Assembly: GCA_918797485.1 (NCBI GenBank)
Contig: CAKKNE010000004.1
Location: 5,208,001 to 5,272,000, forward strand
DNA length: 64,000 bases
Source of the DNA: Pelagomonas calceolata
Taxonomy: Eukaryota
Direction of reading: 5' to 3'
Shown here: piece after piece, positions 1 to 64,000 of the stretch
Numbering within the stretch: position 1 is the first letter of the stretch
Layout of the letters: every line of letters starts with the position of its first letter
The notes under the pieces: generated by a model
Seen by the model: the letters and a program-made list of their open reading frames with translations, nothing else
What the model was told of the DNA's origin: nothing
Database searches by the model: none
Translations under genes and position numbers: made by a program

Positions 1-163
1 TTCTTCACTAAGTCATTCCTCGGCGACGACCCGGCCGTCCTAGCTCGGTCGAGCGGTGAGGAACCGGCATCGCCACGCCGTTGAGCAGGCGTCGCGTCGA
101 TGGCGTGCAGGTCGACGCGACGATTCAACACGAACGCGCCGTAAAATTTTGATTTCCGCACAG
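1..163 (+). mobile_element. Introner copy 1 (5' part outside window)
   Basis: Reverse-orientation match to the 55511-55713 element; ends GTAAAATTTTGATTTCCGCACAG at 163, after which coding sequence resumes (GC ATG GAC GAG...). Confidence 0.9.
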
Positions 164-934
164 GCATGGACGAGGAGACCTCGGACGCGACGATCCAGTC
201 CGAGAGCCCCGGGCCGCGGGCGCCGGCGGACAGAGGTCCCATTTTAAACAGCGCGCGCGCCTGCTGTCTCCCCGACTGTCGGGCGGCGGACGTCGCGGTC
301 GTCGCCTTCTGGCTCGTGTCTGTGTGGAAATCAAATTTACGGCGCTTTCCTCCTGAATCGACGCGTCGACCTTCACGCCATCAACGCGACTGCTCGATGG
401 CGTGGCGGTGTCGGTTCCCCACCGCTCGACGGAGCCAGCGCGGCCACGTCATCGCCGAGAAATGACTTATGTGTCGATATCGCCCTCGCCTCGAACCTGG
501 CGCTCGCAAACAGCGCCTACATACCCTACGCCGTCCCGACGACGTTCGTCGTCGTCGTGAGCTGCGTGACGGCCCTCTGGTTGCTAGTGCGGGTCTTCAC
601 ACGGGGCAGCCGCGCCATCTCGACCACGGGAGCGACCTACTTGGATCTGCACCTCTTTTGCGTCTACATCGCGGGCGTCGCGCTCGTGATCGCAATCGTG
701 TTGGGTCTCACGCTCGGGCCCGACAAGGCGCGCAAAGTTTCGCGACGTTACGACGACGAGGGCGCCGGCGACGACGAGCGCGTCTTTCGCGAGGGCGCGT
801 ACGTTCGCTGCGGGCTCCTCGCGTTGGTCCTCGCGGTCTTCGGCCTCGGCGTCCGGCTTCGTAGGGTCGCCGGCGCGCCCACGACGCGCCGGCTCGTGTC
901 GAGGTCCATCGAACTCACGTCGCACGCGAGTTAG
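164..934 (+). CDS. 3' part of a multi-pass membrane protein of unknown function, interrupted by introners
   Basis: ORF 166-315 (..DVAVVAFWL) joins the frame of ORF 557-934 (CVDIALASNL..hydrophobic helices) if a phase-2 intron from 312 or 318 to AG 459 or 513 is removed. Confidence 0.6.
320..469 (+). mobile_element. Introner copy 2, right TIR deleted
   Basis: Starts CTGTGTGGAAATCAAATTTAC and follows the consensus to GAGAAATGACTTA; the right end and most of the right TSD are missing. Confidence 0.85.
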
Positions 935-1058
935 GATCGAGTTAGGGAGCTACCTCCTCCCCTCCTGCTCCCGTCGTCCCCCAGGCTGCCCGTCCCCCCA
1001 GGCTCCGTGGCATCCTCTAATCGTCGTGTTGCATATCCATACTTGCTTCGGAACTCTT

Positions 1059-1080
1059 GCTAGTGTCTTACAGCGCTAGC
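1059..1080 (+). promoter_or_regulatory. Recurrent upstream motif GCTAGTGTCTTACAGCGCTAGC
   Basis: 55 bp upstream of ATG 1136; near-identical copies lie upstream of other genes. Confidence 0.55.
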
Positions 1081-1135
1081 ACACGCTCCTGAGCGCGGCT
1101 ACGCCAAGGACTCTGCAGCGCCGCTCCAAACTAAA

Positions 1136-2959
1136 ATGGACATCCGCAAGCAGCAGAAGCAGGCCATCCTGAAGATGTTAGCATTAAACGAGGACGACGA
1201 GACGTCCGCCGAAGCGCCCATCGACTGGAAGGTCCTGATCCTCGACGAGCCCTGCCGCGAGCTCCTGGCGCCGCTCGTGAGCGTCAACGAGCTGCGCGCC
1301 CGCGGCGTGACGCTGCACGCGCCCATCGAGTCGCCGCGCGACGCGCTGGGCGACGTGGCCGCCGTGTACCTGTGCCGACCGAGCGCAGCCAACGCGGCTC
1401 GTATCGCTAAAGACGCGGCGCAGGCCTTGTATGGGGCGCTCCACTGCAACTGGAGCCGCCGCGCGGAGCGCAAGGTCCTGGAGGGCTTCGCGCGGGAGCT
1501 CGCGGCGGCGCCGCCGCGCGAGGGCCTGCCGGCGGCCGAGGACCTCGTGCGGAGCGTCTGGGACCGGCACGTCGACTTCGTCGCGCTCGAGCCGCGGCTC
1601 TTCCACCTCAGGTTACAAAGGAGGCTCAAGGAGGTCTGCGGCGCGGGCCTCGCGGCGCCGGAGCGGGTCCTGGAGGAGGTCGCCGAAGAGGTCGCGGCGG
1701 GGCTCTTCTGCGCGTGCGCCGCCGTCGGCGCCGCGGCGCCCGTCGTGCGCGCGCGGCCGGGGGGCTGCGCCGCGCGGGCCGCGGCCAAGCTGCACGCCCG
1801 GCTCCACGACGAGTGGCGGCGCCGCGGCGGCGCCGCGGCGCCGGCGCCGCCGACGGGCGCCGCGCGGCCGCTCGTCGTGCTCCTGGACCGCGCCGACGAC
1901 CTCGCGGCGCCGCTGCGCCACGCCGAGACGTACCAGGCGCTGGTGGACGACGTGCTGGACCACCGGGGCGGGCGCGCGACCTTCGTCGACAACGACGCGT
2001 CGAGGACCGTGGATTTGCGCGTCGACGAGGACGCCTTCTACGCGCAGCACGCGGCGCGGAGCTTTCCCGACGTCATCGACGCGTCCGCCGACGCGCTGGC
2101 GCAGCTCCGCGCGCGCGAGAACGCGCTGCGGGCGCGGGGCGGCGGCGAGGCCGACGGCCTCGCGGAGACGGTCGGCGAGCTGCCGCGCCTGCTGGAGCGG
2201 AAGAAGCGGCTGGAGCTGCACACGGCCGTGCTCGGGGCCGTCATGAAGCAGGTCGTCGCGCGCGAGGTGCCGCGCTACGCCGAGGCCGAGGAGCCGCGCG
2301 CGGCCGCGGCGGACGTCGAAGGGTTGTTGGGCGAAGGGGCCAAGGGCACCGTCGACGACAAGCTGCGGCTGCTCGGCGTCGCGGGCCTGCAGGGCGGCCT
2401 CGACGACGACGCCTTCGCGGCGCTCGCGGCGGCGGCGGGCTGCGCCGAGGGCCCGGACCGGGCCCGCCTCGCGCGCGGCGTCGCGGCCATTGGGGAAGCG
2501 CGGAAGCTCGCCGCCGCGGCGCCGGCGCCCGTCGCCGAGGCGGCCGACGACGAGGGCCTGGCGAGCGTGCTGGCCAAGGCCCAGGCCGGGGCCAAGACCG
2601 TGGCCGCGGCGGCCGCGTCCAAGGTCGGGAGCCTGCTGTCGCGGGCGTCGGCGCTGCAGGCCGTGCGGGCCGTCGGGAACCTCTTCGAGGCGCGGCCCGG
2701 CACGGAGCACGACACCTGGTTGGAATTGGACGCGAAGGTCGGGCCCGCCGCCTACGCGACCGACGCCGCGCCGCCGAAGCTGCCGGCCGCCGAGACGCCG
2801 CTCGACGCCATCGTCTTCCACGTCGGCGCCGGGTCGTACCTCGAGCACCACGCCTTGCAGCGCGCCTTCGCCGAGGGGCCGCGGACGGTGTGCTACGGGG
2901 CCGCGGACCTCGCGGACCCGACGGCGTTCCTCGAGGAGATCATGGAGCTGGGGGCTTGA
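1136..2959 (+). CDS. SLY1: Sec1/Munc18 family protein, SLY1/SCFD1-like
   Basis: N-terminus IRKQQKQAILKMLALN, WKVLILD, LVSVNELRARGVTLH, LVVLLDR..DL..PLRH..TYQALVDDVL, ELPRLLERKKRLELH. Confidence 0.88.
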   Translation: MDIRKQQKQAILKMLALNEDDETSAEAPIDWKVLILDEPCRELLAPLVSVNELRARGVTLHAPIESPRDALGDVAAVYLCRPSAANAARIAKDAAQALYGALHCNWSRRAERKVLEGFARELAAAPPREGLPAAEDLVRSVWDRHVDFVALEPRLFHLRLQRRLKEVCGAGLAAPERVLEEVAEEVAAGLFCACAAVGAAAPVVRARPGGCAARAAAKLHARLHDEWRRRGGAAAPAPPTGAARPLVVLLDRADDLAAPLRHAETYQALVDDVLDHRGGRATFVDNDASRTVDLRVDEDAFYAQHAARSFPDVIDASADALAQLRARENALRARGGGEADGLAETVGELPRLLERKKRLELHTAVLGAVMKQVVAREVPRYAEAEEPRAAAADVEGLLGEGAKGTVDDKLRLLGVAGLQGGLDDDAFAALAAAAGCAEGPDRARLARGVAAIGEARKLAAAAPAPVAEAADDEGLASVLAKAQAGAKTVAAAAASKVGSLLSRASALQAVRAVGNLFEARPGTEHDTWLELDAKVGPAAYATDAAPPKLPAAETPLDAIVFHVGAGSYLEHHALQRAFAEGPRTVCYGAADLADPTAFLEEIMELGA

Positions 2960-2992
2960 TTGCTCTCCGGGCTAAGGATCACTAAACAATAC

Positions 2993-4615
2993 TTAGAGCG
3001 TCCGCGCCGTCACCGCCGCCGTGATCGCGACGTAGGCCGAGAACACGAGCGCCGCCTGTCCAGCCCCGAAACATGGGGGATGGCCGCGCGCGATGGGCGC
3101 GAGGCACGCGCCCCAGAACGTAAGACCGATGCCGAAGACGCCCCAGCGCAGCGCGGGATCGCAGTCCAATCCCGAGATGCGTATCGCGCTCTTTGAGGTC
3201 GCGTTGTGGATCGTGAAGGGCAGACCGACGCCGAGCAGCACGGTCACGACCTGCACGCCCAGCACCGTGGAGACCGCGGCGCGGCCGCGACCCTGCGCCG
3301 CGACGGCCGCCGAAACGAGGACGTCGGGGATGGCATAGACCGCGGGCAAAAACACGGCGCCGGCGAAGCCCAGCGGCAGTCGCGCCGCGAGCGCGAGGAG
3401 ATCCGCGAGGCGCGTCAGCACGAGGAGCAGGAACACGAGCCACAGCGCCGACCCCAGCAAGGTCGGCGCGGCCGCCCGGATCGCGCCGCGCAGCTCGGAC
3501 CCGGCGTTGCCGCCGTCCGGCAGCGCGGGCGGCAGGCACGCGTGCGACAGGCGCAGGAACCGCTCCCGCATCCCCCGCCGCGGCGCCGCGGCGTCGCGGT
3601 CGTCCTCGTCCGCCGCGGGCGTCGCGGGCCACTCGTGCGCGTTCGACCGCTTCGACGGCGTGCGCACCACGAGCTCCACGCCCTCCTCGACGTCGTCCGG
3701 CGCCGGCCGCCGCTTCCTCGGGCCGCGCAGGCAGCAGAAGACGTGCAGCGCCCACAGGCCGAGCAGGGCGAGCGACTCGCCCAGCGTCGCGCGGCCGTCG
3801 CGCACGACGACGAGCAGCGCGGCGAACGCCGCCAGCGCGAACGCTCCGTCCCGAAGCACGGGCAGGCGGTCGAGTTCGAGGGGGAGGGCGTGCTTCGCCC
3901 GCGCGGCGGCGAGCGCGACGATCGCGGGCAGCAGCCCGAAGTTCACGACGCCCGAGCCGAGCACGAAGTTCAGCCCGACGCCGACGCGGCCCTCGACGGT
4001 CTCGACCGTGGAGAAGAGCACCTCGAAGCCGCCCGTCGCGAGGGCCAGGACCGTCGCGCCCGCGGCGTCCTCGGTCATCTGCGCCGCGCGGCACAGGCGC
4101 CGCAGCGCCGGCAGCGTCCGCTCCTCCAGGAGGAGGCCCATCCAGAGCGTCAGCGCGACCAGCAGGAGGAGGTACACGGGCGCCATGCCGCGGTACGCGA
4201 GCCAGCCGTAGTGCCGCCTTGTCACGCGGGCGCGCGCCCTTTCCACGCGAGCGGCGCTCGCCGCGGCGCCGCTCTTGTGGTGCAGGCCCGCGGAGTGCGT
4301 GCGCACGTAGTGCCCGAGCCGGTAGAGCCGCGCGTGCTTCGTCAGGTAGTTCTTGGCCTGCTTCGTCAGCGACACGCGCGGCTTCTTGCGCCGCCGGAGC
4401 TGCGGGTTCGACTCCGGTCCAATCGGTTCGTTCAGGATCGGGTCCGCGTCGAGCGCGGCGCCGCCGCCGCGCTCGATGGCAATGACGACCGCGAACGCGC
4501 AGAGCAGGCCGACGAACCACAGGCGCCACGGCGGTGGTGGCGGCGGTTGTTGCTGCTGGGGGCGCGGCGAGGATGGGCGCGGCGACTTCGTCGTTGTGCG
4601 CACCGGCGAGCGCAT
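2993..4615 (-). CDS. Cation/Ca2+ exchanger (Na_Ca_ex family)
   Basis: Alpha-1 repeat AGATVLALATGGFE..GLNFVLGSGVVN and alpha-2 AGAVFLPAVYAIPD..AVSTVLG..LLGVGLP; multiple TM segments. Confidence 0.8.
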   Translation of the reverse strand: MRSPVRTTTKSPRPSSPRPQQQQPPPPPPWRLWFVGLLCAFAVVIAIERGGGAALDADPILNEPIGPESNPQLRRRKKPRVSLTKQAKNYLTKHARLYRLGHYVRTHSAGLHHKSGAAASAARVERARARVTRRHYGWLAYRGMAPVYLLLLVALTLWMGLLLEERTLPALRRLCRAAQMTEDAAGATVLALATGGFEVLFSTVETVEGRVGVGLNFVLGSGVVNFGLLPAIVALAAARAKHALPLELDRLPVLRDGAFALAAFAALLVVVRDGRATLGESLALLGLWALHVFCCLRGPRKRRPAPDDVEEGVELVVRTPSKRSNAHEWPATPAADEDDRDAAAPRRGMRERFLRLSHACLPPALPDGGNAGSELRGAIRAAAPTLLGSALWLVFLLLVLTRLADLLALAARLPLGFAGAVFLPAVYAIPDVLVSAAVAAQGRGRAAVSTVLGVQVVTVLLGVGLPFTIHNATSKSAIRISGLDCDPALRWGVFGIGLTFWGACLAPIARGHPPCFGAGQAALVFSAYVAITAAVTARTL

Positions 4616-4950
4616 GGTCTGGCCTTTTTTGTGACGCCGCGCGCTTGCTTGTGATGGCTTTTTTGCGGGCAGCCCGAAGGTTGTGGCTGCTGCCCTTCTG
4701 CCGGAAGCCCTCGTCAGAGCTGCTTGCGCTCAGCCAGAGTTATGCTCGTGCGCTTATAATGCGTAGTAGAGCGGCTCTGGGGCAGCTATTTGCTCGACCG
4801 GCGGCGTGCCCGGGCCTCACTTTTTGAGTCAAAATTCGGGTTCGGATTTTTTGAGCAGCTGTTTGAGTATCGTCCGGTTAACTACTGGTCCGAAGATCAA
4901 TGGGACACTTACCGGGGGCCAAAGAAAGAAATCACACGACAAAATGAAAA

Positions 4951-6177
4951 TCAAGACGATGAGCCGGAGGGCCGCCGGCGCTTCAGCGCCCGAACGGTCT
5001 CAAGCCACGGCGCGAACTCGTCGCCGATCTGCGCGCGGCGCAGCGACTTCCCGACGGCCGCGGCCGCCTCGGGGACGCCGTCGCCGCGCAGGACCGCCCC
5101 GCCCAGCCTCGCGACGCGCGACGCGTGCCGCAACGCGTGGAACGCGTGCAGGTACGGCGCCGCTTTTTCGTCGGAGCGCTCGAGCGCGTCGAACGCGGCG
5201 GCGGACCCGTCGCCGTGAACGGCGGCGAGGGCGCGCCCGAGGTCGGCCGCGGCGGCGGCGTGCGCGCGCGTCGGCCGCCCGCGCCGGCCGCACCTAAAAC
5301 ACGCCGGGCGCCGCAGCAGCCCGCCGCACGCGCAGAGGCGGCCGGCCATCGCGCGCTGCACCGCGGCGGCCGGCGTGCCGTCCCGCCGTTCCGCCCGGCA
5401 GCGCGCGCAGGCGCAATCGAAAAGGTACGTGTCTCGAAGGGACGCCCGGCGCTGCTCGCCCGGCGCGTAGAGCGGCACGTACGCGATGAAGACCTGCTGG
5501 CCCGGCGCGATCGCCGCCCGCGCGATTAGACGCAAGACGGGGGCGCGGCCCGCCTCGATGACGACGACGGGATCGCAGTTCGGCGCGCACGAGTGGTTCG
5601 CCGGCGCCGCGGCCGCGAAGAGGCCGCAGCCGACGCTCTCCTCGCCGAGCTCCAGCGGCGCATGCCGCCACCGATTCGTCTCGGAGACGCCGAACTCGTT
5701 CGACTCGAAGGCCGCCGCGTGGCGCGCGAGGCGCCGCGCGTCGCCGCCGCAGAACGCGGCGGCGCGGGCCGCCGCGGCCTTGAACGCGTCGCGGCGCTCG
5801 GGCCCGTAGGCGTCGTGGTGGTTCTCGAGCGCGTCGAGCTGCTTCGCGACGGCGCCGTCGGCCCGCTCCGCGGCGGCGAGGCGCAGCAGGCTCCGCACGA
5901 GGACCGGCTCGCGCGACGCCGCGCCGCAGACCGACGCGTGCTGCGGGCTCCGTTTGCACGTCGCGCAGAGCACCGCGGCGCATGATTTGTTGCCGCACGG
6001 TTTCGTGGCCGTGTCGGCGAGGCACACGTCGCAGCGCTCGCCTACGAGATGGTCGAGGAGCACTACGGAGTTGCCTGTCGCTTGGCATTCCAAAAGGACG
6101 GTGCCCTTGGCTATGCGCTTTGTGCTTACGAATGCTCTGCCCATGCGTTTCGTGTGTTTGATGGTTACGGATGCCAT
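4951..6177 (-). CDS. SET (SMYD-like) domain lysine methyltransferase
   Basis: GRAFVSTKRIAKG, Cys-rich MYND-like insert, NHSCAPN, IAPGQQVFIAY, YLFDCACARC. Confidence 0.85.
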   Translation of the reverse strand: MASVTIKHTKRMGRAFVSTKRIAKGTVLLECQATGNSVVLLDHLVGERCDVCLADTATKPCGNKSCAAVLCATCKRSPQHASVCGAASREPVLVRSLLRLAAAERADGAVAKQLDALENHHDAYGPERRDAFKAAAARAAAFCGGDARRLARHAAAFESNEFGVSETNRWRHAPLELGEESVGCGLFAAAAPANHSCAPNCDPVVVIEAGRAPVLRLIARAAIAPGQQVFIAYVPLYAPGEQRRASLRDTYLFDCACARCRAERRDGTPAAAVQRAMAGRLCACGGLLRRPACFRCGRRGRPTRAHAAAAADLGRALAAVHGDGSAAAFDALERSDEKAAPYLHAFHALRHASRVARLGGAVLRGDGVPEAAAAVGKSLRRAQIGDEFAPWLETVRALKRRRPSGSSS

Positions 6178-6696
6178 TGTTGGACCGATGCGCAATTGCT
6201 GCCTGATGCATGCACTGGCACTCTGGCGGCACGCTGACACTGCTGGCACTCTGCACTCCGGCACTGCCGTCACTGCTGCCACTGCTCTAACGATTCCACT
6301 ACGATCACGCTTTTTGCGTTGCCCTGTGCGGCTATAGCTGCTCTCTCTGCCGCCGCGTCTCTCTGCCGCTCTCCTGAGTCTGCCTTGGCTGCAAAACGGG
6401 TTTTCGTTTCCGATCGTCATCCGGCTATGAGTCCTTCCGACTCGTTCTTAGAGCGATAGGTAGCTGACAGTACGTGGTGCGTTGGCGACCGACGAACCAA
6501 GGAGCCAATAAAGTGCGCCTCTCTACGTATTGCTCCAAAAGGAGGGCCGGCGTCCGCGTTCGCGCGCCGTGATCAACACTCGTGGTGTGGTGCTAAGAAC
6601 TGTCAGCGCTCGTACGCAACCGCTGCAGCCGCGCCGAGCCGTACCGCCAGTTCCCAGCAGCTGCCCAAGCTTCAAACACCTCCAGCCGAGGCGCTG

Positions 6697-8160
6697 ATGG
6701 CCGCGCTCGAAGAAAAGTTGGCCGCGCTCTCGACGCACCCCCCAAAATTCGCGGTCCGCGGCCGCTTCGTCCACGCGAACGCGCGGCGCGCGGGCCTCAT
6801 CGAGTTCGTCGAGGACGGGCTGATCGTCGTCGAGGACGGCGCCATTATTGCCGTGGCCAAGGACGCGGACCAAATCAAGGCCGTGCTGGCGGAGCACCGG
6901 CCCCAGGACGTCGTCGAGCTGGCCGAGACGGAGTTCCTCGCCCCCGGCATGGTCGACTGCCACGTGCACGCGCCGCAGTACGCCTACTCGGGCACGGCGA
7001 CGGACAAGCCCCTCATGGAGTGGCTCCAGCACTACACGTTCCCCGCCGAGAAGCGGTGCGTCGACGTCGACTACGCGAAGACGCTGTACAGCGCGCTCGT
7101 CGACCGGCTGCTCATGCAGGGCACGACCTGCGTCGCTTTATATGCCACGATCCACGTGCCCGCGACGAACGCGCTCGTCGACATCTGCCTCGAGAAAGGA
7201 TTAAGGGCGGTCGTGGGCAAGGTCTGCATGGACCGGCACGGCGGCGACGGCTACGAGGAGACGACGGCGGAGGCGCTCGCGGGCACGCGGGCCTGCCTCG
7301 ACTACATACGGAAGGCGCAGCCCGGCGCGTCCGGATTATCGCGGCTCGTGCAGCCGTGCGTGATCCCGCGGTTCATCCCGACGTGCACGCCCGAGCTCCT
7401 CGCGGGTTTGGGGGACATCGCGCGGGAATCCGACGACGTCTGGGTCCAGAGCCACGCGTCGGAAGCTCCCGACCAGGTCAAGTTCGTCGACACGCTCCAT
7501 CCCGGAAAGAGGTGCACGGAGATCTTCGAGTCGCACGGGCTGCTGACGGACAAGTGCGTCATGGCGCACTGCGTCTACCTCGAGGACGGCGAGCTCGACA
7601 CCTTCGCGCGCAAGGGCGCCGGCGTCGCGTGCTGCCCCCTGAGCAACGCCATCTTCTCGCTCTCGCCGGGCTGGCACGCGTTCCCGTTCCACAAGGCCCA
7701 CGCCAAGGGCGTGCGCGTGGGCATGGGCACGGACATCGCCGGCGGCTATGCCGCGTCCATCCTCGTGGCCTGCCGCCACGCCGCCGTCGCGTCCAAAGCC
7801 TGTGCAGAAATCAACGTCGCGTCGATGGCGTGGAAGCGTGGGGCGCCCGAAATTTGATTTTCACGCAGGTCTAAGCACGACATGGGCGAGAAGGACGTCG
7901 ACTACAAGGACGCGTTCTGGGCCGCGACGCTCGGCGGGGCCCGCGCCCTGGGCCTGGACACGGTCCTCGGCAACTTCGAGGTGGGCAAGCAGTTCGACGC
8001 GGTGCGCATCAACTGCGAGGCGGGCAACTACGACACGTTCCCCTCGGCGATCCACCCGTGCTGCCCGTCGCGGCTGGAGCACGACTTCGAGAAGTTCGTG
8101 AACCTCGGCGACGACCGCAACATCGCGAGCGTCTACGTCCAGGGCAAGCGGCGCCGCTGA
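6697..8160 (+). CDS. Guanine deaminase (amidohydrolase); exons 6697-7790, 7869-8160
   Basis: PGMVDCHVHAPQY, PRFIPTCT, QSHASE, MAHCVYL, CPLSN, GMGTDIAGG, ATLGGARALGL, GNFEVGKQFDA, GDDRNI; spliced length 461 aa. Confidence 0.92.
7800..7868 (+). mobile_element. Introner copy 3 (subfamily B); intron 7791-7868 GT-AG
   Basis: TIR-like ends CTGTGCAGAAATCAA / TTGATTTTCACGCAG; flanks GTCCAAAGC and GTCTAAGC; splicing restores ..AVA SKHDMGEK. Confidence 0.9.
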
Positions 8161-8290
8161 TCTCTCTCTTGCTGGTCCATATGTCTCACATCGCTGGTGC
8201 ATATCTCCGCTCTCTTGTGTATATGTCCTCCCCCGACCACTCCCCCCTGTTTTAAGATTAATCAGATATAACAAACAGCGCGACTGACTG

Positions 8291-8369
8291 CCACGGGGGC
8301 GGATAGTTCGAGCGGCGTCCGGAGGATATATCCCGCCGGGCGCCGCCGTCATGGATCCGCCAGCCGTGA
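8291..8369 (-). promoter_or_regulatory. SECIS element in the 3'UTR of the selenoprotein gene
   Basis: Minus strand: helix I GGCGGAT/ATCCGCC, core AUGAC...CGAA, 12-bp helix II GGCGGCGCCCGG/CCGGACGCCGCT (one mismatch), apical CG plus mini-stem GGAT/ATCC. Confidence 0.8.
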
Positions 8370-9053
8370 CTAGTCGAGCCGCGCGAGCGCCTCCTCGACG
8401 GCGTCGATCGGTGCGGGCGTGCCCGTCTTCTCTTGGTACGAGTAGATGATTTTGCCGGACTTGTCCACGACCAGGACGCCGCCCAGGAGCAAGCCCTCGC
8501 CGACCATGTTGCCCTCGATGTTCTTCTCCTTCATGCGCCTCCCGACGTCCCGGAACGAGCGGATCGTGCGCCAGGGTAACAGCAAAGCCTTCAACGTGCC
8601 CCCGAGCGTCAAGAGGCGGCGGTTGCCCAGGTACGCGTAGAACGCCTTGTCCTCGTCCAGGTACAATTCGCTGCCCTTGAAGTAGTCCCGCTGGAACTCG
8701 CCGACGCCGAGGACCGTGTCGTTCGCCGCCTGTTTCGTGGGCGCCACCTCCTTGACGACGCCCACCAGTCGCTGCTTGCCGCCGCGGATCGCCACGAGCT
8801 CCGAGAGCCCCAGCGCCTCCTCGCGGCAGAGCGGTCAGCCCGGCCGCCGCACGACGAAGACCAGCGCGCCGTTGTCGCGCCAGAGCGAGGAGGCCTCAAT
8901 TGAGTTGCCGTTAATCGCACCGTTCTTGACCGGCCGCAGCGTCGTCGTCGCGAGGTCGGCGGCCGACATCACCACGCGTCTGCTGATCGACATCTGCCTG
9001 GCGGCGAGGCCCGCAGCGCCTGCTGCCAGCAGGGTGGTGCGGCTGAGGATCAT
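8370..9053 (-). CDS. Selenoprotein U / PRXL2A-like AhpC-TSA redoxin with Sec (UGA at 8835-8837)
   Basis: ORFs 8835-9173 and 8370-8795 are in one frame: VFVVRRPG-UGA-PLCREEA (UxxC), then GNMVGEGLLLGGVLVV; SECIS directly downstream. Confidence 0.88.
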
Positions 9054-9092
9054 CCTTGCAGCAGGCTGCTCAGTCAGTGAGTCCAGCCACCT

Positions 9093-9144
9093 GAGTCCTA
9101 GCACCGACGACCCCGTGCGAGTCCTAGCACCGACGACCCCGTGC
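9093..9144. repeat. Perfect 26-bp tandem duplication in the 5' leader
   Basis: GAGTCCTAGCACCGACGACCCCGTGC x2. Confidence 0.9.
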
Positions 9145-9232
9145 GGCAACTCGATGCGTCTCCTGGAGCACACCCACCCGCACGGATGACCCAGCTACGC
9201 CCAAGGTCGGCGCACCTACGCACGCGATTGCT

Positions 9233-9256
9233 GCTAGCGGCCTGTAACACACTAGC
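9233..9256 (-). promoter_or_regulatory. Recurrent upstream motif (GCTAGTGTGTTACAGGCCGCTAGC on minus)
   Basis: About 180 bp upstream of the minus-strand selenoprotein ATG, same orientation. Confidence 0.5.
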
Positions 9257-9501
9257 CTCGATTGCTTTTTGGCAAGTTTTTGCTGCTCAGCTGCCCAGAG
9301 GGTGGAACGCAGCTCAATTGCTCATAGCAGCACCTTATTGCTCGCAGCGTGACGCCTCGGAGGCGAGTTTCAAGCGATCCAACAATACCCCAATGCAGTC
9401 ACAAGGCCTGAACGCTGCTGGAGCCTCATAACAGCCTAAACGCCGTCGCTGCGCGAGCATACTCGCTGCAGAACACATTCGTCGCCGCGCGAGCACACCT
9501 G

Positions 9502-9957
9502 ATGGAGCGCCGCGCGATTCACGAGGACCCGGACGGCTACTACTTCCGGAGCCCAACCGGCAAGCTCTACGGGCCACTTTCAAGATTTCAGTTCGAGGCG
9601 TGGAGCATGCGCGGCGCGGTCGGGCCGGGCAGTAAGGTGTGGCGCCAGCAGGGCGCACACCACTATCGAGTCGAGATCTCACGGCGCCTCAAATGGCAGA
9701 AACTGCTCTCGGTGCGAAGCTGCGGCGCGATGAGCGACTGGCTCATGACGTTCATCAGCGTCGTCTCGCTTGTCTTCCTCTTCTCCCTCAAAAAGCTGCG
9801 CGACGACCTGCGGAAGGAGCTGCGGGGGCACGCGGCGACGGGCGTTTTCCTCTTTCTCTTGTTCGCCGCGACGGTCGTGCTGTCGGTGAGCGCGATGCGC
9901 AAGCTCTCGAAGCGCGTCGTCACCGAATCGACGGATATTTTCGACCACGAGGTCTAG
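9502..9957 (+). CDS. Small membrane protein with GYF_2/DUF4339-like N-terminus
   Basis: YYFRSPTGKLYGPLS..W...G.V.P.SKVWRQ pattern followed by two TM helices. Confidence 0.6.
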   Translation: MERRAIHEDPDGYYFRSPTGKLYGPLSRFQFEAWSMRGAVGPGSKVWRQQGAHHYRVEISRRLKWQKLLSVRSCGAMSDWLMTFISVVSLVFLFSLKKLRDDLRKELRGHAATGVFLFLLFAATVVLSVSAMRKLSKRVVTESTDIFDHEV

Positions 9958-9981
9958 TTAATTTTGTTTTGTGATTATTCG

Positions 9982-10842
9982 CTAGCGTGGCAACGTCGCT
10001 GCGGCGGTGCGAAGCCACCCCAAATAGGCCTCCCGATCGACGAGGCGCGTCGCCGCCCTGACTCTACTCTCGCCCCCGACGACGCGCCCGGCCGCGTCGA
10101 CGCCGTAGCTCACGTCGCGGATCTCGAAGGAACCCTCCCTCGAAGCGCAGAACGCCGCCAAAGGATCGAAGCGCGCGGCGCAGGCGTCGGCGCTGCAGAG
10201 CGATCCTATGACTCCGGGCAGCTCTGTTGATTCGGCGAACGCGTCCGTGCAACAGTCGAGGCCCACCAAGGTGAGACTTGGGCAGGTTTTGACGACGGCC
10301 GCCGCCGCCGCCGGGTCGCAGGCAAAATTAAATTCAGGTTCGCGACCGGGCGCGTCGCCGCCCATAGCTATTGCGGTCTCCACGGTGACCCGACCGCTGG
10401 CCAAAACAGCCGCCACGTTCGTGAGCGGTCCGAGACACAGGAGGTCCACAGCGCCTAGCGCGGCGACCGCGCCGCCGACGTCGCCGTCGAACGGCCCGGA
10501 AGCCGCGCCCAGCGACCTGTCCGCGAACCACCGCAGCAGCATCTTCTGCGCGTCGGTGAGCCAGGGCTTGACGGGGACGCGCGGCGCCGACGCACCGGCG
10601 ACGACTGTTACGTCGTTACGCCCACAAGCGTTCAGTATTGTCCTGACGCGCCCGGCGCCGGCCTCCGGCGTCTCGCATGCGCCCGAGGTGGTCGACACGA
10701 CCGCTAAGCGCCGCTCCGTGGCGGCGAGCGCGCTGAGAGCAACCAGATCATCAAATCCCGCGTCCGTGTCGACCCATAAGGGTCGTTTTGCAGTCATGCT
10801 GCTGGTCACTGCTATTGTGAGGCTGCGCAGGAGATTACGCAT
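9982..10842 (-). CDS. Inosine/uridine-preferring nucleoside hydrolase
   Basis: WVDTDAGFDDLVAL, LGPLTNVA, AMGG, EFNFACDPAAA, VGLD, FDPLAA. Confidence 0.88.
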   Translation of the reverse strand: MRNLLRSLTIAVTSSMTAKRPLWVDTDAGFDDLVALSALAATERRLAVVSTTSGACETPEAGAGRVRTILNACGRNDVTVVAGASAPRVPVKPWLTDAQKMLLRWFADRSLGAASGPFDGDVGGAVAALGAVDLLCLGPLTNVAAVLASGRVTVETAIAMGGDAPGREPEFNFACDPAAAAAVVKTCPSLTLVGLDCCTDAFAESTELPGVIGSLCSADACAARFDPLAAFCASREGSFEIRDVSYGVDAAGRVVGGESRVRAATRLVDREAYLGWLRTAAATLPR

Positions 10843-11066
10843 TCACTTCTACTGCCAGGAGCAATCACAGAGCATCACTCGACTCAGGCGGAGGAGTCCC
10901 CTGATCAGATGGAGCACTCACCTGTGAGCACAGCGTTCACTCGACTCAGGCGGAGCAGTCACAGCGGTTGCGCACTCGCTGCAGTTTACAATGGACCTAC
11001 ACACAGTGCTTAGCGCCGGGGGTCGAAAGCAAAAACGAGCTAGTGCTCGAGACATACTAGCGACAA

Positions 11067-11130
11067 CCGGACGGGTCCGGGGGGAGCGGGAGGGGTACGG
11101 GGAACCCCGCGACGTAACTAGCCTGAGCCT
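11067..11130 (+). repeat. G-rich dispersed intergenic repeat, copy A
   Basis: CCGGACGGGTCCGGGGGGAGCGGGAGGGGTACGGGGAACCCCGCGACGTAACTAGCCTGAGCCT; inverted near-identical copy at about 40297-40364. Confidence 0.85.
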
Positions 11131-11258
11131 GAATCCTAAAATTAATCTGCGGGGCTTGTAGAGCCATGGTAATCCACGCACTAGTCCTAGCAACGGCCGA
11201 GAGTCAGTCACGGAACTTCTTAGGCGCGCGTTGGGGCCCACCGAGGAGAAGAGACACA

Positions 11259-12083
11259 TCACACTCTGACGAGAATGCAGGCGTCGAACGGGACCAGGTA
11301 GTCATCATCGACGCCGTACGCGCGGCATTCGTCGTTCAAGCAGTCGATGACACACTCCCGACCACATAAATGCCGCATATCCTCGTTCCAGCCCACGTCT
11401 TCTTCCGCGCCCGGAGCCAGGCGCTCGCAGAGATGCTCCAGCTCGTCGACGTCGTCGATGACGCGGATCACCGACTGGCCCTCCACGAGGTCGTCGCGCC
11501 ACTCGGTCATGGGCCGGCCCGCGAGGGACCCGGACGGCTTGTACTGTAGGAGCCGCTCGACCTCGCTGCCGAGGCCCAGCGCGGCCGCCTCGTCGCCGAA
11601 CTTTTTGACCTGCTCGCGGAGCTTGAACGCCTTCAGGAGCATCTCCCGCTCGGGCGACTTTGCCGCCGCATCGAGGTGCTCCTTGGCCGCGTCGAGGCCG
11701 CCCGGCAGCTTCTCGATTATCTTGAGCCGGGCGGAACCGAGGTGCCACGCGGTCGCCGCCTCGGCGTCGACGAGGCCGTTCTCGATCGCGGAGGATACGA
11801 TGCTGCGACTCGCCACGCTGTCGACGAGCTGCGTGCCCATCGGCTTCCGCGTGAACGGCGAGGTCTCCTTCTTCTGCAGCCACGTCTCGATGCGCTCGCG
11901 CTCGTAGACTTGGCCGTCCTCGGCGACGACCGGCTGGACCACCAGGCTGTGCGAGATGGGGCAGGTCACCGACGCGAGCACGGACTCGGCGAACTTGTCG
12001 GACTTGTCCTCGTCGCGCGCCCGCTTCTTGGCCGGCGCCTTGGCCGCCGCCTTGCCGCGCTGGCGCTTCGCTTTGCTAGACAT
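11259..12083 (-). CDS. U-box protein with C-terminal Mind-bomb SH3-like repeat
   Basis: CPISHSLVVQPVVAEDGQVYERERIETWL..TSPFTR; C-terminus IRVIDDVDELEHL..GWNEDMRHLCGRECVI. Confidence 0.8.
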   Translation of the reverse strand: MSSKAKRQRGKAAAKAPAKKRARDEDKSDKFAESVLASVTCPISHSLVVQPVVAEDGQVYERERIETWLQKKETSPFTRKPMGTQLVDSVASRSIVSSAIENGLVDAEAATAWHLGSARLKIIEKLPGGLDAAKEHLDAAAKSPEREMLLKAFKLREQVKKFGDEAAALGLGSEVERLLQYKPSGSLAGRPMTEWRDDLVEGQSVIRVIDDVDELEHLCERLAPGAEEDVGWNEDMRHLCGRECVIDCLNDECRAYGVDDDYLVPFDACILVRV

Positions 12084-12093
12084 GCTGTGGCGC

Positions 12094-12166
12094 GCGCCTT
12101 CCCTTAAACCAGTGCCGCCGCTGGAATTGAGCGCCTTCCCTTAAACCAGTGCCGCCCCTGGAATTG
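12094..12166. repeat. Tandem duplication with 37-bp period upstream of the U-box gene
   Basis: GCGCCTTCCCTTAAACCAGTGCCGCC(G/C)CTGGAATTG x2. Confidence 0.9.
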
Positions 12167-12588
12167 CGGCAAGCCTTGTTTAACCGGTTGCGCTGCTGCG
12201 GCGCTGAGAATTGCTGCGGCGCTGAGGATGAGCCTAATTTAAACAAGCTCTCAATGGATTTGTCTGCGGCGGCGGGCTAGCTCGTAAAAACAAGCAGCGC
12301 TGCGCTGTTGCTGCTCTTGGATGTGTGCTACGCGGCAACGCGTGGACAGCACGTCCGCGAGGCACTACGATACGCGCTGTGCGGCCCGAGCGCGCTTGCT
12401 GGGAGGTCGGGTTTCTCGATTGACCGCTAGCGCTCGCCCCCAGTCGTCACAACACGCCATCGCAAAGAGTTCTACAGCAAGCATACGCCCTACTGCTTCC
12501 AATTCCAACTCTTCCCAAAACACCCTGGCTGGAGCTGGAGCCCAAGAGCTGGCGCCGCGCACGTGCTCGCTGCCCGAAGGCATTAACC

Positions 12589-15500
12589 ATGGGCCGCTGC
12601 CCGGCGGAAGGCCTGGAGGCGAGCATCCACGTGCTCTTCCTCTTCGGCGTGGCCGCCTTTTTGGCCTGGGACAGGTACAAGCGCGACGACCTGGACCGGC
12701 CGAATAGAAAACAGGCCGACTGGGCGACGGCGCTCGCGCGCTTCGTGTGCCGCCGGCCGCTGGGCATCGTCTCCATTATTGCTGCTTACGCCGCGTACCT
12801 CTCGCTCGCGGCGTTCGTCGACGTCGACTGCCTCGAGGCGCGCTCCTTGCACCTCGTGACGGCGCTCGAGCAGTACGCCCGCCAGGACGAGGTCACGTCC
12901 TACAACCTGGACAACTGGGAGAGCGCCCAGAAGGCGTCGGTTTCCGCGGGCCTCTGCGCGCCGGCGCGCCGGCGCCTCGCCGCCGTCGGCGACACGGAGC
13001 ACTTGAAACTATTCTACGCGGCGCGGAACCGGCCGGCCGACGTCATCACCGCGAAGTCGCTCCTGGACGCGCGCATCCTCGAGGGGCGCGTCACGAGCGA
13101 CGACGGCTTCGACGACCACTGCTACGTCGCCGGCGGGGCCGGCGGCGCGAACCGCCGGTGCTCGAACGCCGCCGTGCGCAGCTGGACCGACCCCTTCTTC
13201 GCGGGCGGCGCCGTCGTCTCCAATATTGACGCGGCGGCCGCCGAGTTCGCGGAGTCGGCCGAGGGCCGCTACTTCTTCGACGTCTTCTTCACCATCAAGA
13301 ATCCTACAAGCAACGTGTCGCGGTCCGAGATCTTCTTCAGCCTCACGGACCGCGAGGCCTTTCGACAGTGGGCCAAGGACTACCTCCTCCCGACGCGCGG
13401 CGCGGCGCAGAAATCAGCCGGGAGCACGTCGCGTCGATGGCGTGCACACGAGAGTTCCCACACACAGGCTCGAACGGGCGTCGACGGCGGACACGCGCGT
13501 CTGCTGGCTCAACGGCGACGTGAACGACATTGAAGTGGAGGAGGCCGTGACGCACGACGCGCTCCTGGCCATCGGGTCGCTCATCTTCGTCTACCTCTGC
13601 ATGATCGTCCACACGCGCAGCCCGATCGTCGCGACGGTGGCCATGGCGCAGGTGCTGGCGTCGGTGCCGATCGGCGTCTACCTCCACCGGGCGCTCTTCC
13701 ACGTCGACCAGTTCTACGTGCTGAACTTCCTGGGGCTCTTCATCATCGCGGGCATCGGCGCGGACGACAGCTTCCTGCTCTTCGACGTCTGGAAGGCCGA
13801 GGTGGATCGCGGGCCGTCGCGGACGCTGCCGGAGATTTTGGCGGCCGCGTACCGGGCCGCGGGCGCGTCCATGGCCGTCACGTCGATAAGTAGCGCGGCG
13901 TCGTTCTTCGCCAACACCTACTCGACGCTGCCGGCGCTGCGGTCCTTCGGCATCTTCTGCGGCACGCTGATCATGGTCAACTTCGCCTTCGTCATGCTCG
14001 TCTTCCCGGCCGCGCTCGTCATGCGGAGCCGCATGCGGCCGCCGGCCGAGGACGCGCGCGTCGACGTCGGCGGCGAGGACGTCGTCGACGCGTCGTCCGT
14101 GCAGGTGCTGGAGCGGCCGGCGACACCCACGGGCGACGAGGGCGACGCGAACCCCCTCGCCCTGCGCGCCGCGCCGGCGGCGCGCTCGCGTTCGCGCTCG
14201 GACGACGACGAGGAGCGGGAGCCCCTGAACCTCTGGGGCCGCGTGGCCGTGGTCCTGGCGACGCCGGCGGAGCTCGCCGAGGCCTACCAGCGCTTCAAGA
14301 GCTGGGCCGCGATCGACAAGTTCTTCGGGCGCACGCTCCCGACGGCGGTGAAGCGCTTCCACAAGGTCATCCTCGTCGCGGCGCTGGCCCTGGCGGTCAT
14401 GGGCTTCGCGTCGACGGCGGCCGAGCTCAAGGCCGACGACGAGCCGCCGCGCTTCTTCCATCGCTCGCACAACCTCGGGCTGGTCTACGAGCTCAGCGAG
14501 GACTACTTCGCGGCGGGCGCCGAGCGGGGGCTCTCCTCCGCCGGCGGCGTCGTCAACGTCGACGTCGAGGCGCCGACGCCGGGCCCGACGCCGCGCCCGG
14601 TCGCCGCGCCGTCCGCGCCGACGCCGTCGCAGACCACCCCCAGCGCAAAGCCGACCGTGCAGCCCCTCCCCCAGCCCACGCCCCGGCCCACGCCCGAGCC
14701 CACGCCCAAGGCCAGCAACCCGACGGGGGCGCCCGTCTTCGCGCCGACGCCAAAGCCGACGCCGCTCCCCACGCCGCGGCCCTCTTCCGTGGTGCCGGCG
14801 CCCACGCCGCCCGTCGGGCCCGTCGCCCCGCAGCCGACGGCCGCGCCGACAATCCTAACGGACGAACGATTCTGCAACGGCGCGGGCACGAGTTATTACG
14901 ACGACGGCGGCGCCATTAAGTGCGAGTGCTTCGCGGGCTTTGCGGGCACGCGGTGCGAGACCCAGGACGTCCAGTATCTGGATCCCGGCGCCATGGTCAC
15001 CCTCGACCTCGTCCACGGCCTCAAGCAGCGGCCCGGCAAGCCGACGGCGCGGTACCGCTTCGGCAAGCCGCGGTACCGGGGCGCCTTCGACCTGGCCGAG
15101 CCGGAGGCCCAGGTTTATGTGAGGGACACGTGCCTGAAGGCCGTCGGCAAGTCGAAACTCAAAGCCAACGCCGTGCATAGCATCTGCGTGCTCTCCATCT
15201 TCGAGACGGATTTTCTGGCGCCGATGGGGCTGGCGCTCCCATTGGGTAGGGACGACTTCCGGAACCTCTTCGCCGAGTTCCGGCAGTCGAACGTGCTGCT
15301 CGACGGATCGCGCGTCGAGGAGTGGATCGGCTTCGACTGCGCGACGAACGAGGCGACGTGGGTCCGCGACAACATCGTGCTGACGGTCCGCAAAGATGCG
15401 GCGGTCGAGGACCGACTCGACGTATTCCAGGAATGGCGCGACTACCTGGACGACCGCGCAAGCGGGCGGCCGGCCGGCGTCGGAAGAGCATTACTTGCCT

Positions 15501-16195
15501 CGTCGCAGGAGGTCATGGCGAGCCTCGAGACGAACATCGTGACGGGCTCGCTCGCCGCCGCGGGCATCTCGGTCGCCGCCTGCTTTGCGTGCGTGCTCCT
15601 GCTGACGCGGGCGGTAGTGCACACGGGCCTCGTGTTGGCAACTGTCGTGTGGATCAACGCCCTGCTCGCGTCGCTGATCACGTGGTCGCTCGCCTGGAAA
15701 ATTGGCATCATCGAGGCCATTGCCTTCACGATCTTCGTCGGAATATCGGTCGACTATGCCTTACACGTCGACCGCGCCTTCCGCTACGCCTGCGCGGGCG
15801 AGATGATCCGGGCCGGGCGGCTGCAGCAGCTCCGGCGCGCGCTGGGCGAAGTTGGCGCTCCGGTCGCCGCGGCCGCGGCGACGACGTTCGGGGCCGCGGT
15901 CTTCCTCCTCTTCTGCATCATCCTCCCGTTCCGAAAGCTTGGTGTACTGATCTGCGCGCACACGGCTTTTTCGGGCGTCGCCGCGCTGGTCGTCCTGCCA
16001 GCCATCTTGGTGGTGCTCCCGAACAAGGACGTCTCGCCGGCGCGCGAGGAACAGACGGAGTCCTCGGCCGTCGAGATGGCGCCCGTTCAGGCGGCGCTCC
16101 CGCCTTTGCCGGAGAAGGGCGTCCGGGTGGCGGAACAGGAGAAATCCGACCTCGACGACGTCCCCCTCGACCAAGACCCGGGCAACTACATCTAG
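12589..16195 (+). CDS. Patched/Dispatched-family RND transporter with Pro/Thr-rich and EGF-like insert; exons 12589-13394, 13468-16195
   Basis: GIGADD and GISVDY motifs, TSISSAASF, two TM clusters, CNGAG..CECFAGFAGTRC; spliced 1177 aa. Confidence 0.85.
13403..13467 (+). mobile_element. Degenerate introner copy 4; intron 13395-13467 GC-AG
   Basis: GCAGAAATCA..GTCGCGTCGATGGCGTG..CACACACAG; removal joins YLLPT to LERAST and fixes the frame change. Confidence 0.75.
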
Positions 16196-16481
16196 TGGGC
16201 TCGCGTGCGAGCCCGAAGTGTTAATGAATTCAGTGTTCTTGCAAAATGTATCTTTTTATACGCCCTGGGTAGGTCTTTGACACACTAGAGATTCACTAGA
16301 GCCGGCTTGCGTGATGAGGCGGGAGCCCACTTTGGGAGGAGCCCGTCGCTCCATACCATTGAATTGCCCCTTTGCGGGGGCAGCCGCTTCGTGGGCGCAG
16401 CGCGCTCACGCCTCTGGAGGCAGGAACTCATTGCCTCTCCCAGGCAGCTTTTGTGGGCGCTAAGCAGCTCACGCCTCTAGG

Positions 16482-19400
16482 ATGCCACCCGCCGGGGGCT
16501 TCGACCAGGGCTGGTCGGTGAACGACCCCTGCTTCTTCAAGGATGAGGCGCGGGGCTGGATCCTCGGTCGCGTGACCAAGGTCGTCGGCGTCGGGCGGAC
16601 CGCGACGCTGTCCCTCGCGTCGGCGGACGGCAAGGTGACCGCGGAGCGGGACGCCTCCGCCATCGAGGCCGCGTCGGCGCGCGCGCGAGAGGGCGTCGAA
16701 GACATGGTCGCGCTCGACGAGCTCACGGAGGCCACCGTGCTCAGCACGCTGCGCGTGCGCTACGACCGCAAGCAGATCTACACGAACGTCGGGGGCATCC
16801 TGGTCGCCGTGAACCCCTACGAGACGATCGCGAACGTCTACGGCGAGGACCGCATGGCCGGCGCGGCCGCCGCCGACGCGGCATTTAGCGGCGCGGCGCC
16901 GCACCCGTTCGTCATGGCCGAGCAGGCGCTGCGGGCGCTGGACCGGGACCGCGCGTCGCAGTCGTTTGTGATCTCGGGCGAGTCGGGCTCGGGCAAGACC
17001 GAGACGTGCAAGTTCATCCTGCGGTACCTGTCGTACCGCTCGAAGCGGCGCTTCGAGCTCGCGGGGACGCCTCGCGGCGGCGCGAATGCGCTCGAGGAGA
17101 GCGTCCTGCTGTCGAACCCGGTCCTCGAGGCCTTCGGCAACGCCAAGACGCTGCGCAACGACAACAGTTCGCGCTGGGGCAAGTACACGCAAGTGTACGT
17201 CGAGCCCTCGAGCGGCGCCATCAAGTCCGTCGGCATCACGGCCTACCTCCTCGAGAAGGTTCGCGTGGTTGAGCGCGCGCGCGGGGAAAGGAACTACCAC
17301 GTCCTGCACCAGCTCGTCGCCGGCGCCAAAAAACAGAAGAAGGGCGACGCGGGGCTGGCGCTCGCGGTGGGCCTCGGCGACGCCCAGACGAGCCACGCCG
17401 TGCTGCGCGACACGGCGACGTCGAGCGCGGCGATCGGCGTGGACGACGCGGCCCAGTTCGCCGTGACGCGCGACGCCCTGCGGAAGCTGGACGTGGCCCA
17501 GCCGGGGCTCTTCGGCGCGCTGGCGGCCGTGTGCCACCTGGGAGACGTCTGCTTCGAGAGTGTCGAGGCCGAGGGCCAGGACGCCGCGGCCGCGATCGCG
17601 AATCAGGACCTGCGGATGGGCCGGAAGGCCGAGCACGCCGCTGACGCGGCGGCGCGCGCGCTCGGCGTCGACCGCGCGCAGCTCGAGGAAGCTTTGGTGT
17701 CGCGGCGGGTCGCCGGCGTCCGCACGCCGCGGCAGGCCGCGGAGGCCGAGCACGCGTCCAAGGCCTTCTGCAAGGCGCTGTACGCGCGCGTCTTCGACTG
17801 GGTGCTCGCGCGCGTCAACGACGCCCTCCAGGCCATGACGAAGACGCCCGTCAGCGCCCGCCGCGCGCTCTCGGGCGACAAGAAGCCGGACTGGCTGACG
17901 GTCGGTTTGCTGGACATCTTTGGCTTCGAGCGCTTCGAGGCGAACAGCCTGGAGCAGCTGCTGATCAACTACGCGAACGAGCGGCTCCTCCGCGAGTTCA
18001 ACGCGCAGGTCTTCGAGGCGGCGACGCGCGAGTACGCCGCCGAGGGCGTGCCCGTCGGCGACCTGACGTTCCAGGACAACGCGCCCCTCCTCAAGACGCT
18101 GGAGCACCCGCGCGACGGCGTCTTCGCGTTGTTGAACTCGGAGTGCGTGCGCCGGGACGGCAAAGACGAGAATCTGCTGAAGCAGCTCCTCAAGAAACAC
18201 GAGCGCGCGCCCTTCGTCGGGGAGCGGCGGGGCCCGCTCCCGGGCGTCTTCGTGCCGCGCGTGTCCGTGAAGTCGACGAGCGCCGAGCGCGCGGACGCGC
18301 TCAGCGTCTTCGGCGTGTCGCACTTCGCCGCGGACGTGAGCTACCGCATCAACGCCTTCGTGGAGAAGAACCGGGATCGCCTGCCGAACGAGATCTGCGC
18401 CCTCGCGGCGACGTCCGACGCGCCCTTCGTCGCGAGCCTCTTCGCGGACATCGACGACGAGGCCCCGCAGACGTCGCAGCAGAAGCGGTCCCAGCGCTAC
18501 GTCGCCGCGTCCTTCGCCGAGAGCCTGGGCAAGCTGACGCAGCTCCTCGACGCGACGCGGCAGTCGTTCGTGCGCTGCGTCAAGCCGAACGAACTGATGA
18601 AGGCGGCGGCCTTCGACGGCGTCGTCGTGCTGGAGCAGCTGCGCTGCATGGGCATGCTCGAATTGATCGAGGCGCGGGCGCGGGGCTACGCGGGGCGCAT
18701 GGACCACGCCGCGTTCGCGTCGCGCTACGGGCTGCTGTTGGAGGACAAGGTCGCGGACGTGCGGCGCTACTCGACGAAGACCACGAAGAAGCTCGCGGCG
18801 GAGTTCCTCGCGCTCCTCCAGCGGCACGTGCCGGGCGTCGAGGCCGTGGCGGTCGGAAAAACTAAAGTCTTCCTGAAGCGGCCGGCGGTCGACGCGCTCG
18901 AGACGGCCCGGGAGACGCGCATGAAGGCCGACGTGCTGCTCGCGCTCGGCGAGGCCGTCGCGGCGCGCGACGTCGAGGCCCTCGAGCTCACGCTGCGCAT
19001 CGCCGACGAGCTCCGCCTCTCGGACACGCCGGAGGCCGCCCGGGCGCGGCAGGAGGTCGAGGTCGAGGGGCGATACCGGGCGGTCGTCGCCGCCGTCGCC
19101 GAGGGCCGCGCCGACGTCATCACCGCGGCCCTCGACGGCATTCAAGATAAAGCGGGCCGCGTCGGCGCGGCCGTCGACTGCGCCCGAGCGGCGGTCGCCG
19201 GCCTGGCGGCCGCGGAGGCCTTGCGGGATGCCACGCCGGACACGGCCGCCGGCCTCGTCAAGCAGAGCGCGGCGGCCCAGGCCGCCCTCGCGAAGGAACT
19301 GGGGAAAAGCCGCGAGGCGCGCCCCAAGGACGTCGCCGAGAGCTCGCCGGAGCTGCCCCTGGAGACGCTGCGGGCGATCCAGGCCGCCGTCGAGGAGGGC

Positions 19401-21257
19401 CTCGCCGCGTGCGCGCGGCTCGCCGAGCAGAAGGCGGCCGTCGACGCCTTAACTAAGGCCGTCGCCAAGGGCGACGGGGCGGTCCTCGCGCGCGTCGTCG
19501 CGCAGTACGAGTCGCTGCCGGGCGACGCCGTGCGGCGCGCGCGCGACGCGGCCCGCGACGCGCTGGCGGTCACCGAGGTCCGCGAGGAGCTCCTGCGCCA
19601 CAAGGCCGCGTGCGCGAAGCTCGAGCGGGAGTCGTGGAAGGACGCGACCTGCGAGGCCTACGCGAAGAAGACCGAGGGGCCGCTCCTCGAGCTCGAGAAG
19701 ACCCTGGCCCGGTGCGCCGGCAAGGACTACGCCTGGCTGCGCAAGGACGTGGGCGCCGCGTCGGCGACGGCCACGAAGCTCCGGGCGAAGCGCGACAAGG
19801 CGGCCGCGCGCGCCCAGGCCATCGCCATGGAGAAGCTCGCCTCGGCCGAGCGCGCGCGCGTCCTCGCGGCGCAGGCCGAGGCGCGCGCCGAGGCCGAGGC
19901 GAAGGCGAGGCGGGAGGCCGAGGCGCAGGCCGAGCGCCGCCGCCTGGACGCCGAGGCCGAGGCGCGCCGCGAGGCGGAGGCCCGCGCCGCGGCCGCGGCC
20001 GCCGCGGACGCGCCGCCGCCGCCGCCGGCCCTCGAGGGCCTTTCCGAGAGCGAACTCGCGCGCGTCCGCGAGAGCGAGCTGAGCCGGAGCCGCGCGGTGC
20101 GCATGGAGGGCCTCGACGCGACGGAGGAACGGGCCATCCGCGCCGAGGGCGAAAAGGTGAAGCGGGCCGGCCGCACGGCCTTCTGCGAGCTCCCCTGGGC
20201 GGCCCGCGTGCAAAAGCTGGTGGAAGGCACGCGCCTGCTCAAGCTCTCGACGACGTCGTCGGCGCGCGTCATGCCGAACGCGGAGTGGAAGCAAGTCCGG
20301 CTGAACTGCCCGTGCGACGCGCGGGGCACGCCGCTGCTCGCGAACGACCCGGCCGCGCGGAACCCGGACGCGAAGCGCGGCGCATACCTGACCTGGCCTT
20401 CTCATACTATTTTGAGGCGGGGCCACCGCAAACTCATGCTCGACGGGATTACCGCCGTGCACGTGGGCACGAACGCGAAGCAGTGGTGCACCATGGTGCC
20501 GACGGAGTGGCACTACGTGACGCTCGTGACGCGGGAGCGGTCCTACGACTTTGGGTTCGAGGACGCGTCGGAATTGCTGCTCTGGGTGAACACGCTGCAG
20601 CGGATTACGTGCGAAGAATGGACGCAGCAGTGCAACGCCGGCGAGGCCGCGGAATTGTTCCGGGGCGCCATCTCCGACGCGCAGCACCGCTTCTACCGGA
20701 GTCGGCGCGCCGGCGCGGGCGGCTCCGACCAGTTCAACCCCTCGCTCAAGGAGCTCTGCCCGGTCCTGTACCCGCTCGCGCCCCAGCTCGCGTCGACGGC
20801 CGCCGAACTCGGCGTGAGTTTCGCGTGCGACGCCCCGCGGCCCCACAAGTTCTGCGCCTGGACGGCGGCCGCGGTCCTCGAGGCGCCGATCGCCCACGCC
20901 GAGGCGGTCGTGTCGATGCGGGCCGTGCTTTCGGACCTCGGGTTCTACGCGAACGGGCGCTTCGCCTGTTCCGCCGGCTTCTATGACGAAAATGGCCTCG
21001 CGCACACGTTGGCGCGGCAGGCCATCAAGCAGCCCTCGCCGGCCTCCGCCGAGTCGCCGACCTCTAGCAAGTCAGGTTCCGGCATGATCACGATCCGGGC
21101 GCAGCACGCAAAAACCGGCAAGGTGTCCGTGCTCAAAATCAAAAAGGGCACGAAGATGGCGTCCGTCTTCGAGGCGCATGCGAAACACAAAGGATTACGT
21201 AGCACCAACTTGGAGAAGGTCAAGACCTCGAAGCGGAGCCCGTCCCGGCGCCAGTAG
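16482..21257 (+). CDS. Myosin (motor, coiled coil, PH-like domain, partial SUMO-like C-terminus)
   Basis: ILVAVNPY, ISGESGSGKTE, LEAFGNAKTLRNDNSSRWGK, LLDIFGFE, FVRCVKPN, VGKTKVFLK; RSYDFGFEDASELLLWVNTL is PH-like. Confidence 0.93.
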   Translation: MPPAGGFDQGWSVNDPCFFKDEARGWILGRVTKVVGVGRTATLSLASADGKVTAERDASAIEAASARAREGVEDMVALDELTEATVLSTLRVRYDRKQIYTNVGGILVAVNPYETIANVYGEDRMAGAAAADAAFSGAAPHPFVMAEQALRALDRDRASQSFVISGESGSGKTETCKFILRYLSYRSKRRFELAGTPRGGANALEESVLLSNPVLEAFGNAKTLRNDNSSRWGKYTQVYVEPSSGAIKSVGITAYLLEKVRVVERARGERNYHVLHQLVAGAKKQKKGDAGLALAVGLGDAQTSHAVLRDTATSSAAIGVDDAAQFAVTRDALRKLDVAQPGLFGALAAVCHLGDVCFESVEAEGQDAAAAIANQDLRMGRKAEHAADAAARALGVDRAQLEEALVSRRVAGVRTPRQAAEAEHASKAFCKALYARVFDWVLARVNDALQAMTKTPVSARRALSGDKKPDWLTVGLLDIFGFERFEANSLEQLLINYANERLLREFNAQVFEAATREYAAEGVPVGDLTFQDNAPLLKTLEHPRDGVFALLNSECVRRDGKDENLLKQLLKKHERAPFVGERRGPLPGVFVPRVSVKSTSAERADALSVFGVSHFAADVSYRINAFVEKNRDRLPNEICALAATSDAPFVASLFADIDDEAPQTSQQKRSQRYVAASFAESLGKLTQLLDATRQSFVRCVKPNELMKAAAFDGVVVLEQLRCMGMLELIEARARGYAGRMDHAAFASRYGLLLEDKVADVRRYSTKTTKKLAAEFLALLQRHVPGVEAVAVGKTKVFLKRPAVDALETARETRMKADVLLALGEAVAARDVEALELTLRIADELRLSDTPEAARARQEVEVEGRYRAVVAAVAEGRADVITAALDGIQDKAGRVGAAVDCARAAVAGLAAAEALRDATPDTAAGLVKQSAAAQAALAKELGKSREARPKDVAESSPELPLETLRAIQAAVEEGLAACARLAEQKAAVDALTKAVAKGDGAVLARVVAQYESLPGDAVRRARDAARDALAVTEVREELLRHKAACAKLERESWKDATCEAYAKKTEGPLLELEKTLARCAGKDYAWLRKDVGAASATATKLRAKRDKAAARAQAIAMEKLASAERARVLAAQAEARAEAEAKARREAEAQAERRRLDAEAEARREAEARAAAAAAADAPPPPPALEGLSESELARVRESELSRSRAVRMEGLDATEERAIRAEGEKVKRAGRTAFCELPWAARVQKLVEGTRLLKLSTTSSARVMPNAEWKQVRLNCPCDARGTPLLANDPAARNPDAKRGAYLTWPSHTILRRGHRKLMLDGITAVHVGTNAKQWCTMVPTEWHYVTLVTRERSYDFGFEDASELLLWVNTLQRITCEEWTQQCNAGEAAELFRGAISDAQHRFYRSRRAGAGGSDQFNPSLKELCPVLYPLAPQLASTAAELGVSFACDAPRPHKFCAWTAAAVLEAPIAHAEAVVSMRAVLSDLGFYANGRFACSAGFYDENGLAHTLARQAIKQPSPASAESPTSSKSGSGMITIRAQHAKTGKVSVLKIKKGTKMASVFEAHAKHKGLRSTNLEKVKTSKRSPSRRQ

Positions 21258-21430
21258 CCGCCATTCTACCCTAGTTTATATTATCTTCATCTTACTGTTC
21301 CGTGGGGTGGGCTTGGCACCGGGCTTGCAAGCTCGATGTTCTCTCTCAGGCCCGGGCTATAGTTCATAGTTGCTTCGTCTTACTGCTCGGTGCGCAGACT
21401 TGGGTCTTGGGGGCGTCGGCGCGCAAGTCG

Positions 21431-21943
21431 CTAGAGCACCGCAGCGGGCTGCGCGAGGCCGGGGTCGGCCGGCAGGGCTTTGCGGTTCGCGAAGCTGGCG
21501 CGTCGGGCCGTCGGCCGCGGCGAGGCCCACTGGCGGAGCTGCGTGACGGACCGGACGGCGCTGCGGAGGCGCGAAACGACGGACTTGCGCGCCGTCTTGG
21601 GCCGCGGCTGGGGCGACTGGCCCGTGTAGCCGGGTGGGAAATTCCAGCCACGCGACGAGAAGGACCACGACCGCCGCGGCGGGCTCGGCTCCGCGTACCG
21701 CCGGTTCTCCTTCATCGGTCGCTTGGGCACGAAGCGCTTGCGTCCCGAGGTGTGCGGCGTGTGGCCGGCAAAGATGCGGCGCAAGAACGAAGGCGGCCGG
21801 TCTTCGAGCGTCGGACGCTCCTGTGCTGCCGGTGCCTCCGCCGATGCTCGCATCGTTTCGTCGCTCGCGCTGCTCAATGTGCGGTTTAACTTGTTGTGGA
21901 CTTGTGGGGCAGCATTTTCGACGTCGTCGAGGACCAGCGCCAT
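21431..21943 (-). CDS. Hypothetical basic protein
   Basis: Open frame filling the gap between genes; no recognisable motif; start uncertain. Confidence 0.35.
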   Translation of the reverse strand: MALVLDDVENAAPQVHNKLNRTLSSASDETMRASAEAPAAQERPTLEDRPPSFLRRIFAGHTPHTSGRKRFVPKRPMKENRRYAEPSPPRRSWSFSSRGWNFPPGYTGQSPQPRPKTARKSVVSRLRSAVRSVTQLRQWASPRPTARRASFANRKALPADPGLAQPAAVL

Positions 21944-22290
21944 TGTTTGGGCAGCTTTGTATGCGAGTTTACGAGCTTCGAGTTGGACTCTGTTATATTC
22001 CTGGAACTCTCCCGCCCTGGGGCGAGTAACCAATTTAAACTGGTATGACTCTATGCAAAGCTCCATCTACGTCGCACATAAACGTGGCGATCGATTGCGA
22101 GGTCACACAAAACCCGAGCTCGAGCGACGGGATCACGTGAGCAGCGCAAAACGCGTGATTGCCGCAGTGTTGCACAAAGTGACTGAAAACAGAGACAATT
22201 GCATCGCTGCGACTGCTAGCTTAACGCGCGCCACCGCTGCCGGACATCCACCGCAAGACTGCACACTGCACTCAGCTGCACACTGCAAAC

Positions 22291-22342
22291 GCACAGCTGC
22301 AAAGCGCACAGCTGCAAAGCGCACAGCTGCAAAGCGCACAGC
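22291..22342. repeat. 15-bp tandem repeat GCACAGCTGCAAAGC x3+ in the 5' leader
   Basis: Directly visible upstream of ATG 22369. Confidence 0.9.
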
Positions 22343-22368
22343 CGGCACGCCGCAGCGATAAATAAACC

Positions 22369-22788
22369 ATGGCGAAAAAGGGTGGCCACCGCACGAAATC
22401 GAAACCGGGCTCGGGCTCGAAGATCAAAAAGTACAAGCGCGGCCGCGACACCAAGCGGCGGCGGCGCGACGTCGAGCAAGTCTTCGACGACATGACGAAG
22501 AAGGAGCAGCTCGAAACGGCGCAGCCCTTCGATGATGACCTGCCGGGCTGCGGCCAGTTCTACTGCGTCGAGACGGCGCGATACTTCGTGGACCAGAAGG
22601 CGCTCGACGACCACAAGAAGTCGCGGGCCTACAAGCGGCGCGTCAAGGAGCTCAAGGAGGAGACGCCCTTCACGCAGAAAGATGCGGAGGCCGCGGCGGG
22701 CATGACAAAGGAGCGGCTGCCGAGCGCGGCGGAGTCGCGAGCTAAAGCCGAGGCGAAGAAGGGCCACCGCATGACGGACGATGATTAA
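22369..22788 (+). CDS. BUD20: Zinc finger protein 593 / Bud20 (60S biogenesis)
   Basis: RRRDVEQV..DDDLPGCGQFYCVETARYF..HKKSRAYKRRVKELKE..PFTQKDAEAAAG. Confidence 0.92.
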   Translation: MAKKGGHRTKSKPGSGSKIKKYKRGRDTKRRRRDVEQVFDDMTKKEQLETAQPFDDDLPGCGQFYCVETARYFVDQKALDDHKKSRAYKRRVKELKEETPFTQKDAEAAAGMTKERLPSAAESRAKAEAKKGHRMTDDD

Positions 22789-22959
22789 CAACTGTGTGTG
22801 TAATAGACGCATACGGCTCGCGTGATAACGCTTGCGTGCGGGGCCCGTTAGCGCCGCGGCGCGGCAGTGGCAGCGTGCGTGCGGTATCGTCGTCACCTGG
22901 ACGCCACAGTGGGGCAGCCCGCGCCATGCGTACGACAAAAAAAGCATGAGTGGTGGGGC

Positions 22960-25142
22960 ATGAACGTGCGGCGCCCACCGGAAGCACCGGACGACCTGCG
23001 GCGCCGGCCCGGGAGGGCGTTCTCGTCGAAGTATGCCCTGGAGCTGCCACCGCCCGTCAGCGGCAGCTTCGCGACGCTCCCCCGGCGCCGCGCAGCGGTG
23101 GCGAAGAAGCAGGCGGAGCTCCGGCGCCAGGCGCTGGTCGAAGTTGCACTGGAGCGCCAGATCTGGCTCGAGAACGCGGAGAAGGACCGCATTGCGCGGA
23201 CCATCGTCCGCATCGCGCGGCGCCTGGACGGGGAGCGCCGGGCTGTGATTGCTCGGGAGGACGCGGCCTTCCGCGCCGGCGCGCGCGAGGCCGCCGTGGC
23301 GATCGAAACGTGCTGGCGCCGGCACGCGCGGTCGAGCGCCTGGCCGCGCGTCAAGGCCGCTTATTTTAGGGTCCTGGACGCGTGGGCGCAGCTGTACCGC
23401 GCCGCGCGCGAGGACGCGGCGCTGCGAGCGCGGCGACGGGCGGCGCGGGCACAGGTCGCGACGCCGCTCCAGACCCTGTGGCGCGCGCGCCTCGCGCGCC
23501 GCGAGCTGGCGCGGCGGCGACGCGCGCGCGACCTCATGACGAGATTCATCACTGAAGGAGTCATACCGCTCCAGACCAAGTGCCGCATGCTCCTCGCGCG
23601 CCGCGAGCTTTTACGGCGGCGGCGCGAGCTCGAGCGGCGGCGCCGCGCGGAGCGCGCGCGGCAGCAGGCCTACGTCATCGCGACGCGCGCGGTGCGGCGG
23701 TGGCTGCGGTGGCGGTTCCTCCAGAAGGTCCGGCGGTGCGTGCATCTCCACCTCGCGCGGCACCGGCTGCTGCAGCGATCCATGCAAACCGTCGCGAGCG
23801 CGGTCGCGCGACCGCCGGTCCGCGAGGCGGTCGCGCTCGTCGCGGTCGCAACTGCGTGCGCGGGCGCTTCCATGAGCGAGGCGGTCGCGGTCGCCGCGGA
23901 GCGGGAGCGCGTCGCCGAAGAGCAGCGCCGCTGGGAGGAGGAACTGCGACGCCAGATCGCCGCGGCCATCGAAGCGGCCAAGGCCCGCGTCGCGACGCCG
24001 CTCCAGACCCGGTTCCGCGCGCGGCGCGCGCGGCGGCGCTACGTCGCGATCTGTGTGGAAATCAAAATTTTACGGCGCGTAGGCGTCGCGTCGATGGCGT
24101 GGTGATGCCGGTTCCTCACACAGGTCGCGATGCGGGCCGCCGCGGTGCGCATCGCGGGCTGGCGGCGGCGGCTGGCCTGGGCGCGGTTGTGCGCGGCCGA
24201 GGCACGGCGGCGCGAGGAGGAACGGCAACGGCGCGCGCTGCAGGTGATCTGGAAGGTCGTCGTCCCGTGGCTGGCGCGGCGGGCGCTGCGATTTAAGAAG
24301 CGGCGCCTCGCGGTGCTGCGAGGGATGATCCGGGTCAAGGGCTACGCGCGGCGGCAGGCGACGCGCCAGGATCACTGGTGGGACCTGGCCGGCGAGCGCG
24401 CGCTCGACGTCGCCGGGGAGAGCTACCGGGCGGCGAAGGAGGCCGCTCGCCTCGCGACGGCCATGGCGCAGCACGCCGTCACGGTCTGTGTGGAAATCAA
24501 AATTTTACGGCGCGTTCGTGCTGAATCGCCGCGTCGTCCTCCACGCCATCGATGCGACGCCTGCTCGATGGCGTGGCGACGCCGGTTCCTCACTGCACGA
24601 CGGAGCCACCAAAGGTAGCGTCATCGCCGAGAAATGACGTAGTGAAGAATTATCGGGTGCACCCAACGCACTGGTTGATTTCCACACAGGTCACGGTGTG
24701 GAAACAGACCCAGGAGCTCGACCGCCGCCTGAACATGCTCATGATCGCGCGCGCGCAGCGCCTCGCCGCGCGGGCGGCGAAGCGGGTGCGCGAGATCGAC
24801 CTCAGCGGCGTCCCCAAGTTCTGCCGGACCCTGCCGCGCCGGTTCGCGCTGAAGCGCTTCGAGGACGAGCGGTTGCAGATCCTACAGCGGAGCACGCAAC
24901 GGGTCGCGTTCCTGAGGCAGCTCGCGGCCCGCGCGCCGAAGCCGGCCGAGGCCGCGCCCGCGCCCGTTTTCAAGCCGCGGTGGAAGAAGCCGCGGACACG
25001 GCCGCCACCGCCGGAGCCGGAACCGGCCGCGCCGCCCGCGCGACGAGCGACGCGGCTGCTCAGCGCCGTGCGGTGGGGGCGCATCCAGGCGGTGCACGCG
25101 GGGACGGCGCCGACGAGGCCTCCGCCGCCGCCGCCTTGCTGA
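22960..25142 (+). CDS. Arg-rich protein with IQ-like repeats; exons 22960-24042, 24124-24477, 24690-25142
   Basis: Repeated VATPLQTxxRARxARR motifs; three ORFs join exactly on removing two introners (629 aa). Confidence 0.75.
24051..24123 (+). mobile_element. Introner copy 5 (internally deleted); intron 24043-24123 GT-AG
   Basis: Perfect TSD GTCGCGAT at 24043-24050 and 24124-24131. Confidence 0.95.
24486..24689 (+). mobile_element. Full-length introner copy 6 (204 bp); intron 24478-24689 GT-AG
   Basis: Perfect 15-bp TIRs; perfect TSD GTCACGGT at 24478-24485 and 24690-24697. Confidence 0.97.
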
Positions 25143-25285
25143 AACGCCGAGTAATTTGAGATTGTTAGTGAACCTTGACACTACCGCACCACCCTGCACT
25201 GTTCCGGGTGAACCGAAATTGGTGAAGTGCACGTCAAACCCAAGCCGGTACGCAATCACAGCGGCGGACAAAACCCGTCCGTAGT

Positions 25286-25309
25286 GCTAGTGTCTTACAC
25301 GCCGCTAGC
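25286..25309 (+). promoter_or_regulatory. Recurrent upstream motif GCTAGTGTCTTACACGCCGCTAGC
   Basis: 116 bp upstream of ATG 25426. Confidence 0.55.
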
Positions 25310-25425
25310 TCGCGAAGCGCAAAAAAAAGCTCGCACAGCTCGCACAGAGCTCAGCACCCCAGCTTTGCTGCCTCGGGCTACAGCCGCACAGCTCGCGCAC
25401 AGCTCGCACTGGTCGTTTTGCAGCA

Positions 25426-26589
25426 ATGCCACCGCTTAAGCTAGTAGAGCTGGTCAAGCAGAGAGGACAGTCGTCGAGCACTACTGCTCGCAAGGCGTTC
25501 GTGAATGCTGCAGCCGCCACAGCTGCCAAAGAGCAGGGCAACAAATTACTGGCGCAAAATGACCTCTTAGCCGCGTACGCGCAATACTCCGCCGGCCTGG
25601 CGAGCGCCGACGCGAGCGACGCGGCAAAACTTTTCGGCAACCGCTCCGCCGCGGCGCTCAAGCTAGGCTGGCCCGACGCCGCGATCGAGGACGCCTGCGC
25701 CGCGGTTTCGGCGGACGTAACTTATGCGAGAGGTTGGTTCCGCCTGGCGGCCGCGCTCGTCGAGGCCGGCGATCCGCTCGCGACCGATGCGTGCGGGTAC
25801 GCCGCCGACCTGGCGCCGCGGGACCCGGGGCCGGCGCGGCTGTTCGAGCGCGCGCGCCACGAGGACGCGGAGCGCTACAAACCTGGGAAGGCGACGATGG
25901 TCGCCGTCGCCGTGGCGCCCGCGCCCGCGGAGACCGAGGAGACAGATGCCGCCGACGACAGCGACGCCAGCGACGGCGACGACGCGTCGGAGCGCGTCGT
26001 CAGCCTCGCCCTCGCGACGCGCACGCAAACGAGCGGCGGGACTGTGTGGGACGCGTCGGTCCTGCTGGCGTCGTGGCTCGCGACGGATCCAACGATCGTG
26101 CGGGGGCGCAACGTCCTGGAGCTGGGCGCTGGCTGCGGCGCCGTCGGCCTGAGCTGCGCGGCGCTCGGCGCCCGCCACGTGGCGCTGACTGATTTTGATG
26201 CCGGCGTCGTGGAACTGTTGAAGGAGAACGCGCGGAACAACTATCTCCGCGCGGGCTGCGACTGCTATGAGCTCGACGTGGCGAAGCCACCTACAGAGCC
26301 GCGTGCGGAATTCGACCTCGTGGTCGGCTCCGAGTGCGTGTACTACGGTGCCTGCGACGCCGTGCCGGCCCTTGTCGAGGCGTCAGTCGGCAAGGACGGT
26401 GACTTGTGCGGCGTTTTCTGCATGGCCGACTCGCGCGCCGGCATCGACGCGTTCGCGACCGCCGCGCGGAAGCGCTTCCGCTACGAGCGGCGGCCGTTCC
26501 CGCGGCCGCTCCGGCGCCGCGCGCGGCGGCTCAACGCCGAGCTCGCGGCCGAGAACACGTACAGCCTGCACCTCCTCTATCGCATGTAA
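25426..26589 (+). CDS. TPR domain + seven-beta-strand lysine methyltransferase (METTL21/Methyltransf_16)
   Basis: KEQGNKLL..GNRSAAALKLG TPRs; SGGTVWDASVLLA, VLELGAGCG, VALTDF, DLVVGSECVY. Confidence 0.88.
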   Translation: MPPLKLVELVKQRGQSSSTTARKAFVNAAAATAAKEQGNKLLAQNDLLAAYAQYSAGLASADASDAAKLFGNRSAAALKLGWPDAAIEDACAAVSADVTYARGWFRLAAALVEAGDPLATDACGYAADLAPRDPGPARLFERARHEDAERYKPGKATMVAVAVAPAPAETEETDAADDSDASDGDDASERVVSLALATRTQTSGGTVWDASVLLASWLATDPTIVRGRNVLELGAGCGAVGLSCAALGARHVALTDFDAGVVELLKENARNNYLRAGCDCYELDVAKPPTEPRAEFDLVVGSECVYYGACDAVPALVEASVGKDGDLCGVFCMADSRAGIDAFATAARKRFRYERRPFPRPLRRRARRLNAELAAENTYSLHLLYRM

Positions 26590-26590
26590 C

Positions 26591-26654
26591 CCGCTCCGGC
26601 GCCGGGCGCGGCGGCTCAATGCCGTATGGCCTGCACCTCCTCTATCGAATGTAG
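26591..26654 (+). repeat. Diverged tandem copy of the last exon segment (26506-26589)
   Basis: CCGCTCCGGCGCCG..CTGCACCTCCTCTATCG.ATGTA repeated right after the stop, with a 20-bp deletion. Confidence 0.85.
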
Positions 26655-26688
26655 TAATTGTACTTTTCTATCAACTTGAAAAGGGTCC

Positions 26689-28080
26689 TTATTCCTCTAG
26701 CCCGAGCGCCCGCCGCCGTTCGGCGTCGACCACGAGGATCGGAGTCGGCGGCGCGTCCCCGCGCTGGCGCGCAAGCCGCTCGGTGGCCTCGGTGACGTGG
26801 GCCAGCATGTCGTGGAGCGCGTTCGCGAAGATATGTTTCTGTGCTTTCATGTGGTGCTTGGCGCAGCCGCCCGGCGCGTCGGGGACGGACTCGTCGCCGT
26901 CCCGCTCCAGCGTGCGCAGGTGTTCGACGATCGCCTTCTGTGGCGTCAACCGGGGCGCGCACGCGTGCGCCCTGAGCGGGTCGGCGCCTGCGTCGAGCAG
27001 TGCCTTGACGACGGCGACCCGGCGCTGCGGCAGCTCCGGGTCGCTGCCGCCCGCGGGGCTCCGCCCGAGCCAGCAACATGGGCACAAAACGTCGCCGTCG
27101 TGCCAGACTCCACAACCCATTAATAACGGCGGCCCGACGGCGCGGCCCGCGTCGGGGTCCGCGCCGGCCGCCAGCAGGGCCTCGACGCCGCGCGCCGCGC
27201 CGTTGTGGACCACGTTCGACAGCGGACTGCTCGGGTCCGCGTCGCCGCCGCGAACATCGGCGCCGCGCGCGAGGAGCAACCTCAAGATCTTCATCGAAGC
27301 GTCCGAGTCGTCGGCGGCGTCGGCCCACGTCGTCAGCGCCGAGGGCAGGTACGCCTTGGACCGGTTCACGTCGACCTCGGGCCGGTCGGCGAGGACCCGG
27401 GCGCAGACGCTCGGCGCGAGCGTCCACTCGACGGCGCACGTCACGGCGAGGTACGGCGGCAGCGCCACGCACAGCTTCGCCAGCGCCGCGTTCACGTCCG
27501 GCGGCGCGCCCCGCCCCAGCTTCGTCGTCCAGTCGTTCGCCTCGCCGCGGCAGTGCACCGTCAGCGACTCGAGCTCCGGCAGCGCGCCGTGGCGCAGCGC
27601 GTCGGCCAGGCCGCCGAGGGCCTGCGCCACGACGCCCTCGGACTCGACGTCGCTCTGGAAGCTGCAGAAGAGGTCGATGACCTCCCAGGACCGCCGCGAC
27701 GCCGTCGCCAGGCCGGCGAGGTGCAGGAGCGCCTCGGGCGTCTCGATCGCGAGCGTCACCTGCCGCGCGCGGCTCAGGCGCAGCCAGACGGCGGGCTGCC
27801 AGAGCACGTGCCGGGCCTTGTCGCGGTCGGGCGCGTGCTCCGCGACCTTGCGCTGCTCGACGACCGAGAGGAAGGGCACGGCGTCGTTGAAGAGCTTGGC
27901 CACGCAGGTGTAGTACATGACGTGCTCGATGAGCAGGTGGTCGAGGATCGGCGCGACGAGCGACGGCCAGACGCGGCGGTTCAGGGGCCGCGGGTCCGCG
28001 ACGACCGCGGCGCGCTTGGGCGCGCGGCGGTGGCGCGCGCGCGGGCGTTTGTGGTCCTTTGTTTTGTTGGACTTGGGCAT
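26689..28080 (-). CDS. Ankyrin-repeat protein
   Basis: ILRLLLARGADV, GVEALLAAGADPD, VVKALLDAGADP. Confidence 0.8.
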   Translation of the reverse strand: MPKSNKTKDHKRPRARHRRAPKRAAVVADPRPLNRRVWPSLVAPILDHLLIEHVMYYTCVAKLFNDAVPFLSVVEQRKVAEHAPDRDKARHVLWQPAVWLRLSRARQVTLAIETPEALLHLAGLATASRRSWEVIDLFCSFQSDVESEGVVAQALGGLADALRHGALPELESLTVHCRGEANDWTTKLGRGAPPDVNAALAKLCVALPPYLAVTCAVEWTLAPSVCARVLADRPEVDVNRSKAYLPSALTTWADAADDSDASMKILRLLLARGADVRGGDADPSSPLSNVVHNGAARGVEALLAAGADPDAGRAVGPPLLMGCGVWHDGDVLCPCCWLGRSPAGGSDPELPQRRVAVVKALLDAGADPLRAHACAPRLTPQKAIVEHLRTLERDGDESVPDAPGGCAKHHMKAQKHIFANALHDMLAHVTEATERLARQRGDAPPTPILVVDAERRRALGLEE

Positions 28081-28320
28081 TGTTTGTTCGCCGACGGCGT
28101 CGGTGGGTTCTGCTGTGCCGTAGCAGTCTTTTTTGGCAGCGAGTGAAGTCTTGTTCGCCTCTTGACTTGGGTTCGGGGCGACTCGAAGTTGTGGTGTTGA
28201 GTACCACTAGACTGGTGTCGGTCTCCGCGAAGGCGCGCGAGCTGCCGGGTCTATGTTTGTGTTCGATAAATAGGCAATGGGCTGTCGGAGCTCATACGTT
28301 TTGCCTAATCCTAGGGCCAC

Positions 28321-28342
28321 CTAGCGTATGTAACACACTTGC
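28321..28342 (-). promoter_or_regulatory. Variant upstream motif (GCAAGTGTGTTACATACGCTAG on minus)
   Basis: About 240 bp upstream of minus-strand ATG 28080. Confidence 0.4.
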
Positions 28343-28506
28343 AATCTGCTCGAGCCGGGGCAAAGTAGCTACGAGCAGCCGCACGCGTCACGCCAGGACT
28401 CGTCAGACTCATTTGATCACTGCACCGTGCCCGGCTCGACTCGTCAGGCGCAGCAGCACTGCTCCTGTATCACTGCACCGTGCCCGGCGCGAGCTCTGGC
28501 AAAGCA

Positions 28507-29343
28507 ATGACCGATTACAAGAAGTGGGACCACCTCGACGTCTCCGACGACGACGACGGCGAGGACGCAGAGGACATCAAACGGCGCCACGCCGACGCCG
28601 TCGACGCGAAGCGCCGCGACGACCTGCGCACGGACGTCGAAAAAGCGATCTCGCGCCGCGCGCCGAATGCTGACGCTGCAGTGGTGGCGGCGTTCGTCTC
28701 GCAGCAGACGAAGGGCGCGGACGCTTTGGACAATCGGGCGCGGCACGTCCACGTCATCGAGGCACTGGCGCACCGGCCCGCTTTGCAGGAGGAGGCGACG
28801 ACCCGCGCGCTGTGCCGGCTCGCGCGGGAAGCGGCCGACACGGGCGACGTGGCCAAGGGGAAACTCTACCTCGAGGCGCTCAACACGCTGGAGGCGTGCC
28901 GCCGCTTTGGCGGGGCGCTTTCACTCTTCGAGCGCATCTGCGCGCCGGCCGACGAGGCGTCCAAGGAGCTGCGGCGGCTCTACTGCAAGGGCGCCTTCGG
29001 CGAGCTGCGGCTGAAGCGCTTCGTGTTCGAGCGCGTCGGCGAGGACCCGCAGATGGCGGCGGCGCTCGATAGACACGAGCGCGAGGTGCTGGCTAAAGTG
29101 CTGCCGCCGCCGCCGCCGCCGCCGCGACCACCGTCGGGGACGCGCTGGCTGTGGTGGCTCTGCGCGGGCGCTGGTATTGCCGCCGCGTCCTCGCGCGTCT
29201 TTGCGCCGCGCGCGGCCGCGCCGCCTCCTCCGGACCTGCAGGCCGAGGAGGAGGCTGAGCTTCTCCGGCAAATCGACGAGGACCAGAAACGCGTCGACGA
29301 GGCGCGGCGGCGGCTCGAGAGTATGCGGAAACGCGGGAGGTGA
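28507..29343 (+). CDS. Hypothetical protein with Cdc37-like N-terminal peptide and one hydrophobic segment
   Basis: MTDYKKWDHLDVSDDD resembles Cdc37 DYSxWDHIEVSDDED; the remainder is not Cdc37-like. Confidence 0.6.
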   Translation: MTDYKKWDHLDVSDDDDGEDAEDIKRRHADAVDAKRRDDLRTDVEKAISRRAPNADAAVVAAFVSQQTKGADALDNRARHVHVIEALAHRPALQEEATTRALCRLAREAADTGDVAKGKLYLEALNTLEACRRFGGALSLFERICAPADEASKELRRLYCKGAFGELRLKRFVFERVGEDPQMAAALDRHEREVLAKVLPPPPPPPRPPSGTRWLWWLCAGAGIAAASSRVFAPRAAAPPPPDLQAEEEAELLRQIDEDQKRVDEARRRLESMRKRGR

Positions 29344-29477
29344 CAAGTAAGAATTAAGCTACCTTGGTGGCGCTTTAGCGCTTCATGCGGCCCTTGGCTT
29401 CTTGGGCTTCGGGTTGCCCGCCGCGACTCGGCGCGAGCCTCGCATCTATTTCTTTGCTTTGCTTAGAGCTAGGCCGC

Positions 29478-29963
29478 CTAGCCACCACGTTCTTTAATGT
29501 ACCTTTGAGTGTCCTCCCTAAAAGCTTGACTCAGCGCCTCGAGCTCCCGGTTTCCTATCTTGGCCAGGGCGACTAGCACGGCCTTGCGCATGGCTTCCTT
29601 CTCGGCATCCGACGTGCAACCAACCGCGAGGTGGTGCTCCAGTCCCGTCGCTGGGTCCGAGTAGTCTCCGAGCTCGCCAATCGTCACCGACGCCGCGGCC
29701 GAGTCGGGGAAAGAAGCGCACGGCGGCGGGCGTCCATAGACAGTGAACTGGCTCAGTTCCCCGAGCGTCGTGCCGCGGTGTGCCTCGGGACCGGGGTAGA
29801 AACCCGACGTCAGCATCAACAGCGACCCGCGTGCGTCGTCGGGCAATTCGTCCATACCGCTCGGGGTACCGACGATGCGGAGCCGTTCGGCCGCCAGGAT
29901 TTTAATAGGGGTGGGCGGACGCCCTGCCGAGAAGTACTGCGCATATAGTGGGCGCACGTTCAT
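29478..29963 (-). CDS. Hypothetical protein
   Basis: 161-aa ATG ORF with globular composition; no motif recognised. Confidence 0.45.
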   Translation of the reverse strand: MNVRPLYAQYFSAGRPPTPIKILAAERLRIVGTPSGMDELPDDARGSLLMLTSGFYPGPEAHRGTTLGELSQFTVYGRPPPCASFPDSAAASVTIGELGDYSDPATGLEHHLAVGCTSDAEKEAMRKAVLVALAKIGNRELEALSQAFREDTQRYIKERGG

Positions 29964-30289
29964 CTGTCTTAGTCTGAGTCTCTGAGAGTCAGAGAGAGTA
30001 CTTAAGCGGTCACGAACTGAGAGTCAGAGAGTGAGATGACACTTGGTGAGATGACAGTGACTTGGTTGTGTGCTGCCAGGTTAATTGTGATGAGTTTCCT
30101 GCGGCCGATGGATAGGTCCGTTTCCTACGGCGTGAACGCTGTTAAGCTCGCGAGGCTCGCGCGCGAGGGCGATGGCACGAAAAACCCGTTTTGATGCGGT
30201 CGCGCGCACCGTGTTTCTTTCCGTGCTACAAGTCGACAGGCGAAAAAAAACAGCCCGGTTTAGTGACTCGGAGGTTCACAAAAGTCTTC

Positions 30290-33200
30290 TTACCCGTTCT
30301 CGAGCTCCACCGAGAGCCCGTCGTACGGCCCGAGCCCGTACATGTTCTCGAGCGTGTCGTCCGCACCGCCGCCGTTGGGGTCGAAGAGCCACGACAAAAA
30401 GTCGTAGAACTGGTACGCGTTGGCAAAATGACCAGCCGTCTGGCCGCCCTTGTTCTGGTGATTCGGGTTGGCGCCCTTCTCGACCAGGAGCTTCGCGATC
30501 TTGACGTTTCCGTTCTGGGCTGCTACGTGTAACATAGTGTTACCGTGTTCGTTCACCTTATTGAGATTGAACGTCTCACGTTCGTAGGCATCGACGTAGG
30601 CGGTACCAAAGTCTTCGACGTAGGGCACCTTGACGATGGCCGGGTCGAACTTCTTCTTGGCAATCGGCGCCAGCGCGTCCTTGAGGCGCGAGACCTTGCC
30701 GTGCCTTACTAAAGCCATGACCTGTGTGGACATCAAATTTACGGCGCGTTCGTCCTGAATCGCCGCGTCGACCTCCACGCCATCGACACCTGCTCGATGG
30801 CGTGGCGAAGTCGGTTCTTCACACAGGCCATTACCTCGTCGAAGTCGAGCGGCTTCTCCTCCTCCTCCGCCGCCTCCTCGCCCTCTGCAGCGCCGGTCTT
30901 CGAGTACTGGTCGAGCGGCGTCGCGCCCGCGGCGGCCACGCCGGTCTGGCCAGTCTGCATGAAGACGCGCATTTGCTTGTTCCTTTCTTGTTCGCTCGCT
31001 CTTAATTTGGTAGTCATGTTCAAAATCTTCTTCCGGTGTAAGCGGTGCTCGATACCTGTGAAAATCAAAATTTTACGGCGCGTTCGTGCTGAATCATCGC
31101 GTCATCCTCCACGCCATCGACGCGTCACCTGCTCGATGGCGTGGCGATGTCGGACACAGCTCAATACCTAACGTATTGCGCAAATCGTCATCGTCCAGAT
31201 CGTAGAGGAACGCGCCGTCGACTGCCGCGTCGACGAAGGCCTCGCGGTATTGGCCCAGCGACAGCGTCTGGAGCCATCTGGCGACGTCGTCAACCGACCA
31301 AGCAGAAACCTTCAACGTTTCCTGTCCTGGCATCTGGCCGGGCTTGAGCGACGGCTTGAAATCCTCGCCGCCGAGCTTGTCCTGGTAGGCCGTGGGCCCG
31401 CCCTCGATGCTCTGGGCCGGACCCGCGCCGCCCCCGCCGCCCATGGCCTGGTTCTGGTGGAGCGCCGCCATGACTGTGTCCTGCGTCGACACCGTGCGCA
31501 TCGCCCGGATCATGTTCAGCGACGAGAAGTAGGTCATGCTCATGGACATGAAGCCGAACTTCATGAGCGTCTCCGTCGACTGCATGAGCTGCGCCGCCTG
31601 CTTCTTCTCCGCCACCGAGGGGCCGGAATAACCGCCGCCGCCGCCTCCGCCCACACCGCCTGCCGTCGCCAAAGCCAGCGCGTTCGCGTCGCCCTTGCGC
31701 GCCTGCTCGAGGAGATCGCCCCGCGCCTCCTGTCGCCGTCTTATCTTGTGCAATTCGCGCTGCTGCTCCTCCAACAAGACGACGAGCTTGCGCTCGAGCG
31801 TCCGCAGTTGCTCCTCCTTGCCCTGGCGCGCATGGTCGAGCGTCGCGAGCTTCCCCTCCAGACCGCCCAGCTTCTCGCGCCGCTCCGCGATCTTCGCCAG
31901 CATCGCGCCGAACTCCCGGTCCAGCCGCATCTTCTGCTCCCTTAATTCATATTTTGCCTCCTCGTCGAGCACGCCGACGGCCTCGGCCTCGATCTTCGAC
32001 AGCTGGTGCATCTCCTTCTCGAGCTGCGCGACGCCCTGCTCGAACTCGGATATCTCCTCGAGCAGCGCCTCGACGCTCTCCTCGGCGGCGACCTTCTCCT
32101 GCGTCAGCAGCGACACCTCGCTCTGGAGCCGGGTCGCGTGGAGTTTGTGCTCCAAAAGCATTTGTCTCCCAAATTCGATGCCCTGCGACTGCGACTTCGA
32201 GAAGAGGAACTTGTGCCTCTCGTTTTGCGCCCGCCGTCTTCCGAGGTGTCCGCGGTACGCGCGCTCGACCGTCCGCGCCGCGTAGGAGCGGTTCCGCAGC
32301 TCGAACGTCGCGTAGCGCGCCGTCACCTGCCGCCAGAGCGTTTGAAGCATTGTGGCCGCCCGGTGCCGCCGCTGCTGCATGCCCTGGACCAGCAGCCGCG
32401 CCAGCAAGCCGCGTGCGGTCCGTTGCATCTGCGCCGCCGCCGCGTGCCTGTGCACAAATCAACCAGTGAGTCGAGTGCACGACGGGAACGCGGTCGTGCT
32501 GACTCGGTCGAGCGGTGAGGAACCGGCACCGCCACGCAGTCGAGCAGGCGTCGCGTCGATGGCGTGGAGGTCGACGCGACGATTCGAAGGCGCCGTGAAA
32601 TTTCATTGATGCACAGCGACGTGCATCGTCTTCAGAAGGGTAAAGAAGCCCCTGCCGCTAAAGCCGCGCCAGGCCCGCTGGATGACGTGCGCCGCCCAGA
32701 TCTGCCGCATCTTCACGAGGAAGGCCTGGCGCCCGCGCCAGCCCCGGTAGGCCCGCTGCAGCATGACCGTCGCGCGCTCCTCGCGCAGCCGCCGCACGAC
32801 GGTCCACGCGAGGTGGTTCCGGAAGCAGGCCTGGATCGTCTTCGCGGCGAACTCGAGGCGCTGGAGCCGCTTCTTGTTCCGTTTCAAGCGCCAGGCCATG
32901 TACTCCTTGACCTCGGGGTACTCCTGCGGGTTCGGGTAGATGTGCGAGCCCTCGCCGGGCTTGTAGACGACGTTGTCCTGGCGCTCGAAGGCCGGGTTCC
33001 GCGGGTCGAGGACCGTCTTGAGCGGCGCGTCGTCGCGGCGCTTCCGCGTCTTCACGGACGCGAGCGGGTCCTCGGCCTCGGCCGCGGCGCGCCGCCGGCC
33101 CAGCGCCGCGCCCGCGCGCTCCGCCGACAGGTTCGAGAAGTGGACCCAGTCCGGGTCCCCGTACGCCGCGTTGTGCCCTATTTTGGAGTCGCGCACCTTG

Positions 33201-36200
33201 CCCAGGACGCTGTCGATGAACTCGTCCTCGAAGTTGCCGTGGCCGACGGACTCGCGCGCCAAATCCGTCGCGAGGGGCGTGTGGCCGACCTGCGGCGTCA
33301 CGACCTCGGCGGACCGCAGCTCCGAGTCCGCCCTGTCGACGGCCGCGGGCCCGTCGGCAAAGTCCGCCGTCACGAAGCTCACGTCGTTGATCTCGTGGTA
33401 GCCCACCAGGAGTTGCTCGAGCAGCACGCTGACCTGCTTCCGCGACTCCTGGAAGAGCTCGTGGCCGGCCTTGACCCAGACGACGCAGGTCTTGCGCGTC
33501 TTCAAGGCCCGGTGGATCGTCGCGCACGCGTCCCGCTGCTGCGCGGGGTCCGACCACGCCTGCGCGTGCGATGGCTTCACGAGCACGCCCTCCGTCGAGT
33601 GCACGGCGATGCAGGGCAGGTCCAGCAAGGACAGCGCGGGCCGCACGTCGTGGCTCCCGAGCGCGCCGACGCACAGCTGCATGCGGCCTTCCGGCGTGAT
33701 CGGGTTGTGGACCGCCGTATATAAGTTGAGCGCTAATGGTGTGGAAACCTTTGTCAGGTAGTCCCTACTGAATAGGAACCTCGACCAAAAATAGACCGGC
33801 AGGTCCGGCCGCGACGGCGGCGCGCAGCTGAAGACGTTCATGGCGTCGTGCAGCGCGCCCGCGAGGTGCGGGTCGACGAAACTAAAGCCGTTGCACAACA
33901 CCAAACCGCGCATCGCCGGCTGCCGGTAGTGCGTCGCGTAGAAGCTCGCCACCGACGCGCCGTAGCCGTAACCCAGCAGGAAGAAGGGCTTCTGGTCGTC
34001 GAACTGCTTCGTGCCCCGATTGCCGGCGTGCGTCAATAATTCCGACAGGCACGACGCCAGGAAGGTGTTGTTCAGGAGCTGCTCCTCGCGCCACTCCGTA
34101 AAGGCCTGGCCCGGGTAGTTCCACAGCAGCACCTGCAGGCCCGGGTAGCGCGCGGCGATGGGCGTCAGCACGATCTTCAATCGTTCAAACGTGTCGAAGA
34201 AGTCGTGGCACACGACCAGATTAAAGGTGGCCTGGTGCTCGCCCGCCTGGGCCGGTCTCCGCCCATCGCTCGACAGCGAAAAGTCCACGACGACATAGGG
34301 CAAGGACGTGTCCGCGTCGAGCTGCAGCACGCCGCCGACCGAGCCGTCGACGGCCGTGAACGACGCCGGCAGGCTCAGGCTCTTGGCCGCGAGCGCCGCG
34401 CTGCCCGTCGCGCCGCCGGCGCCGGCGGCCTCCGCGCGCGCGCCCGAGCGCTTCTCGAGCACGCCCTCGACCTGGCCCGTCGACACCGTGATCTCGATGC
34501 CATCTATCAAATGGCGGCCCCAGTTCTCCTCGTCGACGAGCTGCGACCGCGCGCGCAGCGCCCGCCCAAAGGCCCGCGCGGCCTCGTCGCTCTCGAAGCC
34601 CGTGGCTCTTAAACTCAGGATGGCCGAGCCCGCCGTGACCTCGAGGATCTCCACCCTGTCAACTCCCAAACCCAGCTGCGTCGCCGCTTCCGCACAAAAG
34701 GCGTTGCGCGTCCCCTGGTCGAAGTCGTCCGGCTCGAGGCCCGTCAGCCGCACGCTCCAGGACACAAAGGCCGCGTTCGACCCGCGGTCCCTCGCCGGCT
34801 CGCCGTGCGCCGGCTGGGCCCCGCGCTTCGGCTGCGCGAGGTCGCCGAGGAGCTGGCGCCCGTGGCGCGGCACCGCGGCGCGCAGCGTGGATAATAAAGC
34901 CGCCTTCTGCAGCGGCCGCGAGATGCAGCCGTCGAGGCCCGCCGCCTTGTAGGCCCGCAGGTCCTCGGGCGCCGTGCGCGCGCTCAGGACGACGACCGGC
35001 AGGTGGATGAACGTCCCCGGCTTGAGGCGGTCGTTGTCGTCGTTCATGCCCCCGGGCTTGGCCGCCGCGCGCTTGGCCTTGGCGACCTGCTTCGCCGACT
35101 CGCGCTTGCGTCTTTGCTTCTCGAGGTCGCGCACCTCGCCCACGACGTCGAACGCATCACCTAAATCCAGGACGTCGCTCACGAGGATGGCATCGTACTG
35201 CCAGCCCGGCGCCGCGTCGACGCCGTGCGCCGCCGCCAGCATCTCCCGCGCGTGCTGCACGTCGAGCTCCACGTCCACGACAAAGCCCGCGCCTTCCAAC
35301 GTCTCGACGCAGTCCGGCAGGTCCGCCGAGCCCCGGGCTTCCACCACGAGCACGCGCCCGAAATACAAATCCGAGCTCTCGCAGCCCTCCTCTCTCGCCA
35401 GCTTCAGCTGCGCCGCCCGCGACCGCGCGAGCGCCGCCGCGCGCGCCTCGGCCTTGCGCGCCGCGGCGTCGGACGTGCCCCGCAAATATTCGTCGAGCTT
35501 CTCGAACTTTTCGTTCTGGTTCTGGTCGAGCACCGACGCCGGCGCGTCGGCGCCGTAGAGCTCGGCCTCGGGCAGCCGGCCCTTCCAGGACTTGTGGTTC
35601 TTGACGGGCGGCGGCCGCTTGACCTGCTGCGGCGCCTCCACGACGCGAGTTTCCGCGGCCGCGGCGGGCGTGCCCACCCGCCGCGCCAGCGCGTCGCGGA
35701 AGCCCGTCGCCGCGTCCGGCTGATCCGGCTCCTCGGCGAACTGGACGAGCGCGCGCCGCTCCGCGCGCGCCTTCTTCCGGGCCTCGGCCTCGTCCGCAGA
35801 AGCGTCCTTGGCGAGGATCTCGCGTCCCTTGTCCAGCAGCGCGTACATCGAGGCGCAGTGCGCGCAGACGCGGCACCGTTTATACATGTTCGCCGTGCCG
35901 CCCTCGAGCTCGCCCCGCTGCGCCCGCCAGTCGCGCCGCGCGCGCGACGCGTCCGTGTCGGCCGTCAGCCCCTGGGCCTGGTTCTCGCGCCGGCGCGCGC
36001 GCCGCCGCTCGACGCCCGCGGCGCTCTCGGACTCCCGCGGGACCATATCGTCGTCGTCCGACGGTTCCTCGACGTCCTCGCGCGCGAGCGCGATCGCGTC
36101 CGCGAGCTGTTGGTCGGACGGGTCCTCGGGGAAGCGCATCCACTCCGGGAGCTCGTCGTCGTCCCGCCGCTCCTGGCCCTCCTTGAAGCCGCGCTTCTCC

Positions 36201-37387
36201 CTTCCAGCCAAGTAGATGGACCGGAACGCGACTTCTGTGGTAGGCCCCTCGGCGTACGTGTCCCGGACCAGGCTCCGCAGCGCGTCGACGTCGCTCCCCG
36301 TGAAGGCGCGCATCTCCTCCTCCGTGAAGAGCTGCTTCGGGTCGTGGATCTGCACGTGGCAGTAGTCGCCGACGCAGCGCTGGTTCTTGGGAATCTCCGG
36401 CGACTTGGGCGTGGCGCTGCCGAACTTGACGCTCCACTGCCGGGCCTCGTCCTCGGACGTGACGGGCGCGCCCGCTTTCAACTCGTCGCGCTTGCGGCGG
36501 CGCTCGCCTCGGCTCGTGGTGTCGACGCGGCTCGTCACGTCCATGACCTGCTCGAGCGCGGCGCCGTCTACTATGGAAGGCGCCGTGGCCTTGTCCGTCG
36601 GCCGCGACGACGCCGGTCGCACCTCCACCGGGATGTGCGTACAGTCGCCGAGCCAGACGAGCCAGAGCTGGTTCCGGCCGTCGACGACGTAGTCCGCGGT
36701 GAGCTTGGCGACGCGGCAGTGCTGCGTCTTCTCGAGGAAGCGCACGAGGGACCGCGTGGCTGCGTCGAGCGTCTCGTTGAGCGTCGTCGCGCGGCTCTTG
36801 CCGTAGGCCCGCAGGCGCTTCCCCGGCACGTTTATGCACTTCTCGCCGTCGGGGCCGTCGACGAAGGCCGGGCCGTCGGCGCCGTGCTGCGAGAACTTCG
36901 AGTCGTCGGGGCGCGTCGGCACGACGACGGTCGCGGTCTTGATGCGCCCCGTGCCCTGGGGCCGCTCGTAGGCGTTCCTGTAATAATTGCCGTGCACGTA
37001 GGCCTGAATCCCGACGACGTCCGGCTCCGCGGGCAGCGCGCCGCCGAGCTTCGCGAAGCCGCGCTCGCCCAGGAACTTGAAGCCGCCGTCGGCCCGGCGC
37101 ACGCAGCAGACGAAGCCCTCGGGGTTGCCGTCGCCCATGAGCCCGAGGCGCACGAAGCGCTCCTGGATCATCTTCGCCTGCTGGGCGGGGCTCGTCCTCT
37201 TCTTGCGCTGGACCTCGCCTCTTTTGGAAGTGAAGAGCCAGCGGCCGTCCTCGTCGTCCTTGACGAGCGTGTCGGCGACCGTCGCCGTGCAGCGCTCGCG
37301 GTACGTCGCGTTGTGGAGGCCGAGCATGGCCCAGGGCGAAGCCATCATTTGCGGGTTCGCGCCCGAGGCGTCGGCGCCGTCACTCAT
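30290..37387 (-). CDS. Large multidomain protein (pseudo-receiver, alpha/beta-hydrolase fold, IQ motifs, coiled coil, SAM, ankyrin); exons 37387-32625, 32447-31168, 31055-30835, 30721-30290
   Basis: Four ORFs join in frame after removing three introners (2231 aa); WNYPGQAFT, LQRAYRGWRGR, WSVDDVARWLQTLSLGQY, GNTMLHVAAQNG. Confidence 0.85.
30722..30826 (-). mobile_element. Introner copy 7; intron 30834-30722 GT-AG
   Basis: TSD GCCATGAC (30714-30721) / GCCATTAC (30827-30834); splice restores DFDE VMALVRHG. Confidence 0.93.
31056..31159 (-). mobile_element. Introner copy 8; intron 31167-31056 GT-AG
   Basis: TSD CTCGATAC / CTCAATAC; splice restores SAM domain LRNTLGIEHRLHRKKIL. Confidence 0.93.
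32448..32616 (-). mobile_element. Introner copy 9; intron 32624-32448 GC-AG
   Basis: TSD CCGCGTGC / CGACGTGC; diverged TIRs; splice gives LKTM HAAAAQMQ. Confidence 0.9.
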
Positions 37388-37833
37388 TGTTATTGGCTGC
37401 CCAGGAGCCGCTGGGGACACCAGCTCACGGCGGCCACGGCCGAGCCTCCCGGCGCTGCAGTGCCTTTTCCAGCCGTCGCAGCAATGGCCGCGCGGCGTGA
37501 CCCGGCCGCAGGGTGTCGCCGGGCTGCGCAGGAGCCTCGTCGAGCTCAGCGCCGCTGCCCCAGCCCCAAGCCATGGGCGCTAGTAGGGAGTCTGCTAGTG
37601 CCTGGTGATTCCGGTCGTTCGCGGCGACGACGTCGTCCGTGGGATTGCTGGCCCGGGCCATGCCACCCCAACGGCTCTCTGATCAACCCACTAGGCGGCA
37701 CCTCTGTGGGCAGCAATGGAGCTCGCAAATGGGGCGAGACGAGCAGCAAAGTGCTGCCCTTTCCGATGACGGCTGGGCTGCTGCAGCCCGCGGTCATCAT
37801 GCTGCGTAGTAGCAACTCGTAAAAAGAGTTATC

Positions 37834-40257
37834 ATGCGCAGCTACACCGTGCTGCTAGCCGTGCTCATCACAGCAGCCCAGGCCCAAGACGAGCCGCTGC
37901 CGCCGACCGGTTTGCCGCTCCTCGACGACGCGGTGGAGCAGTGTTCGCACAGTGGCGCGCTCGAATGCTACGCGCTGCTCGCGGAGGTCGCGGAGAGGCT
38001 GCCCGGCGAGGCGTGGCCGCAGTTTTATCTCGGGTTGGTGCTGCACCAGGGCGGCATCGACGCGGCGGAAGCGACGCGCGCCTACGAGCGGGCGCTGGCC
38101 CTCGACCCGGGGCACGTGGACGCGCTCTGCAACCTGGGCAAGATGCGCAGCGACGCGGTGCGCGCCGAGGGGCCGTCCGACGCCGCCGTGGCGCTGTGGA
38201 CGCGGGCCCTGGAGATCGACCCGCGGCACCGCATGGCGCGCGTGAACCTGGCGCTGGACCTGCACCGGCGGGGGCGCTTCGACGCGGCGACGGTCCACTG
38301 GGACGAGCTTTTGAGGAGGCACCCGGCGGACCCCGAGGTCCTCTACAACGCGGGCGTGACGCGCGCGCACCGCGGCGAGGTCCCCGTCGCCGCGGACCTG
38401 TACCAGGCCTGCCTCGAGCGCGCGCCGGACCACGTCGAGGCGCGGATCAACCTGGCGGCGCTCTACCACAAGCACGGCACGCCGCGCGACGCCGTCGAGC
38501 ACTACCGCCGGGCCCTGGACTCGCTGCGCCGCGTCGGCCCCGCGCTCGGCGAGGACGGCGACCCGGCCGACGCGGAGACGATGATCCACGGCAACCTGGG
38601 CGTCGCGCTGACGCAGCTCGGCGAGGGCGACGAGGCCGTCGCGGCGCACGCCGCGGGCCTGCGCATCGCCGAGGCGCGCGGCATGGTCGACGCGGCCGAC
38701 CAGGCCCGCACGCACCTGCTCAAGGCGCGCGTCCCGCACTGCGACTGGGTCGCCCGCGAGGCCATGCTCGCGGAGATCCTGGACGTCGACCGCCGCCGCA
38801 TGGACCGCGGCGAGCGGCCCGCGCTGCTACCCTTCGACACGCTGCTCGTCGACATGCCTCCGCGCGCGCGCATGCGGCACGCCGTCTACACGTCCCGGGC
38901 CCTGGAGCACTACGGCGACCTGCTGCCGCCGCCGGCGCCGAGCGAACCCAACGGGACGCTGCGCGTCGCCTACATGTGCTACGACTTCAACGACCACCCG
39001 ACGGCGCACCTCGTCGAGGGCCTCTTCCGCTGGCACCGGCGCTTCAAGGACGCGTTCCGGTCGGCGCGGGGCCCGCGGGCGCTCGAGGCCGTCGCGGCGC
39101 TGGGCTACGGCAAGGACGACCACTCCGACTACCGGGACGCGATCGCGGCCGACGCCGACGCGTTCATCAACGACCTGGCGCTGCTGGGCCACGTCGACGC
39201 CGTCGTCGCGAGCCGCGACTTCGGCGCGCAGATCGTCGTGGACCTCCAGGGGCACACGCTGGGGACGCGCATGGAGCTCTGCATGGCGCGCGTCGCGCCC
39301 GTGCAGCTGGCCTACCTCATCTACCCGGGCACGTCCGGCGCGTCGTGCCTCGACGGCGCGGTCGTCGATCCGATCGTCGTGCCGCCCGAGGCGGCGCGCG
39401 TCTACACCGAGCGGCTCGTCTACCTGCCGGGCACGTACCAGGTGAACGACTACGAGCGCCACGCGGCCGTCGCCACGTACGCGGCGGCGCCCGACGCCCG
39501 CGCGGCGCACGGCCTGCCGCCGAGGCCCTTCGTCGTCTTCTGCAACTTCAACAAGGTGGACAAGCTCGACCCCGCGTCCTTCGGCCTGTGGATGAACGTC
39601 CTGCGCCGCGCGCCCGGCTCGGTCCTGTGGCTGCTCCGGCCCAAGGGCCGCCAGTTCGACCACGTCGCGGCGAACCTCGAGGCGGAGGCGGCGGCGCGGG
39701 GCGTGCACCCGGCGCGGCTGGTCTGGGCGGACCGGGTCCCGAAGGCCGAGCACCTGCGGCGCCACGCGGCCGCCGATCTCCTGCTGGACACGCTCATCTA
39801 CGGCGCGCACTCCACGGCGACGGACGCCCTGCGCGGCGGGCTGCCGCTCCTGACGGTGCGGGGCGAGCAGTTCCCGCAGCGCGTGGGCGCGTCCCTGCTG
39901 AGCGCGGTCGGGGCGAATCAGGAGCTACTCGCCGTCGACAGCCTGCGGGACTTTGAGGACCTCGCGGTCTCGCTCGCGGGGACGCGGCGCCTGCGGGCGC
40001 TGCGGGCGCGGCTCGCCGACGAGGGCCGCGCGTCCCGGCTCTTCGACACGCGCGCCTTCACGCGCGACCTCGAGCGGGCCTTCCACGCGGTCTGGGAGGG
40101 CCACGCGCTCGCGGGGAGGCTCGCGCACCACGTCGTGGTGCTGGAGGACGTCCTTCCGGAGCCGGCGTTGAAGCCGTTTCACGGCGGGCCGCTGCCGAGC
40201 TTCGAGAGCGTGTTGCCGGGGGCTTGGGCGTCAACTGGGGATGTGGGGGTGCGGTGA
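37834..40257 (+). CDS. TPR + GT41 O-GlcNAc transferase-like protein with N-terminal signal peptide
   Basis: LRVAYMCYDFNDHPTAHL, VDLQGHT, APVQLAYLIYPGTSG, FCNFNKVDKLD, DLLLDT..YGAHSTATDAL..GLP, RVGASLL. Confidence 0.9.
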   Translation: MRSYTVLLAVLITAAQAQDEPLPPTGLPLLDDAVEQCSHSGALECYALLAEVAERLPGEAWPQFYLGLVLHQGGIDAAEATRAYERALALDPGHVDALCNLGKMRSDAVRAEGPSDAAVALWTRALEIDPRHRMARVNLALDLHRRGRFDAATVHWDELLRRHPADPEVLYNAGVTRAHRGEVPVAADLYQACLERAPDHVEARINLAALYHKHGTPRDAVEHYRRALDSLRRVGPALGEDGDPADAETMIHGNLGVALTQLGEGDEAVAAHAAGLRIAEARGMVDAADQARTHLLKARVPHCDWVAREAMLAEILDVDRRRMDRGERPALLPFDTLLVDMPPRARMRHAVYTSRALEHYGDLLPPPAPSEPNGTLRVAYMCYDFNDHPTAHLVEGLFRWHRRFKDAFRSARGPRALEAVAALGYGKDDHSDYRDAIAADADAFINDLALLGHVDAVVASRDFGAQIVVDLQGHTLGTRMELCMARVAPVQLAYLIYPGTSGASCLDGAVVDPIVVPPEAARVYTERLVYLPGTYQVNDYERHAAVATYAAAPDARAAHGLPPRPFVVFCNFNKVDKLDPASFGLWMNVLRRAPGSVLWLLRPKGRQFDHVAANLEAEAAARGVHPARLVWADRVPKAEHLRRHAAADLLLDTLIYGAHSTATDALRGGLPLLTVRGEQFPQRVGASLLSAVGANQELLAVDSLRDFEDLAVSLAGTRRLRALRARLADEGRASRLFDTRAFTRDLERAFHAVWEGHALAGRLAHHVVVLEDVLPEPALKPFHGGPLPSFESVLPGAWASTGDVGVR

Positions 40258-40296
40258 TTTAAGTATTTTTATTGTGATGTAGAATCACTGAGGCTG

Positions 40297-40364
40297 AGGC
40301 TGAGGCTAGTTACGTCGCAGGGTTCCCCGTACCCCTCCCGCTCCCCCCGGGCCCACCCGTCCGG
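40297..40364 (-). repeat. G-rich dispersed intergenic repeat, copy B
   Basis: Reverse complement matches 11067-11130 apart from one short indel and two substitutions. Confidence 0.85.
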
Positions 40365-40377
40365 CTGGATCACAAAT

Positions 40378-40399
40378 CTAGTGTGTTGATCACGCTAGC
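40378..40399 (+). promoter_or_regulatory. Variant upstream motif CTAGTGTGTTGATCACGCTAGC
   Basis: About 240 bp upstream of ATG 40641. Confidence 0.4.
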
Positions 40400-40640
40400 T
40401 GCCGCTTTTTTCAGCCGCCGGCCCAGCTCCGCGTGGCCTACCTACGCCCTCCTGATCGGCAGCGCTACGAGGATAGTCTCTTCCCTTCAGATAGTCGCTG
40501 TGCCCCGCTCCCGGAGTCGCCAAAAATCTGCTCTAGAGCATCTCAGAGCAAATTCCACGGCAAACCCTTGGACGCGTTGCGAGGTCGCCAGCACTACATT
40601 AATTCTTAATCGGCTTATCACGCCAGCGCAAGCTCGCGCA

Positions 40641-41783
40641 ATGTCGAACATCGCAGTCAAGAGAATCCACTGCGACGTCCGGGAGCTGAACCGGAACCCC
40701 AGCCGCCAGTACTCGGCGGCGCCGCTCGAGGACAACCTCTTCGAGTGGCACTTCACGCTGCGGGGGCCGCAGGGCAGCGACTTCCAGGGCGGGTTGTATC
40801 ACGGCCGCATCCTGCTGCCGCCGCAGTGGCCCATGAAGCCGCCGTCGATCATGTTTCTCAATGCCAGCGGCCGCTTCGAGGTCGGCAAAAAAGTCTGTCT
40901 GAGCGCGACGAGCTTCCACCCGGAACACTGGCAGCCGGCCTGGGGCATCCGGACGATCCTCGAAGCTCTAGTAGCCTTCTTCCCGACGCCGGCCGACGGC
41001 GCGCTCGGCGCGCTGCAGTGGCGGCCCGACGAGCGCCGCAAGCTCGCGCTGGAGTCGCAGACGTGGCGGTGCCCCTGCTGCGGGCCCATCGCGGAGCTCG
41101 TCGAGGGCGGCGCCGACGAGCGCGTCCTCGCCGACGGCGAGACGGCGTCCGCGGCCTTCGACGCGCCGGTCCTGCCCTGGGACGAGGGGCGCGCGGCCGC
41201 GCCCGCCGCCGCGCCGGCGCCCGCCGCGGCCGCGCCGGCCGCCGCGCCGGCCGCCGACGACGCGGTGCGGGAGGTCGTGCCGCCGACGCCGGACCCCGCG
41301 CCCGCCGCGCCCGCCGCGCCGGCCGCCGAGGAAACGAAAAGCGAGCCTGCCGCCGCCGAGGAGGCGAAGGCTCCGGAGCCCGCGGTCGCGCCGGCCGACG
41401 AATCCTTGAAAGTGCACGTCGAACTGAATGGCGTGCAGGTGTACTTCAAGATCAAGCGGACGACGCGGATGCAAAAGGTTTTTAGCGCCTTAGCCACGCG
41501 ACAGGGCGTGGACGTAACGTCGCTCCGCGTTGCGTTCCGGGGCGCGCGCGTCGGCGGCCTCGACACCGCCGACATTGTCGGCCTGCGCGACGGCGACCGG
41601 CTCGACGCCGAGGTCATAGAGCCGGAGCCGGAGCCGGCGCCGCCCGTCGCGCCGCCGCCACCAGCGCGCGACGCGGCGCCCGCGACGCCCGTGCCGGCGG
41701 ACCTCCTGATCGTGGACAGCCTCATCGCCGTCGTGAGCGTCGCGCTCGTCGCCGTCGTCGCCCACAAGTATCTAGCTGCGTAA
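40641..41783 (+). CDS. Ubiquitin-conjugating enzyme UBE2J1/Ubc6-like, tail-anchored, with internal SUMO-like domain
   Basis: PLEDNLFEWHFT, GGLYHGRI, PMKPPSI, SGRFEVGKKVCLS, HPEHWQPAW; C-terminal TM. Confidence 0.9.
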   Translation: MSNIAVKRIHCDVRELNRNPSRQYSAAPLEDNLFEWHFTLRGPQGSDFQGGLYHGRILLPPQWPMKPPSIMFLNASGRFEVGKKVCLSATSFHPEHWQPAWGIRTILEALVAFFPTPADGALGALQWRPDERRKLALESQTWRCPCCGPIAELVEGGADERVLADGETASAAFDAPVLPWDEGRAAAPAAAPAPAAAAPAAAPAADDAVREVVPPTPDPAPAAPAAPAAEETKSEPAAAEEAKAPEPAVAPADESLKVHVELNGVQVYFKIKRTTRMQKVFSALATRQGVDVTSLRVAFRGARVGGLDTADIVGLRDGDRLDAEVIEPEPEPAPPVAPPPPARDAAPATPVPADLLIVDSLIAVVSVALVAVVAHKYLAA

Positions 41784-41794
41784 CAAGTACATTC

Positions 41795-42943
41795 TTACAC
41801 GAGCTCCCAGCGCAGTCCGCCGCCCTCCCCGCCTTCCCGGCGCCTGCTGCGCCGCACGAAGTCGGCCCGGTCCGCGTCGCGTTTGGTCTCGGGAAGCTGG
41901 CGGAACGACTGCAGCGTCCACTTGCCGTTTTCGAAGTACGAGGGCCCGTCCTCGCCGCCGACGACGCGCGCGCCGCCGTGCCACGAGGCGGGGTCGACCG
42001 CGCCGTCATCTCCGAGGGACCAAAAACAAGCAGCGGCGCCGGCCTTCGGCTGGACCCGCACGCCGCCGTGCGGTCCTCGCGTCGTCGTCGCGGGGACATC
42101 GTCGAGCATGAGTCGAGAGCCGCTTTCCAGGAGCGTGCATGCGTCATCAAACGCCCCCTCGTCGTCGTCTTGTCTCACCGCAGCGTCGGTGTGGGTGTAG
42201 CCGGCGGCGAGGAGTCTCACGGCCGCGTCCTTGGCCGCGCGCGCGGTCCCGGCTGCGGGAAAACACGTCGCACCACCCGACGTGTCGTTCAGGTACGCGA
42301 GTACTGTCGCGTAGCGGTGCGGGAACCCGTTATTGGAGTCGACGTGCACACCGCCGGAGCTCAACCACCAGACAGCCGAGTCAAGCGTGACGCCCGCCTC
42401 CGCCGCGGTACGCGGTCCGACCTCGCGCCGCGCGGGCGTAAAGTTGAGCTCGAACGCGTCGCCGGCCGGACAGCCGGTGAGGGAGCGCGCGCGGCGGTCG
42501 ATCGACGCGAGGAGCCGCGTCAGGCCGTCCGGGTGGAACTCTGGCGCGAGGCCGAGCTGTACGTAGTGTTTCGCGCCGAGTCTCCGCGCGCCGACGCGGC
42601 CGCCGAAAGGGGACGAGGACGCGACTCGACCCAGAGCGATGAGTGCCTCGCACTCCGGCCGGCTCAAGAACTCGGGCGCGTAGCGCACGAGCGGTTCCGT
42701 CGACGGCGTCTCGACGCTCGTGCACCGCGCCGCCGCCTCGTAGGCGAGCAGCGGCGCGAGCCTGAGGCAGTGGCGGCTACCTTTCGCCGTCGACGCGTAT
42801 GCGGCGATTCCGGCGGCGTCGAGGTATCGGAGGAGCAAGATCAAGGAGTCGGCTAGACGCTCGGCCAGCGGCAGTGGTCTGAAGAGCTCCGTGACGCGGC
42901 GCGAGTGGGCGCCGAGGTTCGGCGGGAGTCGCGTGCCGCTCAT
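41795..42943 (-). CDS. Prolyl 4-hydroxylase-like 2OG-Fe(II) oxygenase
   Basis: FLSRPECEALI, HVD, ATVLAYLND..GGATCFP, VQPKAGAAACFW, HGGARV, KW. Confidence 0.8.
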   Translation of the reverse strand: MSGTRLPPNLGAHSRRVTELFRPLPLAERLADSLILLLRYLDAAGIAAYASTAKGSRHCLRLAPLLAYEAAARCTSVETPSTEPLVRYAPEFLSRPECEALIALGRVASSSPFGGRVGARRLGAKHYVQLGLAPEFHPDGLTRLLASIDRRARSLTGCPAGDAFELNFTPARREVGPRTAAEAGVTLDSAVWWLSSGGVHVDSNNGFPHRYATVLAYLNDTSGGATCFPAAGTARAAKDAAVRLLAAGYTHTDAAVRQDDDEGAFDDACTLLESGSRLMLDDVPATTTRGPHGGVRVQPKAGAAACFWSLGDDGAVDPASWHGGARVVGGEDGPSYFENGKWTLQSFRQLPETKRDADRADFVRRSRRREGGEGGGLRWELV

Positions 42944-43408
42944 CCCGACACGCCGACCGCTATAAATCACTCCAACGCTCCGCGTCGTTTCTTAGGTTAC
43001 TCAGCTTTGTCTCCGCGCCTTGGCTACAACGCTCTCGGGGCCACGGGTACGTATGAGGTGCGTGCGGGGAGGCTGGTTTTGCAGCTGTGGCGCCGCGTGT
43101 CGCCGTCTGTCGCCCGCCAACTTTTAATATTGCGTAGCTGTCGTATCAAGGAAGCGACAGCCAACTTCAAACCCTATAGATTCCGCGGCTGGCGCACGGC
43201 CAGGCCCAGCAGAGGATTAGTGCATGCAGGTTCCAGCATCGCAAAAAAAAAAGGTCCGGCTCGCAGCCGCTGAGAAATACTGGTTGGCTTAGCCTCCGCA
43301 GCAACACTAGTGATCATAGAATCATGCCTCAGACGCCGCGCTTCGCCGCTTGACGCCCGCGCAGTAGGTAAAAACACGAGAAAAGCTTGACACCATAAAA
43401 AGGACCAA

Positions 43409-44389
43409 ATGCGCAAAGCTTTGAAACGCGCGCGCCGCACCTTAAGGACATACCGCGACAGCTTCGGGAACATCGTGCGCGGCTCGCGCGAGAGCCTCGA
43501 GCGCCTCGCGCAGCCGGAGGTCAGCGACGAACCTCGAGCGGAGCCGGACACACCACAGCCGCTACCCGTCGTCGCCGAGTCCTTCGACGAGAAAGATGTG
43601 AAGGAGGAGCGGACCTGCTGCCAGCGCCACTTCGGCACCGACGCGCTGCTCGGGAGCTGGTTCCTGGCCGCGGCGTCGCTCCTCTTCGCGCTCTACGGCC
43701 TGGCGCTCGTTATTGAGTCCTGGAATTCGGACGACGCGACGTGGGTGACCTTCGCGTGGGGCAACCTGGCGTCGGGCGTCATGTTCATGGTCGGCTCGTT
43801 CTACTTCGTGAGCGTGAGCTACCCGGAGACGATGGACCGGTGCGCGCGGGAAGCCCTGACCGTCGATGTTGATACCTTGTCGTTCGTGGAGAAGCACTTC
43901 ACGTTCAACGACATGCTGCTCGCGACGTGGTCGTTCGAGCTCGGGTGCATCCCGTACCTCGTCGTCGCGGCGGCGTACCTGGCCGAGGGCGGCCACCGGA
44001 ACACGGTCCTCGGGGCGCTGCTGCTGAGCGCGACGCTCGTGGGCATGGCCTGCCTCTACGTCTGGGTGCGGTCCGCGATGCCGCACGAGATGCAGAAGAA
44101 CGGGGGCAACGGGTCCTCGGAGTTCTACGAGATCTTCATCGAGCCGTGCTGCGGCGACAACGCGTTTCTTAGAAGGCACCTCGGCACGGACCTCCAGGCC
44201 GGGGGCTGGCTCTTCTTCGGGCCGACGGCCGTCGCGGCAGGGCTGGCGCTCGCACTCGTCTGCGTCTTCCCGGGGTCGCTAGACGCGTGGATCGGCTTCG
44301 TCCAGATGGTCCTGCTGGCCGTCGGCGCGGGACTGCTCCTGCGGTCGATGTACCCGGGCGCGCGCGAGGAGGCGCCGCTGCTCGGCTGA
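43409..44389 (+). CDS. Multi-pass membrane protein of unknown function
   Basis: About six hydrophobic helices in repeated units (HFGTDALLGSWF / HFTFNDMLLATWSF / HLGTDLQAGGWLF). Confidence 0.7.
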   Translation: MRKALKRARRTLRTYRDSFGNIVRGSRESLERLAQPEVSDEPRAEPDTPQPLPVVAESFDEKDVKEERTCCQRHFGTDALLGSWFLAAASLLFALYGLALVIESWNSDDATWVTFAWGNLASGVMFMVGSFYFVSVSYPETMDRCAREALTVDVDTLSFVEKHFTFNDMLLATWSFELGCIPYLVVAAAYLAEGGHRNTVLGALLLSATLVGMACLYVWVRSAMPHEMQKNGGNGSSEFYEIFIEPCCGDNAFLRRHLGTDLQAGGWLFFGPTAVAAGLALALVCVFPGSLDAWIGFVQMVLLAVGAGLLLRSMYPGAREEAPLLG

Positions 44390-44597
44390 GTAACTAAGTG
44401 AATTGTGAACATCGGCTCGGAGATGCGGGCTCGTGTCGACGGCGTGGGGTGAGGTCATCTGCATTCCTAAACGCGCGGGAGCCGCGGGTGGCCACCCGGA
44501 TGTCACACCCGGCACAGAGCGAGCGAATTCCTCGCAAAGAGCGCTTCAATTTGTTGCTGAGAGTGTGGCCAGTTATAGACGGGTGCACGAACAAGTT

Positions 44598-44623
44598 GCT
44601 AGTGTGTCTATAGGGACGCTAGC
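44598..44623 (+). promoter_or_regulatory. Variant upstream motif GCTAGTGTGTCTATAGGGACGCTAGC
   Basis: 200 bp upstream of ATG 44824. Confidence 0.45.
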
Positions 44624-44823
44624 TTAATATCGAGTGCTTGCGCACTCGGGGGCGAGGATCGTGCGCGTGCGTTGGGAGGGCCTTCTGTTGAAGGCAAAGA
44701 AAGCTGAGGACTGGCCAATAACGTATAGCGAGCCAGCACTCCCCAAGGCTGTGCCGTCCGCGCTGCTATTGGAGTGACTCTGGGGCACTGAAAAGAACCC
44801 GCGGCGCGGCGTAAGGAAAAAAA

Positions 44824-47800
44824 ATGGACGCCAGCCGCCACGGCCGCGCCCTCGAGCAGGACGCGCGCGTCGCGCGCGTCGAGTTCGCGTGCTACGCGCC
44901 GCTCGGCTTCGGCGAGGAGGTCGTCGTCTGCGGCGACGCCCCCGTCCTGGGGAACGGCGACGTGGGCCGCGGCGTGGCGCTGCGGACGTCGGCGGCGACG
45001 TACCCCGTCTGGACGACGAGCGAGCCCGTCGCCGTCTTCGCGGGCGTCGTGCGCTACCGCTACGCCGTCTTCTCGGCGGGCGCCTTCGACCGGTGGGAGA
45101 GTTTTGAACAGGGGCAGGACCGGCGCGTGGCGTTGGTGGACGCGGGCGCGACGACCATCCTCTCGGACAAGCTCGAGTGCGCCGGGCTCCGGCCCTGGAC
45201 GGCGGCGGACGCCGCCGCCTTACGGAACGCGGACACGTCGGCGGCCGCCGTGGCCCGCGCGTCCATTGATGACGCCGAGGCGTCGCCGCGGCGGGGCGTG
45301 CAGTTCGCCGAGCCGCGCGCGGAGAAGCGGGGGTCGCTCACGGTGGAGGCGCCCTTCGGCTCGCCGCGGCGCCAGCCCACGACGTATCTGGCGGCGCGCG
45401 AGCGGCGCGAGGCGAAACCACAACCAAGGAAGATGCCCGCGACGCCCGAGAAGCCGTCTCCCAGAAGCTCGAAGTACGACGACGAGCAGCGCGAGGCGCT
45501 GGCCAAGTTTTTGGGGGACGAGGCGCCGGGCGCCGGCGCCCTCGCGCCGACGGACGGCGTGGTCGTCGCGTCGTTGTTCCTACCGGTGTTGATCGCTCGA
45601 GATTCGTCGGGAAAGCTCCAGATCGCCTGGGACCACGAAAATTTACTCAGTTTGCAGACGCCGCTCCGCGTGACGCGCGTCGGCATCGCGCGGACGCCTG
45701 ATGATGCTACAGAAAGAGAAAAGCAGGACGTCGCGAATCGGCTGCGGCGGCAGCCGTGGTGCGCCATCGCGATTTTTTTGGATGCGGAGACCTTTCGCTT
45801 GTTCTACCACTCGTTCTGCAAGGGCATCCTGTGGCCGGTCTTCCATAATTCGGTCGAGGTCTATGGGGAACAGTCTACACCACTGCTGGAATTTGACGAC
45901 GTGTTTCGGGCGCCGGCCGACGGGACGGAGGATGATAGGGTCGAGCTGCTGGCGGCGGCGGCGGGCTCGGCTCTGAGATTAGACCAGGACGTGAAGTCGC
46001 GGAGCCGGTCGGGGTCAAGTTTTGACCTGGGGAGCCCCCGCGGAAGTTCGGACGCCTTCTCGGAGACGGGCGAGGCGTCTCCCCGTAGCCCGCCGCCCCG
46101 AGATCTGCCGGCGCGGCCCGCGTCGCCCGCGCAGAAGGGTCGGGTGACGACGAACGACGAACGAGCGTGGCACGCTTATAAGCGGGCGAACCAGGTGTTT
46201 CGGGATGCGGTGGTCGAGGCGTACAACCAAGGGGATTTGGTCTGGATCCACGGCTTCCAATTACTCCTCTTGCCGGCCTTCGTGTCTAGAAGACTGGCGG
46301 CGGCGCGCATCGGCGTGTTCCTGCACACGCCTTTCCCTTCTTCTGAAATCTTTCGGACGCTGAGCATGCGTTCGGAACTACTGCGAGGCGTGCTCGGGGC
46401 GGACCGCATCGGGTTCCATCTGTTTGAATACGCGCGGCACTTCGTGACGAACGTCCGGCGATTACTGGGCATCAAGAACGCCCACGACCGTCGGGGTGTG
46501 GTGTTAGATGTCGATGGGAGGGATGTGATCATCACGTGCGTCCACGCGGGCGTCGAGCCCGCCGCGTTATCGAGGGTCGCGGCGCTGCCCGAGACGGAGC
46601 AAGCGCGCCGGGACCTGGCGCGGTCGCTAGGTATCGGCGAGGTGTCGTGGAACGACGGCACGCATATAATTATCGCGGGCATCGACAAGCTGGAGAGACT
46701 AAGGGGCCTGCCGCTGAAATTGCTGGCCTACGAGCGATACCTGGACGACGCGAAGGGTCGGGGCGAGGCGCCGGACACGAGGTTGGTGCAGTACGCGCTC
46801 GCGTCGCCCGAACGGGCGGCCGACGCGGCCAAGGTGCGAAGCGACTGTTTGGCCCTTGTCGATAGAATTAGGGACAGGCACGGCGAAGCGTCGGTCGTCT
46901 GGCGCGAGGTGCGCGACGTGCCCGTCGAGGAGCGCCTCGCGTTGTTAGGCGCGGCGGACGTCTTCTGGGTGTCTTCCGTGCGTGACGGTCTGAACCGGTG
47001 GCCGCTGGAGTACGTGGCAGTGCAGTACGACGCCGTCGTCGCGGGCGGTTTTGATCATGCGCCGGAAAACAAAAAGTACTTCGACGCCATCCTGGAACGC
47101 GCGGCGGACTGCTGCGGCGGCGCGGGCTACCCCTGCGGCGACCCCTGCACGGACTTTGTGCCCAAGGGCCCGCACTCGAAGCGCGGCGACGCGGCGGCCG
47201 AGCGGCGCGCGCTCGCGGCGGAGGTCTTCCCTGAAAGTGATGGGGCGTCTCTGCAACGACGCGCCAAGCTCGAGGCGCGGACGCCGGGCACTTTAGTGCT
47301 ATCCGACTCGTCGTCAGCGTCGCGCGTGTTGTTGGGCGCGACGGTCGCGAACCCCTGGCGCGTCGACGACGGCGCGACGGCCTTGAGGAGGGCGCTGGAC
47401 ATGCGGCCGCGGGAACGGTTGGCGCGCCTGGCCAAGGACGCGCGGTTTCTGGGAAGAGCGACGACGGGGAAATGGGCGTACCGCGTGCTCGCCGATTTAA
47501 AAACGGTGCCTAGAGATAGGAACCCGCTGCGCGCGACGCACGCGGGTTTGGGGCTGGGCTTCCGGATCCTGGGCATGAAGTCGGGCTTCGACGCCTTGCA
47601 GGTCGATCGGGTCGCGCGCGCGTACCGCCAGGCGGGCCAGGACGCGCCGAGCGCGGCGCCGACGGAGAAGGGCGGCTTCTCGGCGACGGGGACGTCTCGG
47701 GTCGTCATCCTAGATTATGGCGGCACGCTCGTGCCCGAGGCGACGGCGGTCGGCGCGGTCGCGTCGTACGCGATCGCGAGCGGCACCAAAAAGACGCCGC

Positions 47801-49020
47801 GGCCCTCGGACGAGGTGCTGGGGGTCCTGGCGGCGCTCGCGCGGGACCCGCGGAACGTGGTCTTCGTCGTGTCGGGGCGCGAGCGCGTCCATTTATTGGA
47901 TGGTCTGGCGGGCCCGGGCCTCGCGGACCTGGGCTTGGCGGCGGAGCACGGCTTTTTCGTGCGGTGGCCCCGGGCGCTGCGGGACGTGGGCCCGGGGACG
48001 GCGGTGATGAACACGGCGCTGGCGCGGCGCGGCGGCGCGGGCACGGCGTCGCCCGGCGCGCACGACCGGCCGCCGCCGCCGCCGGCGACGTCGCCCGAGG
48101 CGCGGTCGCCGCGCGTCGACGACGGCGACTGGGACCGCGCCGCGCCGCGGCGCGGCGGCTGGCGCGCCCAGGCCCTCACGACGATGGACATGTTCGCGCG
48201 GCAGACGCAGGGCACCTACGTCGAGCGCCACGAGTCGTGTTTGGTGTGGCAATATAGGGACGCGGACCCGGACTTCGGCGAGATGCAGGCGACGGAGCTC
48301 GAGAGCCAACTGCGCCTGGTCCTGGCGCCCTACGGCCAGGTGAGGGTATTAAGGGGCGCGAATCCCAGTAGAGGCGGCTACGTCGAGGTCCGGCCCGCGG
48401 GCGTCGACAAGGGCGCGCTGCTGAGGCGGGTGCTGCGGGCCCTCGAGGCGGCGGGGCGGCCGGCGGACTTCGCGCTCGTCGTCGGCGACGACGCGAGCGA
48501 CGAGCCCATGTTCCGCGAGCTGCGGAAGTGGCAGGGCGACGCGGCGGTCCCGACGGCGACGCGCGCGCGGCGGTCGGCGCGGGCCTTCTCCGTGACCGTG
48601 GGCAAGAAGCCGAGCGACGCCGAGTCGTACGTCGACGCGCACGACAACCTCGTGGAACTGCTCGAGGCGCTCGCGCGCGTGTCGAACCGCGGCGCGCGCT
48701 ACTACTCGTCGCACGACTTCGCCGCCGAGTACGCGTCGGCCTGCGCGGCGCTGCGCGACGACTTCCCCGGCGACGCGCGCGGCGACTCGGACGACCGCGC
48801 CTCCACGACGTCGAGCTCGGCGCCGTCGGACATGGCGCGGTCGCTCTCGATGCCGGCCTTCGGCCAGGCGGCGAACCAGCCGCGGCGGCGGCCCGTGGCG
48901 CGCAAGAACTCGTGGCTCTCCTTCCAGGACGCCTTCCAGGTCGCGCCGCAGGAGGCCGAATCTGCGCCCATCATCGAGGAGGGCGACGAGGAGAACGACG
49001 ACGCGGCCATGTTCTTCTAG
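44824..49020 (+). CDS. CBM20 + trehalose-6-phosphate synthase (GT20) + trehalose phosphatase (HAD) fusion
   Basis: GEEVVVCGDAPVLG..YPVW; FCKGILWPVFH, VWIHGFQL, FLHTPFPSSEIFR, GIDKLERLRG, SSVRDGLN; LDYGGTL, VVSGR, AAEHG, WQYRDADPDFG, VEVRPAGVDKG, GDDASDEPMF. Confidence 0.92.
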   Translation: MDASRHGRALEQDARVARVEFACYAPLGFGEEVVVCGDAPVLGNGDVGRGVALRTSAATYPVWTTSEPVAVFAGVVRYRYAVFSAGAFDRWESFEQGQDRRVALVDAGATTILSDKLECAGLRPWTAADAAALRNADTSAAAVARASIDDAEASPRRGVQFAEPRAEKRGSLTVEAPFGSPRRQPTTYLAARERREAKPQPRKMPATPEKPSPRSSKYDDEQREALAKFLGDEAPGAGALAPTDGVVVASLFLPVLIARDSSGKLQIAWDHENLLSLQTPLRVTRVGIARTPDDATEREKQDVANRLRRQPWCAIAIFLDAETFRLFYHSFCKGILWPVFHNSVEVYGEQSTPLLEFDDVFRAPADGTEDDRVELLAAAAGSALRLDQDVKSRSRSGSSFDLGSPRGSSDAFSETGEASPRSPPPRDLPARPASPAQKGRVTTNDERAWHAYKRANQVFRDAVVEAYNQGDLVWIHGFQLLLLPAFVSRRLAAARIGVFLHTPFPSSEIFRTLSMRSELLRGVLGADRIGFHLFEYARHFVTNVRRLLGIKNAHDRRGVVLDVDGRDVIITCVHAGVEPAALSRVAALPETEQARRDLARSLGIGEVSWNDGTHIIIAGIDKLERLRGLPLKLLAYERYLDDAKGRGEAPDTRLVQYALASPERAADAAKVRSDCLALVDRIRDRHGEASVVWREVRDVPVEERLALLGAADVFWVSSVRDGLNRWPLEYVAVQYDAVVAGGFDHAPENKKYFDAILERAADCCGGAGYPCGDPCTDFVPKGPHSKRGDAAAERRALAAEVFPESDGASLQRRAKLEARTPGTLVLSDSSSASRVLLGATVANPWRVDDGATALRRALDMRPRERLARLAKDARFLGRATTGKWAYRVLADLKTVPRDRNPLRATHAGLGLGFRILGMKSGFDALQVDRVARAYRQAGQDAPSAAPTEKGGFSATGTSRVVILDYGGTLVPEATAVGAVASYAIASGTKKTPRPSDEVLGVLAALARDPRNVVFVVSGRERVHLLDGLAGPGLADLGLAAEHGFFVRWPRALRDVGPGTAVMNTALARRGGAGTASPGAHDRPPPPPATSPEARSPRVDDGDWDRAAPRRGGWRAQALTTMDMFARQTQGTYVERHESCLVWQYRDADPDFGEMQATELESQLRLVLAPYGQVRVLRGANPSRGGYVEVRPAGVDKGALLRRVLRALEAAGRPADFALVVGDDASDEPMFRELRKWQGDAAVPTATRARRSARAFSVTVGKKPSDAESYVDAHDNLVELLEALARVSNRGARYYSSHDFAAEYASACAALRDDFPGDARGDSDDRASTTSSSAPSDMARSLSMPAFGQAANQPRRRPVARKNSWLSFQDAFQVAPQEAESAPIIEEGDEENDDAAMFF

Positions 49021-49135
49021 AGCCCCTCTCCACCGTATATAAAACCGACACATTATTCACGAGAGTGCTCGTCCGGGGCCTTGGGGGCGCGACCCCCCGT
49101 ACATAGTAGATCCAACCGTGACCGTGACAAATTAT

Positions 49136-49909
49136 TTACGAGATGAACGGGATGCCGACGTGCGTCCGCGCGCGATAGCTGGGGTACTCGCGCGGGTAGA
49201 AGGCCCCAAGCGTCGCCTCCTCGAAGGGGATCCGGTCCCGGAAGAAGCGCCACGAGAGGAGCGCGTAGAGAAATAGGCAGACGGGGTTCGCCAGGAGCAC
49301 CTGCGTGCCCAGGGACCACCAGAACCAGCCGCAGTACGACGGGTGCCGGAGCACCGAGTAGACGCCCGTCGTCACGAGCCGGTGGTGCTGGGGCTTTTGC
49401 GTCGCGACGCGGTGCGCGAAGTGCTCGCCGCACGTCGCGAGCGCGGCCAGGCGCACGGCCTGGCCGCCCGCGACGAGGACGACGCCGAGCCGGAGCGTCG
49501 CCGCGCTCTGCTTGAGCGGGAGCCGGTACTCGAGCGCGAACTCGAGGACCGCCGCGAAGAAGGCCAGGCCGTAGGCGACGGAGTGGTTCAGGAGCCAGCT
49601 GTCGAAGCTCACGTCGCGCCAGCGCCAGGCCGCCGCGCCCAAGAACTCGGACGCGTGGAAGCCGCACATGGCGCACGCGTAGAGGCACCAGCGCACGAGG
49701 GCCACGTTCCGCCGCGGCGCCGCGAGGCTCTGGACGAGCAGGACGGCGTGGGCGCCCCCAATGCCTCCCAGGAAGAGGCCCGCGAGGCCGTTCGCGCCGA
49801 GGCCGTACGGCTGGCTGAAGGGCCGGCTCCGCGCGCGGAGCCACGCGAGCTCGTTCGCGTCGTCCTGCTCGTCGTCCTCGCTCGGGCCGCGCTTTTTTTG
49901 GACGAACAT
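49136..49909 (-). CDS. ICMT: Protein-S-isoprenylcysteine O-methyltransferase
   Basis: FHASEF, LLNHS..Y, HRLVTTGVYSVLRHPSYCGWFWWSLGTQVLLANP, RIPFEE. Confidence 0.93.
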   Translation of the reverse strand: MFVQKKRGPSEDDEQDDANELAWLRARSRPFSQPYGLGANGLAGLFLGGIGGAHAVLLVQSLAAPRRNVALVRWCLYACAMCGFHASEFLGAAAWRWRDVSFDSWLLNHSVAYGLAFFAAVLEFALEYRLPLKQSAATLRLGVVLVAGGQAVRLAALATCGEHFAHRVATQKPQHHRLVTTGVYSVLRHPSYCGWFWWSLGTQVLLANPVCLFLYALLSWRFFRDRIPFEEATLGAFYPREYPSYRARTHVGIPFIS

Positions 49910-50369
49910 GGTCTAATGTCTGGCGTTCGTTCCAGCGTTCGTTCCTTCCTCACTGCGCGGTCCGCGTAACAGCAGCCTCCTGGGCAGGCGGCAAAGTCTG
50001 TAGATCGTCCACCAAAGCACGGGAAACTGTCACGCGCTTGAATTGTAGCGAAGGGATATATTTAAACCAACTTGGACTTGAACGGGCGGCTTTTTGGTTG
50101 CCTCCAGGCCGTTTTTGATCAAATCTTCACTTTTTTCTAGTATGTCTTTCGACGCTAGATTTAGCGCGCCGCGCCTCAGCGTTTGCCGCGCGCAGATCGT
50201 GCGCAGAGCGTGCAGTTGATAGCGCATCGCACTGCTGCAATCGCGTCGTCTCGCTTGCACGCCATCGACTGCTCCCAGGCCCAGCGGCACAGCTTCAAAG
50301 TTGGACCATTGCGTGAGAGCGCAGCTCCTTGCACGCCATCGACGCGCTTTTATGCAAGACTACCAAGCC

Positions 50370-51881
50370 ATGCTGCTCAAAGGCGCAATAACGCTGGCGC
50401 TCCTGCAATGCACCTGGGCCTTGACCTCGCCGCTGAAGCGCCTCCGCCGCGCGACGACCGTGACCAAGGGCGCCAACGTCGGCCTCGCGTCGCTCAAGCC
50501 CGCGGACCTGAAGATCGCCGGCTCGGCCGCGTGCGGCTCCTACATCCAGGGCTACACGACGGGCGTGCTCGGCGGCGCCCTGCTCTTCCTGGGGCCGCAC
50601 TTTGGGCTCACGCCGGCGCAGATCGGCGCCGTGGCGACGGCGACGACGCTGGGGAGCGTCCTGGGCACCTTTTCCGCGTCGGCGCTCGCGGACGCCGCGG
50701 GCCGGCGGCCGACGATGGCCTTCTCGTCGGCGCTCTTCGTCGTGGCCTCGGTCCTGATGGTCTGGACGCCGTCGCTGAACGTGTTGGTGCTGGCGCGGTT
50801 CCTGGCCGGCGTCGGCATCGGGAACTGCGGCGCCGTCGTGCCCGTGTACGTCGCCGAGTGCGCCGAGGCCGCGTCGCGCGGCGCGCTCGCGACGCTGCCG
50901 CAGCTCATGATCTCGAGCGGCGCCATGTCGGGCCTCGTGGTCACCTTCGCGGTGGCGCTCTGCCGCACGGGCCTGGGCTGGTCCGCGGCGACGGCGTCGC
51001 GCGTCTCGCTCGGCTTCACCCTGCTGCCGTCGCTGCTCTACGCCGCCCTCGTGCTGCGGCTGCCCGAGTCGCCGCGGTACCTGCTGCGCAAGGGCCGGCG
51101 GGAGCGGGCCCTCGCGGCCCTGGGCACGCTCCGGGGCGGCCCCTGCGAGGCCGAGCTCACCGCCCTCGAGCAGGCGACGGCCAAGGAGACCAAGGGCGCG
51201 GCGCGGCGCGAGGCCGGCTGGCGCACGCTCCTCGAGCCGAAGATCCTGCGGCGGCTCGGCGTCTGCGTCGTCCTCCAGTTCTTCCAGCAGTTCGCGGGCA
51301 TCAACGCCATCGTCTACTTCACGCCGCACATCCTGAAGAGCTCCGGCACCGTCGCGACGCTCGGGTCGTCGCTGCGGCTCAGCGCGGACTCCGCGGCGCT
51401 CCTCGCGACGGCCGTCACGTACTTCCCCAAGATCCCCGCCATGTTCCTGACCATGGCGCTCATGGACACGTGGGGCCGGGCGAAGATGCTGCGGGTGTTC
51501 AGCCCGGCGATGGGGCTGTGCCTCGCGGCGCTCGGGCTCTCGCTCGGGTCGTCGTCGGGCGTCGCCGCGACCGTGGCGCTCGTCGCCATCGCGCTCTACG
51601 GCATCTTTTTCAACTTGTCGCTCGGGCCGGTGCCCAACATCTACACGGCCGAGTCGTTCCCCGCGCGAGCGCGGTCCGCCGCGATGACGGTGTCGCTCTG
51701 CGCGCAATTCCTTGCGCACGCGATGGTGTCCTTCTGGTTCCCGGTGCTCATGGCGTCTCGCGGCGCGCCCGCGGTCCTGTATTCGTTCGCCGGGATCTGT
51801 GGGGTTGCGGGCCTCTTCGCGTGCACGCTGGCCGAGACGAAGCAGGCGTCGCTCGAGGCTATTGCTTCGGAGCTCGACTGA
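50370..51881 (+). CDS. MFS sugar porter with N-terminal signal/targeting extension
   Basis: DAAGRR, PVYVAECA..RG, LPESPRYL, QFFQQFAGINAIVYF, DTWGR, GPVP..AESFP, ETK. Confidence 0.9.
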   Translation: MLLKGAITLALLQCTWALTSPLKRLRRATTVTKGANVGLASLKPADLKIAGSAACGSYIQGYTTGVLGGALLFLGPHFGLTPAQIGAVATATTLGSVLGTFSASALADAAGRRPTMAFSSALFVVASVLMVWTPSLNVLVLARFLAGVGIGNCGAVVPVYVAECAEAASRGALATLPQLMISSGAMSGLVVTFAVALCRTGLGWSAATASRVSLGFTLLPSLLYAALVLRLPESPRYLLRKGRRERALAALGTLRGGPCEAELTALEQATAKETKGAARREAGWRTLLEPKILRRLGVCVVLQFFQQFAGINAIVYFTPHILKSSGTVATLGSSLRLSADSAALLATAVTYFPKIPAMFLTMALMDTWGRAKMLRVFSPAMGLCLAALGLSLGSSSGVAATVALVAIALYGIFFNLSLGPVPNIYTAESFPARARSAAMTVSLCAQFLAHAMVSFWFPVLMASRGAPAVLYSFAGICGVAGLFACTLAETKQASLEAIASELD

Positions 51882-51972
51882 CTAATATTTTTAGGAGTGG
51901 TTTTTAGTCGGGGAAAGGGTAGGGAGTAATGTACGTGCTTGGCGGCCGTCTGTGGAGAACGACGCGCTGAGT

Positions 51973-52302
51973 TTAGACGGCGAACGCCGCCACGAGGCCG
52001 ACTAGTACGGACGTCGCCGCGGCGTGCGCGGCGCCGTCCGAACTGTTTCCGTCGCCTGGAGACGACGGCGGAGTCTCCGCTCCATCGGCCGGGCCGGAGT
52101 CGCCGCATGCCCCTGGCTTCTCCGAGCCCGCAGGTAGCGCAAAGGACTCGATGCCGCGGCCCCGCAGGCAGGTGCACTCCGTCTGACAGCAGCAATCGCA
52201 CCGACCGCTTCCGCCTTCGTGCTCGTCGATGTCTACCGACGCGAGCGCGTCCCCGTACTTCGCGTGGCAGACCGCCCAGCACTTCGCCGCGGCTTCGTAG
52301 TC
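51973..52302 (-). CDS. 3' exon of a small Cys-rich protein with GPI-anchor-like C-terminus (5' structure unresolved)
   Basis: CWAVC..CDCCCQTECTC, Ser/Gly spacer, hydrophobic tail; acceptor-like AAACACAG at 52303. Confidence 0.5.
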   Translation of the reverse strand, partial: DYEAAAKCWAVCHAKYGDALASVDIDEHEGGSGRCDCCCQTECTCLRGRGIESFALPAGSEKPGACGDSGPADGAETPPSSPGDGNSSDGAAHAAATSVLVGLVAAFAV

Positions 52303-52509
52303 CTGTGTTTGCGTGTCGCGCGTGCGGCCGTTGAGAGCAGGCTTTGTATGAGTTCCGGTGCGCTGCCGGGCCCAGACCTCCTGCGCGTGATTCCTCGCGC
52401 GTCTTGAAGGGGGGCTAGAGGGGCTAGGGTAAGAGCTTGGAGGGGGGGTTTTCTCGGTGTCGGTGTCCACGCAAAACCAGTATTCTTCCAAACACTTACA
52501 CAAACAACT

Positions 52510-54065
52510 CTAGGAGGAACTAGGCATATCGTCCGAGTCGTGCAGGTAGCCGGTCACGTTCCGCGACGCGCGCACCAGCTCGACGCCGCGCGTCGCGTAC
52601 CACTCGGCCATCTCTGTCCTGGCCTTGGACGCCGCGCTGTCGGAGTACGACTTCGTCCACGCGTCCCTCCGGCCGGGGAGGCCGTGCGACGCGCGGAACA
52701 CGTCCACGACGCCGGCCGCGAACTTTTCACCCCGCAAAGAGCAATAGCCGGGCAGCCAATCCGGGTAGCCGTAGCCCTCCGCGTTCATCTCGACGTCCGC
52801 CAAGTCGTGGAAACAGTGATAGGCATTGGGGGTGAACGCCGTCGCGAAGAGCTCTACTTTCGCCACGCGTCGACCGACGGCGCCGTTCGTGAGCTTCTGT
52901 GGCCTGTGCACAAATGAATCAGTGATTCGGGTGCGCCGCGACAATTTGATTCATGCACTGATCGAGGCCGCATCTCCGGGAAGCGGCGGCCGTGGGCCCT
53001 GCGGATCGCCGGCGACGCGACGTCCAGGTCGTTGCGGGCCGCGATCCGGAAAAAAGGCTTGGCGTCGAACTCGCCGGCGAAGAGCCGCACGTCGTCTAGT
53101 ACAACCTAGGTAGAAATCAAAATTCACCTCGACTGCTCGATGGCGCGGCGGTGCCGGTTCATCACCACTCGACGGAGCCAGGACGGCCGCGAGCACCCGG
53201 CTCACTGGTTGATTTCCACACAGATCACGACGAAGACCCACCGCACGCCCAGCGCCTGGACGTGCGCCGGCAGGACGAACTTGAGCTGCGCCACGTAGCC
53301 GCCCGTCCCCTTCGTCGGCACGCGCGGCACGTCGCACGCCTCGCTCAGGTAGGGCCTGCGTGCAAGTCGACCGGTGAGGCAAGCGCCGCGAAATTTGTCT
53401 TTGCGCGCTGGGTCGGGCAGGCGCGGGCCGTCCTCCTCCCCGTCGATGGGGCCGTCGATGGCCTCGTCGAGGTCGGGGTCGTCGCCGCAGCGCTGCCACG
53501 TCGGCACGATGCAGGCGCGGGGGCGGAGCATCGCCCAGTTGCGCCGCGCGACCTGCACGCGCCCGGCGTCCAGCAGCCCCGGCACGACCAGCAGCACGTC
53601 GAGCGCGCCGGCGTCGACGACCGGCCGTCGCGCGGACGCGGCGCAGCGCCGCGTCGCCGCCGCCTTGCGCTCGGCGGCGTCGACCGTCGGCCGGGGCGTC
53701 GGCCGTGGCGTCGGGCTCGGAGTTGGCGTGTTGAGCGCGACCGGCGCCGGCGTCCGCTTCGTCCGGCGCCGGCGCCGCCCCTCGCCTCCCTGGCACGTGC
53801 CGATGCCGTACGCGGCGCGCCACGCCTTCTTAAAGTTGCAGTCGTCGTCGACATCGCACTCCCTGTCCTGGTTCGTGCACCTGCCCTTCTTGCGCGGCGT
53901 GGCCGGCGCGGCGGCCGGCAGCGGAACACCGCCGGCAGAAACACCATCCCCGGACGGTTCGGCGCCCGCGAACGGCAAGGTCAGGAGCTCTTTGAGTGAC
54001 TGTGCGCTGGCCTGCAGCAGGAGCGCTGCGGCGGACACCACTTTGAGCAAGGCAGCGCCCCGCAT
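52510..54065 (-). CDS. Secreted protein, possibly DUF707/glycosyltransferase-like; exons 54065-53419, 53355-53232, 53105-52969, 52903-52510
   Basis: Signal peptide MRGAALLKVVSAAALLLQASA; spliced 433 aa with VFVVLDD, VASPAI, VELFATAF..C..GYG pattern. Confidence 0.65.
52904..52960 (-). mobile_element. Degenerate introner copy 10; intron 52968-52904 GC-AG
   Basis: CTGTGCACAAATGAATCAGTG..AATTTGATTCATGCACTG; splice joins PEMR to PQKLTNG. Confidence 0.78.
53106..53223 (-). mobile_element. Introner copy 11; intron 53231-53106 GT-AG
   Basis: Intact TIR TTGATTTCCACACAG, other end CTAGGTAGAAATCAA; splice gives WVF VVLDD. Confidence 0.9.
53356..53410 (-). mobile_element. Old introner copy 12; 63-nt in-frame intron 53418-53356 GC-AG
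   Basis: TSD GGTAGGGC / GGTCGGGC (7/8); ends CTGCGTGCAAGTCGACCGGTGAG and GCGCCGCGAAATTTG resemble copy 9. Confidence 0.72.
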
Positions 54066-54187
54066 CGCTGCCCAAACGCTTTGAGGGGCAGCCTCGCTTT
54101 GAGGGGCAGCCAAAATCGATTAGCAGTCGTACGATCCGGCCCGATTAGCCCGATTTTTCGGGCGGAATCCGGCCGCGGGCCCGATTT

Positions 54188-54207
54188 GCTAGTGTCTTAC
54201 AGCTAGC
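54188..54207 (+). promoter_or_regulatory. Recurrent upstream motif GCTAGTGTCTTACAGCTAGC
   Basis: In a divergent promoter, 160 bp upstream of ATG 54368. Confidence 0.55.
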
Positions 54208-54367
54208 TTTAGCAGCCCAGCGGCCAAAAGGAGTGGACTCTGCGGCTTTTTAAGGACCGTCACGCCGGAAACGGGAGCGTTGGGCTGCCTGAACCCCCCC
54301 CCCAAACCCTCTGAGATCCCTGACGAGCACGAGAGCCACACACCTCCCGGGAGCCCTTGGGGTGGTG

Positions 54368-54754
54368 ATGAGGGCTGCCCCGCGCATCGCGCTGCTGTGC
54401 CTGACCCTTCCGCGAGCAATCCTGGCCGCGGACACCGCCGACATCGATTTCCTAAACCTTCAGGGAGATATTCGAATCGCCAAGAAGGAGCGGCAGAACC
54501 TCGAACGAAAGGTCGACGCCCAGAACGGCGACCTCGCGCGCCGGCTCGAGGCCGCGCTCGCCGACAGGCAAGACATCAAAACCCAGCTCTCGATGCTCCA
54601 GGCGCAACTCCACGGGCTCCAGGCGGATGTCGTGTCCATGCCGGGGTACAGCAAGCGCAAAAATAAAGACGGCGGCGGCGGCGGTGGCGGCGGAGGTGGT
54701 GGCGGCGGCGGCGGCGGCGGCGGTGGCGGCAAAAAAAAAGAAAAGAAAAAATAA
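54368..54754 (+). CDS. Small secreted coiled-coil protein with poly-Gly and Lys-rich tail
   Basis: Signal peptide, heptad-like region, long Gly run then KKKEKKK. Confidence 0.6.
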   Translation: MRAAPRIALLCLTLPRAILAADTADIDFLNLQGDIRIAKKERQNLERKVDAQNGDLARRLEAALADRQDIKTQLSMLQAQLHGLQADVVSMPGYSKRKNKDGGGGGGGGGGGGGGGGGGGGKKKEKKK

Positions 54755-54764
54755 AGACACACTT

Positions 54765-56321
54765 TTACCTTCTAGTAAGAACGCCGACACAAATGCGCTC
54801 GAGCCGGTCCGCGAAGGCGTCGAGCGAAAACAAGTCCCGGACCCGCTCGCGGCCGCGCTCCCCCATGGCCCGCCGCCCCGCCGCGTCGCCGAGGAGGTCG
54901 GCGACGGCCCGGGCCCAGGTTTGGGGATCGGGCGCCAGGAGCCGCCCGGTCACGCCGTCGACGACGGACTCGCGCGGCCCGCCCGAGTCCACGGCGACGA
55001 CGGGCGTGCGCGCGTGCATCGCCTCGAGCGGCACGATGCCGAAGTGCTCGTTCTCCGGCCTGTGTTGCAGCGTGAGGCCCCGCGTCGATGGCGTTTGCAG
55101 GGGACGCCGCGTCCGCGCGTATACAGCAGGCACGCGCAGCGCGCGAGGAGCCGCGCCTTCTCGTCGCCGGAGACGGACCGGCGCTGCGTGACGCGGTCCG
55201 CGACGCCGAGCCGCGCGGCCAGCTCCTCGAGCTCGCGCGCGTGCTCGACGTTCTCCGGCAGGTCGGGGTCGTAGCCCCCCGCGAGCACGAGGCGGACGCG
55301 CGGCGGCAGCAGCGCGAGCGCCTCGACGGCCAGGCCCAGGTTCTTCTTCCGCTCGAAGCGGTTGATCGAGAGGAGCAGCGCCGCGTCCCGCGGCGCCTCC
55401 GCCACCTCGGCGTCAAGGCTCAGGGGCGGGTAGAGCACCTCGGGCGCCACGGCGAGCCGGGGGAACGCCCGGCGGAAGACGCCCGCCGTGAACCGCGAGT
55501 TCACGAGCACCTGTGTGGAAATCAAAATTTTACGGCGCGTTCGTGCTGAACCGTCGCGTCGTCCTCCACGCCATCGACGCGACGCCTGCTCGATGGCGTG
55601 GCGGTGCCGGTTCGTCACCGCTCGACGGAGCCGGCACGGCCGCGTCATCGCCGAGAAATGACTTAATGAAGAATTTTCGGGTGCACCCGACGCACTGGTT
55701 GATTTCCACACAGACGAGCACGACGTCCGCGAGGCCCGTGCACGTCTCCTCGCCCCAGTCCAGCGGCGCGCGGTAGAGGCGCGTGAGCGGGTTTTGTCGG
55801 TTCACGCAGAGCAGTTTGTCCGGGTAGTGGCAGTAGAAGACGACCGGCGCGGCGCACGCCGCCCGGGCGACGGGCACGGCCGTCGCGACCTGGTCCACGA
55901 CGACGACGTCCGGGCCGTCGCGCGCGGCGCGCAGCGCGACCGCGACCATCCGCACCGAGGCGCAGAGCGCGTAGCACCTTCCGAGAATCCGCTTCGGCAG
56001 CCAGTCGCCGGCGACGACGACGCGCAGCGTGCCGTCGCGGGTCTCGTCGAAGCAGCGCCGCGGGTCGTGCCGCGCCGTGTAGATCGTCACGTCGTGGCCC
56101 CGGCCCCGCAGGCCGAGCGCCGCGTCGACGACGAGCCGCTCCGCGCCGCCGATGCCGAGGTCCGGGTGGGCGAAGGCGACGCGCAGCTTGCCTTGGCGTG
56201 GTTTTGGTCGTCGGCGGCGACGCCTTACGAGTCGTATGAGCAGCATTGCGGCTGCTGCAGCGGCCAGCAGGAGCCAAGTTAGCTGGCAGCGGTGTAATGC
56301 TTTCTTGCACAGCAGAGACAT
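54765..56321 (-). CDS. ALG2: Alpha-1,3/1,6-mannosyltransferase ALG2; exons 56321-55722, 55510-55119, 55059-54765
   Basis: HPDLGIGGAERLVVDAA, FYCHYPD, VLVNSRFT, SINRFERKKN, LLYTPENEHFGIVPLEAM, SGGPRES. Confidence 0.95.
55060..55110 (-). mobile_element. Highly degenerate introner copy 13; intron 55118-55060 GC-AG
   Basis: Retains CTGTG end and CGCGTCGATGGCGT core; removal restores conserved YTPENEHFG. Confidence 0.7.
55511..55713 (-). mobile_element. Full-length introner copy 14 (203 bp); intron 55721-55511 GT-AG
   Basis: Perfect 15-bp TIRs; perfect TSD ACGAGCAC at 55503-55510 and 55714-55721. Confidence 0.97.
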
Positions 56322-56418
56322 TGCAGCTTTGCTCTGTGGTTCGCTGGCGGTCCAGAACGTCTTCCGACGCCCTCTTTTACAGCTTTGCAGCGCGTACGCT
56401 CCGTGCTCCAAAGAGGCT

Positions 56419-56442
56419 GCTAGCGTCATGTAAGACACTAGC
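56419..56442 (-). promoter_or_regulatory. Recurrent upstream motif (GCTAGTGTCTTACATGACGCTAGC on minus)
   Basis: About 100 bp upstream of the ALG2 ATG, same orientation. Confidence 0.55.
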
Positions 56443-56692
56443 TTGCAAGCGGCGGGCTAGGCTAGGGCGGCTTTTGAGACGCACGGCCGTCCAGAGCTCC
56501 GTGTAGAACTCTGCAGCCGTTTAGACATTTCCACTGTTGCCACTAATCATCGCAGCCAGCGCTTTTCGCGTGCCGTGGCGAGTACTAGACAAAATCCGGC
56601 AGTGGCAGATTTTCAGCAGTGTGGGGCGGACGCGTAGATTCTGCGCACGCGCATAGCGTCTAAGTTTAGCAACGAGAAACACCAAGACAACA

Positions 56693-59590
56693 ATGTGGTC
56701 TCGCGCCCTCGACCGAGCCTCCGCTTTAGCGGAAAGAGCAGGAGACGGCGTCGGCGGCCTGATCGACGGCGCGGGCACGATCGGCTCCGCCGCGGCGCGG
56801 GCGCTCGACGCCGTCGACGACCTCATCGGCGACGACGACGACGACAAGCACTCGGACTACTCGTCGGAGGACGACCGGCGGCCCTTCTCGATGCAGGCGC
56901 TGCGCGAGGAGCAGCGCCGGCGCGACGAACTACTGCGCGGGGAGCAGCACACGTCGCTGCGGAGCCGCGGCGCGTCGTACGACTACTCGCCGCCGCCGTC
57001 CCCGCCGGCGGCCTCGCCGGGGCTCTCGAACCGCGTCGCGGAGCTGACGCGGGAGCGCGACGAACTGGCGCGGGAGCGCGACGAGCTGCAGCGCGACCGG
57101 CAGGCTAAGCACGACGAGGCGCGGCGGCTCGTGCAGCGGTACCGGGCCATCGAGCGCGAGCTCGGGAGCGTGCGCGAGAAGGCGGACCGGGCCGACGAGC
57201 TCCAGCGACGGCTCGACGCCGGCGGCTCGAGGCAGGAGACGCTGGACAAATTGGTGGCAAAGTACCGGACCCTCGAGGAGAAGTTCGGCCGGGCGAAGCA
57301 GCGCGCTCTGGAGGCCGAGCAGGCCCTCGCGGCCCAGGGCTCCGACGACGCGCTCCAGGCCGCCGAGGCCAAGGCGACGACGGCCGTGCGCGCGCTCGCG
57401 ACCGCCGAGCGCCGCGCGAACGCCAAGGACGACGAGGAGAGCCGCGCCGTGGCCGACGCGCAGCAGCGGGCGGCCGACGCCGAAGCCCGGCTCGCGACGG
57501 CGACCGAGGCGCTCCGAGCTGCCGAAGAAAGGGCTGCGGAGGGCGCCGAGGCGCTCCGGGCCGCCGAGGCGCGGGCCGCTGAGAGCGCGGCGGCAGACGA
57601 CGGCGCCGCGGTGGAGCTCGAGGCGCTGCGGGGCCGCCTCGCGGCGGCCGAGACGCGCGCGGACGCGGCCGAGAAAGCCAGCGAGCAGGCGCGCAAGTCC
57701 GTCGACAAAATAAAAAAGTCGGCGGAGCGCAAGGTCGAGCGCGCGACGCGCGAGCTCGCCGCGTCAAAGTCGGACGGCGACGCGTCGGCGGCGCTCCGCG
57801 AGGCCCACGCCGAGGAGGTCGAGCAGCTGCGGAGCGAGCACGCCGTGGCGCTCGCCGAGGCGCGCGAAGAGTCGGCGGCGGCGCTCGCCGAGGCACGGTC
57901 CGAGGGTGAAGCGGCGACGGCGGCGCTCGAGGCCGCGAAGGCGGAGACCGCGGAGGCGCGGGCCGAAGCCGAGGCCGCACGTGCGCAGGGCGACGAAGAG
58001 CTTGGCGCGCTGCGGGGCGAGCTCGCCGCGGCCGAGGCACGCGCCGCCGCCGAGGACCTCTCCGGGGCGCTCGCTGCCGCGGAGGAGCGAGCCTCAAAGG
58101 CCGAGGAGCGCTCCGCGACGCTCCGCGACGAGCGCGGCGCGGTGGCGGCGCGCTTCGCCGGCGAGGTCGCGTCGGCCGAGGCCGCGCGCGATGCGGCGGT
58201 CGAGGACGCGGCGGCGGCGCGGAGCGAGGCCGACGCGGCTCACAACGCGGCCGACGCGGCCCGGAGCGACGCCGACGCGGCCCGGATCGAGGCCGACGCG
58301 GCTCAAAACGAGGCGACGAAGCTGCGCGACCGCGTCGACGCGCTCGAGGCCGACGGCCGCGGCGACCGCGTCGCCGCGGCGGAGGCGCGGGCGGCGGCCG
58401 CGGCCGAGGTCGAGGCGAGCGCCGCGCGGCTGGCGCGCGTCGAGGAGGAGCGCGACGCACTGGCGGCGCGCGTGGCCGCGGCGACGCGGCGCGCCGACGA
58501 CGCCGACGCCGCGCGCGAGCGCGACCGGCGGGACGCGGAGCGCGAGGCCGAGCGGCGCGACGCCGACGCGCGGGAGGCGGACGAGGCGCTGGCCGCGGCG
58601 CGCGCGAGCGCTGCGGCGGAGCAGACGCGCGCTAACGGCGCCGAGGCCCTCGCGAAGGAGGCCCGCGCGGCGCTCGACGCGGCGCGGAGCGAGGCGGCGG
58701 CCGCTCGCGACGACCCTGCCCGCGACGGCGCGTTCGCGGCGACGGCGGCCGCGCTCGCGGCCGCGGCGGCCGCGGCCCGGAAACGGACGGCCGCGGACGT
58801 GGGGGCCGTCAAGGCCCTCACGGAGCGGCTCCACGAGCACAAGGCCGCGGCCAAGGCCGCCGAGGACCGCGCGGCGACGGCGCTGCAGCTGGCGGCTCGC
58901 GTCGGCGACGAGCGCGACAAGCTCGCGCGCGAGCGCGCGGCCGTGGACGCCGAACGCGACGCGGCGCGCCGGGCGCTCGCCGATCGCGAGCGCGACGAAG
59001 GTGAGGCTTTGAGCGCCGCGGACGCGCGGGCCGATGACGCGGCCGGGCGCGCGGCGGCGGCCGAGTCCGCTCGCGCGCTCGCGGAGAAGGCGCTGGCCGA
59101 CGAGCGCCAGGAGCGGGCCACGGAGGCCGCGAACTTGGCGCAGGCCGCGGGGGCCGCGGGACAGGCGCTGACGGAGCGCGACCAGGAGCTGCGGCGCGTG
59201 ACCGCGCGGCTCGAGGCCGCGACGCGACAACTCAAGGCCGCCGAGGACTCGGCCGAGGCCGCGCGCGCTCAGGCTGAGGCCGCGCGCGCGGGCCTGCGGG
59301 CGCGCGCGCCGAGCCCGACGGACGACCTCGAGGCGGCGCGGGGCGACGACGACGACCGGCCGAGCCGCAGCTCGCGGGGCGGCCGGCGCGTCTGCGGCGG
59401 CATGTGGCGGGGGCTGCGGCGGTGCCCCGGCGCGTCGCGAGTGATGGGCGCCGAGCCGCCGCGGTTGTCGGCGGTCCTCGTGCTCGCGTACCTCGTGTAC
59501 CTCCAGGTCGACGTGTTCTTGTTGCACGGGTCGCTCGCGGAGGCCGCCGTGGCGCCGTCTGGTGGAGGGCCGGGGCCGCCTCCTGTGTAA
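56693..59590 (+). CDS. Long coiled-coil protein with C-terminal TM (golgin-like)
   Basis: About 750 aa of A/E/R-rich heptads; C-terminal LSAVLVLAYLVYLQVDVFLL. Confidence 0.75.
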   Translation: MWSRALDRASALAERAGDGVGGLIDGAGTIGSAAARALDAVDDLIGDDDDDKHSDYSSEDDRRPFSMQALREEQRRRDELLRGEQHTSLRSRGASYDYSPPPSPPAASPGLSNRVAELTRERDELARERDELQRDRQAKHDEARRLVQRYRAIERELGSVREKADRADELQRRLDAGGSRQETLDKLVAKYRTLEEKFGRAKQRALEAEQALAAQGSDDALQAAEAKATTAVRALATAERRANAKDDEESRAVADAQQRAADAEARLATATEALRAAEERAAEGAEALRAAEARAAESAAADDGAAVELEALRGRLAAAETRADAAEKASEQARKSVDKIKKSAERKVERATRELAASKSDGDASAALREAHAEEVEQLRSEHAVALAEAREESAAALAEARSEGEAATAALEAAKAETAEARAEAEAARAQGDEELGALRGELAAAEARAAAEDLSGALAAAEERASKAEERSATLRDERGAVAARFAGEVASAEAARDAAVEDAAAARSEADAAHNAADAARSDADAARIEADAAQNEATKLRDRVDALEADGRGDRVAAAEARAAAAAEVEASAARLARVEEERDALAARVAAATRRADDADAARERDRRDAEREAERRDADAREADEALAAARASAAAEQTRANGAEALAKEARAALDAARSEAAAARDDPARDGAFAATAAALAAAAAAARKRTAADVGAVKALTERLHEHKAAAKAAEDRAATALQLAARVGDERDKLARERAAVDAERDAARRALADRERDEGEALSAADARADDAAGRAAAAESARALAEKALADERQERATEAANLAQAAGAAGQALTERDQELRRVTARLEAATRQLKAAEDSAEAARAQAEAARAGLRARAPSPTDDLEAARGDDDDRPSRSSRGGRRVCGGMWRGLRRCPGASRVMGAEPPRLSAVLVLAYLVYLQVDVFLLHGSLAEAAVAPSGGGPGPPPV

Positions 59591-59993
59591 TTCTCTAACA
59601 TCTTGGAGGCGCCCGCGGCCGGCTTGGTCTCGGACTGGGGTGAGAGAGCAGGATAGTTCGTTTCTGTAGCTATCCATAAGACGTCTATGTTGTCCTAGAA
59701 CTCTTTGCGCCTAAACTAAAATCGGCGAAGCCCGGAAGCCCGCACCTGCTTTGGAACTTGCTCGACGGAGACGGAGAGCAGGCTAGTTGTTTTTACCTCA
59801 GAGCGTCATAGAACAGATCTCCCGCTGCGCACCGTGCACACTCATACACACGAATCACCTGCAGTAGTTTTTGGCTGCTCTCGACGACGCGTGCTCTCGA
59901 TTAGCACAAACACAGAGCAGCACCACGACTCTCCACACCCAATTACGCAAGGCATCAACTCAATCACTGCGAAACTCGAGCACCAACGCCAAC

Positions 59994-60752
59994 ATGGAAC
60001 GGCCGCCGGACTCCAATTTGCAGTTCAATAGCAGCTCCATGGCTCGCAAGAACCCCGCGCTCCAGTCGCTGCGGACGTCGGGCGCGCCCGGTCGGCCGGT
60101 GGCGCACATGCCGAAGGGCGTCACGACGGCGTTCCAGCTGCCCGCGACGCCGCCGTCTATGAAGGAGCCCGACTCGCCCATCGTGCTGAACGAGCCGACG
60201 CCCAAGAGCTCGACGCCCGGGACGGTGACGCCGCCGCCGCCCGGAGGGGTCCTGCCCCAGGGCCACGCCGCGTCGCAACTGCCCGCCGGCGCCGCGATAC
60301 GGGCCCTCAAAGTGCTTTCGAAGGCGCAGGCGCCGGTAAGCGAGATTATCGTCTCGACGAGTTTAGTGGCTGTGCGCAAGTTCTGCGAAGGCAAGGAGAG
60401 GGCCATCGTTCGAGCCGCAATCGAGCTTAACTCGCATGCGAGATCGGGCCTGTCCGCCGACGCGCGCGTTGCGATGCGGAGGCTGCACGCCGCGAAATTG
60501 CCGCTTGCCTACGTCCTCCTGGCGAAGACGGAGGGCGGGGCGAGAGCGGTCGCGTTGGGCGCCCACTCGGGCGACAAGGATCGGCTCGCCGAGGATTGTG
60601 AACTTGTCCACCGGGACGCGCACCGCGGGACGTCTTTTATGATATGGCAAGTTCCAGAGGCAACGCAAGAGCTCGTCGAGGCGAAGTGCCAGGCGCTAGC
60701 GGCCGACGCGGCGGCGAAGGCGTCGGCCGAAGCGTTCGTCGGCATGATCTAG
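59994..60752 (+). CDS. Hypothetical protein
   Basis: Pro-rich N-terminus plus globular C-terminus; coding-like codon use. Confidence 0.55.
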   Translation: MERPPDSNLQFNSSSMARKNPALQSLRTSGAPGRPVAHMPKGVTTAFQLPATPPSMKEPDSPIVLNEPTPKSSTPGTVTPPPPGGVLPQGHAASQLPAGAAIRALKVLSKAQAPVSEIIVSTSLVAVRKFCEGKERAIVRAAIELNSHARSGLSADARVAMRRLHAAKLPLAYVLLAKTEGGARAVALGAHSGDKDRLAEDCELVHRDAHRGTSFMIWQVPEATQELVEAKCQALAADAAAKASAEAFVGMI

Positions 60753-60901
60753 GGTGTTGAGGACGTCGTTGGACCAGGCTAGGCCATGCCCCCCAAGGAC
60801 TAACGTTTTACTTTGTGTGCTTTGTTATCGCTCGCCCTCGACCCCTAGGTTGCCTCCGAGTCGGTCGCAAGGAAGCAGAAAATCACACAAACCCGTGCTC
60901 C

Positions 60902-63339
60902 TTACTCCTTCCCCGTGTCGAACAAGCGCGCCTTCTCCGACAGGTTCCGCGCCCGCGAGGCGTCTTCGACAATGTCGTCGGGTACCTCATAGTCATCGTC
61001 AGTAACGCCGACGGACGCCCCGAACAGGCAGAACTCCAGCAGCCCCGCCACGTCGCCGTCGTCGACGGTTTTGACGTCGACGGAGAACAGGGACCGGTGT
61101 GAGACTGCCGCGTCCGGCGGGTCATTCGCGAGGTGTACGACGAGCGTCTTCGCCTTCGGGTACCTCTTCTTCAGGAGCTCGCAGCACGCGACGAGGTCCT
61201 GGGCGCCGTCCTCATCCAACGAATCCCCCGTCAGGGGGCAGTTCACGAACGACCCGCACGCGCCGCGGGCCTGTGTGGAATCAAATTTCGGGCGCCCCAC
61301 GCCATAATTCGCAGGATAGCCTAACTCACTGGTTGATTTCCACACAGCCGCGGACCCCATCCCTATAAACAAAGCACACGGCCGCACCCTCCTCCCTCAG
61401 CGCGGCGTCGAGCCGGATCACGCGTCCCGCCAGGTCGTCCAACACTTCGCACTGCGCGCTCACGGGGTCGTCGAACTGAAAGTTATCGACGGACGCCCAC
61501 TTCGTGCGGTGGTTGTAGGCGAAGCGCCGCACGTCGTCGTCGGTCTCGCGCCGCGCGTTCACCGTTGAGTCGTCCGGGCACGGGTCGCCGCGGGCCCGCG
61601 GGCGCCGCGGCGTCGGGTCGCAGACGTAGCGGCCCGTGCGCTCGTCCTGCGCGAGGTAGACGAAGTCGCGCGCGTCGACGCACTTGCCCGCGTGCAGGCC
61701 GCGACGCCGTCGTCCAATGGAAAGGAGCCGGGCTTGCACTCCCTTCTACATTCGTCGAGCCACGCGGCCGCGGCTTGATCCGAACCGGCGGCGATGACGC
61801 GCCAGCGCGGCCCCGCGAGCAGCGTCTCCGCCAGCACCGGGAGGCCGCGGCCCGCCGCGCGGCACCGCTCCGTGAAGCGGTCCGCGAGGCCGCGCGGCGC
61901 GCCCGCGAGCGGGTTGCCGCAGAGCCGGAGCGCCTTTAATGGTAACGCCGCGAGCGCCGCCGGGATTTGCTTGAGGAGGTTGTCGCGCACGTCGAGCTCC
62001 TCGAGCTTCGTGAGCTGTATAATGTTCTCTGGGAGCGCTTTCAGCTGATTCCCGCGGGCCCTGCGCGGAAAGCGACCGGTCACGTCGCTTCACAAAGAAG
62101 AGGGACGTACCTGAGACAGACCAGGTTACAAAACTGGCCGCAGATTTCGTCGGGCAGCGCCGCGAGCCCGGCCCGGTCGAGGTAGAGGCGCCGGAGGCGC
62201 GCGGGGAACGCCAGAGCTTGCGGCGCAAAGGCCGCGAATGGCGCGTCGCACAAAGACAGCGCGCCGTGGTCCCGGGGCGCTCGCGCGCGGCCCTCGTCGG
62301 CCGCGGCCCACCACGCGCGCTCGAGCGCCGTCCGCGGCGCGCTCCCTTCCGTCTTCGTCCACGGCTTCCGGTCGCCCGCGTACTGCACGACGACGGCGTC
62401 GTCGGGCCACACTGCATTAAGGTCCCGCTCGCCCGGCCGCGGCCGCCAGTTGTACCGGAAGGGCAGGCGCTGCCCAGCGACGTCCTTCTCGAACCAGTCG
62501 TCGAAGAACTCGTTCAGGAAGCCGCCGACGTCATTTGAGGGCGTCTTCGGCGCGAGCTTGAGCATGGCCTCGAGCGTATTTGACGAGGGCGTCAGGACCA
62601 GGACGCCGCCGTCGAAGGTGTCCGGCGGGTAGAGCGCCGGCGCCGCCGCGAACGCGACGTCGCGGCACGTCGCGAAGAGCTGGTCCGCGCTCCCGACGAC
62701 GAGGCAGTCCGCGTCCAGATACACAATCTTCCCGTAGTCTTCCAGGCCCCAGACCCGTAGCTTCGTCGACCGCACGTCACTCGCATCGCGGGGGTTCTCT
62801 ATGTTCTCCACCTCGACGACGCGCGTCGCGCCGGCGCCCTTGAGCCGCTGGCGCGTCGCTGGCGTGACCGACCGCGCCACCATCGCCACGCGCGCCTTCT
62901 TCGTGTGCTTGGCCAGCGACCGCAGCAGCGCCTCGGCGCCGGGGGCGTAGGCCTCGCTACCGAGGAACGTCGCGTAGGCGTCGGGCCGCGTCTCGGCGGG
63001 CGGCTCGTAGACGGGCCCGTCGTCGTTCGTGTACACCACCCCACCGTTCGCGCGGCACTCCGCCTCGACGCGCGCGCGCTGCGCGGCGGCGTCGCGGTCG
63101 ACGGGGATCTTCGTGCCGCCGTTCTTGGGCGGCGGCCGCGGCAGCTTTGAGGAGGGCGGCACCTTGACCGTCTTCGAGGGCTCGCAGAAGTCGTCGGCGG
63201 CGGCTTTCTCGGGCGGCCGCCGCTCGTTCTCCTCGTCGTCGACGGCGTTCGTCCAGGTGACGCTGCCGCGCGCCTCGCCGTGCGTTAAGGGCACGGCCTT
63301 GGGCGGCGCCGTGTCACTGAGCGGGCGGGCGCGCCACAT
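60902..63339 (-). CDS. Glycogenin-like GT8 glycosyltransferase fused to LRRs and an unknown C-terminal domain (introns 62110-62061 and 61355-61271; unresolved frame change near 61690)
   Basis: AYATFL..Y, TKLRVWGLEDYGKIVYLDAD, FDGGVLVLTPS, LPFRYN, KPW; LRRs LRRLYLDRAGLAALP, LEELDVRDNLLKQIP. Confidence 0.75.
61271..61347 (-). mobile_element. Introner copy 15 (subfamily B); intron 61355-61271 GT-AG
   Basis: TIRs present; TSD CCGCGGGC / CCGCGGAC; splice gives YRDG ARGACGSF. Confidence 0.92.
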
Positions 63340-64000
63340 TTGCTGGTTTGGGCAGCCTTGTTTTTGTTGAGTTATTGCTTGTTGTTGTTATGATGCTGCA
63401 AGCTTGTTGTGCTGTTGCTGTATGCAACGATGCTCCAATGCTGTGTGCTTGCGATTGGGGGCAGCCCAATGATGCGCGCAGACTTCGAAGGCTGCGGAGC
63501 TGAGACCCGCACGCGGCCTAAGCCGCGCTCCGGGTACCCTGTATTGAGTGCATGATTGCTCCACGCGTCGGCTGCGGCATGAGAATTCGCGTGTCATATC
63601 GTGCGGTGTGAAAGGTTGAGAGGCTCCACCATCACTTGGTGAAGCCGGCCAGCGCACACGCTCCAGCAATGATCACGACATAATATTAGCGCTGTATTAC
63701 ATACACCGTGCCAGGCAGTCGCAAAACAACATAAGAAGAATGGCTCATCGATCAAAGGCAGTGAGAGCAGCATGTCCAGGCCTGAGAGCACGTCCAGCGG
63801 GCGTCGCGGCACGGAGGCCACGTGCGCCAGCGCTCGCGAGCGCCCGATCGTCGATCGGACTGGTCGCGTCGCTGTGCGCGCTGCTCCTGGCCACGGCGGG
63901 CGCCTACGCGCCGCGCCGGCCGTACCCGCGCGGCGTGCGGCGCCAGGTCCGGCGCGCGGCCGAGGCGCGGCCCGAGCGGTCGTGGACCGGCCGGCTGTGG

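What the first reader, a model, noticed from the sequence alone, without database searches (positions are those of the whole stretch)
1059..1080. Oriented upstream motif GCTAGTGT(C/G)TTACA-n-GCTAGC shared by many genes
Seen at 1059(+), 9233(-), 25286(+), 54188(+) and 56419(-), with looser variants at 28321(-), 40378(+), 44598(+) and 11039. The copies I found are intergenic, 55-240 bp upstream of a start codon, and point in that gene's direction. Four copies share an identical 14-mer GCTAGTGTCTTACA, which is AT-rich for this genome. The genes are functionally unrelated, suggesting a general core-promoter or nucleosome-excluding element. I do not know of a description of it.
Basis: partly seen in the sequence, partly recalled or inferred. 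Interest (0 to 1): 0.7.

Follow-up and report, generated by a model that had tools for sequence, protein, structure and literature searches.

The report
Two-way promoter hub motif in Pelagomonas
A roughly 28-base DNA word sits about 175 bases before many gene starts in an abundant ocean alga (by gene order, Pelagomonas calceolata), facing either way, with RNA starting outward on both sides at the two copies tested; it is likely the docking site of an unidentified protein that opens promoters.

Summary
The motif is real and longer than reported: about (GCTT)GCTAGTGT(C/G)TTACA-N(0-5, usually 4)-GCTAGC(T). The window holds 5 exact 14-mers plus 1 one-mismatch copy against 0.14 expected, and 10 strong two-block sites against 0.03. 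Gene order matches Pelagomonas calceolata chromosome 4. A metagenome scan gave 126 distinct sites, nearly all with unrelated flanks and none in coding DNA. Sites are tied to gene starts (median about 175 bp from the ATG) and avoid convergent gaps. They are NOT oriented: a start lies to the right at 45 of 60 informative sites and to the left at 49 of 59. Stranded RNA-seq at two sites shows RNA running outward on both sides with little or none across the motif, including antisense RNA at a tandem gap. No transposon flanks, target duplications or consistent hairpin were found. Best reading (0.65): a pseudo-palindromic binding site at the centre of bidirectional promoters, working like yeast Abf1/Reb1 or human ZNF143 sites. 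The protein is unknown, nucleosome phasing was inconclusive, and no description was found in print.

The parts
1055..1081 (+). Full motif (the finding's copy); tandem gap, 55 bp before the Sly1/Sec1 ATG at 1136
9232..9260 (-). Full motif, G variant; divergent gap 8969-9502
11038..11065 (-). Degenerate motif (20.8 bits); tandem gap before the nucleoside hydrolase gene
16267..16293 (-). Left half-site only (8.7 bits overall); tandem gap, facing away from the myosin ATG at 16482
25282..25310 (+). Full motif; tandem gap. Plus-strand mRNA starts to its right, antisense poly(A) RNA runs leftward into the 3' end of the upstream + gene
25012..25303 (-). Upstream antisense RNA whose 5' end lies in the bin 25158-25303 (146-nt resolution)
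   Evidence: minus-strand RNA depth 3-7 in all 4 runs, 0 in 25304-25449; coding strand here is +
28319..28346 (-). One-mismatch motif between divergent genes (ATGs at 28080 and 28507). Minus RNA estimated to start near 28265, plus RNA near or after 28365
40373..40400 (+). Degenerate motif (27.8 bits); tandem gap before a ubiquitin-conjugating enzyme gene
44594..44624 (+). Degenerate motif (30.5 bits); tandem gap before the CBM20-trehalose phosphate synthase gene
50132..50160 (+).
54184..54208 (+). Full motif with the shortest spacer; nearest confident gene start is on its left (- strand gene)
56418..56446 (-). Full motif; divergent gap between a GT4 glycosyltransferase gene and a coiled-coil gene

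Best explanation
The motif is a roughly 28-bp, orientation-independent promoter element of Pelagomonas that lies between outward-facing RNA starts at the two copies tested, and it is likely the binding site of an abundant sequence-specific factor that would keep the promoter open for initiation on both sides. Shown: two inverted half-sites GCTAG(T/C)G around an asymmetric core TCTTACA with a variable gap of 0-5 nt; position in start-containing gaps, about 175 bp from the ATG on either side; short T-tracts within 30 bp; divergent RNA at 2 of 2 sites tested. Inferred: that a protein binds it (probably as a dimer or a two-module complex, given the dyad and variable gap), that binding displaces nucleosomes, and that RNA polymerase II starts some 20-60 bp outside each edge, giving a second mRNA or an antisense RNA. 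The protein is unknown. An AP2-domain factor is a lead only (about 0.2).
For: Excess over chance. 126 distinct sites, with only a few homologous flank pairs. The scan recovered consensus letters it did not ask for: upstream G 0.63, C 0.54, T 0.76, T 0.79; 4-nt spacer G 0.57, G 0.84, C 0.70, C 0.98; downstream C 0.87. None of 126 sites is in coding DNA (own coding model, 261 of 265 chunks right in leave-one-out). Two-sided sites: 23 divergent, 11 tandem, 1 convergent; P = 0.016 against the window's convergent length share of 0.16. ATG distance: median 173-177 bp, and 5 of 54 under 100 bp, against 9 of 21 stop codons under 100 bp. Starts on the right 45 of 60, on the left 49 of 59, P = 0.37. Two homologous 5' regions carry the motif at about the same distance in opposite orientation (L021, L048). 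RNA-seq switches strand at both sites. Outward-reading TTTT starts in 6-13% of sites per 10-bp bin within 30 bp, against mostly 1-3% beyond. Composition profiles are mirror-symmetric left and right. Known parallels: yeast Abf1/Reb1/Rap1 with poly(dA:dT) direct nucleosome-depleted regions (PMC3642058, passages read); the 18-bp ZNF143 site drives transcription in both directions (PMC3082894, passages read).
Against: There are no binding, accessibility or mutagenesis data. RNA evidence covers two sites, in 146-nt bins, from four runs of one sample; poly(A) RNA-seq ends are not mapped start sites. Eukaryotic promoters are bidirectional in general (PMC6602560, passages read), so divergent RNA does not show that the motif causes it. 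No motif-free gap was laid as a control. Eleven of 21 start-containing gaps in the window lack a strong copy. In the window alone, 5 of 6 tandem copies point at the gene, and the absence from convergent gaps is not significant after length correction (P = 0.17). The CG oscillation that first suggested phased nucleosomes is matched by anchoring on the ATG and gives no peak near 185 bp in a periodogram. The core letters of the metagenome set were fixed by my search pattern, so their conservation is not evidence.
Confidence: 0.65

Rival explanations
1. It is the relic of a mobile element (terminal remnant or excision footprint) that favoured promoters, and may or may not have been recruited as a regulatory site.
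For: It is unusually long and uniform for a binding site; GCTAG at both ends resembles a fixed target duplication; the genome carries active-looking introner elements (PMC9481584, passages and supplement passages read); the flipped pair L021/L048 could be two independent insertions.
Against: Flanks 300 bp either side are unrelated except for a few homologous pairs and small separate repeats. There is no excess of flanking direct repeats of 3-8 nt over re-paired controls (116 sites). It does not match the introner ends seen in the window. A random promoter insertion would not explain the tight ATG distance.
Confidence: 0.12
2. It is an oriented core-promoter element (Inr/TATA-like) that sets the start site and direction of one gene.
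For: The core TCTTACA is asymmetric; 5 of 6 tandem copies in the window point at the gene; T-tracts are somewhat stronger on the right.
Against: In the independent set, tandem sites are 2-6 co-oriented against 8-9 anti-oriented across four score thresholds, and ATG distances are the same on both sides. RNA starts lie outside it on both sides. No fixed-position base signal was seen 5-100 bp from it.
Confidence: 0.08
3. It is a boundary element (roadblock terminator or insulator), or a replication-origin element, whose place near starts follows from the compact genome.
For: It can lie as close as 12 bp to a stop codon; yeast Reb1 and Rap1 also act as roadblocks (PMC6602560, passage read).
Against: It avoids convergent gaps, where termination is most needed, and is commonest in divergent gaps, where no transcript runs in. 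Nothing here tests origin function.
Confidence: 0.08
4. It works as DNA structure (hairpin/cruciform or intrinsic nucleosome exclusion) without a specific protein.
For: The ends form an inverted repeat; 5 of 8 copies fold better than shuffles (z -2.1 to -3.3).
Against: Folding energies are weak (-1 to -7.4 kcal/mol), and 3 of 8 copies, including two exact ones, are no better than shuffles. The loop sequence is conserved, which a hairpin would not need. The base after the right CTAG departs from C in 13% of sites with no compensation.
Confidence: 0.05
5. It is a spliced-leader relic or a 5'-UTR element carried on mRNAs.
For: It is a constant 20-30-nt word upstream of unrelated ATGs (resemblance to dinoflagellate leader relics recalled, from no call).
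Against: It has no orientation. Plus-strand RNA depth is 0 in all four runs in the bin that holds the first 22 bases of the + copy at 25282. No joints or loose ends were listed (one further loose end was not shown by the tool). Rfam gave no match in the window and 19 loci.
Confidence: 0.02

Closest known systems
Yeast general regulatory factor sites (Abf1, Reb1, Rap1, Tbf1, Rsc3) in nucleosome-depleted promoters (PMC3642058, PMC6602560; passages read)
   Same: Many copies at promoters of unrelated genes, short dA:dT tracts nearby, divergent coding or antisense RNA from the flanks.
   Different: Unrelated sequence, longer and pseudo-palindromic. Binding and nucleosome exclusion are not shown here. 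Rap1 represses divergent transcription, whereas antisense RNA is present at site 25282.
Human Staf/ZNF143 binding site (SBS) (PMC3082894; passages read)
   Same: A long (18 bp there) element over-represented in divergent promoters and able to drive transcription in both directions.
Toxoplasma GCTAGC element bound by AP2XI-5 (PMC13734140; passages read)
   Same: [quoted passage not shown] P. calceolata has AP2-domain genes (17 PF00847 entries in the stored, cut part of the gene table).
   Different: A lone 6-bp palindrome tied to a late cell-cycle programme in a distant lineage, against a 28-bp two-part element here. A 6-bp match can be chance.
Oomycete core promoter elements INR, FPR and DPEP (PMC3599244; abstract and outline read)
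   Same: Genome-wide promoter motifs of a stramenopile; the combined INR+FPR block is 16-19 nt.
   Different: They lie at or just after the start site; this motif lies outside the RNA and has no orientation.

Membership tests
General-regulatory-factor-type promoter site | Many copies, at promoters of unrelated genes, outside coding DNA | tested here: met
General-regulatory-factor-type promoter site | Positioned at a restricted distance from gene starts, in either orientation | tested here: met
   ATG median 173-177 bp, IQR about 138-222; right 45 of 60, left 49 of 59
General-regulatory-factor-type promoter site | Transcription starts on its flanks, often both ways | tested here: met
   2 of 2 sites, 146-nt bins, one sample; no motif-free control
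General-regulatory-factor-type promoter site | Phased nucleosomes flanking a depleted region | tested here: inconclusive
   sequence proxy only: positive, not specific to the motif
General-regulatory-factor-type promoter site | Bound by a sequence-specific protein that excludes nucleosomes | not testable with these tools
   needs EMSA, pull-down, ATAC or MNase
Oriented core-promoter element (Inr/FPR/DPEP/TATA type) | Strand-specific relative to the gene | tested here: not met
   flipped pair
Oriented core-promoter element (Inr/FPR/DPEP/TATA type) | Fixed short distance to a base-resolved start site | not testable with these tools
   no CAGE data; one search gives bins only
Transposon end or MITE | Shared internal sequence beyond the terminal word | tested here: not met
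   all-against-all of 300-bp flanks
Transposon end or MITE | Variable target-site duplication | tested here: not met
   no excess for k = 3-8
Transposon end or MITE | Empty orthologous sites | tested here: inconclusive
   too few homologous pairs, and those found were selected for carrying the motif
Toxoplasma AP2XI-5 GCTAGC element | GCTAGC hexamer upstream of gene starts | tested here: met
   right half-site is GCTAGC in 87% of 126 sites
Toxoplasma AP2XI-5 GCTAGC element | Bound by an AP2-domain protein | not testable with these tools
   AP2 genes exist in the species table; binding unknown
Spliced-leader relic | Same strand as the gene and present on mRNA 5' ends | tested here: not met

The most novel reading that the evidence does not exclude
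Pelagomonas runs up to about half of its RNA polymerase II gene starts from one lineage-specific 28-bp hub, read by a single dimeric factor or complex (possibly AP2-domain, convergent with apicomplexans). The hub would set both start sites by distance rather than by core-promoter sequence, could be inverted in evolution without loss of function, and would make antisense RNA wherever no gene lies on the far side.
Probability: 0.25. Interest if true: 0.75.

Novelty: new member of a known kind. Interest (0 to 1): 0.52.

Why it matters
[quoted passage not shown] In this window 14 of 31 gene starts share a gap with a strong copy (counted), which extrapolates to a few thousand sites if the window is typical. 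A word this long can be used at once to locate promoters, to pull down its protein, and to build compact two-way expression cassettes for an alga with few genetic tools. It would also add a stramenopile case to the question of how different eukaryotic lineages specify open promoters.

Tried and rejected
No whole genome was held, so there is no genome-wide count. A first matrix run locked onto the reverse strand of the search seeds and was discarded; one search masks them, but trains on only 18 sites, 10 of them from the window, so window scores are inflated relative to the shuffles. Nucleosome phasing: a CG-dinucleotide profile anchored on the motif exceeded jitter controls (amplitude P < 0.001 and 0.002), but on 36 sides ATG anchoring did as well (P 0.008 against 0.034) and a periodogram showed no peak near 185 bp, so it is not claimed. 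Inversion of a larger segment between L021 and L048: only the motif and a few nearby bases align in reverse, so inversion and independent gain cannot be told apart. Hairpin function, target duplications and Rfam families gave nothing. Viral contigs: 0 matches. Prokaryote genomes: 6 matches in 596 billion bases. Five are in marine MAGs, four of them near contig ends, and carry spacer or flank letters like the algal consensus, which I read as algal contamination; one looks like chance. Resemblance of the core to LTR 3' ends and of CTAG to Helitron ends is recalled, from no call, and was rejected because the flanks are not shared. The papers on linker CG methylation and on introners in Aureococcus were not held, so nothing is taken from them. 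Earlier findings of this scan held nothing on this genome or motif. Reads were laid on one 4.4-kb stretch only.

Full report
Source. The window is 68.8% G+C, gene-dense and eukaryotic. Its proteins' nearest named relatives are pelagophytes. The order Sly1, nucleoside hydrolase, and then adjacent CBM20-trehalose phosphate synthase and ICMT matches Pca_4p27680, 27740, 27890 and 27900 in the gene table of the Pelagomonas calceolata genome paper (PMC9481584, supplementary rows seen). I therefore take it as P. calceolata chromosome 4. No whole genome was held.

Observation. The 14-mer is at the stated places: 5 exact copies and 1 with one mismatch, against 0.14 expected. A two-block matrix finds 10 sites of at least 18 bits against 0.03 in 40 locally shuffled windows (trained partly on these sites).

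Independent sites. Gap lengths among the 128 were 4 nt in 88, 3 in 24, 2 in 10, 5 in 5 and 0 in 1. Letters the pattern did not ask for were strongly biased, which extends the word to about (GCTT)GCTAGTGTCTTACA(GGCC)GCTAGC(T). Read on both strands, its ends are inverted half-sites GCTAG(T/C)G around an asymmetric core. Flanks were unrelated apart from a few homologous pairs and small separate repeats. Of 10 neighbouring proteins looked up, 4 fall in clusters with a named P. calceolata member (91-99.8% identical); the other 6 showed no species name among the members listed. Homologous flank pairs at 84-89% identity both carry the word, so it spans at least diverged lineages or paralogues; these pairs were selected by the pattern. 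It is absent from viral contigs and almost absent from 596 billion bases of prokaryote genomes. Whether other pelagophyte genera have it was not testable.

Position and orientation. I trained a coding model on 24 window genes (strand right in 261 of 265 held-out chunks). None of the 126 sites is in coding DNA. At the main threshold 35 had a gene on both sides: 23 divergent, 9 tandem facing away from the start, 2 tandem facing it, 1 convergent. After dropping 4 near-duplicate sites (122 left), a gene start lies to the right at 45 of 60 informative sites and to the left at 49 of 59; 38 sites had no gene within reach, mostly because only 300-bp flanks were held. Across four thresholds the tandem counts were 2-6 facing against 8-9 away. 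ATG distances were the same on both sides (medians 177 and 167 bp), and ATGs rarely lie within 100 bp whereas stops often do (5 of 54 against 9 of 21; significant at three of four thresholds). In the window, 4 of 10 divergent, 6 of 11 tandem and 0 of 10 convergent gaps hold a strong copy. L021 and L048 share a homologous 5' region and carry the motif about 92 bp beyond it in opposite orientations.

RNA. Four stranded poly(A) runs, all of one sample, were laid on 24720-29090. At the + copy 25282-25310, plus-strand RNA has depth 0 in 25158-25303 and 3-11 in 25304-25449, while minus-strand RNA has depth 4-7 and 0 in the same two bins, in all four runs. The upstream coding gene is on the + strand, so the leftward RNA is antisense. 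At the - copy 28319-28346, bin ratios put the minus-strand start near 28265 and the plus-strand start near or after 28365. The motif thus lies between outward-facing RNAs at both sites. These are bin-level estimates from read coverage, not mapped start sites, and no motif-free gap served as control.

Surroundings. Outward-reading T-tracts are several-fold enriched within 30 bp on both sides, more on the right; A-tracts are slightly raised too. No fixed-position base signal appears 5-100 bp away. Left and right composition profiles mirror each other, but this can follow from the step from UTR to coding DNA at similar distances, and a nucleosome-length period was not shown.

Mechanism. The pattern fits a protein-bound element at the centre of a short open region with initiation at both edges, as described for yeast Abf1/Reb1/Rap1 promoters (PMC3642058, PMC6602560; passages read) and for the human ZNF143 site (PMC3082894; passages read). 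Position, symmetry and flanking RNA are shown; binding, nucleosome exclusion and causation are inferred. The dyad and variable gap suggest a dimer or two modules. The right half-site equals the GCTAGC element of Toxoplasma AP2XI-5 (PMC13734140; passages read) and P. calceolata has AP2-domain genes, but this is a lead, not a test. A transposon origin is not excluded. Shared flanks and target duplications were looked for and not found, and empty sites could not be tested.

What is in print. Five spellings of the motif matched no paper among about 8.4 million held. Topic searches listed no pelagophyte promoter study. The words 'motif' and 'promoter' do not occur in the main text of the genome paper, the pangenome preprint 10.1101/2024.10.30.620910 or PMC13284251; I saw term searches and passages, not the whole texts. 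The genome paper's supplements showed no such description; one file was pictures only and one was cut. Subscription papers, figures with logos and bioRxiv supplements were not visible and may hold a description.

Verdict. A real, abundant and apparently undescribed promoter element. It works like known promoter-centre binding sites; membership awaits a bound protein. New member of a known kind; interest 0.52.

Noticed in passing
window 11179-11192 (-); L007:219, L043:2180, L052:1879, L073 (2 copies), L079 (2 copies): A separate oriented word TGCTAGGACTAGTG lies 17-159 bp after a same-strand predicted gene end in 8 of 8 hits: a candidate 3'-end or terminator element.
   Followed up: partly
window 40297-40359 (+) and 11068-11130 (-); L020, L046: A roughly 63-bp repeat (92% alike in the window) lies 42-131 bp after a stop and just upstream of the main motif in the same orientation.
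   Followed up: partly
L008, L014, L065, L087: A third short repeat, GGAGCCCTGGAAGCCG, lies within about 110 bp of the main motif, in two cases 56-73 bp from a gene end on the opposite strand.
   Followed up: partly
window about 1-190, 291-470, 24030-24120, 24486-24710, 30720-30830, 31036-31175, 32488-32600, 53090-53260, 55493-55730, 61312-61362: A family of about 200-bp repeats with inverted ends that interrupt genes, consistent with the introner elements reported for this species (PMC9481584).
   Followed up: partly
window 25012-25303 (-): Antisense poly(A) RNA over the 3' end of the upstream + gene exceeds its sense RNA there (sense depth 0 in 25012-25157 in all four runs).
   Followed up: partly
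window 12276, 12426, 22215: Lone GCTAGC hexamers in two divergent gaps that lack the full motif; possible half-sites.
   Followed up: no
L015:1246-1304, L087, L040, L042: Paired copies: back-to-back within about 10 bp (L015), tandem about 65 bp apart (L087), and two per contig within 0.5-1.4 kb.
   Followed up: no
L125, L126, L128, L129, L130: Five bacterial or archaeal marine MAGs in the genome collection hold one stretch each that looks algal and carries the motif, probably mis-binned or chimeric contigs.
   Followed up: partly
L031:745-940 and L059:93-287: About 200 bp of non-coding-looking DNA just downstream of the motif is 87% alike in two loci; no Rfam match.
   Followed up: partly

Follow-up and report, generated by a model that had tools for sequence, protein, structure and literature searches.

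An expressed, intron-free gene of Pelagomonas calceolata that very likely encodes selenoprotein U, followed by a SECIS-like hairpin apparently without canonical apical adenines

A gene of the SelU/PRXL2A family in the pelagophyte Pelagomonas calceolata is interrupted by one in-frame TGA, which raises the question of whether this codon ends the protein or is read as selenocysteine (Sec) and, in the latter case, what kind of selenocysteine insertion sequence (SECIS) the hairpin directly behind the gene might be. In this work, we analyzed 64,000 nucleotides of the genome (GenBank assembly GCA_918797485.1, contig CAKKNE010000004.1, forward-strand positions 5,208,001 to 5,272,000; hereafter the window, to which all coordinates refer unless a related locus is named). 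We found an expressed gene without introns that very likely encodes selenoprotein U (SelU; probability roughly 0.93), with UGA codon 73 likely read as Sec with the help of a hairpin that has no AA at its apex.

Reading the frames of the window gives an open reading frame at 9053-8370 on the minus strand, with an ATG at 9053, 227 codons, a TAG at 8372-8370, and a single in-frame TGA. The extent of this coding sequence (8370-9053) is supported by the frame, a Pfam match, and RNA reads. The TGA (8835-8837, codon 73) is the first position of U-P-L-C in the translated context VVRRPG-U-PLCREEA. An earlier note on this DNA had placed it at the redox CxxC of the family, in RRPG-U-PLCREEA, and had seen the gene split there; both observations hold, the first by the frame and the homologue columns and the second by a plain ORF caller, which yields two pieces (9173-8835 and 8795-8370) instead of one gene.

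Three stranded poly(A) RNA runs from one sample define a minus-strand transcript from ~9216 to ~8212-8275. None of the three contains a splice joint, an indel, or a variant at or around the TGA, and the sole intron detected within 7700-9600 lies in the neighboring gene. An intron that removes the TGA, raised earlier as a way in which the Sec reading could fail, is therefore not found in these runs. The same note had considered polyadenylation upstream of the hairpin; minus-strand reads run through to ~8212-8275, and the hairpin region is transcribed behind the SelU coding sequence. Read depth drops toward the 3′ end, to 6-13 over 8276-8339 versus ~45-90 across most of the coding sequence. In one of the three runs, 11 molecules start at 8359, within helix I of the hairpin, which could be a priming artifact or a shorter isoform. 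No poly(A) tail of the SelU mRNA was present among the loose read ends listed for the three runs. A poly(A) site at 8275 in two metatranscriptomes was rejected as the SelU 3′ end, as it is on the plus strand and comes from the convergent neighboring gene. At the other end of the transcript, the 5′ UTR (9054-9216, with reads ending near 9216) has no upstream AUG and contains a 26-nt tandem duplication at ~9093-9145 on the minus strand; one metatranscriptome contig is 26 nt shorter at this place, which corresponds to one copy.

When the TGA is read as a residue, the product matches Pfam AhpC-TSA_2 (PF13911) with an E value of 4e-15 and 56.5 bits against a cut-off of 27. In an AlphaFold model built from a 33-row alignment (mean pLDDT 87), strand 63-67 is followed by helix 74-89, which opens with U-x-x-C. 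Cys76 (8826-8828, minus strand), which the alignment and the model suggest as the resolving cysteine of UxxC, falls in the first turn of this helix. The model and its fold matches give a thioredoxin-like fold with a [U/C]xxC opening the first fold helix, as is characteristic of SelU/PRXL2 proteins. The best fold match in the PDB is human prostamide/prostaglandin F synthase (PGFS; E 4.5e-11, TM 0.62/0.85), followed by peroxiredoxins. At the sequence level, the protein is 38% identical to PRXL2A of the mollusc Babylonia and shares with it the RRPG-x-x-LCREEA motif. The earlier assignment to the SelU/PRXL2A family is upheld by the Pfam match, the PRXL2A motif, the fold matches, and the rows of the tree.

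Like proteins of the SelU1/PRXL2A (C10orf58) subfamily, it combines a thioredoxin/peroxiredoxin-like fold with the motif RRPG-[U/C]-x-LCREEA, but it departs from them in several respects. In a midpoint-rooted tree of 51 rows chosen from the homologues, without a SelU2/SelU3 outgroup, it belongs to a separate algal/protist clade of 33 rows (support 100/100) that stands apart from animal, fungal, and brown-algal PRXL2A. Nearly all members of this clade have an insertion of ~11 amino acids after KE, and the Pelagomonas protein adds an N-terminal extension. PGFS (PDB 9us9/9usa) is also the closest solved structure by sequence (E 3.6e-19), and its CxxC aligns with the algal UxxC; it differs in having ~30% identity, the motif RRFGCVVCRWIA, and Cys in place of Sec. 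In the naming that defines the SelU subfamilies, PGFS is SelU3 (PMC3473315). By motif, the Pelagomonas protein is of the SelU1/PRXL2A type and appears nearer to PRXL2A than to PGFS, and the PGFS substrate should not be assumed for it.

The nearest named relatives are all from pelagophytes, with identities of 55% in Aureococcus, 59% over a fragment in Aureoumbra, and 42% in Chrysophaeum. The proteins of Aureococcus anophagefferens (KAH8049125.1 and KAK7240505.1, "prostaglandin-F synthase") and Chrysophaeum taylorii (KAJ8601302.1) have a similar N-terminus, and their public models lack 26 and ~41 residues, respectively, across the UxxC site. Judging from these sequences, the gap is most likely a falsely predicted intron that skips a TGA. 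A related pattern was found in a set of 143 homologues among the matches listed (69 from one search and 74 more out of 120 of 141). The full motif is present in 54 of these, with Cys at the TGA column in 49 and Trp in 5, whereas 49 are without the motif and the remaining 40 begin exactly at xxC, the pattern that a split at a TGA would give. For annotation, this means that the active site is missing from the public models of the nearest named relatives and that those 40 listed homologues start just behind it.

Eight metagenome loci related to the gene were found, seven of which span codon 73, and all seven keep the TGA over a range of protein identities from 99 to 39%. The earlier note had asked what residue homologues carry at this column, and they have Cys or the conserved TGA. 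In other words, the mature mRNA contains an in-frame UGA that aligns with Cys in homologues and lies between conserved flanks, as in known selenoprotein genes. No relatives were found in viral contigs or in the prokaryotic genomes searched. Within the 64-kb window, there is no tRNA gene, and no second selenoprotein gene was obvious by eye in a listing of U/C motifs.

The SECIS-like hairpin (8290-8370, minus strand) overlaps the TAG stop by one base. By folding, its helix I consists of outer arms (8370-8364/8296-8290) and inner arms (8361-8355/8304-8298). The 5′ side of the core, A-UGAC (8348-8352), is identical in the five related loci with a hairpin (L001, L002, L003, L005, and L006), and the 3′ side (8307-8310) is CGAA in the window, CGAC in four relatives, and CGAG in L006. 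Helix II, placed by folding and by the relatives, has a 5′ arm of 12 nt (8336-8347) and a 3′ arm of 12 nt (8311-8322) that form 11 pairs and one C.A mismatch. The 13-nt apex (8323-8335, CGGGAUAUAUCCU) comprises an unpaired C8335, a mini-stem of 3-4 bp, and an AU-rich loop, with no AA. The UGA is 482 nt upstream of the core, more than the minimum distance of ~51-111 nt for a SECIS; the core is 17 nt past the stop, in a part of the 3′ UTR that is covered by RNA reads. A UGA/GA core with a preceding unpaired purine between two helices, as described for SECIS elements (PMC2647825), is present in all six elements. The 12 positions of helix II and the 13 nt of the apex are within the SECIS limits of 11-16 bp and 8-30 nt, and helix II of L006 can be extended to 20 bp.

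The whole hairpin has a folding energy of −50 kcal/mol (z −4.46), and none of 200 shuffled sequences was equally stable. A scan for SECIS geometry on both strands of the 64 kb gave one match, namely, the hairpin behind the SelU stop. Block-shuffling the window 40 times gave on average 0.4 matches, so a match somewhere in the window is unremarkable; the number expected within 120 nt behind the SelU stop is ~0.0004. With a relaxed scan, 14 matches were found in the window, 13 of them besides the SelU hairpin. The geometry claimed in the earlier note right after the TAG (helix I, AUGA/GA kink-turn core, 12-bp helix II, and apical mini-stem) was recovered, with one mismatch among the 12 positions of helix II.

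The hairpin is kept directly behind the stop in five of the six related loci with a 3′ region. Over five sequences, helix II is 95% paired, the C.A mismatch is replaced by a C-G pair in three relatives, and G-C and G-U pairs interchange at two positions. The same changes, each on one side of a pair, appear at 8311 and 8314 in a metatranscriptome contig. The five close SECIS elements have no pair with changes on both sides, and their covariation was not above that of shuffles. Six two-sided changes all come from L006, whose GC-repeat helix has an uncertain register and which was misplaced in the six-sequence MAFFT alignment, and the signal of true covariation in these sequences appears weak. 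The element of L002 failed the strict scan because of two mismatches and was placed by homology. The L006 hairpin (832-925 on the plus strand of that locus) comes from a relative with 59% protein identity and 77% GC; it has an AUGAC core, a perfect 20-bp all-GC upper stem, and a UCGC loop, with no adenine. The sixth locus, L008 (2166-3567, plus strand), is a distant homologue with 45% GC, 39% identity, and an in-frame TGA. A relaxed scan found no SECIS in the 1.4 kb downstream of this gene, where an AUGAC word occurs ~75 nt past the stop without a matching GA.

If the TGA were a true stop, the locus would be a pseudogene or a split gene, and the hairpin would be a GC-rich stem unrelated to it. 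In favor of this, DNA rich in GC readily forms stems, z is only −1.66 for the upper stem when helix I is left out, and most database proteins start after the TGA. However, the TGA is conserved down to 39% identity exactly at the catalytic Cys column, and a single transcript spans both halves. Both halves are also under purifying selection: in comparison with four relatives, synonymous changes exceed replacement changes on both sides of the TGA (for L005, 24/13 upstream and 38/15 downstream), and GC3 is 0.89 upstream and 0.95 downstream. We consider a true stop highly improbable. A reading of the UGA as Trp or Cys, by a changed code or leaky read-through, has in its favor the five protein entries with Trp at the column but is the least credible of all, as these entries most simply come from a gene caller that applied another code to a TGA codon, Trp would abolish the catalytic residue, and TGA is the commonest stop among the long ORFs of the window (18 of 31) and hence an ordinary stop elsewhere, with no general reassignment.

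With codon 73 read as Sec, the mechanism would follow established eukaryotic Sec biology, in which SBP2 would bind the UGA/GA kink-turn core of the hairpin and eEFSec would deliver the Sec-tRNA to UGA73. The resulting enzyme would be an oxidoreductase with a thioredoxin fold; Sec73 would attack and Cys76 would resolve the selenenylsulfide, so that the pair would cycle between the selenolate/thiol state and the Sec73-Cys76 selenenylsulfide. Putative substrates that the product may reduce are peroxides or lipid-derived compounds.

The hairpin resembles eukaryotic SECIS types I and II in its helix I, unpaired A, UGA/GA core, 12-position helix II, 13-nt apex, and location in the 3′ UTR. It differs from them in that none of the six elements has AA, AR, or CC 10-13 nt above the core. 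These are the dinucleotides of the four SECISearch1 patterns (PMC3753652, supplement); the hairpin has GG, GC, CG, and GG at these positions, so no SECISearch1 pattern can match. In published elements, adenines are typical at the apex, and cytosines are found there in a few cases (PMC3753652). A second difference from canonical elements is in the 3′ core, where UGAC/CGAA departs from the published consensus UGAN/KGAW (PMC3753652) by a C at K, and the relatives also depart at W. No SECIS family of Rfam matched at E values up to 10. Three other Rfam matches (E 3.8-10) were far below the cut-offs and were rejected as chance. The earlier expectation that default SECIS searches could miss the element is right for the four SECISearch1 patterns and Rfam; SECISearch3 in Infernal mode does not require AA and only down-grades such elements (PMC3753652).

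The earlier note had also described the unpaired apical bases as CG. In folding runs with the core held open, which ignore protein binding, the probability of being unpaired is 1.00 for C8335 and 0.03 for G8334. Only the C is predicted to be unpaired in the window, L001, L002, and L003, whereas both the C and the G are paired in L005 and L006. The usual AA is absent, and folding supports the claim for C8335 but not for G8334; the hairpin is better described as a SECIS without canonical apical adenines than as one with unpaired CG. In this element, adenines at the apex are apparently not needed, or only one is left, an A with which the loop begins 15-16 nt above the core.

Three readings of this apex can be weighed. 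The one toward which we lean, tentatively, is a type I SECIS with an elongated stem that would differ only mildly from the canonical form: helix II would have 15-16 bp, and the functional base would be an A on the 5′ side of the loop, which starts with AU in the window and AA in L005. An A is found at the predicted loop start, 15-16 nt above the core, in five of the six elements. Its probability of being unpaired is 0.99-1.00 in L001, L002, and L005, and the last of these folds as a 15-bp stem capped by the loop AAGAUC. Helix 2 of known SECIS elements spans 11 to 16 bp (PMC2647825). However, the loop A is mostly paired in the window and L003 (probability unpaired 0.36), neither of which has AA there, and L006 has a perfect 20-bp stem and no A in its UCGC loop.

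That the element is indifferent to its apical sequence is possible, and we hold this second reading with some reserve. Only UGA/GA is described as invariable in SECIS elements (PMC2647825); a 2005 review states that mutation of the AAR motif prevents Sec insertion and that its function was unknown (PMC2792357). The uninterrupted A-free upper stem of L006 suggests a broader form of the idea, in which the SECIS elements of pelagophytes, the lineage with the largest reported selenoproteomes, need no apical adenines and a kink-turn core on a GC-rich stem suffices; as a statement about the lineage, we regard this as doubtful.

A type II SECIS with an unpaired CG in the place and role of AA is unlikely. 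CGG directly follows the twelfth pair in all six elements, at the position of the AA, even in L006 with its 59% protein identity. On the other hand, only the C is unpaired in four elements and both bases are paired in the other two, and a CGG shared among homologous GC-rich elements may reflect descent.

Sec-containing SelU has been reported in Ostreococcus and Thalassiosira, the latter with two genes (PMC2375036), and in a majority of 36 algal genomes (PMC7539508), and is among the commonest algal selenoproteins. Aureococcus has 82 selenoprotein genes (PMC7539508). The main text of the Pelagomonas genome paper does not contain "selen" (PMC9481584). The Aureococcus entries at 9 of 28 places in the supplement of PMC3753652 are low-scoring candidates and uninformative. 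As a protein, the Pelagomonas product is unremarkable within an established selenoprotein family; of greater interest is its SECIS, which varies a known type. In the literature searched, which did not include the Aureococcus selenoproteome paper, we found no pelagophyte SECIS described as CG-type or A-less. This type of apex may already have been described, since the abstract of that 2013 study by Gobler et al. in ISME J reportedly refers to a "unique" insertion sequence for Sec in Aureococcus. If A-less SECIS elements were lineage-wide and undescribed, pattern searches would under-count pelagophyte selenoproteins, and the elements would be natural probes for the job of the AAR motif. Behind one conserved gene, the apex grades naturally from AA in L005 to a single A in the window and none in L006, and these elements would provide ready-made reporter constructs for this motif.

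The N-terminal extension (approximately residues 1-32; 8958-9053, minus strand), delimited by the alignment, the model, and its composition, consists of a hydrophobic stretch followed by a basic, acid-free stretch and is common to the pelagophyte relatives. The first 32 amino acids include four Arg and no Asp or Glu and have low pLDDT in the model. The extension that the earlier note had taken for an organellar targeting peptide is real, and import of the product into an organelle is likely. By eye, the hydrophobic stretch ends in AAG-L in Pelagomonas and Aureococcus and in AVG-F in Chrysophaeum. The bipartite plastid signal of heterokonts is composed of a signal peptide, F/W/Y/L at +1, and a basic transit peptide. 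Since the G-L (G-F in Chrysophaeum) before the basic peptide resembles this signal, the plastid is a somewhat more likely destination than the mitochondrion; mitochondrial import or a membrane anchor may be alternatives.

The neighborhood of the SelU gene contains genes for a SET-domain protein (4951-6420, minus strand), a small protein with weak GYF similarity (9502-9957, plus strand), an inosine-uridine nucleoside hydrolase (9982-10842, minus strand), and a U-box protein (11259-12083, minus strand), and no functional link between these four and the SelU gene is evident. An amidohydrolase gene (PF01979; 6697-8160, plus strand), which we take to be guanine-deaminase-like, is convergent with the SelU gene. 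Its transcript ends at ~8245-8275, where it abuts or overlaps the 3′ end of SelU, and the same neighbor sequence follows the gene in L001, L002, L003, and L005. This amidohydrolase gene has a 78-nt GT..AG intron (7791-7868) that is spliced in all three RNA runs. Introner-sized introns have been reported for pelagophytes (PMC9481584). A 14-base motif of the intron occurs nine times in the window (the other sites being 106, 13443, 24100, 31111, 32565, 50333, 55094, and 55568) and represents a high-copy, introner-like repeat family; over the intron, the summed contig depth climbs from ~570 to more than 100,000.

What the first reader, a model, noticed from the sequence alone, without database searches (positions are those of the whole stretch)
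24043..24697. Intron-generating MITE family: TSD supplies the donor, TIR supplies the acceptor (at least 15 copies window-wide)
Seen: copies at <1-163, 320, 7800, 13403, 24051, 24486, 30722, 31056, 32448, 52904, 53106, 53356, 55060, 55511 and 61271, all inside ORFs. Young copies have perfect 15-bp TIRs and perfect 8-bp TSDs (GTCGCGAT, GTCACGGT, ACGAGCAC). On the host strand the TSD begins GT or GC and the TIR ends CAG, so excising the first TSD plus the element restores the original protein. I checked this by frame arithmetic for six genes and by conserved motifs in ALG2, guanine deaminase and the SAM domain. Established: introner elements of this type are known in pelagophytes, and 8-bp TSDs typify hAT, P and Merlin transposases. 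Inference: the family built nearly all introns here and was active recently; no transposase lies in the window.
Basis: partly seen in the sequence, partly recalled or inferred. Interest (0 to 1): 0.88.

Follow-up and report, generated by a model that had tools for sequence, protein, structure and literature searches.

The report
Known algal introner transposon family
These repeats are short, likely transposon-derived elements that sit inside genes of a marine alga (likely Pelagomonas calceolata) and, at the four copies where RNA could show it, are spliced out exactly as introns; this way of making introns is already known.

Summary
All 15 listed copies exist. RNA skips exactly "first 8-bp duplication + element" at 4 of the 5 copies laid at 99% likeness. 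Related contigs lack the element at orthologous sites, and one carries its own copy where the window has a single 8-bp target. Gene order matches Pelagomonas calceolata, for which 956 putative introners are reported (about 210 bp, GT/GC donors, AG, TIRs). The Aureococcus pattern (one site carried, one from an 8-nt TSD, either orientation) is also in print.

Corrections: copy 24051 has only a 7-bp perfect TIR. Copy 320 is not neutral: 106 host residues are missing beside it. "Nearly all introns" fits this window but not the published genome count (about 13%). The closest intact copies are 92% alike, so current activity is not shown. No transposase was found.

Small extras: both focal copies are also spliced from antisense RNA using a donor inside the element (thin support), and the focal sites vary between filled and empty in wild sequences.

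The parts
24043..24123 (+). Predicted sense intron 1 of the IQ-motif gene: TSD (24043-24050) plus a 73-bp shortened element (24051-24123); second TSD at 24124-24131
   Evidence: Sequence. The sense joint is not among the 15 joints listed, but an X9 contig begins exactly at 24124. 28 of 52 environmental proteins run straight across this point.
24478..24689 (+). Sense intron 2 of the IQ-motif gene: TSD (24478-24485) plus a 204-bp element with perfect 15-bp TIRs; second TSD at 24690-24697
   Evidence: Joint 24477>24690, 212 nt, GT..AG, 8 ambiguous letters: one X9 contig (255 letters on the short side) and 1 X22 sense read
24051..24119 (-). Antisense intron in copy 24051: donor inside the element, 4 nt from its end; acceptor in the left TIR; leaves 4 + 8 nt
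   Evidence: Joint 24050>24120, CT..AC, one X3 contig only (197 letters on the short side); no raw reads
24486..24593 (-). Antisense intron in copy 24486: internal GTGAG donor near element position 108, acceptor in the left TIR
   Evidence: Joint 24485>24594, CT..AC, 6 X22 reads with 6 starts on the antisense strand, plus one X3 contig of the same sample; donor motif
22956..25139 (+). Host gene: IQ-motif protein of about 630 aa (position matches Pca_4p27800)
24341..24348 (+). Empty GC-starting target in the window; two environmental proteins read into a reverse-oriented element at this point
   Evidence: P0187, P0190; DNA position inferred from the peptides
1..163 (-). Copy cut by the window edge, reverse orientation, 89.6% to copy 55511; downstream TSD at 164-171 holds the Met codon at 166
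320..470 (+). Copy without right TIR and second TSD; 106 host residues are missing next to it; not a neutral intron
7791..7868 (+). 78-nt GT..AG intron in guanine deaminase (element 7800-7868; intronic TSD copy has one extra base)
   Evidence: Absent from L001, L002, L003, L004; present and longer in L006
8057..8064 (+). Single 8-bp target, empty in the window; L001 carries a 188-nt insertion (element + duplication) here
13395..13467 (+). 73-nt GC..AG intron in the sterol-sensing-domain gene
   Evidence: Exactly these 73 nt are absent from L001
30722..30834 (-). 113-nt GT..AG intron (element 30722-30826, TSD 7/8)
   Evidence: 107 X21 and 118 X22 reads, X3 and X9 contigs
31056..31167 (-). 112-nt GT..AG intron inside the SAM domain (element 31056-31159, TSD 7/8)
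   Evidence: 203 X21 and 205 X22 reads, X3 and X9 contigs
32448..32624 (-). 177-nt GC..AG intron (element 32448-32616, TSD 6/8)
   Evidence: 12 X21 and 17 X22 reads, X3 contig; the 5 ambiguous letters allow this placement
52904..52968 (-). Predicted 65-nt GC..AG intron, old copy, TSD 4/8
   Evidence: Frame only
53106..53231 (-). Predicted 126-nt GT..AG intron, TSD 5/8
   Evidence: Frame only
53356..53418 (-). Predicted 63-nt GC..AG intron, TSD 7/8; in frame and stop-free if retained; family similarity not significant
55060..55118 (-). Predicted 59-nt GC..AG intron in ALG2, TSD 3/8
   Evidence: Frame; the ALG2 motif it restores is recalled, from no call
55511..55721 (-). Predicted 211-nt GT..AG intron in ALG2: 203-bp element, reverse to the host, perfect TIRs, TSD 8/8
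61271..61355 (-). Predicted 85-nt GT..AG intron, TSD 7/8
   Evidence: Frame only
62061..62110 (-).
   Evidence: (scored on a version one base short, 0.215)

Best explanation
This is a family of short non-coding repeats with terminal inverted repeats and 8-bp duplications, likely non-autonomous DNA transposons (introners), whose copies are spliced out of host genes together with one duplication.

Shown: RNA removes first duplication + element at 4 copies; both orientations occur; orthologous sites are empty in relatives; one reciprocal site has a single 8-bp target; the TIR gives an AG at either end.

Inferred: a cut-and-paste transposase supplied in trans inserts the roughly 203-bp element and duplicates 8 bp. 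Insertions in exons survive mainly where the target begins GT or GC on the coding strand. Copies then shrink in place by internal deletion, and the intronic duplication drifts while the exonic one stays constrained by the protein. The family is likely the one already reported for Pelagomonas calceolata. The transposase is not identified.
For: RNA joints at 24477>24690, 30719>30833, 31051>31164 and 32442>32620, each as long as element + 8. Library direction is checked by the flanking genes (table 2). L001, a 30.7-kb contig about 80% identical, lacks 78 nt at 7791 and 73 nt at 13395 and has 188 nt extra at 8057. Of 52 environmental IQ-gene proteins, 14 are open at site 24043 yet read into the element at 24478, 12 read into it at 24043, and 2 have a third site. 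All 13 two-ended copies start GT/GC, against a background of 0.19 per position; boundaries of the old copies were partly chosen with this rule. Element positions are very deeply covered in DNA contigs (X4: up to 1.66 million against about 460-630 on unique contigs; not a copy number). Gene order equals Pca_4p27680-27970. Published descriptions: PMC9481584, 10.1101/2020.10.14.339549, PMC9860276.
Against: No transposase in the window (36 ORFs against Pfam). Only a Tc1-like one appears in the held, cut part of the P. calceolata gene table. The sense joint at 24043 was not listed (2 rows hidden, gene weakly expressed). Six predicted introns rest on frame alone, and 7 copies from 52904 on plus those below 13300 were never laid with RNA. 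Copy 320 sits at a deletion of 106 codons. Open alleles could be precise losses rather than pre-insertion states, and some may be spliced RNA. Sequence identity to the published 956 IEs could not be checked, because the logo figure is not readable.
Confidence: 0.9

Rival explanations
1. The introns spread through an RNA route (reverse splicing or intron transposition), and the 8-bp repeats reflect a target preference or repair, not a transposase cut.
For: No cognate transposase found. The RNA folds stably (z = -4.8), though TIRs and an internal palindrome explain that.
Against: The spliced intron includes one host-derived 8-mer that differs at every site, while the shared sequence starts only after it. 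Copies lie in both orientations to the host. The empty site at 8057 holds one target and the filled one two. Reverse splicing would copy the intron in sense orientation without a duplication (established knowledge, recalled).
Confidence: 0.05
2. The elements are old, immobile relics; filled and empty alleles reflect precise intron loss or mixing of cryptic species, not gain within the species.
For: The closest intact copies are 91.6% alike; a 79% copy sits in a sister-lineage contig; filled alleles at 7791 and 24043 have diverged in length; P0194 looks like an imprecise loss.
Against: Different lineages carry copies at different sites of the same genes (8057 in L001; 24341 in P0187 and P0190), which needs independent gains. 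8/8 TSDs and perfect TIRs survive at two copies. This rival concerns timing, not the mechanism of intron creation.
Confidence: 0.25
3. The repeats are assembly artefacts or unspliced insertions that break the genes.
For: Copy 320 does break its gene, and its deletion was not checked with reads.
Against: DNA contigs of runs X4 and X14 match the window with 0-4 differences and run into the elements; hundreds of RNA reads skip them exactly.
Confidence: 0.02

Closest known systems
Pelagomonas calceolata putative introner elements (Guerin et al. 2022, PMC9481584; seen: passages of main text, Supplementary Note 3 passages, gene-table parts 322-323; Figure S3 logo not seen)
   Same: Same gene order as the window; about 210-bp introns; GT and GC donors, AG acceptor, conserved TIRs; high copy number (956 reported).
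   Different: The passages read do not mention the 8-bp TSD, donor co-option, orientation, empty sites or antisense splicing ('TSD' occurs 0 times in the supplements searched). Sequence identity to their set was not testable.
Aureococcus anophagefferens introner elements (Huff, Zilberman and Roy 2016; paper not held; known here from passages of 10.1101/2020.10.14.339549 and PMC7789003, Table 6 rows of PMC9860276, and recall)
   Same: One splice site carried by the element, the other taken from the TSD; 8-nt cut; either orientation. A 200-bp family with TSD and TIR and about 3% GC donors is listed.
   Different: Different genus: the window's guanine deaminase is 67% identical to the Aureococcus protein. 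GC donors are commoner here (5 of 13). Sequence homology between the families was not tested.
Aureococcus sp. 77-bp introner family 4 (Gozashti et al. 2022, PMC9860276, Fig. 2F legend; seen: passages, one part of the main text, supplementary rows)
   Same: Carries both splice sites and leaves 4 bp of element + 8 bp of TSD; the antisense joint 24050>24120 in the 73-bp copy has the same geometry.
   Different: Here it is seen in an antisense, probably non-coding RNA of a copy whose sense splicing is predicted to be neutral; there it alters a protein.
Polarella glacialis ILE classes 6, 8, 10 (10.1101/2020.10.14.339549, passages) and Micromonas IE presence/absence (PMC4540971, search listing and start of abstract only)
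   Same: 8-nt TSD and both orientations; variation of introner presence among wild populations.
   Different: Unrelated hosts; no sequence comparison made.

Membership tests
Introner (TSD-donor, TIR-acceptor type) | Many sequence-similar copies inside coding genes | tested here: met
   15 copies, 64-92% identical to copy 55511 where aligned
Introner (TSD-donor, TIR-acceptor type) | Spliced from mRNA with no net change | tested here: met
   4 of 5 copies in the stretch have the exact joint; the fifth (24043) is not listed. Exception by sequence: copy 320.
Introner (TSD-donor, TIR-acceptor type) | Constant 8-bp TSD whose first two bases are the donor | tested here: met
   8/8 at three copies, 6-7/8 at five, 3-5/8 at five; 13 of 13 start GT or GC
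Introner (TSD-donor, TIR-acceptor type) | Empty orthologous sites with one target | tested here: met
   7791, 13395, 8057; 24043, 24341, from proteins. At 7791 and 13395 the single target has diverged from the window's TSD.
Introner (TSD-donor, TIR-acceptor type) | Works in either orientation | tested here: met
   RNA joints at forward copies (24486, 32448) and reverse copies (30722, 31056)
MITE (non-autonomous TIR transposon) | Short, TIR-bounded, no coding capacity | tested here: met
   203-204 bp, 15-bp TIRs; no Rfam family
MITE (non-autonomous TIR transposon) | Cognate autonomous element with the same TIRs | tested here: inconclusive
hAT, P or Merlin superfamily | Transposase of that superfamily linked to these TIRs | not testable with these tools
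   No candidate. The held, cut gene table names one Tc1-like transposase and no hAT, MULE, BED or Harbinger term. The 8-bp rule for these superfamilies is recalled.
P. calceolata 956 putative IEs | Host is P. calceolata | tested here: met
   Gene order Sec1 to GT8 matches Pca_4p27680-27970. Caveat: the 80%-identical contig L001 keeps this order too over the part it covers, so it fixes the genus more firmly than the species.
P. calceolata 956 putative IEs | Same sequence as the published IE logo | not testable with these tools
   Figure not held; only the text description matches
Aureococcus-type introner | Insertion into nucleosome linkers | not tested
   No chromatin data

The most novel reading that the evidence does not exclude
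One element is a two-strand splice cassette. The same genomic copy is cut out of sense RNA (TSD donor, right TIR acceptor) and out of antisense RNA (element-borne GTGAG donor, left TIR acceptor). In-place deletion moves that donor to 4 nt from the end, turning the neutral type into the '+12 nt, carries both sites' type. Two published introner mechanisms would then be stages of one family, still segregating as filled and empty alleles in one of the ocean's most abundant algae, so intron gain, shrinkage and loss could be measured in existing metagenomes.
Probability: 0.35. Interest if true: 0.5.

Novelty: already known. Interest (0 to 1): 0.25.

Why it matters
It is a clean worked example of how DNA transposons create introns, with RNA joints and empty sites, but both the mechanism and its presence in this alga are in print. 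The usable part is practical. Filled and empty alleles of the same genes are abundant in public marine sequence, so selection on new introns and their decay can be measured. The mobilising transposase of pelagophyte introners was not named in anything I could read, and these TIRs are a handle to look for it.

Tried and rejected

The first read lay at 88% likeness was swamped by other copies: 631 joints were hidden and no splice joint was visible. The second, at 99%, worked.

Exact TIR-end scans found 0 matches in viral contigs and 0 in prokaryote genomes. Rfam gave 0 matches. The one metagenome scan went to empty sites instead: 5 of its 64 loci were close enough to use.

Aureococcus anophagefferens as host was rejected (67% identity). 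My first idea that copy 320 is spliced at 312-513 was dropped as a neutral intron once alleles with 106 more residues appeared; how that locus is now processed is open. First boundary guesses for 7800, 13403, 52904 (frame), 55060 and 62061 were off and were corrected.

DNA runs X4 and X14 are practically identical to the window and give no empty sites. Two extra Pfam scans failed on stop codons and were dropped.

Huff 2016 is not held. Supplementary Table 8 of PMC9860276 (mobilising elements) was not found in the held, cut file and may bear on the transposase question. No paper on antisense splicing of introners appeared among the 20 listed of 590, nor; that is a weak negative. Earlier scan findings: none.

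Full report
Observation. 24486-24689 is 204 bp with perfect 15-bp TIRs and an 8/8 duplication. 24051-24123 is 73 bp with an 8/8 duplication but only 7 perfectly paired terminal bases. BLAST and a profile search recover the family across the window. The TIR 15-mer occurs 15 times at up to 3 mismatches against 0.39 expected. Identity to the most intact copy (55511) runs from 92% to 64% where aligned. Copy 53356 does not score above shuffles.

Host. The window is a 68% GC, gene-dense eukaryote. Pfam gives Sec1, Na/Ca exchanger, SET, amidohydrolase, AhpC-TSA, U-box, sterol-sensing, myosin and onward to GT8. That order is Pca_4p27680-27970 of the Pelagomonas calceolata gene table. The guanine deaminase is 92-99% identical to unnamed marine proteins and 67% to Aureococcus anophagefferens. 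The host is therefore Pelagomonas, likely P. calceolata; a contig about 80% identical keeps the same order, so the species name is inferred.

Splicing. At 99% likeness on 22300-33300 (15 joints listed, 2 hidden), four joints match element + 8 exactly: 24477>24690 (212 nt; one X9 contig, one X22 read), 30719>30833 (113 nt; 107 and 118 reads), 31051>31164 (112 nt; 203 and 205 reads) and 32442>32620 (177 nt, GC donor; 12 and 17 reads). Two are forward and two reverse to the host. The sense joint for 24043 was not listed, though an X9 contig starts exactly at 24124. Nine listed joints connect different copies or repeats and were read as cross-mapping. X21, X22 and X3 are one sample.

Antisense splicing. 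Two further joints have minus-strand GT..AG ends with no microhomology: 24485>24594 (6 X22 reads, antisense by the direction seen on flanking genes, plus an X3 contig) and 24050>24120 (one X3 contig). Both use a GTGAG donor inside the element and the left TIR as acceptor. That donor is kept in copies 1, 24051, 24486, 32448 and in L001's copy, and is altered in 320, 30722, 53106 and 55511. In the 73-bp copy it lies 4 nt from the end, so 4 + 8 nt stay, the geometry of Fig. 2F in PMC9860276. Support is thin: one sample, X3 only guessed to be RNA, and DNA joints not excluded because rows were hidden.

Empty sites. L001 (30.7-kb contig) lacks exactly 78 nt at 7791 and 73 nt at 13395, and carries a 188-nt insertion at 8057 where the window has one 8-bp target. 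It holds an unspliced element, so it is DNA. L002 and L004 (93-97% over the gene) are empty at 7791, and L006 is filled with a longer version; L002 and L004 could be RNA. Among 52 environmental IQ-gene proteins (cluster members as listed, not a random sample), 14 are open at 24043 but read into the element at 24478, 12 read into it at 24043, 11 are open at both, 10 cover only the later sites and are open there, 2 have a third insertion at about 24341, and 3 are other cases. Of 65 guanine deaminases, 35 read into the element at 7791, 29 are open and 1 is uninformative. Filled alleles differ in length, so short copies likely shrank in place.

Exception. Environmental alleles of the gene at 166-940 have 106 residues between the two window segments. 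Copy 320 has lost its right end, its second duplication and that coding stretch.

Side claims. A codon model finds same-strand gaps at the listed copies, one more intron at 62061-62110 with no significant family similarity, and a frame change near 61697. Weakly biased regions are unresolved. Genome-wide, 956 putative IEs among about 7,500 introns are published; shrunken copies would be missed by that count. Perfect ends and polymorphism show activity within the history of the lineage. A 92% closest pair and a 79% copy in a sister lineage show that it is not new. No transposase was found.

Comparison. PMC9481584 (passages and supplement text) reports P. calceolata IEs of about 210 bp with GT/GC donors, AG and TIRs. 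10.1101/2020.10.14.339549 (passages) describes the Aureococcus pattern as one site carried, one recruited from an 8-nt TSD, in either orientation. PMC9860276 (passages, supplement rows) lists Pelagomonas and Aureococcus families. PMC12130899 (passages) and PMC7789003 (passages) add context only. Huff 2016 was not readable and is cited at second hand. Figures and parts of supplements were not visible and may already hold the TSD, orientation or transposase details.

Verdict. The feature is real and correctly read in its core, and it is already known as a mechanism and very likely as a family. The antisense use of an internal donor, the in-place shrinkage and the wild polymorphism are modest additions. 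Interest 0.25.

Noticed in passing
window 8373-9050, minus strand; stop at 8835-8837: The AhpC/TSA (peroxiredoxin-like) gene has an in-frame TGA at a redox-motif position, with the frame continuing on both sides and the TGA kept in L002: likely selenocysteine (motif reading recalled).
   Followed up: partly
window 1059, 9243, 25286, 28329, 54188, 56429: A 14-bp motif recurs 6 times at up to 2 mismatches (0.07 expected), between genes or near gene starts, often followed by a short palindrome; DNA contigs branch at 25286. A promoter element or a small repeat family.
   Followed up: partly
window 29453-29486: About 30 bp shared with many transcripts from elsewhere (loose ends in more than 100 reads per run); no second copy in the window. 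Another dispersed repeat.
   Followed up: partly
window about 22700-25200, minus strand: Antisense RNA covers much of the IQ-motif gene and exceeds sense reads in X21 and X22; its longest ORFs are 278 aa or less.
   Followed up: partly
window 320-472: Element-adjacent loss of 106 codons from a membrane-protein gene that is whole in environmental alleles.
   Followed up: partly
window about 61697, minus strand: Frame change with no obvious intron between two coding stretches: an indel, an unseen intron or two genes.
   Followed up: no
P0194; P0238, P0261: P0194 has an altered dipeptide at site 24043 while filled at 24478, a possible imprecise-loss footprint. P0238 and P0261 begin with element-derived residues, pointing to further insertions in relatives of the gene at 166-940.
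   Followed up: no
window 30827-30834 and 61348-61355: The intronic TSD copy differs from the exonic one towards a stronger donor (A at +3; GT against GC), but the direction of change is not rooted.
   Followed up: no
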